Shown here piece after piece: positions 1 through 55,653 of a stretch of 55,653 nt of DNA. The number at the start of each line of letters is the position of its first letter. Within the stretch, counting starts at the first letter, position 1. The notes under the pieces are model-generated. The model saw only the letters and a program-made list of their open reading frames with translations. It was not told where the DNA came from and did no database searches. This stretch comes from Nemertoderma westbladi (lineage: Eukaryota; Animalia; Xenacoelomorpha). Position numbers and translations under genes: made by a program. Location: contig JAUCBJ010001266.1 of NCBI GenBank assembly GCA_032718475.1, positions 1 to 55,653 of the forward strand, given 5' to 3'.

Positions 1-41
1 CCAACAAGGCAAACGAATCAGTTATCCCACAAAAGCTTTTA

Positions 42-3000
42 CAGATAGGAGTAGCGCCCACCCTTACCTTTGGGTAGCAGATAAGAGTAGCGCCCACCCC
101 TACCTTCGGGTAGCAGATAGGAGTAGCGCCCACCCTTACCTTCGGTTAGCAGATAGGAGTAGCGCCCACCCTTACCTTTGGGTAGCAGATAGGAGTAGCG
201 CCCACCCCTACCTTCGCTTAGCAGATAGGAGTAGCGCCCACCCTTACCTTCGGTTAGCAGATAGGAGTAGCGCCCACCCCTACCTTCGGGTAGCAGATAG
301 GAGTAGCGCCCACCCTTACCTTCGCTTAGCAGATAGGAGTAGCGCCCACCCCTACCTTCGGGTAGCAGATAGGAGTAGCGCCCACCCTTACCTTCGGTTA
401 GCAGATAGGAGTAGCGCCCACCCTTACATTCGGTTTGCAGATAGGAGTAGCGCCCACCCTTACCTTCGGTTAGCAGATAGGAGTAGCGCCCACCCCTACC
501 TTCGGGTAGCAGATAGGAGTAGCGCCCACCCCTAACTTAGGGTAGCAGATAGGAGTATAGCACCCACCCCTACCTTCGGGTAGCAGATAGGAGTAGCGCC
601 CACCCCTACCTTGGGGTAGCAGATAGGAGTAGCGCCCACCCTTACCTTCGCTTAGCAGATAGGAGTAGCGCCCACCCCTACCTTCGGGTAGCAGATAGGA
701 GTAGCGCCCACCCTTACCTTCGGTTAGCAGATAGGAGTAGCGCCCAACCTTACCTTCGGTTAGCAGATAGGAGTAGCGCCCACCCTTACCTTCGGTTAGC
801 AGATAGGAGTAGCGCCCACCCTTACCTTCGGTTAGCAGATAGGAGTAGCGCCCACCCTTACCTTCGGTTAGCAGATAGGAGTAGCGCCCACCCTTACCAT
901 CGGTTAGCAGATAGGAGTAGCGCCCACCCCTACCTTCGGGTAGCAGATAGGAGTAGCGCCCACCCCTAACTTAGGGTAGCTGATAGGAGTATAGCACCCA
1001 CCCCTACCTTCGGGTAGCAGATAGGAGTAGCACCCACCCCTACCTTCGGGTAGCAGATATGAGTAGCGCCCACCCCTACCTTCGGGTAGCAGATAGGAGT
1101 AGCGCCCACCCTTACCTTCGGTTAGCAGATAGGAGTAGCGCCCACCCTTACCTTTGGGTAGCAGATAGGAGTAGCGCCCACCCCTACCTTCGCTTAGCAG
1201 ATAGGAGTAGCGCCCACCCTTACCTTCGGTTAGCAGATAGGAGTAGCGCCCACCCCTACCTTCGGGTAGCAGGGAGTAGCGCCCACCCTTACCTTCGGTT
1301 AGCAGATAGGAGTAGCGCCCACCCCTACCTTCGGGTAGCAGATAGGAGTAGCGCCCACCCCTAACTTCGGGTAGCAGATAGGAGTAGCGCCCACCCTTAC
1401 CTTCGCTTAGCAGATAGGAGTAGCGCCCACCCCTACCTTCGGGTAGCAGATAGGAGTAGCGCCCACCCTTACCTTCGGTTAGCAGATAGGAGTAGCGCCC
1501 ACCCTTACATTCGGTTTGCAGATAGGAGTAGCGCCCACCCTTACCTTCGGTTAGCAGATAGGAGTAGCGCCCACCCCTACCTTCGGGTAGCAGATAGGAG
1601 TAGCGCCCACCCCTACCTTCGGGTAGCAGATAGGAGTAGCGCCCACCCTTACCTTCGGTTAGCAGATAGGAGTAGTGCCCACCCTTACCTTTGGGTAGCA
1701 GATAGGAGTAGCGCCCACCCCTACCATCGGGTAGCAGATAGGAGTAGCGCCCACCCCTACCTTCGCTTAGCAGATAGGAGTAGCGCCCACCCTTACCTTC
1801 GGTTAGCAGATAGGAGTAGCACACACCCCTACCTTCGGGTAGCAGATAGGAGTAGCGCCCACCCCTACCTTCGGGTAGCAGATATGAGTAGCGCCCACCC
1901 TTACCTTCGGTTAGCAGATAGGAGTAGCGCCCACCCTTACCTTTGGGTAGCAGATAGGAGTAGCGCCCACCCCTACCTTCGGGTAGCAGATAGGAGTAGC
2001 GCCCACCCTTACCTTCGGTTAGCAGATATGAGTAGCGCCCACCCTTACCTTCGGTTAGCAGATAGGAGTAGCGCCCACCCTTACCTTTGGGTAGCAGATA
2101 GGAGTAGCGCCCACCCCTACCTTCGGGTAGCAGATAGGAGTAGCGCCCACCCTTACCTTCGGTTAGCAGATAGGAGTAGCGCCCACCCTTACCTTTGGGT
2201 AGCAGATAGGAGTAGCGCCCACCCCTACCTTCGCTTAGCAGATAGGAGTAGCGCCCACCCTTACCTTCGGTTAGCAGATAGGAGTAGCGCCCACCCCTAC
2301 CTTCGGGTAGCAGGGAGTAGCGCCCACCCTTACCTTCGGTTAGCAGATAGGAGTAGCGCCCACCCCTACCTTCGGGTAGCAGATAGGAGTAGCGCCCACC
2401 CCTACCTTCGGGTAGCAGATAGGAGTAGCGCCCACCCCTACCTTCGGGTAGCAGATAGGAGTAGCGCCCACCCCTACCTTTGGGTAGCAGATAGGAGTAG
2501 CGCCCACCCTTACCTTCGGTTATCAGATAGGAGTAGCGCCCGCCCCTACCTTCGGGTAGCAGATAGGAGTAGCGCCCACCCCTACCTTCGGGTAGCAGAT
2601 AGGAGTAGCGCCCGCCCCTACCTTCGGGTAGCAGATAGGAGTAGCGCCCACCCCTACCTTCGGTTATCAGATAGGAGTAGCGCCCACCCCTACCTTCGGG
2701 TAGCAGATAGGAGTAGCGCCCACCCCTACCTTCGGGTAGCAGATAGGAGTAGCGCCCACCCCTACCTTCGGTTAGCAGATAGGAGTAGCGCCCACCCTTA
2801 CCTTTGGGTAGCAGATAGGAGTAGCGCCCACCCCTACCTTCGGGTAGCAGATAGGAGTAGCGCCCACCCCTACCTTCGGGTAGCAGATATGAGTAGCGCC
2901 CACCCTTACCTTCGGGTAGCAGATAGGAGTAGCGCCCACCCCTACCTTTGGGTAGCAGATAGGAGTAGCGCCCACCCCTACCTTCGGGTAGCAGATAGGA

Positions 3001-6000
3001 GTAGCGCCCACCCTTACCTTCGGTTAGCAGATAGGAGTAGCGCCCACCCTTACCTTTGGGTAGCAGATAGGAGTAGCGCCCACCCCTACCTTCGCTTAGC
3101 AGATAGGAGTAGCGCCCACCCTTACCTTCGGTTAGCAGATAGGAGTAGCGCCCACCCCTACCTTCGTGTAGCAGGGAGTAGCGCCCACCCTTACCTTCGG
3201 TTAGCAGATAGGAGTAGCGCCCACCCCTACCTTCGGGTAGCAGATAGGAGTAGCGCCCACCCCTACCTTAGGGTAGCAGATAGGAGTAGCGCCCACCCCT
3301 ACCTTCGGGTAGCAGATAGGAGTAGCGCCCACCCCTACCTTTGGGTAGCATATAGGAGTAGCGCCACCCTTACCTTCGGGTATCAGATAGGAGTAGCGCC
3401 ACGCCCCTACCTTCGGGTAGCAGATAGGAGTAGCGCCCACCCTTACCTTCGGTTATCAGATAGGAGTAGCGCCCACCCCTACCTTCGGGTAGCAGATAGG
3501 AGTAGCGCCCACCCTTACCTTCGGTTATCAGATAGGAGTAGCGCCCACCCCTACCTTCGGGTAGCAGATAGGAGTAGCGCCCACCCTTACCTTCGGTTAG
3601 CAGATAGGAGTAGCGCCCACCCCTACCTTCGGGTAGCAAGTAGGTGTAGCACCCACCCTTACCTTCGGGTAGCAGATAGGAGTATAGCGCCCACCCCTAC
3701 CTTCGGGTAGCAGATATGATTAGCGCCGACCCCTACCTTCGGGTAGCAGATAGGAGTATAGCGCCCACCCCTACCTTCGGGTAGCAGATAGGAGTAGCGC
3801 CCACCCTTACCTTCGGTTAGCAGATAGGAGTAGCGCCCACCCTTACCTTCGTTTAGCAGATAGGAGTAGCGCCCACCCCTAACTTAGGGTAGCAGATAGG
3901 AGTAGCGCCCACCCCTACCTTTGGGTAGCAGATAGGAGTAGCGCCTACCCCTACCTTCGGGTAGCATATAGGAGTAGCGCCCACCCTTACCTTCGGGTAG
4001 CAGATAGGAGTAGCGCCCACCCCTACCTTCGGGTAGCAGATAGGAGTAGCGCCCACCCCTACCTTCGGGTAGCAGATAGGAGTAGCGCCCACCCCTACCT
4101 TCGTGTAGCAGATAGGAGTAGCGCCCACCCTTACCTTCGCGTAGCAGATAGGAGTAGCGCCCACCCCTACCTTCGGGTAGCAGATAGGAGTAGCGCCCAC
4201 CCCTACCTTCGGGTAGCAGATAGGAGTAGCGCCCACCCCTACCTTCGGGTAGCAGATAGGAGTAGCGCCCACCCTTACCTTTGGGTAGCAGATAGGAGTA
4301 GCGCCCACCCCTACCTTCGGGTAGCAGATAGGAGTAGCGCCCACCCCTACCTTCGGGTAGCAGATAGGAGTAGCGCCCACCCTTACCTTCGGGTAGCAGA
4401 TAGGAGTAGCGCCCACCCTTACCTTCGGGTAGCAGATAGGAGTAGCGCCCACCCCTACCTTCGGGTAGCAGATAGGAGTAGCGCCCACCCTTACCTTCGG
4501 GTAGCAGATAGGAGTAGCGCCCACCCTTACCTTTGGGTAGCAGATAGGAGTAGCGCCCACCCCTACCTTCGCGTAGCAGATAGGAGTAGCGCCCACCCTT
4601 ACCTTCGGGTAGCAGATAGGAGTAGCGCCCACCCCTACCTTCGGGTAGCAGATAGGAGTAGCGCCCACCCTTACCTTCGGTTAGCAGATAGGAGTAGCGC
4701 CCACCCCTACCTTCGGGTAGCAGATAGGAGTAGCGCCCACCCCTACCTTAGGGTAGCAGATAGGAGTAGCGCCCACCCCTACCTTTGGGTAGCAGATAGG
4801 AGTAGCGCCCACCCCTACCTTCGGGTAGCATATAGGAGTAGCGCCCACCCTTACCTTCGGGTAGCAGATAGGAGTAGCGCACGCCCCTACCTTCGGGTAG
4901 CAGATAGGAGTAGCGCCCACCCTTACCTTCGGTTAGCAGATAGGAGTAGCGCCACACCCCTACCTTCGGGTAGCAGATAGGAGTAGCGCCCACCCCTACC
5001 TTCGGTTATCAGATAGGAGTAGCGCCCACCCCTACCTTCGGGTAGCAGATAGGAGTAGCGCCCACCCTTACCTTCGGGTAGCAGATAGGAGTAGCGCCCA
5101 CCCCTACCTTCGGGTAGCAGATAGGAGTAGCACCCACCCCTACCTTCGGGTAGCAGATAGGAGTAGCGCCTACCCCTACCTTTGGGTAGCATATAGGAGT
5201 AGCGCCCACCCTTACCTTCGGGTAGCAGATAGGAGTAGCGCCCACCCCTACCTTCGGGTAGCAGATAGGAGTAGCGCCCACCCCTACCTTCGGGTAGCAG
5301 ATAGGAGTAGCGCCCACCCCTACCTTCGCGTAGCAGATAGGAGTAGCGCCCACCCCTACCTTCGGGTAGCAGATAGGAGTAGCGCCCACCCCTACCTTCG
5401 GGTAGCAGATAGGAGTAGCGCCCACCCCTACCTTCGGGTAGCAGATAGGAGTAGCGCCCACCCCTACCTTCGGGTAGCAGATAGGAGTAGCGCCCACCCC
5501 TACCTTCGGGTAGCAGATAGGAGTAGCGCCCACCCCTACCTTCGCGTAGCAGATAGGAGTAGCGCCCACCCCTACCTTCGGGTAGCAGATAGGAGTAGCG
5601 CCCACCCTTACCTTCGGGTAGCAGATAGGAGTAGCGCCCACCCCTACCTTCGGGTAGCAGATAGGAGTAGCGCCCACCCCTACCTTCGGGTAGCAGATAG
5701 GAGTAGCACCCACCCCTACCTTCGGGTAGCAGATAGGAGTAGCGCCCACCCCTACCTTCGGGTAGCAGATAGGAGTAGCGCCCACCCTTACCTTCGGGTA
5801 GCAGATAGGAGTAGCGCCCACCCCTACCTTTGGGTAGCAGATAGGAGTAGCGCCCACCCCTACCTTCGGGTAGCAGATAGGAGTAGCGCCCACCCTTACC
5901 TTCGGTTAGCAGATAGGAGTAGCGCCCACCCCTACCTTTGGGTAGCAGATAGGAGTAGCGCCCACCCCTACCTTCGCTTAGCAGATAGGAGTAGCGCCCA

Positions 6001-9000
6001 CCCCTACCTTCGGGTAGCAGATAGGAGTAGCGCCCACCCCTACCTTCGGGTAGCAGATAGGAGTAGCGCCCACACTTACCTTCGCTTAGCAGATAGGAGT
6101 AGCGCCCACCCCTACCTTCGGGTAGCAGATAGGAGTAGCGCCCACCCTTACCTTCGGTTAGCAGATAGGAGTAGCGCCCACCCTTACCTTCGGTTAGCAG
6201 ATAGGAGTAGCGCCCACCCTTACCTTGGTTAGCAGATAGGAGTAGCGCCCACCCCTACCTTCGGGTAGCAGATAGGAGTAGCGCCCACCCCTAACTTAGG
6301 GTAGCAGATAGGAGTATAGCACCCACCCCTACCTTCGGGTAGCAGATAGGAGTAGCGCCCACCCCTACCTTGGGGTAGCAGATAGGAGTAGCGCCCACCC
6401 TTACCTTCGCTTAGCAGATAGGAGTAGCGCCCACCCCTACCTTCGGGTAGCAGATAGGAGTAGCGCCCACCCCTACCTTCGGTTAGCAGATAGGAGTAGC
6501 GCCCAACCTTACCTTCGGGTAGCAGATAGGAGTAGCGCCCACCCCTACCTTCGGTTAGCAGATAGGAGTAGCGCCCACCCTTACCTTCGGTTAGCAGATA
6601 GGAGTAGCGCCCACCCCTACCTTCGGGTAGCAGATAGGAGTAGCGCCCACCCCTACCTTCGGGTAGCAGATAGGAGTAGCGCCCACCCCTACCTTCGGGT
6701 AGCAGATAGGAGTAGCACCCACCCCTACCTTCGGGTAGCAGATAGGAGTAGCACCCACCCCTACCTTCGGGTAGCAGATAGGAGTAGCGCCCACCCCTAC
6801 CTTCGGGTAGCAGATAGGAGTAGCGCCCACCCCTACCTTCGGGTAGCAGATAGGAGTAGCGCCCACCCCTACCTTTGGGTAGCAGATAGGAGTAGCGCCC
6901 ACCCCTACCTTCGGGTAGCAGATAGGAGTAGCGCCCACCCCTACCTTCGGGTAGCAGATAGGAGTAGCGCCCACCCCTACCTTCGGGTAGCAGATAGGAG
7001 TAGCGCCCACCCCTACCTTCGGGTAGCAGATAGGAGTAGCGCCCACCCCTACCTTCGGGTAGCAGATAGGAGTAGCGCCCACCCCTACCTTCGGGTAGCA
7101 GATAGGAGTAGCGCCCACCCCTACCTTCGGGTAGCAGATAGGAGTAGCGCCCACCCCTACCTTCGGGTTAGCAGATCGGAGTAGCGCCCACCCTTACCAT
7201 CGGGTAGCAGATAGGAGTAGCGCCCACCCCTACCTTTGGGTAGCAGATAGGAGTAGCGCCCACCCCTAACTTAGGGTAGCAGATAGGAGTATAGCACCCA
7301 CCCCTACCTTCGGGTAGCAGATAGGAGTAGCACCCACCCCTACCTTCGGGTAGCAGATAGGAGTAGCGCCCACCCCTACCTTCGGGTAGCAGATAGGAGT
7401 AGCGCCCACCCTTACCTTCGGGTAGCAGATAGGAGTAGCGCCCACCCCTACCTTTGGGTAGCAGATAGGAGTAGCGCCCACCCCTACCTTCGCTTAGCAG
7501 ATAGGAGTAGCGCCCACCCTTACCTTCGGTTAGCAGATAGGAGTAGCGCCCACCCCTACCTTCGGGTAGCAGGGAGTAGCGCCCACCCTTACCTTCGGTT
7601 AGCAGATAGGAGTAGCGCCCACCCCTACCTTCGGGTAGCAGATAGGAGTAGCGCCCACCCCTACCTTCGGGTAGCAGATAGGAGTAGCGCCCACCCCTAC
7701 CTTCGCTTAGCAGATAGAAGTAGCGCCCACACTTACCTTCGCTTTGCAGATAGGAGTAGCGCCCACCCCTACCTTCGGGTAGCAGATAGGAGTAGCGCCC
7801 ACCCCTACCTTCGGGTAGCAGATAGGAGTAGCGCCCACCCTTACCTTCGGGTAGCAGATAGGAGTAGCGCCCACCCTTACCTTTGGGTAGCAGATAGGAG
7901 TAGCGCCCACCCCTACCTTCGGGTAGCAGATAGGAGTAGCGCCCACCCCTACCTTCGCTTAGCAGATAGGAGTAGCGCCCACCCTTACCTTCGGTTAGCA
8001 GATAGGAGTAGCACCCACCCCTACCTTCGGGTAGCAGATAGGAGTAGCGCCCACCCCTACCTTCGGGTAGCAGATAGGAGTAGCGCCCACCCTTACCTTC
8101 AGTTAGCAGATAGGAGTAGCGCCCACCCCTTACCTTTGGGTAGCAGATAGGAGTAGCGCCTACCCCTACCTTCGGGTAGCAGATAGGAGTAGCGCCCACC
8201 CTTACCTTCGGTTAGCAGATAGGACTAGCGCCCACCCTTACCTTTGGGTAGCAGATAGGAGTAGCGCCCACCCCTACCTTCGCTTAGCAGATAGGAGTAG
8301 CGCCCACCCTTACCTTCGGTTAGCAGATAGGAGTAGCGCCCACCCCTACCTTCGGGTAGCAGGGAGTAGCGCCCACCCTTACCTTCGGTTAGCAGATAGG
8401 AGTAGCGCCCACCCCTACCTTCGGGTAGCAGATAGGAGTAGCGCCCACCCCTACCTTCGGGTAGCAGATAGGAGTAGCGCACGTCCCTACCTTCGGGTAG
8501 CAGATAGGAGTAGCGCCCACCCTTACCCTCGGTTAGCAGATAGGAGTAGCGCCCACCCTTACCTTCGGTTAGCAGATAGGAGTAGCGCCCACCCCTAACT
8601 TAGGGTAGCAGATAGGAGTAGCGCCCACCCCTACCTTTGGGTAGCAGATAGGAGTAGCGCCCACCCCTACCTTTGGGTAGCATATTGGAGTAGTGCCCAC
8701 CCCTAACTTAGGGTAGCAGATAGGAGTAGCGCCCACCCCTACCTTCGGGTAGCAGTTAGGAGTAGCGCCCACCCTTACCTTCGGTTAGCAGATAGGAGTA
8801 GCGCCCACCCCTACCTTTGCGTAGCAGATAGGAGTAGCGCCCACCCCTACCTTTGGGTAGCATATTGGAGTAGCGCCCACCCCTACCTTCGGGTAGCAGA
8901 TATGAGTAGCGCCCACCCTTACCTTCGGTTATCAGATAGGAGTAGGGCCCACCCCTACCTTCGGGTAGCAGATAGGAGTAGCGCCCACCCCTACCTTTGG

Positions 9001-9091
9001 GTAGCAGATAGGAGTAGCGCCCACCCCTACCTTCGGGTAGCAGATAGGAGTATAGCACCCACCCCTACCTTCGGGTAGCAGATATGAGTAG
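42..9091. repeat. 36-bp tandem satellite A, roughly 250 copies (consensus AGCAGATAGGAGTAGCGCCCACCCCTACCTTCGGGT)
   Basis: Head-to-tail repetition with a 36-nt period, no spacers and a small set of recurrent variants. It explains all the 12-aa-periodic ORFs in the ORF track. Confidence 0.98.
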
Positions 9092-9206
9092 TGACTAGCT
9101 GTCTGGTACCGGTCGTCCGTATATTCCAGTAAGTCAGTATACCGGTATATCCAAAACGCATACAGATAAGACAAGGGGCGAGCCATCGAGGCGAGTCTAC
9201 TACACA
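9092..9206 (-). repeat. 3' LTR of the Gypsy element (115 bp)
   Basis: TGACTAGCTG...CTACTACACA on +; identical to 13862-13975 except for one indel. Confidence 0.95.
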
Positions 9207-9225
9207 TGCCCCTTCGGCGAAGGGG
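9207..9225 (-). promoter_or_regulatory. Polypurine tract with adjoining hairpin
   Basis: Minus strand reads CCCCTTCGCCGAAGGGGCA directly before the TG of the 3' LTR. Confidence 0.6.
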
Positions 9226-9330
9226 GTGGGCTAAGTGCGATCTAGTTCGGCAGGTGGGGGCGAGCCATCGAGGCGAGTCTACTACAAGTTTACTACACAG
9301 GGGATGGGGCGAGCCATAGGGGTGGGTCTT

Positions 9331-12090
9331 CTATTCATTACCATAACCATAATATGCTGGCGGTTGGATGAGTCTGCCAGAACGAGTATGGGTCGGGTTG
9401 GTTGGTTGTGGAGAGGCAACGGTGGACCATGGCCTCTGTGTTGGTGGATCGTGTGGCGTTTGAGTCGGGGGTGTTGGTGGGGCGAGATGTGATGGCAGTG
9501 TGGGCTCAGGTTGGGCAGACGTAGGGGGTGGGGCGGGCGGGCCGCTAGGGGGCGCGCTGAATGTGCGGACACGCAAAAGGACGCGGTTCCGTCGCACAAT
9601 TCGCCCGCTCTCTTGGCGCACGTGGAAGTCGTGGCTGGGGAGGGCCTCGACCACGGTTCCAAGGCCAGTCCAACGCTTAGTGGTGGGGTCTTGAATGGTA
9701 ACCGGCTGGCCGACCAGGAGTGTTTTCAGTGGGCGTGTGTGGCGGTTATAGTTCGCCTGTAGTTCGTTGCGGTTGGTGGCAGCCACCTCGTCCAGCTCCC
9801 TGAATGTTTGGCGCCACTTGGGGGCGAAGGAGGTGAAGTGGACGGGGAGGGCCTCCCGGACGTTGCGACCGTACAGGAGCTCGGCAGGGGATCGACCACC
9901 GTAGCGTGGGGTGTTGCGGAAAGCCAGGATCCCCTGCGCGATTGCGTCCGAGTCGTGGTTGGCCCCCAGGATGAGTTTCTTCATGGCCTTGACCGCGGCC
10001 TCGGCGCGGCCATTGGTGCGCGCCAGGTAGGGGCTGGAGGGCTCGAGCTGGACCCCCCACTGGTGGAGGAACTGGCGGACTTCGTTGGATACGAATTGGG
10101 GGCCACCGTCGGGGTGGAGGATTGTAGGGACGGCGGTGGCGAGGAAGAGGTGGCGGAGGCAGTCGATGATCGCGCGAGATGTTGTGTCTGAGTTGAGGCG
10201 GTACAGCGTGGGCCAGCCGGTATACTCGTCGGTGACCACTAAGTATTTAATGGCGCCAACCTGGAAGAGGTCGGCATGGGTGCGCTGGAAGGGCCTCGTG
10301 GCCTCCGGGTTGTGTTGGAGGGGCTCGGGGGCGTGGGTGGGGAGGTTGGTCTGGCAGGAACGGCATCGATTTACTGTTTGTTGGATGTCGTTCAGTAGGG
10401 ATGGCCACCAGACCGACCTGGTCGCACGATCCCGAGTCTTGTTCAGCCCCTGGTGGGCGGCGTGTAGCTGTTGGAGGGTAGTGCGGCGTAACTCAACGGG
10501 GATGTAAAGTTGAGGGCCTTTTAGGATCACCCCCTCGTGGATCATCAGGTCGGCGCGGTGGACGAAGTAGGGCCGGAGTTGGTCGTCGACCACGTTGTGT
10601 TTTGAGGTCGGCCAACCCTCTTGGATGACGTTGAGGAGGGCGCGGTAAACTGGGTCGCGTTGGCCGGCCTCCCGAACTTGCTTGATACGCGCGTCCCGGG
10701 AATCAAGCGATGGGAGTTGGCCGATGGCGGCGTTCACCATGAATTCCCGGTCTGCGTCGTCGTCGGGGGTCAGAAGTAAGTCGTCGGGCTGAGGTGCGTG
10801 GAGGGGGGCACGGGAAAACGCGTCGGCGACGAGGTGCTTCGAACCGCGTTGGTGGCGTGCGGTGAAGTTGAACCGGGCCAACGCAGTCTTCAACTTCAGG
10901 AGGCGATCGTTGGTTACCTGGTCCAGGCGGCGGTCATTGAGTACTGGGATCAGGGGGCTGCAGTCCGTCACCAGGTCGAAGTGACGGAGGCCGTCGAGGA
11001 AGTAGCGACATTTGTGGGCAGCCCAGGCGGCACCCAAGGCCTCGAGTTCGGCCATCCCGGACCAGTTGGCCTCGTGTTTCGCGAGGTTCCGGGAACCGCA
11101 CTGAATGGTCATCCACCCGTTCCGGGCCGAGTCCCACTGCCTCAGAAGGAAACCGAGTCCATTCAGGCGGGAGGCATCGGTGAGGAGCTCGGTACGACGA
11201 TCGGGATGGAACCCGGAGAGGTAGCGTGCGGTGGAGAGTGCGGTGCGGGTCGCCTCGAACGCAGCCTGGTGCTGGGGGAGCCACAACCAAGCGGAGTAGT
11301 TGGAGTTCAGGCTGCGGAGGGGCTCCACCAGTTGGGTGATCTCGGCGGTGGAGTTGCCGAGTTGCTGAGCCAGGCCGAGGAAGGATCGGAGTTCTTTCCG
11401 ACATGTCGGGATGGGGAAGTGACGAAGGTCGTCCGTGAGCTCCGGGTCGATGCGGTGCTGGCCGTGTGAGATTACATAGCCGCCGAATCTCACCTCGGGA
11501 AGGCAGAACTGCACCTTCTTGGTGTTTATCGAGATGTCGGCGGCGTCGCAGGCTGCGAGAACCCGGGCGACGGCTTCCTCGTGGTCTTCCTCGGTGTCGG
11601 AATACACCAGGATGTCCTCCACGATCCTGGCGATGTTGGGGACGCCGTGCAGGGCCTTGGCCATTCGGGCGTTGAAAACGTCCGAACTGCCATGCCATCC
11701 CATGGGCATCCTGCGGTACCAGTAGCGACCACGCGGGGTGACGAAGGTGGTCAACTTCCGGCTCGCGGTGTCCAGTTCCACCTGGTGGAACCCCTTCAGC
11801 CCATCCAGGACTGAGAAGAATTGCGCGGATGGCGGAATCCGAGAGACAACCTGGAACGGGGCTGGGGAGAAGTAGGCAGGTCGGATGGTGTGCCTGTTGA
11901 GTTGCCGGAGGTCCACCGTGATGCGAACTGAGTTGGGGTCCTTCTTCCGGGTGACAACCATGGGACTGAGCCACGCGCTCGGGTCGTTCTCGTCGTCTGC
12001 GGGCTCAAGGATCCCCATGGTGCTTGACTTGGTCACGGAGTTCCCGGTCGAAGGCTTCCTCCAAGTTGGCGGGGATGGCACGGTTCGCAT
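9331..12090 (-). CDS. pol: Gypsy Pol: reverse transcriptase, RNase H, integrase
   Basis: RT: WLSPMVV, VDLRQLN, LDGLKGFHQ, RMPMG, IVEDIL. RNase H: LLTDAS, ELEALG, TDCSPL, VADAFSR. Integrase: HAAH..CRSC zinc finger, ADLF / DGGPQF / NGRAEAAVK DDE triad. Confidence 0.95.
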   Translation of the reverse strand: MRTVPSPPTWRKPSTGNSVTKSSTMGILEPADDENDPSAWLSPMVVTRKKDPNSVRITVDLRQLNRHTIRPAYFSPAPFQVVSRIPPSAQFFSVLDGLKGFHQVELDTASRKLTTFVTPRGRYWYRRMPMGWHGSSDVFNARMAKALHGVPNIARIVEDILVYSDTEEDHEEAVARVLAACDAADISINTKKVQFCLPEVRFGGYVISHGQHRIDPELTDDLRHFPIPTCRKELRSFLGLAQQLGNSTAEITQLVEPLRSLNSNYSAWLWLPQHQAAFEATRTALSTARYLSGFHPDRRTELLTDASRLNGLGFLLRQWDSARNGWMTIQCGSRNLAKHEANWSGMAELEALGAAWAAHKCRYFLDGLRHFDLVTDCSPLIPVLNDRRLDQVTNDRLLKLKTALARFNFTARHQRGSKHLVADAFSRAPLHAPQPDDLLLTPDDDADREFMVNAAIGQLPSLDSRDARIKQVREAGQRDPVYRALLNVIQEGWPTSKHNVVDDQLRPYFVHRADLMIHEGVILKGPQLYIPVELRRTTLQQLHAAHQGLNKTRDRATRSVWWPSLLNDIQQTVNRCRSCQTNLPTHAPEPLQHNPEATRPFQRTHADLFQVGAIKYLVVTDEYTGWPTLYRLNSDTTSRAIIDCLRHLFLATAVPTILHPDGGPQFVSNEVRQFLHQWGVQLEPSSPYLARTNGRAEAAVKAMKKLILGANHDSDAIAQGILAFRNTPRYGGRSPAELLYGRNVREALPVHFTSFAPKWRQTFRELDEVAATNRNELQANYNRHTRPLKTLLVGQPVTIQDPTTKRWTGLGTVVEALPSHDFHVRQESGRIVRRNRVLLRVRTFSAPPSGPPAPPPTSAQPEPTLPSHLAPPTPPTQTPHDPPTQRPWSTVASPQPTNPTHTRSGRLIQPPAYYGYGNE

Positions 12091-13732
12091 ACGAGAAAGT
12101 TGGAGAGGCGTCCTCGCGGAGTTTGATTGTTATTGGGCCGCCTCTCATTACCCGACAGATCCCCGACAGTGGACGTGGGAACCGGGCCGCGAGTTTATCC
12201 CATGTGGTGCTGGTGGTTGTAGCTGCTGGTGCAGTAGCCAGGGCTGGTGGTGGGGCGGTCGGGATGGCAACCGGTTCGGGCGGGGTCGGCTGTGCTGGCC
12301 GGGCCGCAATGGAGGAGCACTGTGGGCGTGGCGGGGTACCTCCTCGCAGGATCGGGCTCGACAGGATCCCGAGGAGGAAACACGCCTTGCGGGACAGCAG
12401 TGGTTGTTGGAGACCGTCTAGCACCCAGACCTCGGTGGTGCATGCTGTGCGGAGCGCCAAGCACTGGAAGGTGGCCTTGAAGATCCCTTTGAACGACCAG
12501 CCAGTCCTACTGCCATTAGCGAGTTTGGGGGCCTGTGGGGCAGGGACTGGTTGCCGTAGGTTGGCCAACCGCCCCCCGAAGGCGAGAAACGTACGGAGCG
12601 GGATTCCAGTTATGTTGGCTCCGGAATCGGGGAGGAATTGGAGCTCGCGGATGCCGAAGGAGGTGTTGGCGGCAACCTGGAACCCGACTGTGACGGTCTC
12701 CAGCGGCTCCAGCTGCTCCATCGCTGACACGAGTGGGGCATCAGCCAGTTCGGCGCCGGCGAGGAGGGACCAAACCTCGGCGAGGTTGGTCGAAGAGAAG
12801 TCGGAGTCCGGGTTGGTGTGGTTAGGTGCCCCAGATGTCATGTTGGTGTTTGGTCGGCGGGGACACATCCGGTCGTAGTGTCCCATGTTGCCACAGTGAC
12901 GGCAGGTCGCATCGAGACCGGGACACCGTTTACCGATGGGGTGGGGCGGATAACCGCACTGGGGGCAGCGGGCACTGGAAGTAGTGCCGCGGGGACGGCT
13001 CGAGCGCCCTCGTTCGGGTTGCCGGGGGCGCAGTGCGTTGGCCCGAGCTGCAGACGATGCGGGTGCGGGGTTCGCGAAGGAGGCGGCGTCTTTCCGGGCG
13101 GCCCACACGGCCTGCGCTAGTTGCAGTGCGTCGGTGAGGGAACTTCCGGCGGGGAGGCGGAGAAGGTGTTCGGTCACCTCCTGGTCGTGGAATCCAGCGA
13201 TGAACTGATCCAGGAGGCGATCGTTTGTATGGGCATCGGCAGTGGGGAGCGCTGCGAAACCGCATTTGGTGGCGATGTCGCGGAGGTGCACCAGGAATGT
13301 TTCGGGTGGTTCCTCCGGGAGGCGGTTTCGGCGGGCGAGTTCCTGGCGGTGGACTCGCTTGTTCGTCCCCCCGTCGATGTGAGTGCCGAGCTTCCCGAGT
13401 ACCGTATCGGGATCGGAGTTCTCGGCAGTGGTTAGACCAAGTCCCTTTACGACGGCATTCGTGCTCCGCGAGAAGGCCGTTGTCAGGGCGGCGCGTCGTT
13501 GCCGGTTGGTGGCAGTGAGGAGTCGCGCGGAGGCTTGTGGGTCTGGAGGGACGGAGGTGTCTGTCACACGGAGGTTGCCCAGGCCGGACGTGACGAGGAA
13601 GGCCTCCCACTCGTCCTTCCACAGGTCCCAGGTCGATCGCTCTGAGTCGATATCGAATGGTGGGGGTGCGCTGCGGAGGATAAAAGTGAGAGGGTCGCGG
13701 TTGTCGGCGGGCGCGGGCAGGTGCGTATCCAT
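12005..13732 (-). CDS. gag: Gypsy Gag-protease
   Basis: Mag-type Gag (W..W...WEAF, DQFIAG), two Cys/His knuckles (CPQCGYPPHPIGKRC, CRHCGNMGHYDRMC), aspartic protease FLPDSGAN; runs into the RT N-terminus before a frameshift. Confidence 0.92.
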   Translation of the reverse strand: MDTHLPAPADNRDPLTFILRSAPPPFDIDSERSTWDLWKDEWEAFLVTSGLGNLRVTDTSVPPDPQASARLLTATNRQRRAALTTAFSRSTNAVVKGLGLTTAENSDPDTVLGKLGTHIDGGTNKRVHRQELARRNRLPEEPPETFLVHLRDIATKCGFAALPTADAHTNDRLLDQFIAGFHDQEVTEHLLRLPAGSSLTDALQLAQAVWAARKDAASFANPAPASSAARANALRPRQPERGRSSRPRGTTSSARCPQCGYPPHPIGKRCPGLDATCRHCGNMGHYDRMCPRRPNTNMTSGAPNHTNPDSDFSSTNLAEVWSLLAGAELADAPLVSAMEQLEPLETVTVGFQVAANTSFGIRELQFLPDSGANITGIPLRTFLAFGGRLANLRQPVPAPQAPKLANGSRTGWSFKGIFKATFQCLALRTACTTEVWVLDGLQQPLLSRKACFLLGILSSPILRGGTPPRPQCSSIAARPAQPTPPEPVAIPTAPPPALATAPAATTTSTTWDKLAARFPRPLSGICRVMRGGPITIKLREDASPTFSYANRAIPANLEEAFDRELRDQVKHHGDP

Positions 13733-13840
13733 GTTCAGGCAAGTACTGCAGTAGGATCAGAAGATAGCAGTGACAGATAGTGGTTTTACAGTTTTAGGCA
13801 GTCAGGTGTGGCAGTTTGGGCAGTGAGTGTCACGGTAGGT

Positions 13841-13861
13841 TCGAGAACCAAAGCTGCGCCA
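13841..13861 (-). promoter_or_regulatory. Primer binding site, tRNA-Ser-like
   Basis: TGGCGCAGC immediately after the 5' LTR on the minus strand, complementary to a ...GCTGCGCCA tRNA 3' end. Confidence 0.75.
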
Positions 13862-13975
13862 TGACTAGCTGTCTGGTACCGGTCGTCCGTATATTCCATA
13901 AGTCAGTATACCGGTATATCCAAAACGCATACAGATAAGACAAGGGGCGAGCCATCGAGGCGAGTCTACTACACA
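13862..13975 (-). repeat. 5' LTR of the Gypsy element (114 bp)
   Basis: Direct repeat of 9092-9206, followed by TSD AGTAG. Confidence 0.95.
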
Positions 13976-14341
13976 AGTAGCACCCACCCCTACCTTCGGG
14001 TAGCAGATAGGAGTATAGCACCCACCCCTACCTTCGGGTAGCAGATAGGAGTAGCGCCCACCCCTACTCTCAGGTAGAAGATAGGAGTAGAGCCCACCCC
14101 GACCTTCGGGTAGCAGATAGGAGTATTGCGCCCACCCCTACCTTCGGGTAGCAGATATGAGTAGCGCCCACCCCTGCCTTTGGGTAGCATATAGGAGTAG
14201 CGCCCACCCATACAGTACCTTAGGGTAGCAGATAGGAGTAGCGCCCCCATAACTTCGGGTAACAGATAGGAGTAGCGCCGACCCCTACCTTCGGGTAACA
14301 GATAGGAGTAGCGCCCACCCATACAGTAACTTAAGGTAGCA
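13976..14341. repeat. Terminal, more diverged part of satellite A (~10 copies)
   Basis: The same 36-bp unit resumes in register after the TSD, with more substitutions and TACAGTA insertions. Confidence 0.93.
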
Positions 14342-14395
14342 ACCATTAAAAGATGAGCCTTCGTGTTGCCTCCGGCTTCGGCCGACTGTTTGTTT
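14342..14395 (+). mobile_element. Probable 3' end of a Helentron/HINE-like non-autonomous element hosting satellite A
   Basis: GAGCCTTCGTGTTGCCTCCG, then hairpin CGGC-TTCG-GCCG and ACTGTTTGTTTT; a homologous end occurs at ~19030-19105. Confidence 0.4.
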
Positions 14396-15993
14396 TGCTT
14401 TGATATATATTATTTATTTATTATATTTAGAATATTTTATTTTAATTTATATTTCATCGCGAATGAATTTCATCAGAATTTCATTAGTCCAATGGCATAA
14501 AACGCGAAACCCGAATCCGTGTTCGTTATATCTTGATGGAAATGAAGTTTTTTAGGTTCTTATTTTCAAAAATAAAATAAATTAAATTCCTTCGATTTCA
14601 CTCTAAATCTCCTTGGTGGGATAAATATTTCTCCATTTGACGCAACACCGCCGCGGCCGCTATGAGGGAGGTGAATACCGCGGCCGCTCCTAAAGCCGCA
14701 GGCCATCGCTAACTATATAGGTTAACTTGGGATTCTGGGGGACTCGAATTCTAAGATATTAGCCACTCTAACATTAGCAAATCTATCCCCTCGACGGACA
14801 CGGCGGACAAAAAAACCGTCATTTTTTTGACAATTTTAAAAATTTTTTGAAAGGCGCTCTACAGTGGCTCGAAAAAACCCTAGGTTATTGCTTAACCGAC
14901 GCCGGGATACGATAGAAGGGATTAATTAGTGAATTCGTTTTTTTTTTTTAAAAAGATTACCACGCCTTTTTCCCGAAATTGTCCGTCAAAGTTGAAAAAA
15001 CGGACAAAATGGCTTTGCGGGATCCGCTCTGACTCGGCTAATATTAATCGTACGGGGACGAAATTAACGCAGTTGGAAAGGGGAAGAGTGGTACTACCTT
15101 CGTATCGAATGGGGGTAAGATATTTATTAATATTTCGGGTGGAAAAAGGGGCCGCAACTTTGTCCGTTTTTTCCATCTTTTTTACATAATTATTATTTCC
15201 AAAAATTTTAATTCGACAAAGCTAGTACTGTAGGAATCTGCCAATTCTTTTTCGGAAAGCGTAGAAGACCACAGGGGCTACATTCCTATCGAATGGGGGT
15301 ACAAAAAATATGTAGGCAAAGGGGTCCAAAAAGGGCCAGAAAATAATAAAAAGTTTATAACTAACAACTTTTTTATTTTTGACTCTTGAAGGTTAAAGTA
15401 CATTTTATACGGTTAATATCGATACGGGGAATCCAAATATTCGATTGGTTTTGCCGCGCAAACGATATTAAAAAGATTAGGGCCCAAATTATAATTTCAC
15501 GCTTCAAACTCGCTTCGCGGGAACTCGTCTAGCTCGAAAAATACATAAGGTCTGGGAGACTTATTTAAACAGTCTTATAGAGCGCCAAATTATCTATCTC
15601 TCAACGGTAGTTACAGCGCCATAGCTATTATATAACTGAAGCGGCAGACGATCGTGCTAAATATACTACTTATTAAAAAGGGACGAAAAAATTTTTTTTT
15701 AATAAATCTCCATTACATTATAATTTGACTTTTTGCGCCAAAAGTTCCGGTAAAATGCAGCAAATTAACTCCACTATCTTTTTTCTTAACATTTATAATT
15801 AAAATAACGAGTTTTAAGGGTCGAAAAATATCGCGTAATTTTGGCCCTTTTTTTTGGGGCCAAAAATACCCCTTCTCAAAAAATAAAAAAAAAAATTACG
15901 GCAAAGAATATACCAATTTTATTGAATTTGGAGCACCAGAACCGAAATTTAGACAAAAATTAAAAATATTTTTTTTTTGCAAAAAATTAAGAA

Positions 15994-16066
15994 TGGTCAT
16001 ATTGGGTTTCGAACCCACGAACTTAAGTATCGTTAACGTGATTGATTACCACTAGACTACGTGACC
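15994..16066 (-). pseudogene. tRNA-like relic (Val-like) or SINE head
   Basis: Minus strand GGTCACGTAGTCTAGTGGTAATCA...GGGTTCGAAACCC..TGACCA: A box, B box and partial acceptor stem; the anticodon arm does not pair. Confidence 0.55.
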
Positions 16067-16995
16067 AAGAGAATTTGAAATTTTCGAGTGATTATTTTTA
16101 AACATCAATAACTTCTGTTCTACTGGGCCGTTTGATCTGAAACTTTTTGGGGAGGCTTCCAAACCCAAAAACAATTATTTCGTTACATATAATATCGTAA
16201 ATAACGTTGTATGTTCTTCTTCCTTTCATAATAAAATATATATGAAATATCTCTGATCGCTGTGCCCTGAACATTTCACAACAAAAATGTTTAAGTGTGA
16301 AAAGTGTAGGCCTACCACACCCCGCCCAAACAGCCGCAAACGCATAGCCAACAAATTTATCAAAAGTTTACATACATGTTGTGTTCATGACGAGATGAGT
16401 GAAAATTGATCGCGTAATATAAACTAAAAAATTGAGAGTCGGGCTGGTTCTTCTCCACTTTCTTACCCAATGGAAATGTTGTTGTTATAATCTAATATTG
16501 GGGCGGCTTTCTCTCGTTTCAACTTGATAATATAGTGTAGAAAAAACCAATTGTAGAAATGGGTATATTAATTCACCATATGTGTTTTTACAAATAATAT
16601 GTATAACATACTGAGCAGTTATTAATTATCGGGGGTGAAATAATTTTAATTTCTTTTAAACATATAATAAAATAAATAGCTATATATATTTCTATATTGA
16701 TAAAATATCATTCACAATTGCTACTAATTACTGAATTCTAAGGTTGTATGCGTACAAACTCGGGAACAACCGGTATCGGTATAGATAATACTGTTGTACT
16801 GACATAGTACAATCCACAATAATGGGGCCTAAGTACATACATATAGTAATTAATATGCACAGCACCGATTAAACATAAACTACGTAATTCAAACATACAG
16901 TATACACACATTCAATACACAAAAACATAACGAGACCGCACACTAAAATTACCACACATACAGAAGCACATACGAACAACAAAACTCAAACTCGT

Positions 16996-17283
16996 CTACT
17001 GTCTATTTTTCCTGCACTTACTTGGGTGATCTACCTCTAGAAGAACTTTTCTCCTCATAATTGTATGCTCTCTACCTATAACTTTAGCTCGGTTGAAACA
17101 CGGAGCATGGTTAAAATCTACTAAATGTCCCGCCAACTCAGTTGCCTTGCGCCTCTTTTGTCGGAAATCAGCATTATGTACTTGCAAACGTAAAGTACAA
17201 CTAATGTGTATTTTGTAAACTAACCCACACTCGCACGGTATACTGTACGCTATGCCTCTGATTTGTCGTAGATTCGTGCCCAA
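16996..17283 (-). mobile_element. Penelope-like element relic, GIY-YIG endonuclease fragment
   Basis: GIAYSIPCECGLVY...LRLQVH..DFR...TELAGHL...NH...F..AKVIGRE....RRK matches the Penelope endonuclease C-terminal pattern; degenerate. Confidence 0.75.
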
Positions 17284-18569
17284 TTACATATAACAAATGT
17301 CTATGCTCTAACATATTATATGACCTATAATAACATACTGCAAATAAGTGCGCCATGAAATGTGGTTTTAAAACTCTAGGCCTATTATTTATTTGTGAGG
17401 GGATCCTACAGTAGTTGGCAAAAGATCCCGACCGGTGTGTGTGTGATTCGAGTCGAATGGATAATACGCGTCGCCGCGTTTGCTGGGCTACTGAAAGGCT
17501 GAGGTGAAATTGAAAGGCCAAATGCCGGTAAAATAACTGAGTTTATAGTTATTGTTGTTCGTAATATCAGATAAGCACACAGTCAGTCTAATACAATCAA
17601 TCATAGCAGTAACATTAACAGCGACGACGACGGTTAAAAACCGTCTGACTTCTACACTCAATGTAGCCAACTGAGGCACAATTAACAGAGTAACGGTTAT
17701 ATATATTACATGGGATACACATTCCTACCTAGGTTTGGCCTACCAGTGAATGCGCGATAATTGATGGTAAGCCGCCCTATCATTGGTTGATCTATTCTCC
17801 AGCCAATCCCTATTTTCCCCTGGCCCTGTGCTAGCTTCCCCCTGAGATGAGCTAATGTGCTGGCCTCTCTCTCTAACTGGCAATGTATATTGCCTTGGTG
17901 CCTTTGGTATGCGATATTATATTGGTAATATCGCATATCCAATCATGATTCGTAAATCATGCCTTTCCCTATTTTCCGTTCGGGTGGTGCAGCGAATTGG
18001 ATCCGCTAACAATATTCGTATAGAAGTTTAAACTCAATACAATAAACTGAAGCAGAATTAGATCGTTTATTTTACTTCAATTTATCACATGAATTTAGGA
18101 AAGAAATACCTAGAATAAATAGTGGATGAAGACAAATAATTTGAATGAAAATCACTCGAAATCTTCAAAGATAGATTGCAGTGGCACATAAATCACTCAA
18201 AAAGATAATTAGGCCCTAATTTTATTAATAACTAGCAGGCAATACCCGAGGCATGTTACCCGGTATTTCCCGCTACCGGCATAGGCCTACTGGCGTACTG
18301 GTACCGGTATAGGCCTACTGACGTACCGGTACCCAGTACCGGTACCGACGTGAATTAAACTTTTCGAAAAGTGGCCTATAACGAGTAGAGGTAGAGTTAT
18401 AGGTATAGATCATTAGGGTGTTGATTTAAACATCAGCAGATCTACCGTATAATAACGACTACACTACACTCAATTAGTTAATCATTACTTGTCTTTACTA
18501 CAGTATATAATTACTATAAGTGTCTAAGTAATAAAATATTGGTAATACTCATTCCAATAAACCTACAAC

Positions 18570-18633
18570 ATGTATCTGCTCAGTTTTTCGATAATGATAT
18601 TTGGATCACTGCTTCCAGCATCAAAGGCCCAAA
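18570..18633 (+). CDS. Host EGF-repeat gene, coding exon 1 (signal peptide MYLLSFSIMIFGSLLPASKAQ)
   Basis: ATG, hydrophobic core, ASKA-Q cleavage-like site, phase-1 donor A|GTAAGT that joins in frame to the next exon. Confidence 0.75.
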
Positions 18634-18749
18634 GTAAGTAAGTACCGGGCGGCACTGTAATAACAACACTCCTAATATGAACATACATACAATTAATAAG
18701 AATAGGTTGAATCTCGGAGGGAAACATTTGGATAGTACTTAATCTCGAG

Positions 18750-19110
18750 AATTATACCAAATCGGAACCCCTTCATCTGTACTATCCTAAACTTTTAATT
18801 ATTTAGTAAATTGGAACATTATAACTTTAAATTTTTTCTGAAAACGCCAAGATGCCTGAAAAACTTTCACAATAGTGTTGGGCTTGGGCAGCGATTAAAG
18901 GCTGTAGAAAATTTCCAATATTATGCCCATATAGCGTAGTGGTCCACGCAAACCCATCAGTAGAATAATGGAACCTGGATTCTTCTGGGGGAGTAAATAA
19001 AGCGTTGGATATGGAGTTTTCAACCTTGGGAGATGGTGTGGCACCCTCCATGCCTTATAAGTAACAGCCAAGAGAGAAGAGCCTTCGAATTGCCTCCGCT
19101 GTTTCGATTT
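18750..19110 (+). mobile_element. Small non-autonomous (HINE-like) repeat in intron 1 carrying one diverged satellite A unit
   Basis: ~19030-19100 aligns by eye with ~14301-14375; the left boundary is uncertain. Confidence 0.35.
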
Positions 19111-19388
19111 TCACACTTTCACCCAAAACGTTAACTCACTCTTTTGTTTATTAAATAAATCATCTTAAAAAAAATACTTTCCTATGTTATGTTGGACAAT
19201 ACCTTTATACCGGTACATTGTTTGGTGTATTTGTTATTGTTTTTACATAATGTATAAATAAATCTATCTATCTATTCATAATTTGCACAAAACGATATTC
19301 CTCGCCACTAAAGACGCCATGTCACATACATTAATAATACTTGATATTCCTCTTGTGAATAGTTTCGTTATATTAATAATTATTACAG

Positions 19389-19535
19389 TTTGTGACAACA
19401 TTGTGTGTGTTGCTAATTCGGTTTGTGACCCGACTTACACAAACCCGGCTGACGTCAACGACCAGTACTGCCGCTGCAATCAGAATTACGAAAGAACCAG
19501 CGTAGGGAATAACCAGTGGGGTTGTACGGAGATAG
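19389..19535 (+). CDS. Host gene exon 2, EGF-like domain 1
   Basis: ttacag| ICDNIVCVANSVCDPTYTNPADVNDQYCRCNQNYERTSVGNNQWGCTEI |gtgagt; six Cys with CxC; 147 nt, phase 1-1. Confidence 0.9.
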
Positions 19536-22500
19536 GTGAGTCATAGGGAATAACCAGTGGACTTGTACGGAGATAGGTGAGTCAAAGGGAATAACCAGTG
19601 GACTTGTACGGAGATAGGTGAGTCATAGGGAATAACCAGTGGGGTTGTACGGAGATAGGTGAGTCATAGGGAATAATCAGTGGACTTGTACGGAGATACT
19701 GTAGGTGAGTCAAAGGGAATAACCAGTGGACTTGTACGGAGATAGGTGAGTCATAGGGAATAACCAGTGGACTTGTACGGAGATAGGTGAGTCAAAGGGA
19801 ATAACCAGTGGACTTGTACGGAGATAGGTGAGTCATAGGGAATAATTAGTGGACTTGTACGGAGATAGGTGAGTCTTAGGGAATAACCAGTGGACTTGTA
19901 CGGAGATAGGTGAGTCATATGGAATAATCAGTGGACTTGTACGGAGATAGGTGAGTCAAAGGGAATAACCAGTGGACTTGTACGGAGATTCTGTAGGTGA
20001 GTCAAAGGGAATAACCAGTGGACTTGTACGGAGATAGGTGAGTCATAAGGAATAACCAGTGGACTTGTACGGAGATAGGTGAGTCATAGGGAATAATTAG
20101 TGGACTTGTACGGAGATAGGTGAGTCTTAGGGAATAACCAGTGGACTTGTACGGAGATAGGTGAGTCAAAGGGAATAACCAGTGGGGTTGTACGGAGATA
20201 GGTGAGTCATAGGGAATAATCAGTGGACTTGTACGGAGATAGGTGAGTCAAAGGGAATAACCAGTGGACTTGTACGGAGATAGGTGAGTCATAGGGAATA
20301 ATTAGTGGACTTGTACGGAGATAGGTGAGTCTTAGGGAATAACCAGTGGACTTGTACGGAGATAGGTGAGTCATATGGAATAATCAGTGGACTTGTACGG
20401 AGATAGGTGAGTCAAAGGGAATAACCAGTGGACTTGTACGGAGATTCTGTAGGTGAGTCAAAGGGAATAACCAGTGGACTTGTACGGAGATAGGTGAGTC
20501 ATAAGGAATAACCAGTGGACTTGTACGGAGATAGGTGAGTCATAGGGAATAATTAGTGGACTTGTACGGAGATAGGTGAGTCTTAGGGAATAACCAGTGG
20601 ACTTGTACGGAGATAGGTGAGTCATATGGAATAATCAGTGGACTTGTACGGAGATAGGTGAGTCAAAGGGAATAACCAGTGGACTTGTACGGAGATTCTG
20701 TAGGTGAGTCAAAGGGAATAACCAGTGGACTTGTACGGAGATAGGTGTGTCATAGGGAATAATTAGTGGACTTGTACGGAGATAGGTGAGTCTTAGGGAA
20801 TAACCAGTGGACTTGTACGGAGATAGGTGAGTCATATGGAATAATCAGTGGACTTGTACGGAGATAGGTGAGTCAAAGGGAATAACCAGTGGACTTGTAC
20901 GGAGATTCTGTAGGTGAGTCAAAGGGAATAACCAGTGGACTTGTACGGAGATAGGTGAGTCATAAGGAATAACCAGTGGACTTGTACGGAGATAGGTGAG
21001 TCATAGGGAATAATTAGTGGACTTGTACGGAGATAGGTGAGTCTTAGGGAATAACCAGTGGACTTGTACGGAGATAGGTGAGTCAAAGGGAATAACCAGT
21101 GGACTTGTACGGAGATAGGTGAGTCATATGGAATAACCAGTGGACTTGTACGGAGATAGGTGAGTAATAGGGAATAACCAGTGGGGTTGTACGGAGATAG
21201 GTGAGTCATAGGGAATAATCAGTGGACTTGTACGGAGATACCCTAGGTGAGTCAAAGGGAATAACCAGTGGACTTGTACGGAGATAGGTGAGTCATAGGG
21301 AATAACCAGTGGCCTTGTACGGAGATAGGTGAGTCAAAGGGAATAACCAGTGGACTTGTACGGAGATACTGTAGGTGAGTCAAAGGGAATAACCAGTGGA
21401 CTTGTACGGAGATAGGTGAGTCATAGGGAATAACCAGTGGACTTGTACGGAGATAGGTGAGTCATAGAGAATAATTAGTGGACTTGTACGGAGATAGGTG
21501 AGTCTTAGGGAATAACCAGTGGACTTGTACGGAGATAGGTGAGTCAAAGGGAATAACCAGTGGACTTGTACGGAGATACTGTAGGTGAGTCAAAGGGAAT
21601 AACCAGTGGGGTTGTACGGAGATAGGTGAGTCATAGGGAATAACCAGTGGACTTGTACGGAGATAGGTGAGTCAAAGGGAATAACCAGTGGACTTGTACG
21701 GAGATAGGTGAGTCATAGGGAATAACCAGTGGACTTGTACGGAGATAGGTGAGTCAAAGGGAATAACCAGTGGACTTGTACGGAGATAGGTGAGTCATAG
21801 GGAATAATTAGTGGACTTGTACGGAGATAGGTGAGTCTTAGGGAATAACCAGTGGACTTGTACGGAGATAGGTGAGTCATATGGAATAATCAGTGGACTT
21901 GTACGGAGATAGGTGAGTCAAAGGGAATAACCAGTGGACTTGTACGGAGATTCTGTAGGTGAGTCAAAGGGAATAACCAGTGGACTTGTACGGAGATAGG
22001 TGAGTCATAAGGAATAACCAGTGGACTTGTACGGAGATAGGTGAGTCATAGGGAATAATTAGTGGACTTGTACGGAGATAGGTGAGTCTTAGGGAATAAC
22101 CAGTGGACTTGTACGGAGATAGGTGAGTCATATGGAATAATCAGTGGACTTGTACGGAGATAGGTGAGTCAAAGGGAATAACCAGTGGACTTGTACGGAG
22201 ATTCTGTAGGTGAGTCAAAGGGAATAACCAGTGGACTTGTACGGAGATAGGTGTGTCATAGGGAATAATTAGTGGACTTGTACGGAGATAGGTGAGTCTT
22301 AGGGAATAACCAGTGGACTTGTACGGAGATAGGTGAGTCATATGGAATAATCAGTGGACTTGTACGGAGATAGGTGAGTCAAAGGGAATAACCAGTGGAC
22401 TTGTACGGAGATTCTGTAGGTGAGTCAAAGGGAATAACCAGTGGACTTGTACGGAGATAGGTGAGTCATAAGGAATAACCAGTGGACTTGTACGGAGATA

Positions 22501-25500
22501 GGTGAGTCATAGGGAATAATTAGTGGACTTGTACGGAGATAGGTGAGTCTTAGGGAATAACCAGTGGACTTGTACGGAGATAGGTGAGTCAAAGGGAATA
22601 ACCAGTGGACTTGTACGGAGATAGGTGAGTCATATGGAATAACCAGTGGACTTGTACGGAGATAGGTGAGTAATAGGGAATAACCAGTGGGGTTGTACGG
22701 AGATAGGTGAGTCATAGGGAGTAATCAGTGGACTTGTACGGAGATACCCTAGGTGAGTCAAAGGGAATAACCAGTGGACTTGTACGGAGATAGGTGAGTC
22801 ATAGGGAATAACCAGTGGCCCTGTACGGAGATAGGTGAGTCAAAGGGAATAACCAGTGGACTTGTACGGAGATACTGTAGGTGAGTCAAAGGGAATAACC
22901 AGTGGACTTGTACGGAGATAGGTGAGTCATAGGGAATAACCAGTGGACTTGTACGGAGATAGGTGAGTCATAGAGAATAATTAGTGGACTTGTACGGAGA
23001 TAGGTGAGTCTTAGGGAATAACCAGTGGACTTGTACGGAGATAGGTGAGTCAAAGGGAATAACCAGTGGACTTGTACGGAGATACTGTAGGTGAGTCAAA
23101 GGGAATAACCAGTGGGGTTGTACGGAGATAGGTGAGTCATAGGGAATAACCAGTGGACTTGTACGGAGATAGGTGAGTCAAAGGGAATAACCAGTGGACT
23201 TGTACGGAGATACTGTAGGTGAGTCAAAGGGAATAACCAGTGGACTTGTACGGAGATAGGTGAGTCAAAGGGAATAACCAGTGGACTTGTACGGAGATAG
23301 GTGAGTCAAAGGGAATAACCAGTGGACTTGTACGGATATAGGTGAGTCATAGGGAATAACCAGTGGACTTGTACGGAGATACTGTAGGTGAGTCAAAGGG
23401 AATAACCAGTGGACTTGTACGGAGATAGGTGAGTCATATGGAATAATCAGTGGACTTGTACGGAGATAGGTGAGTCAAAGGGAATAACCAGTGGACTTGT
23501 ACGGAGATACTGTAGGTGAGTCAAAGGGAATAACCAGTGGACTTGTACGGAGATAGGTGAGTCATAGGGAATAACCAGTGGACTTGTACGGAGATAGGTG
23601 TGTCATAGGGAATAATTAGTGGACTTGTACGGAGATAGGTGAGTCATAGGGAATAACCAGTGGACTTGTACGGAGATAGGTGAGTCTTAGGGAATAACCA
23701 GTGGACTTGTACGGAGATAGGTGAGTCTTAGGGAATAACCAGTGGACTTGTACGGAGATACTGTAGGTGAGTCAAAGGGAATAACCAGTGGACTTGTACG
23801 GAGATAGGTGAGTCATAGGGAATAACCAGTGGACTTGTACGGAGATAGGTGAGTCATAGGGAATAACCAGTGGGGTTGTACGGAGATAGGTGAGTCATAG
23901 GGAATAACCAGTGGACTTGTACGGAGATAGGTGAGTCAAAGGGAATAACCAGTGGACTTGTACGGAGATAGGTGAGTCATAGGGAATAACCAGTGGACTT
24001 GTACGGAGATAGGTTAGTCATAGGGAATAATTAGTGGACTTGTACGGAGATAGGTGAGTCATAGGGAATAACCAGTGGACTTGTACGGAGATAGGTGAGT
24101 CTTAGGGAATAACCAGTGGACTTGTACGGAGATAGGTGAGTCTTAGGGAATAACCAGTGGACTTGTACGGAGATACTGTAGGTGAGTCAAAGGGAATAAC
24201 CAGTGGACTTGTACGGAGATAGGTGAGTCATAGGGAATAACCAGTGGACTTGTACGGAGATAGGTGAGTCATAGGGAATAACCAGTGGACTTGTACGGAG
24301 ATAGGTGAGTCTTAGGGAATAACCAGTGGACTTGTACGGAGATAGGTGAGTCTTAGGGAATAACCAGTGGACTTGTACGGAGATACTGTAGGTGAGTCAA
24401 AGGGAATAACCAGTGGACTTGTACGGAGATAGGTGAGTCATAGGGAATAACCAGTGGACTTGTACGGAGATAGGTGAGTCATAGGGAATAACCAGTGGGG
24501 TTGTACGGAGATAGGTGAGTCATAGGGAATAACCAGTGGACTTGTACGGAGATAGGTGAGTCAAAGGGAATAACCAGTGGACTTGTACGGAGATAGGTGA
24601 GTCATAGGGAATAACCAGTGGACTTGTACGGAGATAGGTGAGTCATAGGGAATAACCAGTGGACTTGTACGGAGATAGGTGAGTCAAAGGGAATAACCAG
24701 TGGACTTGTACGGAGATAGGTGAGTCAAAGGGAATAACCAGTGGACTTGTACGGAGATAGGTGAGTCATAGGGAATAACCAGTGGGGTTGTACGGAGATA
24801 GGTGAGTCATAGGGAATAACCAGTGGACTTGTACGGAGATAGGTGAGTCAAAGGGAATAACCAGTGGACTTGTACGGAGATAGGTGAGTCATAGGGAATA
24901 ACCAGTGGACTTGTACGGAGATAGGTGAGTCATAGGGAATAACCAGTGGACTTGTACGGAGATAGGTGAGTCATAGGGAATAACCAGTGGACTTGTACGG
25001 AGATAGGTGAGTCAAAGGGAATAACCAGTGGACTTGTACGGAGATAGGTGAGTCAAAGGGAATAACCAGTGGACTTGTACGGAGATAGGTGAGTCAAAGG
25101 GAATAACCAGTGGACTTGTACGGAGATAGGTGAGTCATAGGGAATAACCAGTGGACTTGTACGGAGATAGGTGAGTCAAAGGGAATAACCAGTGGACTTG
25201 TACGGAGATAGGTGAGTCAAAGGGAATAACCAGTGGACTTGTACGGAGATAGGTGAGTCATAGGGAATAACCAGTGGACTTGTACGGAGATAGGTGAGTC
25301 ATAGGGAATAACCAGTGGGGTTGTACGGAGATAGGTGAGTCATAGGGAATAACCAGTGGACTTGTACGGAGATAGGTGAGTCAAAGGGAATAACCAGTGG
25401 ACTTGTACGGAGATAGGTGAGTCATAGGGAATAACCAGTGGACTTGTACGGAGATAGGTGAGTCATAGGGAATAACCAGTGGACTTGTACGGAGATAGGT

Positions 25501-26676
25501 GAGTCATAGGGAATAACCAGTGGACTTGTACGGAGATAGGTGAGTCAAAGGGAATAACCAGTGGACTTGTACGGAGATAGGTGAGTCAAAGGGAATAACC
25601 AGTGGACTTGTACGGAGATAGGTGAGTCATAGGGAATAACCAGTGGGGTTGTACGGAGATAGGTGAGTCATAGGGAATAACCAGTGGACTTGTACGGAGA
25701 TAGGTGAGTCAAAGGGAATAACCAGTGGACTTGTACGGGGATAGGTGAGTCATAGGGAATAACCAGTGGGGTTGTACGGAGATAGGTGAGTCATAGGGAA
25801 TAACCAGTGGACTTGTACGGAGATAGGTGAGTCAAAGGGAATAACCAGTGGACTTGTACGGAGATAGGTGAGTCATAGGGAATAACCAGTGGACTTGTAC
25901 GGAGATAGGTGAGTTATAGGGAATAACCAGTGGACTTGTACGGAGATAGGTGAGTCAAAGGGAATAACCAGTGGACTTGTACGGAGATAGGTGAGTCAAA
26001 GGGAATAACCAGTGGACTTGTACGGAGATAGGTGAGTCATAGGGAATAACCAGTGGGGTTGTACGGAGATAGGTGAGTCATAGGGAATAACCAGTGGACT
26101 TGTACGGAGATAGGTGAGTCAAAGGGAATAACCAGTGGACTTGTACGGAGATAGGTGAGTCATAGGGAATAACCAGTGGACTTGTACGGAGATAGGTGAG
26201 TCATAGGGAATAACCAGTGGACTTGTACGGAGATAGGTGAGTCATAGGGAATAACCAGTGGACTTGTACGGAGATAGGTGAGTCAAAGGGAATAACCAGT
26301 GGACTTGTACGGAGATAGGTGAGTCATAGGGAATAATTAGTGCACTTGTACGGAGATAGGTGAGTCATAGGGAATAACCAGTGGGGTTGTACGGAGATAG
26401 GTGAGTCATAGGGAATAACCAGTGGGGTTGTACGGAGATAGGTGAGTCATAGGGAATAATCAGTGGACTTGTACGGAGATAGGTGAGTCATCGGGAATAA
26501 CCAGCGGACTTGTACGGAGATAGCTGAGTCATAGGGAATAACCAGTGGACTTGTACGGAGATAGGTGAGTCATAGGGAATAATCAGTGGACTTGTACGGA
26601 GATAGGTGAGTCATAGGGAATAACCAGTGGACTTGTAAGGAGATAGGTGAGTCATAGGGAATAACCAGTGGACTTA
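19504..26676. repeat. 41-bp tandem satellite B, roughly 170 copies (AGGGAATAACCAGTGGACTTGTACGGAGATAGGTGAGTCAT)
   Basis: Head-to-tail 41-nt period; the first unit overlaps the last 32 nt of exon 2 and its GTGAGT donor. Confidence 0.98.
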
Positions 26677-27268
26677 CCCAGTGGACTATTTTATTGTTTA
26701 CTTTTTTTTACTTATTGTGTACTTCTTTACCTATAAATATTATGACATCTAGACTGTTAGAGTCAGACTATCAACTGGCAGACTGGTAGAGAAAACCTGA
26801 TTTGCTGAGTTTAACATAACCGAGATAAAACACTTAGAATAATGTTGAAAACTTGTCAACTTTACTACATTTTACTGCGAATTAAAGGACTATTATTCGA
26901 TAAAAAAAAAGTAAGCGCATATCACAACTTTTTTCACTTATTTTCAATTTAGCGAAATTAAATCAGCCATTCTGTAAGATCTGATTACTGTAGTGTTACC
27001 ATGTACAAGTACCCGTACTGTACAGACGGAAGATTTTGTTAGCAAGCTGTACACTTATACAGTAAGCTAAAATTAGTTTAAAAAATACTTTTTTTAACTT
27101 CGGCAATTGAGGAATATGAGCAGGTTATATCGGTAGGCGTATCTAACCAAAACAATAATCGATCACCTTACCAATTAACGGAAAGGAGCATATTAAAGGA
27201 GCGGTTTTTTCTAACCAAAACAATAAATAATCACAATAAAGAAATATAGCGCGAATTGTTTTTTGCAG

Positions 27269-27412
27269 ATTACTGTAGCCAAGACCCCAATCCATGTCAC
27301 TCGAAAACTCACTCTACTTGCGTAAAAGACGTCACCGTTCCAAACGGATACCGATGCCCGTGCGACAATCTGTACGAGGAAAACAACGGAGTCTGTGATC
27401 TATTTGTATTCG
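27269..27412 (+). CDS. Host gene exon 3, EGF-like domain 2
   Basis: ttttgcag| DYCSQDPNPCHSKTHSTCVKDVTVPNGYRCPCDNLYEENNGVCDLFVF |gtaaga; 144 nt, phase 1-1. Confidence 0.9.
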
Positions 27413-28245
27413 GTAAGAATTCTAAAAATAATTAAGAATTACTGAAATAAAGGAATTTACCCCGATTTTGATTTGCTGAAATGTGAATCGCTGAAATGAG
27501 CTACTTTTCGCAAAATAAATTTAAAAGTAAACTACTGTACTGTAATCTACATTTTCTAAGTTATATAAAATCCTTAATTTTCTATTTCCCTCAATTTTTG
27601 GTTTTAAGATCTTGTTGAACTTAATAATTAATTATCCAATAAAAATTTTTTTAAATTAAAGGGAAAGTTTAAATCTCAGAATAATGTGATGATGGTTATC
27701 TATTCTATTAATGGACAGCCGTAGGTCTATATTAAAGATTACTTCCCTGATGGTGTGACACAGGTGCGACTGATGTTTTATTGACTTACTGTAGAACATA
27801 AATTTTGGATTTAATTAAAAGTGATTAAATTTGTTGAGTGAAGAATTGCTCAAAATAGATATTTATTGCAATTATATTTAATTTTCAAGGAATTGCATTA
27901 CAAGATTTCAGATAGTTAATTAATAATATTAACCCTATTCCCCTGGGAAATTTTGTCCGAGATTATTGACATCTGTTGGGAATTATGCCCAACAGTTTGT
28001 AATAACAGTAATATGATGATTTAATCATAACTTTTCAAATTTTCGCATGTTTATAGAATAATATATAATACATCTGTTCTGAGTTTTATATATTAAGTTC
28101 ATTAAATAGAAATATATCAAATTGGAGACCAACGTGCTTCATGTAATCAGTTACATATTATTTTAGTTAATAAAAAAGTTCAACCTCAAACAGGTAAAAT
28201 AATCAGTTTTCAGTATTAACATTTCCATCAACTATTTTTTTCCAG

Positions 28246-28362
28246 ATCCGTGTGAGAATTTAAACTGCCAACAACATTCAACGTGCGTTAATGTAAATGA
28301 CGTCGCTGTATGCCAATGTATCACCGATTACGAAATGAATAACGGGGTGTGTGAGGAGAAGG
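28246..28362 (+). CDS. Host gene exon 4, EGF-like domain 3
   Basis: tttccag| DPCENLNCQQHSTCVNVNDVAVCQCITDYEMNNGVCEEK |gtgagt; 117 nt, phase 1-1. Confidence 0.9.
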
Positions 28363-28829
28363 GTGAGTACCGATGTCCTATGCGAATATCCCCCCCCCCC
28401 TCCCCCCCGCCGCACGGCATGCCCCCTCCCCTCCCTATAGCATCTGCTACTGACAATCTCTGTTGCTTCCACAAAAATTCTAGAACATAATTTCAAATTT
28501 TTGATATTCATCTGCAAGACTTATTTTTTCACACATTAAACTGGTATGTGCAAAATTTGATGTTTGGAAAATAAATATTATATATTGATTTATAGACTTA
28601 CAGTTTAATAATACAGTAGGATATTATTGAGAAATGCTGAGTTGATTAATGTAGCTGACACCCGATATAAATAATATAAATCACAAAAAGGTTTTTTGGA
28701 AAACCTTTTTTGATTTATCATACTGTAGTAGTCATGTAACCCTAACCCTAAGTCATGAGGCTGTAATCTAATAAATTTTGTGGAATTTTGGACGAGGCCT
28801 ACTGTAAAGTGCGAAATTCCACAAAAATT

Positions 28830-29270
28830 ATATGTTTACCAAGTTTGGTTTAATTTTTTGCCCACTTATTTCGGTTTTTATCAAAATTCTGAAACTACAG
28901 TACCTGTACCGACTGAGAGATTGTCTCATTTTTTTTTTATCAAACTTCGGATTCTTTCTAAACATTTGACGGACTGCATACTTACCAAGCTTAGTTTAAT
29001 TTCAGAAATGATTGGCCGACTTACTTCGGTTTTATCAAGTCGGAAACTACCGGTTGGCCTACCGACATACAGACTGGACTGCCGGATTTTTTACCAAACT
29101 TCAGATTCTTTCTAAACTCTTAACGAACTACATAAGTACCAAGTTTGGTTCAATTTCATCAAGGAACGACCGTGCTATTTATTAGCGATCAAAAATTAGA
29201 CGACGACAGAAAACTCATTAATGGTAGGTACCCTTATGCTAAGGCTTCGCTCACTTCGCGGCTCGCCCCA
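28830..29270. repeat. Degenerate ~150-bp internal repeats ending in a GC hairpin; probable non-autonomous Helentron-like element
   Basis: TACCAAG(T/C)TT(G/A)GTT recurs near 28837, 28983 and 29137, and AAACTTC(G/A)GATTCTTTCTAAAC occurs twice; ends GGCTTCGCTCACTTCGCGGCTCGCCC. Confidence 0.4.
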
Positions 29271-29683
29271 CATACGTTGATATTGTGACTTTTATAGAAA
29301 TCTAAACTGGAATTTAAATACGAGATTATTATGAAGAGAAACTACAGTACACTTATTGTAAGTGGAATAAAATACCCCAAACTTTGAGTATAAAACATGT
29401 AACTGTAGACCTATTTTTTTAATTTAATTCATTTAATTCGCACCCAGCCGACAACAGTAAAAGTTCGCTGCACGTTAATAAGAAATAAAAAGCGAACAAA
29501 GTTTCACACACTGCACCAGTGATACAAAATAAAGGATACAATATATTCAATTTAAAAGGAAGAACAAAGCAGTTAAAATAGCCATGGATGGATGCAAATG
29601 AAAAAAAAAGAATTATGACCTCGGGGTTTGCTCTGCTTCCAAATGATGCAGAGTCATTAATACTGCACAGGGAACACAGTGTA

Positions 29684-31591
29684 TTACACAATACCGAAGT
29701 AGTCCATAATTCTGGTTCTTTTTTCTGCGAGACTCAATGTTCTAAGATTAAATGTTTCTTCGATAAAGCTGGCCTTGGCCTTATCCCCAGTCAATGCTGT
29801 TCCGTGCGAGATACGATTCATCAGGGACTTCTTGTCATAGCGGTACATCAATAGGGACTCAAGCTGTGGAAGGGGAAAGATAGATGGCGCTCTTAAAAAA
29901 GAGTTTAGCACTCCCCGATACCGTGACCCAGAGGTTCTATCGAGACTCGCAACAGAGCAGTTAATAAACGATCCCTGTAAAGCCTTGCTGGGACAATCTA
30001 TAATTCGCACCATGGTTCCCACCGCTTGTCGCATTGCTTCCACTGATAGGGCATTGATGCTCGTAAGGTGCTCCAGTGTGGCGTTGCTAACATAGCGCCC
30101 AATGTAGAGTAAGCTGCGCAGAGCATTCCTGTGGGCGGCAGAGAGTCTATCCATGTCGTTCTGGGAGAGGTAACCAATGTGTAATCTCAGGTCGTATAAA
30201 ATTACAGGCAGTGCAACTGTTCTCCAGAGGTGAGATACGGTTTCAACAGGCAGCCATTCAGATGTCCATCCCTTGTTCTTAAGTGTCTGGCTTAGTGCCG
30301 CTATCGTCTGCAGAGTCTTGCTTAAGGGGTTAGTCATAACAGTAGCCAAATCGTACCCTAAGAAGCTTAACTTTTCGCATCTTGGTACCACTTTGCCGTT
30401 CAGATAAAGAAATGTTGGCCTATGACAGCCTTGGTGATTGTTGAACACTGTCCAGTTTACTTTGGATTGTTCTACTGTAAGTTTCATTTCTGCTGCGCTA
30501 TTATGGAACATGGTAAACATTTTCTCCATTCCCTCCTGCGTGTTAGAGACTAACAAGAAATCATCAGCATAAGAGATTGTTCCCAACCAGTGTGTGTCTA
30601 TCCAGCATCCGAGGTTGGAACTTTTCAAATCATCAAGAATGGATTTAGTATACAAATTGAAGAGGACTGGTGAGAGGAGTGATCCCTGTTTCAGGCCCCT
30701 ACAAACATGGATGCCTATAGCATCAACATCACTGCCGAACTTGAGAAAATAGAGGCTTCTGGTGTAATAGTTAAGGACAGTAGCGACAATGTGAGGGTTT
30801 ATTCCACACTCCGACAGCATTTTGCAGCCCAGAACGTTATAGTCAACAGTGTCGAATGCTGCTGACTCTATATCAAGCTGACAGAGATATACTGACTTGT
30901 TCTTCATCCGCAGATGCTCAATGCACTCTAACATCGTTGCAATGACAACATCAGACCCAATGTGACTACGGTAGGCTGTCTGGTTCTCATGGAGATCTAT
31001 GCTGCTAAGGAAGCTCTTCAGCACAACATGTTCAAACAATTTGGCCCAAATGCTGATTGATGATATTGGGCGATACGATTTAGGAGAGTAAACATCCTGA
31101 TTCTTGCCCTTATAGAGGCTTGTCAGAACCGAATGTCCAAATATATTAGGAACTTTCTTCAGCATGAAGGAGAGGTTGAACACAATTGCTAAGATTTCAC
31201 ATATTGGCTCTGGGTTCAAATGTAGCAAATGCTCAATAGTGAGCGAAGAGTTATCAGGGGCTTTCCCCGTAGATAGTGCTGCAATTGCTCTCTTCACTGT
31301 CAGTGAGGATATTTGTGGCAGCATTGAGTTTGCACACGCCAAGTCCATGTTAGTCTGTAGTTCATCACTCAACTTGGAGGGATTGTTGGAAAATTTTCTC
31401 ACATAACTATCGCGCAGCTTATCTTCCATCGAGGGGGGTATACCATTTCTGTTTGATTTATTTACCTTTGCCCAAAAGTATTTCGGATTTGAGTTGAATT
31501 TGTTGGCCAATTTATGTATTGATTGTGCGACTGAGTTTTTAGAGAGAAATTTTTTGATACGCCTTGTGCGTCGTTTGGACTCCTTGAACAC
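29684..31591 (-). CDS. LINE reverse transcriptase (frameshifted from the endonuclease ORF)
   Basis: GKAPD, SYRPIS, QTAYR, LDIESAAFDTV, GLKQGSLLSPVLFNLY, YADD, FLG. Confidence 0.92.
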   Translation of the reverse strand: MFKESKRRTRRIKKFLSKNSVAQSIHKLANKFNSNPKYFWAKVNKSNRNGIPPSMEDKLRDSYVRKFSNNPSKLSDELQTNMDLACANSMLPQISSLTVKRAIAALSTGKAPDNSSLTIEHLLHLNPEPICEILAIVFNLSFMLKKVPNIFGHSVLTSLYKGKNQDVYSPKSYRPISSISIWAKLFEHVVLKSFLSSIDLHENQTAYRSHIGSDVVIATMLECIEHLRMKNKSVYLCQLDIESAAFDTVDYNVLGCKMLSECGINPHIVATVLNYYTRSLYFLKFGSDVDAIGIHVCRGLKQGSLLSPVLFNLYTKSILDDLKSSNLGCWIDTHWLGTISYADDFLLVSNTQEGMEKMFTMFHNSAAEMKLTVEQSKVNWTVFNNHQGCHRPTFLYLNGKVVPRCEKLSFLGYDLATVMTNPLSKTLQTIAALSQTLKNKGWTSEWLPVETVSHLWRTVALPVILYDLRLHIGYLSQNDMDRLSAAHRNALRSLLYIGRYVSNATLEHLTSINALSVEAMRQAVGTMVRIIDCPSKALQGSFINCSVASLDRTSGSRYRGVLNSFLRAPSIFPLPQLESLLMYRYDKKSLMNRISHGTALTGDKAKASFIEETFNLRTLSLAEKRTRIMDYFGIV

Positions 31592-33690
31592 TGTAGCAAG
31601 GGGTGTTCATTGCCTTTTCCTTCTTCACTCCATAGTTGGTACAATTGTTGTGTTGTTTTCGAACTCTGGTGTAGAATTTTGGACCGAATTCTTATGTTTT
31701 TTATACCAGTCTTTCGCTTTGCTACTGGAATATTCAGAATTGCAGCATCATGAATTGCAGACTGTATGTTCTCCATCACACCATTGAGAGTTGCAGTAGA
31801 AGGTTTTCCACCTAGTTCAGATTTTATTTTATGGATATTCTCCAATAGAAGTGTGTCAACAGCAAATTTATATCTTTCCTTTTGGGCTTCAGTTGCTTTT
31901 GCCCAGTTAAATTTCATGATTTTCCTCCTTGTGGTTGGCTTCACTTTCTGCCCTGAATGGTCATTGTTGAACATAACCGAAAATGTCGCAATTACTGGTA
32001 CGTGATCTGAGTAGTTACTACCAGGATCTTCTTCATATACGCAGCCATCTTTTATCAAAACCATGTTTAACATTGGAGTCAATATGTGGTCAATATATGA
32101 CTGACCACCGTTGTGCCCATAAAACGTTATAACTGGCCCAGTGAACTGCTTGTGAGTATCGATGGCCCTTAAATTATTATCGTTTAGAAAAGAGTTAAGA
32201 ATCCGGCCTCTGTAAGATGATTTCTCAGTGAGGAATCTGTTTCCCTGCAGACTACCAAGATCAGCATTGGCATCAGTGAGGATGATGGGGATGCATGCTG
32301 AATACTGCTCCAGTAACCCATAGAGGCGGCCCAGGAACTCATCGTAGACTTCTTGAGGTTTCCCCGAATCTGGGGCATAGGCTGAAAGAATTAGAAATGG
32401 CTCGTTTGAGGAGTGAAGATGAGCAATTACGCCAACAATATTATCTCCAGATTTCACTTCACTGAAACTATTCACTTTATCCTTCCTCATGTAAAGGGCT
32501 ACACCACCTGCACCACGTATACGGTTAGGATTTCTCATTAAGTGGCTTACTGAATATATACAGTTGAAGTTGGCATCCAGTAGACACATTGATTCTTTGC
32601 ACTCCATGTCATCGAGCCAGTGTTCCTGGAGGCCTAGAAAATCACAGCTGGTTAAGAGCTCAGCAATGTATTTAGAGTTTGCCGCAAATCCATGGGTATT
32701 AAAAGTGCACAACCGCAGCTGTTCCTCCAAACCACATTCAGCGGTGTTAGTCTTGGTGAAAGGGCTGGTGGGCCCACACGGTCTATCTCTATACCCTGAA
32801 TTGACTGCATTGTGGTGCCGATCACGTTGCTCCATGTGGTGGTTAACTTGGTGGATGTGTCGAGGATGGTAGATCCAGTCCCGACACGTTATTCCTCTTG
32901 GCCAGAAACCAGGTACTTTTAGATTATCACCGATCCCTGAATCCACTGATATCTTCATATTCCTAGAGTCTCTGGAATTACGTGTTGTTATACGGTGGGT
33001 AGTTATACGATGATAATTTAAGTAATCAACTATATCATCCTCAGAGTACTCAAATGGCACACCGCTGATAAAGACCGTTGTTTGTTTTGATAATTGTTCG
33101 GACCAACTCTGTTTGCTTGAGCCCTGTTTTAATTCATTAGGTTCGTTGAGTGTTTTCCCTCGTCTATGATGCCTGATACCTCTGGCAGGACTGGCGTGTC
33201 TATGTGTACCCAGTTCAACCCTTGTTGATGTACGATTATTTGTTCTAGAGCTTGAGCTCTCAATCCTTGAACCAGTATCTTGCTTTGTATGAAGCTGATT
33301 TGAAATTGCCTTTAAGTACTGTGAATTTGAAATTGTAGCTGCATTGTCTGCTTCATCTGAGAGTAGAGGGGCAAATCTGTTGTTTGTTTGTCCCACCAAT
33401 TTGGGAGGGCAACCAGCAGAAAAATCCTTTCTTTGATAACTTCTCCACCTGGAAGTGATGGACCAGTCCAAATCGTTTGGCTTGGCATCATGATTGCCGT
33501 GGTGAGGTTGATCTCTTGGATTGGTTGGTGTGCTTTCCCCTGCTGATATAGAATCAATGATAAGGTACTCGTATTGGGAGCCTACTTGAGTCTTCTTTCG
33601 TTTGCCAGTCATTTCCCCACTGCTTCGACCTGAAGGTTCACATGCTTGCAGTTGTCCTTCTAGCCTAGTAATTTTTTCTTCCAAGATCAT
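31462..33690 (-). CDS. LINE ORF1-like RRM region in frame with APE endonuclease
   Basis: VFISGVP...FWPRGITCRDW (ORF1-type), then TFNTHGF, LQEHWL, GGVALY, SAYAP, TDANAD, SYIDHIL, SDHVPV. Confidence 0.85.
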   Translation of the reverse strand: MILEEKITRLEGQLQACEPSGRSSGEMTGKRKKTQVGSQYEYLIIDSISAGESTPTNPRDQPHHGNHDAKPNDLDWSITSRWRSYQRKDFSAGCPPKLVGQTNNRFAPLLSDEADNAATISNSQYLKAISNQLHTKQDTGSRIESSSSRTNNRTSTRVELGTHRHASPARGIRHHRRGKTLNEPNELKQGSSKQSWSEQLSKQTTVFISGVPFEYSEDDIVDYLNYHRITTHRITTRNSRDSRNMKISVDSGIGDNLKVPGFWPRGITCRDWIYHPRHIHQVNHHMEQRDRHHNAVNSGYRDRPCGPTSPFTKTNTAECGLEEQLRLCTFNTHGFAANSKYIAELLTSCDFLGLQEHWLDDMECKESMCLLDANFNCIYSVSHLMRNPNRIRGAGGVALYMRKDKVNSFSEVKSGDNIVGVIAHLHSSNEPFLILSAYAPDSGKPQEVYDEFLGRLYGLLEQYSACIPIILTDANADLGSLQGNRFLTEKSSYRGRILNSFLNDNNLRAIDTHKQFTGPVITFYGHNGGQSYIDHILTPMLNMVLIKDGCVYEEDPGSNYSDHVPVIATFSVMFNNDHSGQKVKPTTRRKIMKFNWAKATEAQKERYKFAVDTLLLENIHKIKSELGGKPSTATLNGVMENIQSAIHDAAILNIPVAKRKTGIKNIRIRSKILHQSSKTTQQLYQLWSEEGKGNEHPLLQCSRSPNDAQGVSKNFSLKTQSHNQYINWPTNSTQIRNTFGQR

Positions 33691-33975
33691 TCGTTGGTGG
33701 CGTTCTATACTAAGTTCATCTTGGATATATCCATATTTCTCTTTTAAGGAACAATTCTCCTAGAAGTACTACCTAGAAGTAGGGTATATTTCGTTTTCTT
33801 TTGTAAATCGTGTATCGTTTAATAAGAAAACACAACACTTCTTACTGTACATTATGTCAACTTGCCAGGGTAGTGGTGAATTACGCGTAACGCTGTAAGG
33901 TACCACTCTGCAGCGTTGCGGCCTATAGGACGGAATGCTGCAAAGTAATGCATAACCTGGAAACAACTTAAATTT

Positions 33976-34954
33976 ATTCCAAAATTGTAACATTACTCTA
34001 CGCCGTTAGTATTAACAGCAAGATTTAGAATTAGCACTTTACAACTTTAGTGGACATTACTGTACAATATTGTATTTGCCTGTACATTTAGTATTGTATT
34101 GCGGTGTATTATTAAGTGGTAATGTCCCATTGTCGTGACTTTACATCACGCCGTCATGGTTACCACATAAAACAATAGTTGGTATATATTATTAATTGCC
34201 CGACAGCCCAACTGTAGGCCTACTGCATTACCTATCGGTAGATGTTAATAACCAGTAGCTATAAACTATTAAAAAAAAAAGCCATAAATATTAGCTAAGA
34301 TTTTATAACATAATTTATGTCATTTTTACATTTATTTATACAGCAACTAATTTAATTTATGCAGTTTCTATCACTTATAATATATACTGTATATCTATAC
34401 AATCATTTCGTAATGTTACAATTTTGGAATGAAACTACATACATACTTGTTGCAAAGCACTTTATTCCAAAATTGTCACATTACTCAACGCCGTTAGTAT
34501 TAACAGCGAGTTGTTATTTAGCACTTTACAACTTTAGAGGTCATTACAGCATTGTATTGGCCTGTACATTCAGTATTGTATTTGGTGTTATCAGTTTAGT
34601 AATGCCCCCTTAGTGGACATTACTTAACGCCGTCATTGGTTACCACGTAAACAATAGGTGGAAATTTGCCCGATAGCCAGATAGGCCTACTGCATTACCT
34701 ACCGGTAGGCGGGGTATAGTATAGTAGGGCCTAGCTATACAGTAATATTATAACATGGCTCCAAACGCCACCATAAATATAAGAAAACTTATTTATAACA
34801 TAATTTATGTGATTTTTACATTTATTTATGCAGCAACTAATTTAATTTGTGCAATTTCTATCACTTATAATATACAGTATATACAATCATTTCCTAATGT
34901 TAAAATTTTTTGAATAAAACTACATACTGTACATACTTGTTGCAAAGTACTTTA
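33976..34954. mobile_element. Tandem dimer of a ~490-bp MITE-like unit with 21-bp inverted repeats
   Basis: ATTCCAAAATTGTAACATTAC (33976-33996) is the exact reverse complement of 34410-34430; a diverged second copy starts at ~34464. Confidence 0.7.
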
Positions 34955-35139
34955 GTGTTCTGATCTTCGTGGCTTTATTTTCACTCACTCACTAACGTTC
35001 GTTCGTGTAACAAAGCCACTCGGATCATCTATGTAAATAGTTATTAATGTTTTCTTTGCATTGCATTGACTGTTATTCTATTACTGTTACTATATATAAA
35101 TAGTTTTTTATTTAATATTTATTTTATTAAATTATCCAG

Positions 35140-35259
35140 ATCCCTGTGATGCCGCAACGTGTCAGGCAAACAGCTTTTGCCAAAAACTCAGCGTTCTAGA
35201 ATTCGATTGTGTTTGTTTCCAAGATTACACAAAAACTGACAACGTTTGCCATCATAACA
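35140..35259 (+). CDS. Host gene exon 5, EGF-like domain 4
   Basis: ttatccag| DPCDAATCQANSFCQKLSVLEFDCVCFQDYTKTDNVCHHN |gtaaga; 120 nt, phase 1-1. Confidence 0.9.
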
Positions 35260-35323
35260 GTAAGAGAGACACAAACACAACATTAATAATTTATATTATT
35301 TGAAATTATAATAGGTATAATTT

Positions 35324-35685
35324 GCACATTTAAATAATAATAATAATAAAATACATGACATAATACAATTAACGAACAAAGCAACACAAAAACAGCACTG
35401 ACAATGGGAAACAACAAAGAGTTAAAATTCGTCTGCCAGCCCAACACCGCGCAGACCCGCCCCGTCACCAAATCCGAGAGCCCGCCAAGACCGACGTCCC
35501 CCTCGGAGGCAGAGGGAGTTGGACCGGAGGAGCGCGAACTGCAGCCGCCGGCGAACACCCCCCAGAACGCACGCGAGGCCCCTCTCTCTCATACCATCCC
35601 GCCTCGACACAAGTGTCTCGGCGAGATGGCGGATTAGGATCTGGGCCTCATCGCACCATACTCCATCAGTGGTGCCGACCAATGG
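35324..35685 (-). mobile_element. 3' fragment of a CRE-like (RLE-type) non-LTR retrotransposon
   Basis: PLVGTTDG..EA..LIRHLAETL...VRRRLQFALLRSNSLCLRG resembles the C-terminus of restriction-like endonucleases; flanked by a 10-bp direct repeat GGTATAATTT (35314-35323, 35686-35695); GC-rich island. Confidence 0.7.
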
Positions 35686-35934
35686 GGTATAATTTAGGTT
35701 TACAAATTATAACTAAATTACAGTATATGTTCCAGAATATTTACGAATTAATGTCTTTTATGAGCTTCCTGCAGTCAAATCAAAACAAAGTCCAAAAAGT
35801 TTATCCGTAAACTCCAAATAGGCCTACAGTACATTTATCTAAACTCAGGACTGCACAAAAGGAATATAATAACTGGAAGCGACTGATTTTTGTAATTAAT
35901 AATTAATAATGCTTTTTTTCATTAATTATTATAG

Positions 35935-36081
35935 ATCTTTGCGACAACGTTGTCTGTCTCGAGTTTGAAGACTGCAGTCCCTCCGTTAACAACGCAGGGA
36001 ACTCGGTTGCCAAATGCGACTGCATGGATGGCTACTACAGATCCGATCCTTTCGATCCACTATCATCCTGCATGCCCAACA
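35935..36081 (+). CDS. Host gene exon 6, EGF-like domain 5
   Basis: ttatag| NLCDNVVCLEFEDCSPSVNNAGNSVAKCDCMDGYYRSDPFDPLSSCMPN |gtaagt; 147 nt, phase 1-1. Confidence 0.9.
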
Positions 36082-36822
36082 GTAAGTGTTAATATTATCC
36101 AGTTACCATGTACTGGATGTCTATTCTATTACTACTGTACTGTACAGTACATACCCGGTGTAATCCGAAAATTCGAAAGTTCCTCTCTCTCTACCAGAGG
36201 CAAACCAAAACGTAAAATAATATAGGCGTAGTAACGACAGAGACCCGTTTTCATATTATCGTAGCTTAAGTGCCATAAAGGCCCTAATTTTTTGTCGGAT
36301 TTTACTTATTTAAACAATTCCACACTTTAAGACATGCTCTATCAGCTGATGAAGTACAGTATTATTGAACATTTTAACCAATGGGAAGTTATAATAATAA
36401 ATTGCGAGGTAAAGCGAAGCCCTATATACCAGCGGACAATATTTTACTGCAGAAAGGCCCTATGTAAAATTTTAACCAATGGGGAGTGATGTATTACTAT
36501 ATGTAATAACGTGAAATCCAATAATTCTATTGAACAATATTTTGCAGCAGAAACGCCCAATTGTAAGTCTCTCCATATTTTATATAGACTCTCCTGGACA
36601 ATTTCAATTTTTTTACTTACGGCCTTATGACACAAAGCTACGATATTATGTAATATGAATATTAATAATAAAATGCCGTTACCATTATACAGTCCATCAT
36701 ATCCAAAAAAAAATTTCAAATCAAAATTTGCGATTGAATAAAAACGCCTCAGCTAACCCATGTGAAAATTTTCTAGAAAATATTCCATATTAAAGTAAAT
36801 TCGAATAATTAATAACTTACAG

Positions 36823-36945
36823 ACATTTGCAACACTACGGCGGACTGCAGAGACAACTCACATTGCATTCGTACTAGTCAGTCTACTTACGAGTGTCCAT
36901 GCAACCGTGCATTCAAGGAAGTTGGTGCTGTCTGCGAACCATTGT
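36823..36945 (+). CDS. Host gene exon 7, EGF-like domain 6 (gene presumably continues past the window)
   Basis: cttacag| NICNTTADCRDNSHCIRTSQSTYECPCNRAFKEVGAVCEPL |gtaagt; 123 nt, phase 1-1. Confidence 0.9.
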
Positions 36946-36999
36946 GTAAGTCTTATTGAGTGTACTGTGTAGGCTTACAGTATTGTAAATGCATGCATA

Positions 37000-37958
37000 C
37001 TACTAGTATCGACATGCTGCATTGCAGCTGCATTTTTAAGAATGATGTGCCGGCTTGTCAACAAAATTGCGCCGCCACAACTCCCTATCACCTATGACAT
37101 TGGCTAGATCGTCCGCATCTTCAAGGCCAGTGTCCTTTAAGATGCGTCTCAAGAAAGTCATGGGCTGTCCACCATGCTTATGGCAGCCAAAGTACAAGAT
37201 TATGCACTGGCTGGTCCTCATGGCGAAAGCAATGACCTGCAAAGCGGAGGCGATTTTGTTCATGTGTCAAGCTTGGGGGAACCAATGAGACACCTCCAAT
37301 GTTATATAGTGTCTGGTTTGAGATGTGTGCATTGTACTTGACACAATGAACCCGGCGTAGCATTCTTGTGAATGTGCTATCCAGAGATTTGGTGTCCTCA
37401 GCAGTTAGAGCCCAGCATGGACTCCCATAGAGGAGAACTGGAACTACTGATGCTCTAAATAATCGGACCTTAAGTTTCCGATTAATTCTCGGTGACTTCC
37501 AAATCCTGGAAAGCCTATTCAAGGCTGCCCATGCTTTTCCCTTACGTATTCGAAGGTCCTCACCTGACTTCCGGATCCATGAACCCAGGTAACAGAAGTC
37601 GTCCACATGCTCAAGCATACCATCCTTTGAGCTTATGCTCATCCGATCAGAGACTTGCTGAGAACTTTCAAAGTTAAATGTCAAAATTTTGGTCTTTCTG
37701 GAGTTAATCAAAAGACCAACACTAGAAGCAGCATGTTCTAATGAGCTGAGGAGCCGTTGGGCTCCCTCTAGTGATTCTGAGAGTACTCCTAAGTCATCAG
37801 CAAAGTCTAGATCAGTTAGGTACTTGGCAGGATTTCCTCGACTTCTGGAGCCAGTAGGTGGATTTATCATCACCCCATCATCATTATGATGATCTAAGGA
37901 CATGCGTAGAACATAGTCAAACACAATTATGAACAAGAATGGTGCAAGTGTGTCTCCC
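37000..37958 (-). mobile_element. 5'-truncated RTE-like LINE with a 55-bp target-site duplication
   Basis: QGDTLAPFLFIIVFDYVLR, LDFADD, FCYLGS, VLLYGS..W; frameshift near 37260; identical 55-bp flanks at 36945-36999 and 37959-38013. Confidence 0.9.
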
Positions 37959-38250
37959 TGTAAGTCTTATTGAGTGTACTGTGTAGGCTTACAGTATTGT
38001 AAATGCATGCATAGGCCTACTGCGCAGTGAGTGTACGGTAGGCCTATATACAGTACGAACAAACATACTGCAGAGGCCGGACCAAATACAGCGCAAATTG
38101 TGGTTTTAACCATATTTGCCATGTTGGTGAAATAAATATACAGGTTAGAATATTTTTGTACAGTAGTTGTTAGAAACAACTTATCAGTAAGACTAATAAA
38201 AGGTTAGTCATAATACAGCAATAATAAACATGTTGCAATCTTAGCCAGGT

Positions 38251-38626
38251 TGTTCGCGCTTTTAGACCTTTAGCAGTTTAACCTGCCAATTTTAGTTGTC
38301 CTCTTGTTTATAAATCGACTTTAGCCTATATCAATTATTTAATGTACTGAAGTTACATCAGCCGAAGCCAGTCTGTGCGCGATCATTCACCCACAGTTAA
38401 GGGAGACTGGATTCGGATTCCTTGATAGTTATTGCAATGTAGACCTACTGTATTATTCGATTGATCGTTACTATATAATCTCTGACAATATATTTACTTT
38501 CGGGGAAATATTAACAGTTCCTTTAGGACGTGGCGCTTTAAGTATAAAACAGAGTTATGACTTATACTAATCACAACTAGATGGCCACAGAGTTTCGTAA
38601 ATAGCGCATTCTTTAGGAGATGCTTT
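38251..38626 (-). repeat. BEL 3' LTR (matched portion; may extend to higher coordinates)
   Basis: About 5 differences from 54578-54954 counted by eye; ends CGAACA on the minus strand. Confidence 0.88.
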
Positions 38627-39317
38627 ATTATCTTTCACACTAATTCACACGACTCCACACTACTTCACACTACTGCGCACTAATCTGCCGACCGTCACTG
38701 AATTTGATCATATATAAGGAAGATCGCAACTGACACTTGTAGGGATTATGAAATAGCATTTAATTCACACAAAAACCACTATAATTTAAGTCGCAGTTGC
38801 TACCGGTAACCTGTTCCTCTTACCTTCAGTAATCAAGACGATTGGGGGTTTTATGATTATTTATCGGTATTCTCCAAATATAACAACATATCCATCAATA
38901 TAACAACAATTAATAACAGAAGTAAAATAATGCGGTGAACAGTCAGTATGTGTTACTTATGCAGTTATGAAATATTCAGTATGATATGTATGACAAGGTA
39001 GGTATGATCGGATAATAGATTTACGTTCCTATAATCAAAGCCATCTGATGTTTAGGCCAAAGTCTGAAACTTCTACACAGAAGTACAGAAGAATTCCAAG
39101 CCGGTTCTGAGGCTCAGAAAAAGGTAAACAAAGACCGTAATGCATTGCGCGGGTTTCCATAGGCCTGTGTCAGACATAAAGTGAAAATCGCTCTGATTGG
39201 CTGAGCAGAACAAAGAAGTTCCACGTCCACAAAGAATCAGCTGATAGATTTCGTTATCTGGGCTCTGATTCCTCCCTTTCACGTAGTTGGATAAATTTAG
39301 GGCTATTTTAGAGTATT

Positions 39318-39408
39318 CTGCGCATTGCGGGAAAAATGACTTGTTATGTCCGCAAAAGCCCCTACACTGCGCATTGCGGGAAAAATGACTTGTTATGTCC
39401 GCAAAAGC
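39318..39408. repeat. Two-copy direct repeat (42 bp, period 49) in the BEL 3' UTR
   Basis: CTGCGCATTGCGGGAAAAATGACTTGTTATGTCCGCAAAAGC occurs twice. Confidence 0.9.
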
Positions 39409-39744
39409 TTTTACACCGCTCCCAGAAAATGGGATTTAAGTCTATAAATATAAAAAATCACAGTTTCTAAAATATAAAAATACTCTAAACTATTAGTCTT
39501 TCTTACGTGAACGGCGTTTACGAAGTTTTTTGAGACTAGCAAGAGTCCTTTTCTCTTTGGGGCGAGCCACTTTACTAGGAGGGCTATAACTCCTGGGTGA
39601 GGGGTGCAATACAATTGCATCGGAAGGTTTAGGGTTGCGGTTGGTGTATCCGCCGGTCGAGGTACCCGGTTGATCGATATCAACCTCAGTGGAACGAGGT
39701 CGAACAACCTTTAGAGCGCGTTTCAGGACAGCAGCTCTTACTGG

Positions 39745-42700
39745 TCAACGATGGGTCGTTTGCACGAGAGCGGTAGGCGGACCGTGAGTAGTGAGAAATT
39801 TCATCGGTTTGATGGTTCTTTCCAACTCGCGTTCTCGGGCTCTATATTCATAGGGTCGTCTATGAACTTCCTGTAGTTCTGGATGCGAGTTGATGAACAA
39901 GTCACCATATTCCGGATCTTGACGGATGAAGTTGATCAAGTTATAGGAATTAAGGTCGTTAGGATTAATATTCCTAAGATACTTGCGAACAAATTTGGTC
40001 GAAATATTCTCGCCAACATGTTTCATTAGCTCGTAGCTAGGGGTGCGAGATTTTTGCTCAACCGAAGCAAAGAGATATGGGTGAAACGCATAGACTCCTT
40101 CATAGGCATGTCCAGGGTAGTACCGATGATGTGATTCGCAATGGAGATCCGCGTTAGCTTCCCAGGCGCGAATATAGCGAAGGGCAACCATTTCATCTAC
40201 GCTTTCTAGATCTCGGTTGAAAGGGCAACCGAAACTTGTGTGTCCTTTAAACTGGCAATGATGGCATTGAGTCATAAATTGAGGGCAGACTGCAAAGATG
40301 TGTAAGTTATTGAGTCTACAATACGCACAATAGATCTCCATGGTAGGTTGATCTTTAAAGTAGGAGCAGGGTACGCTGGAGTCCACAGGGGTGAAGTGGT
40401 CTCGTGATGTGCATAATCGGCAATGTTTCCTAGAAACATAATTGACATGCTGATAATTGTATGCAGTGAGACATTGTGGACCTTGATACCATTCCAGGAC
40501 GTAGTCATTGTCACTGCTCCTGGGCGCTGTGGGTTGAATCTCCTCGGATTCTAAGCAAATTGGTTCATCTTCCAATTGCATAGCTGAGGTAGATGTAGCT
40601 GTCTCCTCAAGCGAACCCACTGTTTGAACTTCCACGACAGAATAACCTGTGGGGATTCGGGGTCTTTGTATAACAGAAGAATGCAAGTTCTGTATACAAA
40701 CGTCCTTGAAAATAGCGAATCCAGCGCTGTCTAACTTCTCAGCAGCTGAGTCTCTTAGGCTGAGCTTTGTCAGAGCGCGGTCCTTGAACTGACTATCAAC
40801 GTTACGGAGTGGAGTCAGAAAGCGCCTAAAGCATTCGAATCGGATGAATTAATTGTGTTCATCTAGCTTGGCGAGTTTGGTTCCAAGTAACAAGGGATGG
40901 GTGCGTATAGTGCAACTGCACACATCGGCTAGCCAACCGGCAAGTGCGGCGTTCTCGAAGATAGTGTATATAGCTAATGAGGGAAGGAGTGGAACACTCA
41001 CGAAGCTATAAACGACGCCAGGTGCGGTTAATGGTCTGTCGAAGTATAATCGAGAATAATGATCTCCATATACAGTACTTGTTGGTAGCTGACAGGGTTT
41101 CCAACTTTGAAATTCCATCCGTATTCTTGGAAGGCAAGATGTCCGATAGAGGTTCGTTGTACTTTATTGATTCCGCTGGATGTATTGGCATACATAGATC
41201 GGAAGAAACCTCGGCCTTCTGCCCAGGGAGCAATCACCTGGGTGTCTAGAAAAGGATATGGGATATTCTTCATGTTTCTGAAGTCATTTTGGAGATCTCC
41301 ATAGACAGCTGAGCCGATTTTAATGATTCTTTCGTTAAACAGCATCTCGAGCACTGGCTGGGGTAACATCGATCCATCTATACCCATGGCCGGTTTGCGC
41401 TCGGTATCGGTGATGTAACGCTGCGCGAGTTCGAATTGTCCATGTCGGAGTTTCCTTTGGATCTCGGTGAGAGTCTCAAAAGAATAATCGATCACGTCGG
41501 AACACGCTCGAGTAAACACATGGGTAGAACCAGCTAGTCCACGTATGTGTATAATTCGCGTAGTTACCAGTTCTCCAACCGGAACGCTACCTTCGTTATC
41601 GTAAGTGACAACTCCATACATTTCGATAATGTTAAGAGTTTCGTTCCACTCTTTGGTGGCGTTTTCTATGGTCATACCCACTGGATGCCATAATGTGGCG
41701 TGTTTGCTCGCGTTAGGTAGATCGCTATACTTCAGATAATGTGTAGTATACGTCTCTACATCTCCATATCGCTGTATTCTCTCTTCCTCGAATAATACGT
41801 CGAGATTCCAATGGACTAATCGAGTTTTAATAAATCCATCGAGATTATACGGGGGAATTATATCTTTTTCTATTCTTGAAACATTATACGGTTTCCTGAA
41901 TGAGTTTACTTTGACCAATTGATCTAGATGTTTCTGTAATTGTTCGAGTTCAACAAGATCTAGGGGGTTTATCAGTGGCAGAAACCTTAAACTGTGCGTA
42001 GGATCTTCAGGTTTCACCATATAATATTGAGTTAGATTGACATAATAAGATCCCATAAAATGAGTTCGGTAAAGGTCTAGCGCGTAGGTTGACCTCGTGT
42101 ACCATAAGACGGACAAGATCCGCTCGATTGTCCGGAGGTTCAACGAGTATACCATCGACACGAGCGGCCTCGATTGGCGGACGTTGTAACATAGGAGCGT
42201 CAGCGATAAGATCTCTAGATCTTAGGTTGATATCAACCGGTTGGGGTTGTACCGTGGTGAAGAGTTTGTCTCCGAAATGGGGAACAATTGAAGGATGAAT
42301 AATGGTTTTGGAATAGAGATCAGTCATAAGGATTTGAGCTTCTGGCTGGGCTAAAGCAGCTTCTTCTCTCTCGTCCATTTCGATATGCTTCTCCTTGAAC
42401 TGATTTTCCTCCGCTTGTCGTTGGAAGCGTTCGTCCAAAAACTCTTGCAGAGAGTAGGTTCGTCCAAGTTCGATGTCTTCCTCGAGATTCTGAATTTCCC
42501 GATCGAACTGAGGTAAAGCTAATTCTTTTACCGCTTGGACTTGCTGCTGCAATTTACGTTTATCTAAACAATCGTAAGTTCCTTTTCCGATCTTTTGCCG
42601 AATAGCGTCTAACGCATTTCATACAATGCTCTCTTCCACCTCGGTGACGGGTTGTATCGGGGTTAAACAGTGACGATTATACGGGTTAAACGGCGATATT

Positions 42701-43740
42701 AAATGTCCGCGTCCCAATCCGGCTAGGTAAGATGGGCGGATATCTAGGGAGCCCACAACCGGAGTGCCACCGACTAATTGTTCGGGTAACACTAGACCTT
42801 TGAACAATGAGTACAGTTCAGGAGGATCCGTCATACTATTAGGATCAAGAGTCTGAGGTCTCACTAGGGAGTGAGGAGGCCTGACCGAGTATTCCGGAAC
42901 TCTGATCATAGGTTTATTTAAGGATCGTTTGAGTCGAGCAAGCGTAGGTGATACGTCGAACAAGTTTCGCTCGAAACTCCCATAAGTATAGTGAGTAAAA
43001 CTGTGTTTAGCGCAACGTCTCCACGGATGTTTATGTCTTTCCGTTTGTTGGTTGGGTCTAGGGCATTCATCGCAATAATACCAAAGATGCATGTCTTGTA
43101 GGGGAAACGAGGGTGATCTTTCTCCAGTTTTAGAATATTCCTCCATCTGTTCGAAGCTATCCGGTACAACAGGTAGCGGTCGATCGGCAGTAAGATACAT
43201 CATAGTAAAATAGAGTCGTTTGAGTTCTATCATAGGGTTATGATGTATACCTTGAGGATATCGAGTTTCTAGATTTTGTTGACTGGCTACATAGAGATAT
43301 GTTTCTCTCAGGAATTCCAAATATTCGTTGAAGTCACTGCATTTATCCGGTTCTTCAATGTCTTCTCTTTCGAGTCGGTTTCGAATAGAATTTTCGTGTT
43401 CAATTCTCAGTTTATCGTTCCGACTCCTCTGCGTATGATATTTAAATAGGATCATTTCCCTTTCGGTGTCTACATCGTCCGTATCGTGTAAATCGATAGG
43501 ATGACCAGTAGTTAAGAAGTCCATATACGTACCATTACGATGCGTATAGCGAGCAGTGAATTTTCTATAGTCCAATTCACGCGTGAGCTGTTCCTTTGAC
43601 ATTGGCGGTTCGATATAACGGCCATCGTCCTCCGTAGTAGGTTGACTAGCGTCGCCACTTATTAAACTATCAACAAACGCTTGCAATGGTAGGGTATATC
43701 GCTCCCTGATACTAAGATCATCTTCTATCAACTCAGTCAT
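39745..43740 (-). pseudogene. BEL cargo ORF (~1330 codons): unknown N-terminus, coiled region, DEDDy-like 3'-5' exonuclease, CCHC zinc fingers
   Basis: ORFs 42619-43740, 42007-42552, 40849-41118 and 39745-40686 share one frame, with single in-frame stops joining the first and last pairs; 41028-42161 bridges them through two compensating frameshifts. Motifs: VVTYDNEG, LFNERIIKIGSAVYGD, FLDTQ, SIGHLA, FDRPLT....VY, CHHCQFKGHTSFGC. Confidence 0.7.
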
Positions 43741-44552
43741 AGCTGCTATATGAGTTTATCAATATTATAATTAATGATATATAGGCTAGCGGTCGTCGCT
43801 GTCTCCCCCTCAATGCCCCCGGACAGCGCAAGATCCTCAGCGCTGATGTACTGTCGTCGCTGTGCCTCTCGCCAACGTAGTAGCTACACAATGACAACAA
43901 TAACCAGCGCGAGTCACTCCACTGTCCGTCCCAAGGGCTCAGAATTACTTCAGGTTCTTGCTACAGAGGCAGGGTTACTTTCACAACTGCGACTCGCTAC
44001 TGTAAACACACTTTAGTAGTAACATTCACCTATAAATGCACAAATTCCACACACTTGTCACAAATTGTACACATTCGGGCCATTTGTCCGTTAGTCAAGT
44101 GCCTTCCAGAATGCCACGTTATTATTATGTATCCCTGGATACTAGCAGGGTGCTATTTATTCCGTATGCTATTCAATGGGGCAAGCTTTCTATTGTTCTT
44201 TTAACTCGCTTCTAATTCTAGCGTGGTTGTTGCTATGGTGACATTATGGAAAGCTAGCAGTAGAATTAGGGTAATTCTCATGTATACAGATCTGGGATGC
44301 TATTTAATAGTAATTCTTTAATTGTCAATATTCCCCTTTATACATGATTTTATGAATTTTATCGGCTATTGACTGTACACTGGAGATTCTCGCACACTAA
44401 TATACTTAATAGGGTGAATCTCCGCTCCCATGATCTATTAATTAATGGAATTTTGGGAATGTTATAAATTGTATAAAATTACAATTTATCAAATTCATGA
44501 GAGGATATGAATTTAAAATTTATTCCCGTAAATTTTATTATTTGATATTAAA

Positions 44553-44930
44553 ATGGACACAATTTTATTCCAGAACAGGTCTGGGAACTAGGATCCTTAA
44601 TTCTAGGAATTTTGTCTTTTTAAGAGTATCGGTAACTGCTACGATATCTTAATCGACTAGAATTTTAGAGGATCGAAAATTTTACAGATTTGATTTATTG
44701 ATTTTCTAGAGTCAATTTGTTATTAGTTACTCTATTATAACATTGATTTTTACAGATTTTATAAATATTAATTAAATATTTAATATTTAAGATGGGCACC
44801 GATTTATTCCAGAACATGTCTGGGGACGTTAACCACTGATTCTAGAATTTTGTCTTTCAAGTATATCGGTGGGTGCCGCGATATCTTAATCGACTAGAAT
44901 CTCAGATGGTCAAAGGGTTTAACAGATTTA
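44553..44930. repeat. Diverged ~140-bp direct repeat (period ~240) between pol and the cargo ORF
   Basis: Shared blocks TTTATTCCAGAACA.GTCTGGG, GAATTTTGTCTTT, CGATATCTTAATCGACTAGAAT and ACAGATTT. Confidence 0.8.
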
Positions 44931-45499
44931 TTTTGCGTTTTTACGCTACTGTAACATGGACATCATTCTACTATATGTATTATTTAATATACGGTATGAG
45001 AGCAATATTGCAAGAAGCAATGTCAGTGAGAAGAGGCAAGTCGTTTCCAAGGTCTACCCAGAGCTTGGTTTAGCCGAGACACGAGGATCTGAACTTTGCA
45101 TTCCTAATACTCTACTTACCAATAATACTTAAGTATAGTAGGGGCGGTATTGTACTTTTAATAAGTACGGACATTTCATCTTACTGTAGTCACATATTTA
45201 TAATATGAAACAGACAGTAAGGAAAGAGAAAAAAGAATTATTTCTCGCCGTTTAACTAAATATATAATGTTAAGTAATTAAGTAATAAACACGAATATAT
45301 TGCACTAATCTACTGAATCTTCGCTAAAATAATATTCTACTAAATAAAATTAAAGAAAACGATTATAATAATAAAATTACATAATGATGCATACATAAAT
45401 ATAAAAATAATAAAAAAATATAAAATAATGTAGTCACACACCCACTCCAGACGCTGTTACGTTGGGGAGTCCCTAGATGTTTGTTGGATTAGGGAGGTG

Positions 45500-48400
45500 G
45501 TCGTGGGAAGAGTATCTTGCCTTCCATAGTTTCCGGATAGCTCTCTGTCTCTTTATTCCAGTAAACATAAACGACCAACTGGGCGATTGAGTTGTTGTGT
45601 TTCGAATACAATTCCAGGTTTCTTAAAGTTACGTCGCATGACGACGAGTTCTACCTATCGCACTAAACCATCATCGGATATATGAGCCTCGATGATACGA
45701 CCTGTCTGCCACCGCTTTCGTGGAAGATCTGATTCCACAATAAGGACCATGTCTCCGGCGCAGACGTTTTCTTGCTTCGCAAACCACTTGGTTCGAAGTT
45801 GTAGCGTAGGAAGATAATGTTTTTCGAAATGGTCAGCGAAACGACGGGATAATAACTGCATACGTTGCCAAGTTTGTCGGCAGTATTTGTCTCCGTCCGT
45901 GATTTCCGATTGCGGGAGCATGGCTACAGGTTTCTTTAGTAGGAAATGCGCGGGTGTCAGCGCTTCTAGGGAGTCGGGACTCGATGAGACTGGCATAAGC
46001 GGTCTCTCGTTAAGATAGGCGGCGATTTCTTCCATTAATGTCCGCAAAAGTTCGTCGGTGAGATACGCGCGGCACGGCACTATAAAGTGAAATGCGGTCT
46101 TCACGCTCCTTATTAATCTCTCCCAACTTCCTCCCCACCAAGGGGCGTCGGCGGCGTTGAAGGTCCAGCTAGATGCTGTTACCCTTAGCTGATCGTCCAC
46201 CTGTCTTTGGTTCCAATCTTTAACATAAGCTTTGATCTCATTATTGGCGCCAATGAAGTTCGTTCCCTTATCAGATCTCATCGTGTTGCTAGTTCCAAAG
46301 CGAGCAATCTGTCGGCGTAAGCTCAGTATGAAGCTGTTGGTAGATAGATCGTTCACCATATCTAGATGGATCGCTCTACAAGTCATACAGACAAAGATGA
46401 CACACCATCGCTTGACTATAGTCCTAGCACGATATACTTCAATAGGGCCAAATAAATCCACACCGGTATTAGTAAAAGGTGGCTTACTCGTTCCCTGGGT
46501 AATTCTGCCTCTCGCTGTGTTAAAGGCCTACTGAATGCTTTCCTTCAGGGTATACAGTTCCTAAGAACTTGGTTCAGAGCTCTACGGGGTTTATGAAAAT
46601 AATAGCGAGTTCGAATTTCGCTAAAACTCGCTCTCTACCAGCATGGTAAAGCTTACTGTGAACATCTGCAATCATCTTGATTTGTATTTCAAGATTTCTA
46701 ATAAGTATGGGAAATTTAGTGTCAAAGGATAATGGAGCATTAGTTAATCTCCCTCCAACACGTATTAACCCATCTATCATTGTGCTAGAGAAACGATCCC
46801 TTAAGCGCGTCTGTGGATTTCTCAACAACAGGAGATACTTATCGGAATCTTCATAGCATTGCAGGAGTCTCAGTATCTGCTTATTGGTTTCTTCATGCTC
46901 TTGATAACTGATCTTTTCCGTCAGAAACCTATCTGATACTTTGTATTTGGGAAGATCTTTAATAGTTGGATCTGCTCAGATTTCGGTGGAGCGGTATCAC
47001 TAGCGATCTTCGTCCTGGAGTAGTGATGATGGAAGCATCGCTTCAAATATACGACGGCCTTACAAAGCCGGTTCCAGGAGCTATAGTGATTTATCGCTCT
47101 CTGCAGGAGAGGTGAGAATCCCTGCGAGACGTCTGGTGTTCCAGATTTCCAGTCTCTTTCTCTGATTTCTACAACAGATTTATTTGTGGCGGGGGAGTTT
47201 AGATCCACAGCGTCGTCCCCGGAGATGTGTAGTACAGACAGATCTATCACGGGTTTAAATAACTTTGATTTACTCGTCTGGGTTTTGGGTTTGACTTTCT
47301 CCACTCCTACAGCCGATGGCTGTAGCGTATAGAGCCGCCTTTAACTCCGCTCGAGGAACTCGTAGATTGTTGTTTATCAAGGCCTTAGAGGTAACCAAGG
47401 CAACTTTAATTCCATCCAGAGTTTCAAACCTCAGGTAGGCTACTATACCTATTCCCATATCGCTGGCGTCTCCAAACACATGGAGTTGATAGGAATATGT
47501 GGGGAGAACGTGACCAAAACATGAACGGGAATTCGTAAAGTTCGCGATGGATGGTAGAGAATCTTCCCATTTCATCCACTTCTTTAGTAGTTCTCCCTTA
47601 AGTGGATCATCCCACGAGTGGCTTTCAAGCCACATTTGCTGCACTAAGCTCCGAGCAACCAATATAACTGGGCTAATAAATCCCAATGGATCGAAAAAAG
47701 TGCTCAGGATACTTAGACAAATCCGTTTAGTTCGAACTGGATTATCTCACTGTTTTAGCTGGAAAAACAGGATATCTCACTCCGTGTCCCATTTCAAACC
47801 AAGCATCTTGGTTTCCGGAAGATCGTCCTTGATAAGGTCCAGATCTTTAACACCTCGGTCTTCTACCGGGATCGATTCCAGAAACTCACGGGAGTTACTA
47901 GTGAATTTGGTTAGTCGAAATCCACCGCGTTTCAAGCACTCTACCGTTCCCTTGGCAACATCATATTGCCGTAATCTTAAGAGTATTCCCAACAAGGATT
48001 GGAGTAAGTTGGGTCCCGGCAACAACTCAGAGTTAAGGGATTGACACATGTAAAGGGCGGAGCCGTCAAACACTACCCGGACTTCGTTGGGTTTACCGGG
48101 CTTGGGAACATAATGATGTGTTAGATAATACGTTCTCTCCGTTATGGGTGTTTCTTCCGGTACTCGCTCCGCGTATCCTTTATCGATAAATTTCTTCAGC
48201 TGGGTTTTATACATTTCCCTGGCTGGAACGTTGGCCGTAAGACGCCGATGTAGTTGCGCGATTCTCTTTTCTGCTAAAGGTCGGTTATTTATAAAGTTGG
48301 GTTCTTGCCGTCAGAACAGAAGACCAATCTCATAGCGACCTTCATCTTTCAGAAAACGGGTAGTCGTTTCCTGAATCTGCTTGGCTCTCTCTTCCTCAAC

Positions 48401-49600
48401 GGACAAGGCTTTGTCGTAGGAATTAGGCTCTACGGCTTCTTGAGTAAAGAATCATACAGCGTGTTCATCGCGAATTTTGTTATTGTATCGATCTATCACT
48501 TCGTTTAATTCGTCGTTATATGTGAATTGTCCACCATGTTGATCGATAAGATGGCACAAGTTTACTTGGTTTATCCAAGTTTGATTTTCGGTTACGAGGT
48601 CGATTGTATTTTCCTCGTCATATAATTGGTTAATATCGTCATTGTCCGAGGAGTATGGTGTTCCCTCAGTTGTGGTTTCTCCCTCACTAATTTCTTCTTC
48701 CCATTCACTCACCTGATGTATCCTCTCATTAGGGAGTCTTTCCATTAGGGTTCTACGGGAAGGTCCAGTGAAGTACCAACTTACTCTCGTTCTTCCCGCG
48801 TATGTTTGTAATGGTTGCGGTTGAGCAGGTTTTTTCCGTTTTTCTAATGTCTCAAGCGCTTCGTGCGCATTTTGGCCGATTAATATCTGCACCCCTGGGT
48901 AATCGGTGTTGAATCTAGGGATATCATGTTGCTGGTTAAAATGGTCTTCATCCCAGTTGTAAGGCTCCACTTGGCTAGTAGCAAAGTTCTTTATCGCCAC
49001 CATTTTTACTGACCTTACGCTATGTTCTCCTAGTTCATCCTGTGGAGTGGACAACGCACCCACGTAGTAATCTGTAGCTACTGTGGATTTCCAAACCTGC
49101 ATAATTCCTGAAAGGTTCAACTTAGTTTGGAACTTAGGTTGTCCAGCAAAGATGTTTTCGGCTAGTTCTTTGTCAATGAAAGTACCTGTGCTGCCGGAGT
49201 CAAGAAGGGTGTTTACTATGAGGCTCTTCCCTAGCCCGTGGACTCTCAGTTGCACCACAGGGAATTCCCGGATTCCGACGGAGGAAGTTGGTGCTTTCCA
49301 AGATGGCTGTCGATCCGGGATATTCAGCCGAGGATCTTCCACTTCCGACTCAGTCTCGTACGTAAGTGCTCGATACACAGCGGTGTTTATCATATAACAG
49401 GATTCATTTTCGTCGGAGAATTCGTCCGTGTAGAATCCTTCCATCTCAGAACTGTGGTCTGTGTCGTTCACATCACTGAATTGGACATGTAGTTCGGGCT
49501 CACTTACCTGACTCGTGCGGGTTCTGTCAAATTCTGTGTGCAGCAAGATATGATGTTTTGCGCCGCACTTAGCACACCTCGAGTCTGAGTAACAGGTCCT
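45500..49600 (-). pseudogene. pol: BEL/Pao pol (PR, RT remnant, RNase H, integrase), frameshifted and internally deleted
   Basis: LLDSGSTGTFI; RVVFDGSA..SLNSELLPGPNL; GGFRLTKFTSN, LGLKWD; LHVFGDAS, PRAELKAA; LIRVGGRL; DLFGP, SDKGTNF, PWWGGSWERLIRSVK, LTPAHFL. Confidence 0.93.
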
Positions 49601-52600
49601 TCGTTGATGTCCTCATCTTTGACAATTATAATACAACCGCTTATCCCACATGACATCATGTCTATCCTTAAGGGATTTCTTCAAGAATTCATCACACCCA
49701 CTCAAGCGATGTGGCCCGTCGCACAATGCACATTTGGGTTTGATGTTACTTACTTTAACCTGTGTTGTGTTGTGCACACTTGTTCTTTCCTCGGGCTTTC
49801 TTCCATGAATTCTCTTAGGAGACGTAGGAGGAGTTGTTGTTACCTGTTCTCTCCTGTCACTGGTTCGAGACTTAGATTTACTTACGTCTTTCCGAGTTTT
49901 ATTGACATAATAAGATCTTTCGGTGTCTTTCCCGCTGTTCTCCTCGTATGAGGTTTGGCTTTCGCCGTCGTCTGTATAACACACTGGTGTTACCTTTCTC
50001 CTAGATACGGGTTTTTCACTCACCTTACTTTCCGGTGTCTTCTCTCTGGACTGCTTTAGAAGCTGTAATCTTACCTCTCCATTTAAGAATGACATGAGAT
50101 CAGCCATGGTAGGGTCTCTTTGTTGCTGGTCCATCATATAGAGAACCTTTTTGTCCCAATGAGTACCTACTCCACCCTTTGGCAAAGTAGATGCTACGGC
50201 TCGAACAACCATAGAACTCTGATATTCCTGAGACTTACCTAGCCAATCTAACTGTCTACAGATCTCCTGGATCTCATCGGAAAACTCGATAATCCCTCTG
50301 CTAAGAAACTTTCGGGGCGCTACTAATTTCGCATACAAATACCTAGCTATGTTAGTCCTATTACCATACCTGACATTTAGTGTATCCCAAACTTGTCTTA
50401 ATCCATCTGGATGTCCAATAAACTTTAACGCCATTAACTTGGGAGGTCCTTCCAAGCACTCGATGAGGAATCTAAGATTCTCTCCGTTAGATAGTACAGA
50501 GTTCTGTATGTTATCTTTATGATATTCATTAAAAGGTAACCATTTCATCTCATCTCCATTAAACTTGACGACCTCTCCCACCTTTACCGCTTGACGGGCT
50601 TCAGTTCTAGCCATTTGACGTGTAAAACTCTCTTGAGCCATCGTATTATTTAATATCGAGTTATCGGTATATAAATTTCTCGGATTATGATCAGATCTGT
50701 ATGGGATATCATTATCAACAGGTTTATAATTACCCTTAATAGGGTTTACTATAGGAGTTTCTACTTCACTAGCAGTATAGATGCGTGTAGGCTCCACACC
50801 TTGCGCATGAAGTACTTCAGACCTAACAGGTTGACACATAGTTACAGGGGGTGGTGGTATACCCACATGTATATTTACTAATTTATCACTCTCTAAAGCG
50901 ATACTTTGTTGCACTTCTTGCAATTCTAACCTACTCTCTCTCACTGTTCCCTTTAACTGCTGAACAGTCCCTTCCAATTCGCGGACCTGCTGTGAAGACC
51001 TTCGTTTATGGTCTTCCAGCTGCCCGAGCAGGCGATCCAACCCCCGCCGCCCCTCGTCTACCCACTCAACCGCCGAAGCGGGAGCCGCCAACATAGTAGC
51101 GGGGAGACGCGTAGGGACATGTGGGTTCAGACGTGTCGTTTCAGGGTTACTTAAATCTACGCTAGCTAGTTGCCTTCTCACAGCCGGAGGCAAATTAGGC
51201 AACTTCTGCCAGTGTGGCGTTCTTCTACGTCCGCTGGAACGAGATTTATTTCCTCTACCTTCAGGATCTGTTGTATCGCCTTCATCAGAGGATGTAAATC
51301 CCTGTCTTCTGGGAGTAGATCGACTCAGCAGCTGCATCTGAGTAGCTGTTCTCTGTTTATTTAAGTAATCTTGCTTCGCTTGAAGATTTTCCAACTCTAG
51401 TTGGGTTGTCTCTTCAGATGCTCGTCTTTCTGCTTCGGCCACTGCCGCTTTTCTTTCAGCCTCTGCCGCTGCCGCTTTCCTTTCAGATTCTGCCGCTGCC
51501 GCTGCCGCTTTTCTTTCAGCCCTCCCTGCCGCTTTCCTTTCAGATTCTGCCGCGACCGCTGCCGCTTTTCTTTCAGCCTCTGCCGCTGCCGCTTTCCTTT
51601 CAGATTCTGCCGCGGCCGCTGACCTTCGGTCTTCTATTTGCTTTTTCTTTATCTGCTCTTCTTGGTCCATAGCGATGAGGATGCTTTCATCAAATTTAGC
51701 CTGCTCAGCGGCTAATATTTCCGCATCTAACGAGTCCAACACAAATTTGGCTCCCTCGCTATTGGGATGAAGTCCAGCTAGTCGTCTTCTGAGTTCTTTG
51801 TCACCTATAAATCGTTGATAATCCGACAGATAGATGTCAATCGCATCCTTCTTCTGAGGTTTTTCGGATGTCGCTTCGCCTTCCACATGAGAAAATGTGG
51901 CGTCTGTTGATTCTCCGTGGGTCATGCGCTCGGTTAGCTGAACTTTCCATTGTGTCGTTCCCTGGACTTTAAGACTCACCCGTTGGAACCAAGTTTTTAC
52001 GGCCACTTGCAACGACGTGTCTTGGCTCCTCTTCGAGGCTTCCTCAAAGGCCGAAAGGATTAGTCTGATCCGTTAAATTCGTTCTCGCACTTGATAAAGC
52101 AGCTCTCCCTGCTCTTGAGGTCCTTGACGTTGTTGAAATAGGTGTTCTTCTAATCGCTCCAAAGAACTGAAGAATCCCTGGACATATCCTGCTGCCGACC
52201 TCTTCCACACAGCTGGATCTCGAGTGTCCCTTACTACTCCCATCCTGTATAAGTCCTCCCAGGCAGCTTCCGATAAGTTAAACGGGAGTCCGGGTCCGGG
52301 GAAGTTCCATTGCGCCTCTACAATAGACCTCAGTTCCTCCATCGTATATCCCGCATAACTGTCCCTGGTCGATCGCTTACTTCTCGCCCAATCGATTTGA
52401 TGTTCCTCCACAGCTATCAACACTCTAGTGAGTACGGCTCCAGGAAGAATTAGAAGTGGATCTGGATAAACCGCTTCTGCCATCCTTGCTCCGATCTCGG
52501 GTGTCAACTCTTCGGTGTCTGAACTGCTAGAGTTATCAGGCCGTTGAGAAATAAGTTCTCGGTTCGGGTGTTGCTGCTGCTTAACAGCTGCCTCTTGGTC

Positions 52601-52802
52601 TCCGCTTAACTTGAGCCCTAGTGCCTATGATAGACCTATGGTGCTTTACTAGCCTAGGGTCTGATACTACTACTGTAGGGATGACCTTTCTTACAGTAGG
52701 AGGGGACTTGGACTTCGGTCTCAGATGTTCTATACTCTTATCTGAGTCACAGACTGTTCTTTCTAGGAGACTATCTGACAGTGTTTGCTTTGTGTCAGCC
52801 AT
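49550..52802 (-). pseudogene. gag: BEL/Pao gag (main ORF 49613-52012 plus frameshifted upstream pieces)
   Basis: KFNGDEMKWLPF, LIECLEGPP, W..L..RYG; triple Cys/His knuckle region CALCDGPHRLSGC...CAKCGAKHHILLH; Ala/Glu-rich coiled repeat. Confidence 0.88.
51430..51620 (-). repeat. Coding tandem repeat AAA(A)E(S/A)ERK in gag
   Basis: About seven imperfect 27-30 nt units. Confidence 0.85.
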
Positions 52803-54577
52803 GATTTATTTTACAGTTGAATGCCTACTACTATAACGACAGTTAAAGCAAGTCTAGTAATTCAGTATCAACTGTAAGCCTAGTAATTAATTACCGATAC
52901 CGTTACTCAGTGTAACGTGATATATATATAATATTAAAATACCGGTATACACTTATAGTATATATATAAGTATTATTACAGACTAGGATTAGTCACAGAA
53001 TACCGGTATATAATTTCAGCCTAAATTTATATAAATAAATATAATAAGCCTACGGTAAATACCGGTAATGTCAATTATTTTATAATAACTGAATTTCTGA
53101 ATTTTAGGGTTACTTCCCTTTACTTTATTACTGTTATTAAGCAGTAGTCCAACTGATATTAAGACCTAATTGATGTATAACAGGCCTACTATTTTATAAA
53201 TCTGTTTGAGTTGATTTATAAATATATATATACCCGTACAATGGGTTTTGACTATATTTGAAATAAATGTTATTATTTCTGGATAAGGAGTCACTACACA
53301 GAAGCTGAACGCTCTCAGTGGAGTGCTACTTGTTGGACACTAATTTAGATAATTCTACTTTACTAAGTTACTTATCACTACAAATTACTTACAATTCACA
53401 GTTTGAGATTACAATCTCTAAATAAACAATAACAAGTTACACGTACAATTTGTTAGGGTAATTTTACAAGAAATCTACAAACCAGCCTAACAAGGAGTTA
53501 GAATTTCTGGTTCTTACAAACTGACAGGAAACTACGGTATTTGAAAACAATAAAGCAGTAGTAAGTAAGTTGCGTTGTCCAGATAAGGAAATACCACCGT
53601 CTGACGACTTATAGTCTTAGCTCTATAAGTACTACGTTATGTACCCAGAGTGTCCTTACCTAGAGGTTAATTACCGAAGCCAACCAGAGCTAACGTGCCT
53701 ATTAACCACGTTACAACACAAATATATTGCCTACACACAAAATTACTTTCGGAAAGCACTGTACGCTAAACCCTAAATTAGGTACAAGTACTTATACAAC
53801 AAATAACCAGCAGTTAAATATACTTGAACAGCCAAAAGAACCATGGTATCTGCTGGAGTGACCGAGCACCAAATCACCAGTCTTTACCTACGCCAAGCAG
53901 CCCTGATGTAGTACCGGGGTTAATTTAACTATAACAGTATGTATAACAAGCACAATTACTGTAGGAATAAACTTGGGGAGTTGGAGGTTGCGAATACTCG
54001 CATAGACTCTGAATAATAAATATTACGCTACCCGTGCAGACTATACAAACAAAACACAGACCAAATGCTGCCAGACTACTGTCAAGCCTAAATAAACTAC
54101 AGTATATGCAGACTCCGATATGGTTAGTTAGTAGGCGTTCTAACCGAGTAGTACGACTTATTCTTTCGGGGGGGATTTACCTTACAGTACTGGATGCCCC
54201 CACCTTCCTAACTAGCACTTTATCGGACAGACACTCTACACACACTGCAATCGCATCAGACCTAACAACAGTTAGACAACAATCCGGCCTATAAATTATT
54301 TATACAATCTGAGCAGGCTTACACGCATTCTGCTCAATATTACACTTACAGATAAATAAAACTGACAGAAATAAATAAGCTCTAAAAGAAATAAGGGGTG
54401 TACAGTCCCTACTCTCTTAAACAGCCTACCAATATACAATATATCACAATCGAAATAATACTGGTACCGGTAAGTACCGGTTCGGGTGGTTAGGCAGTTA
54501 GGCCTACAGTTTACCGTCCGACCGATACATTTGACTTTATTGCCTACGGCGCAATAAAGAAACTAAAAATCTATTAT

Positions 54578-54954
54578 TGTTCGTGCTTTTAGACCTTTAG
54601 CAGTTTAACCTGCCAATTTTGGGTTGTCCTCTTGTTTATAAATCGACTTTAGCCTATATCAATTATTTAATGTACTGAAGTTACATCAGCCGAAGCCAGT
54701 CTGTGCGCGATCATTCACCCACAGTTAAGGGAGACTGGATTCGGATTCCTTGATAGTTATTGCAATGTAGACCTACTGTATTATTCGATTGATCGTTACT
54801 ATATAATCTCTGACAATATATTTACTTTCGGGGAAATGTTAACAGTTCCTTTAGGACGTGGCGCTTTAAGTATAAAACAGAGTTATGACTTATACTAATA
54901 ACAACTAGATGGCCACAGAGTTTCGTAAATAGCGCATTCTTTAGGAGATGCTTT
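54578..54954 (-). repeat. BEL 5' LTR (truncated or interrupted at ~54955)
   Basis: Matches 38251-38626, then similarity stops abruptly. Confidence 0.88.
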
Positions 54955-55091
54955 TGATGGATTATTTCACTATAAGATAGCATTTGTAGTTTAACGTAAA
55001 AACTTTCTAAAATCCGACGCATTTTGATTAAATTACAGTAATGTAATATGCCTATTCATATTAGTACACATAAAACCCATAGTTTATCTCA

Positions 55092-55165
55092 TGGCGTAGT
55101 GGTCAGATGGTTAAGGCGTTGGTTGCATTACAGATAGGTTACGAGTTCGAATCCCAGTTGGGAAA
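55092..55165 (+). mobile_element. tRNA-derived SINE head or tRNA pseudogene
   Basis: GGCGTAGTGGTCAGATGGTTAAGGCG (A box) and GAGTTCGAATCCC (B box); no complete cloverleaf. Confidence 0.55.
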
Positions 55166-55199
55166 TTTGCATTTTGGGGCAATTTATTTTCATTTGGTA

Positions 55200-55653
55200 C
55201 AAATTGATAAACCAATGAAGTGCGTACAACACATGGAACGATGAGTTGGGCCAATCATAGGGCATAGAACATCTTATTGCTCCAATGTGAGGCCATGGAA
55301 TGCTCTGGAAGGTTCTAGCGGATTCTATGTCCCAGATTTAGTATATAAAGGGCTGGTTTGCCTTCGGTTATCACTTACTTCACTTACACCTTCATTAGTT
55401 ACTCAGTTATTCAGTTATTGTTATTAGTAAATCTATTTGATAAATCTTTGTAAACTGTAAATATACTGTAAACTGCTGAACATGTACTTTTCTGCACGTC
55501 CACCTTTGGGACAGCCAAGCATTGGGAAGATGGCCGTCAGCAACGCAGGGAAAAGATGTCCACAACACGCTAGCGCCCGCATTAGATTAGGGGCACCCCC
55601 TTCGCCCTTCGAAATACTCCACATTGCCATGCAGCGCCCGATTTCCAAGGAAG
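55200..55653 (+). other. Possible LTR/promoter-like segment of another element
   Basis: Several CCAAT boxes, TATATAAA at ~55342, then pyrimidine-rich and TGTAAA motifs; no second copy in the window. Confidence 0.25.

Follow-up and report, generated by a model that had tools for sequence, protein, structure and literature searches.

DEDDy-type ORF3 genes are known from the Juno, Vesta and Athena/Terminon elements of bdelloid rotifers (Rodriguez, Kenefick and Arkhipova 2017, PMC5408684). In Juno and Vesta, as in the element of Nemertoderma westbladi described here, an RNase D-like DEDDy gene without a membrane anchor occupies the env slot downstream of pol. The rotifer elements differ in that they are not described as BEL/Pao in the available text of that report and their catalytic residues are reported as intact (DEED); compared by description, the same text mentions neither an array of zinc knuckles nor a multi-domain ORF3 of 1,400 codons. 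The novelty lies in the BEL/Pao host and in the size and multi-domain make-up of the gene, while a DEDDy cargo in the env slot was already known (available text of PMC5408684). An earlier note on this DNA knew of no BEL with such a cargo, and none was found in the literature for BEL/Pao (one may be listed in Repbase, GyDB or Dfam, or described in supplements or in papers behind subscription, all outside this search; 'exonuclease' has 0 occurrences in PMC3118150 and PMC9094657), but DEDDy ORF3s in LTR retrotransposons had been published, as the accessible part of PMC5408684 documents.

The element shares with the Belpaoviridae (PMC8742986) a gag gene, the PR-RT-RH-IN order, Pao-specific Pfam domains and a TG...CA LTR of about 1.2 kb. 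At 16.7 kb or more it far exceeds their 4.2-10 kb and, unlike them, it has a third gene without likeness to env, apparently lacks a primer site of tRNA type and, in this copy, has no RT core. Two other systems are comparable in some respects. In Egalitarian and EXD1 an RNase D-like fold binds RNA and catalysis is dispensable or lost: with all five catalytic residues mutated, the RNA binding and function of Egalitarian are intact, and Exd1 works through an inactive domain (10.1101/2025.08.03.668247, text available in part). This likeness is one of working only, and both proteins differ from ORF3 in being host-encoded and, in the same partial text, in having no described CCHC knuckle array. Cer1 of C. 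elegans encodes an accessory RNA-export protein, CERV, which has a Cys-rich motif and a basic NLS and handles the element's own RNA, but Cer1 is a Gypsy-type element, CERV shares a segment with gag, and no exonuclease domain is mentioned ('exonuclease' has 0 occurrences in the accessible text of PMC10309623).

Overview of the element

The window analyzed is the whole 55,653 nt stretch of N. westbladi contig JAUCBJ010001266.1, and on its minus strand lies a BEL/Pao element that measures at least 16.7 kb and has the following features outside ORF3.

54577-54954, minus strand: inner 378 bp of the 5' LTR, whose outer portion is absent from the window
54567-54577, minus strand: primer-binding position, self-priming-like, with 11 nt that are the complement of 39022-39012 within the LTR
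49613-52801, minus strand: gag region, broken by stops, with DUF1759 (E 1.7e-10) and a Cys/His knuckle at 49732
45555-49612, minus strand: pol region, with protease-like sequence, RT remnant, Pao RNase H and integrase with DUF5641, and several stops and frameshifts
43741-45554, minus strand: spacer between pol and ORF3, 1.8 kb, non-coding, covered continuously by sister contigs
38251-39415, minus strand: 3' LTR, about 1,165 bp, TG...CA, outer edge inferred

This is a decayed copy and a member of a multi-copy family. The LTR pair (54577-54954 and 38250-38626) is identical at 373 of 378 positions (98.7%), and 54955-55653 gave no match when compared with the remainder of the element. The 3' LTR has a length within the 0.2-1.2 kb of BEL/Pao LTRs, the 5' copy being truncated. 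It is directly preceded by a purine-rich 8-mer, the ORF3 stop lies about 80 bp upstream, and one sister contig diverges from this copy at 39416, next to the LTR edge. A tRNA-type (TGG) start, expected in BEL/Pao for tRNA(Arg/Gly), was sought at the primer-binding position and none was found, host tRNAs not being part of the comparison; the 11-nt complementarity at this position was reached by 12 of 2000 LTR shuffles. Gag and Pol carry Pao-specific domains in the order that characterizes BEL/Pao, with pol matches to Peptidase_A17 (E 3.5e-32), DUF5641 (E 6.7e-17) and, weakly, Asp_protease_2 (E 0.016), and an RT remnant recognized by eye. The RT catalytic motif is missing, [YF]xDD being absent from all minus frames of 47000-49000. 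This loss marks the copy as defective and carries no statement about the family.

Reading frame and domains of ORF3

ORF3 lies between the integrase and the 3' LTR, co-oriented with pol, and is divided as follows.

39493-43740, minus strand: ORF3, with in-frame stops at 42621, 40851 and 39747 and frameshifts where pieces overlap, at 42221-42007 and 41163-41028
42010-43740, minus strand: N-terminal part of ORF3, of acidic composition and matching no family, with one Cys/His motif at 43074-43012
40950-41670, minus strand: DEDDy/RNase D-like domain, from profiles, alignments and position matrices
40225-40422, minus strand: three tandem CCHC-like zinc knuckles from a pattern scan, the last a canonical CX2CX4HX4C
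39493-39744, minus strand: possible basic C-terminal tail, a candidate past the third stop, net charge +17 in 83 codons, NLS-like

The five pieces from which the earlier note assembled the frame are all present within the LTRs, downstream of and co-oriented with pol (43755-42619, 42618-42007, 42221-41028 in another frame, 41163-40849 and 40848-39745). Its two stops and two frameshifts were found as well, but the frame of about 1,330 codons that it gave ends at a third in-frame stop, beyond which the frame continues in a sixth piece of 83 codons (39744-39493), so that the total is about 1,330-1,416 codons and possibly the larger figure. Open frames of 397, 378 and 367 codons compare with a maximum of 207 in 300 shuffles. 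By eye, the N-terminal part contains a charged stretch that is possibly helical. The knuckle region matches zf-CCHC_3 at E 0.063, and its ESM features lead to zf-CCHC and DUF8363 clusters, all below 0.9. Neither the knuckles nor the possible basic tail figured in the earlier account.

By sequence resemblance, the middle of ORF3 is like an RNase D-type DEDDy domain. The NCBIfam model rnd matched the nuclease region at E values of 2.2e-4 to 1.5e-3, under the curated cut-offs, and ESM features gave 0.94 to DNA_pol_A_exo1, with 174 features in common; a Pfam search, which had been proposed as a check, gave no DNA_pol_A_exo1 match in ORF3. Our own RNase D profile scored 20.9 bits against the ORF3 core, with none of 1000 decoys as good, and a WRN-like profile 3.0 bits, a ranking of kinship that is limited to bacterial types, the DEDDy profiles having been built from bacterial proteins with no eukaryotic sequences. 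A polymerase-exo profile and a short alphaproteobacterial DEDDy profile, which we take to be NrnC-like, gave no signal against ORF3. The significant part of the match is a core of about 45 residues, and it is statistically firm for the ExoII core only. Of the DnaQ-like, WRN-type pattern originally proposed, the DEDDy-like domain is retained, but its nearest profile is of RNase D type.

With the nuclease piece as query, 17 of 301 genomes matched at E <= 0.01, and the matches that could be cross-checked (7/7) all fell inside PF01612 matches; tblastn against 72,556 plasmids gave a sole match, to rnd, at E 4. Neither the nuclease piece, in a weak search of longer proteins, nor the knuckle piece had homologs at E <= 0.001. 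Viral and metagenome contigs searched with the nuclease piece and the integrase yielded no related loci, and phage sequences no match. A sole match among 1.84 billion representatives, to an Hcp-repeat bacterial protein, was rejected as chance; the only hit of a PDB sequence search (glutamine synthetase, E 0.03) was rejected too. Single-sequence AlphaFold modeling gave no usable fold (pLDDT 29), and a second model, built on 37 aligned bacterial DEDDy proteins, reached 58 with residues 39-106 unresolved. Foldseek matches of the second model (RNase D at E 0.007, EXD2, viral DnaQ-like) are circular and were excluded from the evidence.

The motifs quoted in the earlier note were all found in the sequence, and a full set of catalytic acids is possible. 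Candidate ExoI acids are Asp 41600 and Glu 41594, and the ExoII acid is Asp 41297, which lies within the statistically significant core. MAFFT aligned all three with invariant columns, ExoI requiring an insertion of about 39 residues; the ExoI window ranks top for the WRN-like matrix at a p of 0.14 at best, which is not significant, and hhalign places ExoI elsewhere. For ExoIII, the register RPLT-x5-Y-x3-S was ranked first by the RNase D position matrix (p ~0.01, 300 shuffles), and puts Tyr at 41010 and Ser at 40998, where the last Asp is expected. The suggestion that this Asp has been replaced fits the better-scoring register, but a weaker one offers an Asp: in the WRN-like profile alignment it falls just after the second frameshift, with a probability of 13%, and the MAFFT alignment terminates at a Tyr close by. 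The frameshift interrupts this alternative register, and the canonical Tyr-x3-Asp spacing is unreadable in this copy.

Conservation among sister copies

Sister contigs from three studies cover ORF3 and indicate a deep and diverse family. Together they cover 30 of 30 bins from the integrase to the LTR, but no single contig spans the integrase through ORF3, so the linkage to pol, which the sister copies had been expected to settle, is directly visible in this copy only. Some sister contigs skip 2.5-2.8 kb that hold the nuclease and knuckles. To the eye, the loose contig ends listed for the spacer resemble local divergence, not the borders of an element. Within 1.1 kb, indels between sister copies are confined to the two frameshift sites. 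In the ORF3 frame, silent changes make up 23 of the 38 differences listed, where 10.6 +/- 2.6 would be expected, and none of 5000 simulations reached that number; the other two frames give 7/38 and 8/38 for the same differences. Outside the nuclease piece, third positions account for only 11 of the 24 differences listed. The sister coverage, the restriction of indels to the frameshifts and the mostly silent differences therefore point to a selected cargo of the family, and ORF3 is very probably a BEL/Pao cargo gene.

Possible functions of ORF3

By analogy with the systems introduced above, we tentatively favor a nuclease, weakened or inactive, that would attach to RNA of the element itself so as to protect or route it. 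Such a protein would be made from subgenomic or spliced RNA, with the knuckles and basic tail holding the RNA and the exonuclease fold gripping a 3' end or stem-loop, a grip that would need no catalysis, as in Egalitarian and EXD1. Once bound, it might keep host 3'-5' decay away from the transcript, or take this RNA to export and packaging. The protein would be supplied in trans, because this copy lacks the core of its RT and the domain is skipped in some sisters. The Ser at the last Asp position, in the better register, is on the side of this reading.

That an envelope or other membrane protein, strongly diverged, sits here is hardly credible: ORF3 does occupy the env slot and has a marginally hydrophobic 19-mer (Kyte-Doolittle 1.73 at 41016, all other pieces <=1.06), but this sole hydrophobic stretch falls in the candidate ExoIII helix, and the nuclease-like and knuckle motifs indicate a soluble protein. 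The hydropathy scan found no hydrophobic N-terminus of the kind that a signal peptide needs and, apart from that one internal segment, no candidate membrane anchor, in line with the earlier exclusion of Env. A separate nested element or passively carried host retrogene with no role in the BEL cycle is very unlikely, although integrase and ORF3 are seen joined in one copy alone and the skipped segment includes nuclease and knuckles. ORF3 ends close to the purine tract and 3' LTR and lacks terminal repeats of its own (no repeat >13 nt is common to the spacer and the region after ORF3), the bins are filled throughout with spacer ends that resemble local divergence, the silent-site excess extends across many copies, and no cellular homolog was found.

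Should the domain be catalytic, ORF3 could be an active 3'-5' exonuclease, holding its substrate with the zinc knuckles and trimming the element's RNA, its primers or the ends of its cDNA in replication, a role proposed for the rotifer ORF3s (accessible part of PMC5408684). The fit of the ExoI and ExoII acids to invariant columns and the Asp of the second ExoIII register are consistent with this, and the apparent lack of a tRNA primer site, with possible self-priming, might call for RNA end processing; it is nevertheless somewhat unlikely given the Ser of the better-scoring register and the statistical weakness of the Asp register, which has a frameshift inside it. Proofreading, a further role raised in the earlier note, is conjectural. 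Less probable again than active trimming is suppression of small-RNA silencing, the earlier note's idea: as a decoy or trimmer, ORF3 would bind piRNA/siRNA guides or degrade them, or would compete with host factors of the Mut-7/Nibbler/EXD1 type. Host DEDDy proteins do act in these pathways (PMC5408684, text available in part), and a deep, diverse family across three studies is what an arms race would lead one to expect, but the best bacterial match is of RNase D type, among profiles without Mut-7/Nibbler/EXD1-type sequences, and the same partial text reports no clear correlation of the rotifer DEDDy ORF3 with copy number. Decidedly unlikely, in our estimate, is a dominant decoy in which an Rrp6/RNase D-like fold and Air1/2-like knuckles in one chain keep transposon RNA from exosome or small-RNA 3'-end processing; if true, it would be an animal retrotransposon-encoded silencing suppressor, in a 17-kb BEL/Pao lineage, that mimics a host RNA-surveillance module.

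The presence of a DEDDy cargo in the env slot of BEL/Pao, a separate LTR family, suggests a repeated benefit to retroelements of having their own 3'-end RNA-handling protein. With its knuckles and doubtful last Asp, ORF3 provides a concrete protein for asking whether such accessory nucleases cut, shield, export or block silencing.

Genomic Context and Element Anatomy

The window consists of animal-type DNA that is rich in repeats and includes satellites and LINE remnants. A domain search of the window recovered the following minus-strand gag and pol domains, a set by which the element is assigned to the BEL/Pao retrotransposons; Peptidase_A17 is identified with the Pao RNase H-like domain in an excerpt of PMC3985635.

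Features of the window (domains given without coordinates are from the domain search)
42–9091, satellite, 36-nt unit, 251 copies
13976–14341, satellite, short second block of the 36-nt unit
19503–26675, satellite, 41-nt unit, 172 copies
29684–33759, minus strand, LINE remnant with endonuclease and RT
37178–37966, minus strand, LINE remnant with RT and DUF6451
TG at 39415 to CA at 38251, minus strand, 3′ LTR (probable extent), purine-rich 8-mer immediately before
54577–54954, minus strand, 5′ LTR, only the inner 378 bp kept
Minus strand, gag (DUF1759)
Minus strand, aspartic protease (weak match)
Minus strand, Peptidase_A17
Minus strand, integrase with DUF5641

A GC-rich stretch occurs at about 9–14 kb, and the LINE remnant at 37178–37966 is flanked by identical direct repeats of 55 nt (36945 and 37959). 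The 3′ LTR probably spans 39415–38251, and one sister contig becomes unlike the window at 39416, matching the LTR start, where there is a 49-bp tandem duplication (39318–39415). The direct repeats at 54577–54954 and 38250–38626 are identical at 373 of 378 positions, and so close a match suggests that the last insertion was recent; the target-site duplication is unreadable because the 5′ LTR keeps just its inner part. The element measures at least 16.7 kb (about 17.5 kb counting the whole 5′ LTR), well above the 4.2–10 kb given for Belpaoviridae in the ICTV profile (PMC8742986). The 5′ leader and the spacer between pol and the third gene, ORF3, measure 1.8 kb each, and the LTR about 1.2 kb. Within the spacer, about 160 bp are duplicated in diverged form (44539–44933), and the gag frame contains an Ala/Glu/Arg/Lys-coding tandem repeat with units of 27–33 nt (51425–51621).

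The present copy is dead, its gag-pol being broken into many pieces with no RT YxDD motif left, and it was therefore likely mobilised in trans. No tRNA-type primer site was seen after the 5′ LTR; the first 11 nt past it (54567–54577) are complementary to LTR-internal 39012–39022 (chance, 12 of 2000 shuffles), so that the primer region resembles a self-priming-like signature. An 8-bp hairpin lies within about 45 nt after this complementarity.

The ORF3 Frame and Its Predicted Domain

All five ORF pieces that the earlier note had joined into a non-Env cargo gene are present. ORF3 starts with an ATG at 43740; its frame is interrupted by stops at 42621 and 40851 and at one point switches to another frame and back. 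Beyond a further in-frame stop at 39747 lies a sixth piece, still in frame and with a strongly basic end, which lengthens the gene to up to 1,416 codons and brings it to about 80 bp from the LTR. Such frame lengths were never reached in 300 shuffles. A hydropathy scan found no signal-like N-terminus, as had been claimed, and one marginal internal hydrophobic segment. In the C-terminal part, a pattern scan found three tandem CCHC-like zinc knuckles, with weak Pfam support (E 0.063) and ESM leads all below 0.9 with low recognition.

Four blind look-ups (NCBIfam, plasmids, proteobacterial genomes and ESM) agree on a predicted DEDDy-type domain in the middle part of ORF3, the nuclease piece. NCBIfam returned RNase D models exclusively (E values between 2.2e-4 and 1.5e-3, well short of the cut-off), 72,556 plasmids gave a single match, rnd (E 4), 17 matches came from 301 proteobacterial genomes at E ≤ 0.01, and a profile built from 31 RNase D domains scored 20.9 bits with 0 of 1000 shuffled decoys higher, although these four largely share an ExoII core of about 45 residues and are not fully independent. 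All seven of the 17 genome matches cross-checked by place fell inside PF01612 matches. With ESM features, DNA_pol_A_exo1 clusters scored 0.94 and made up 25 of 30 hits; just 11–31% of members in the top three clusters carry that label. The DEDDy-like assignment is favoured by the RNase D and ESM results. A profile built from 30 bacterial WRN-like proteins reached just 3.0 bits, with one decoy above, and the Pfam search gave no DNA_pol_A_exo1 match for ORF3. Searches of protein collections and of viral and metagenome contigs found no true homolog. An alignment-guided structure model (pLDDT 58) and its fold matches were discounted as circular.

The ExoII Asp at 41297 is firm. ExoI Asp 41600 and Glu 41594 fall on invariant columns in MAFFT, given an insertion of about 39 residues after ExoI; the ExoI window test was non-significant and hhalign picked another register. 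Under the RNase D matrix, the top-ranked ExoIII window is RPLT-x5-Y-x3-S (16.8, with a null mean of 3.5; p ~0.01 over 300 shuffles); in this register the last Asp is replaced by Ser, as proposed earlier, but the WRN-like alignment places ExoIII, with weak statistics, on an Asp just past the second frameshift. On these alignments, a defective active site appears somewhat the likelier state.

Sister Copies and Selection

Gene-bearing data came from four sequencing runs (X1–X4), representing three samples and three studies under one organism label. Sister contigs together cover 30 of 30 bins from integrase to LTR, mostly at 90–99% identity. Over 40990–42110, where 2727, 2048, 1134 and 40 contigs aligned, there are just three indel rows, one at the second frameshift (41163–41028) and two at the first (42221–42007). 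The former takes all of X4 depth and a minority in X1–X3; for the latter, the listing shows single X4 contigs only, and loose ends occur at this place in X1, X3 and X4. This confinement to the two frameshifts supports one continuous ORF3 frame in sister copies. Of 313 rows of differences, the 40 best supported were considered; two of these belong to the next piece and were excluded, leaving 38 in the nuclease piece. Third positions account for 22 of the 38 (p 0.002), and 23 are silent where 10.6 would be expected (0 of 5000 simulations). The other ORF3 pieces show a weak third-position signal (11 of 24 listed rows). ORF3 is a real, selected accessory gene.

Two observations count against tight linkage: no sister contig bridges pol and ORF3, and some skip 2.5–2.8 kb that take in the nuclease and the knuckles; the depth of these skips is low in X1–X3 and high in X4, the skipped-over letters not being visible. 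Skips of this size within 39636–43366 occur in all four runs. The skip-bearing sisters suggest amplified deletion derivatives.

Possible Function

The anatomy of ORF3 (exonuclease fold, knuckles and basic tail) points to an RNA-binding module; low-scoring AIR2-like ESM leads suggest a resemblance to the combination of Rrp6 with Air1/2. Excerpts of the literature describe Egalitarian and Exd1 as binding RNA through an exonuclease fold without catalysis (10.1101/2025.08.03.668247) and Cer1 as an LTR element encoding its own RNA-export factor (PMC10309623). Given this anatomy and these precedents, the favoured though still tentative reading is a pseudo-nuclease whose product would grip the element's own RNA, which may thereby be protected or routed. 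An active trimming enzyme is a less probable reading, drawing on the ExoI columns and the WRN-like ExoIII Asp but facing the Ser of the top-ranked window, and a silencing suppressor is somewhat less probable again. Both 3′-end processing and silencing, together with inactive derivatives, are already discussed for rotifer DEDDy ORF3s in PMC5408684. That ORF3 is a passenger or part of a nested element is improbable: linkage to pol may not be tight, but no terminal repeats of a separate element, which the earlier note would have taken as a refutation, were found around ORF3. A divergent Env, with the marginal hydrophobic segment on its side and the N-terminus against it, is barely credible.

Literature searches among openly accessible papers found no BEL/Pao element with exonuclease cargo, nor did term look-ups within two BEL/Pao papers (PMC3118150, PMC9094657). 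RNase D-like DEDDy ORF3s are described for the rotifer Juno and Vesta elements and Terminons (Rodriguez et al. 2017, PMC5408684), an account repeated in reviews (PMC6431247, PMC5718144, PMC6338049). DEDDy cargo is therefore already known in rotifer elements, and the BEL/Pao example here is a new variant of it.
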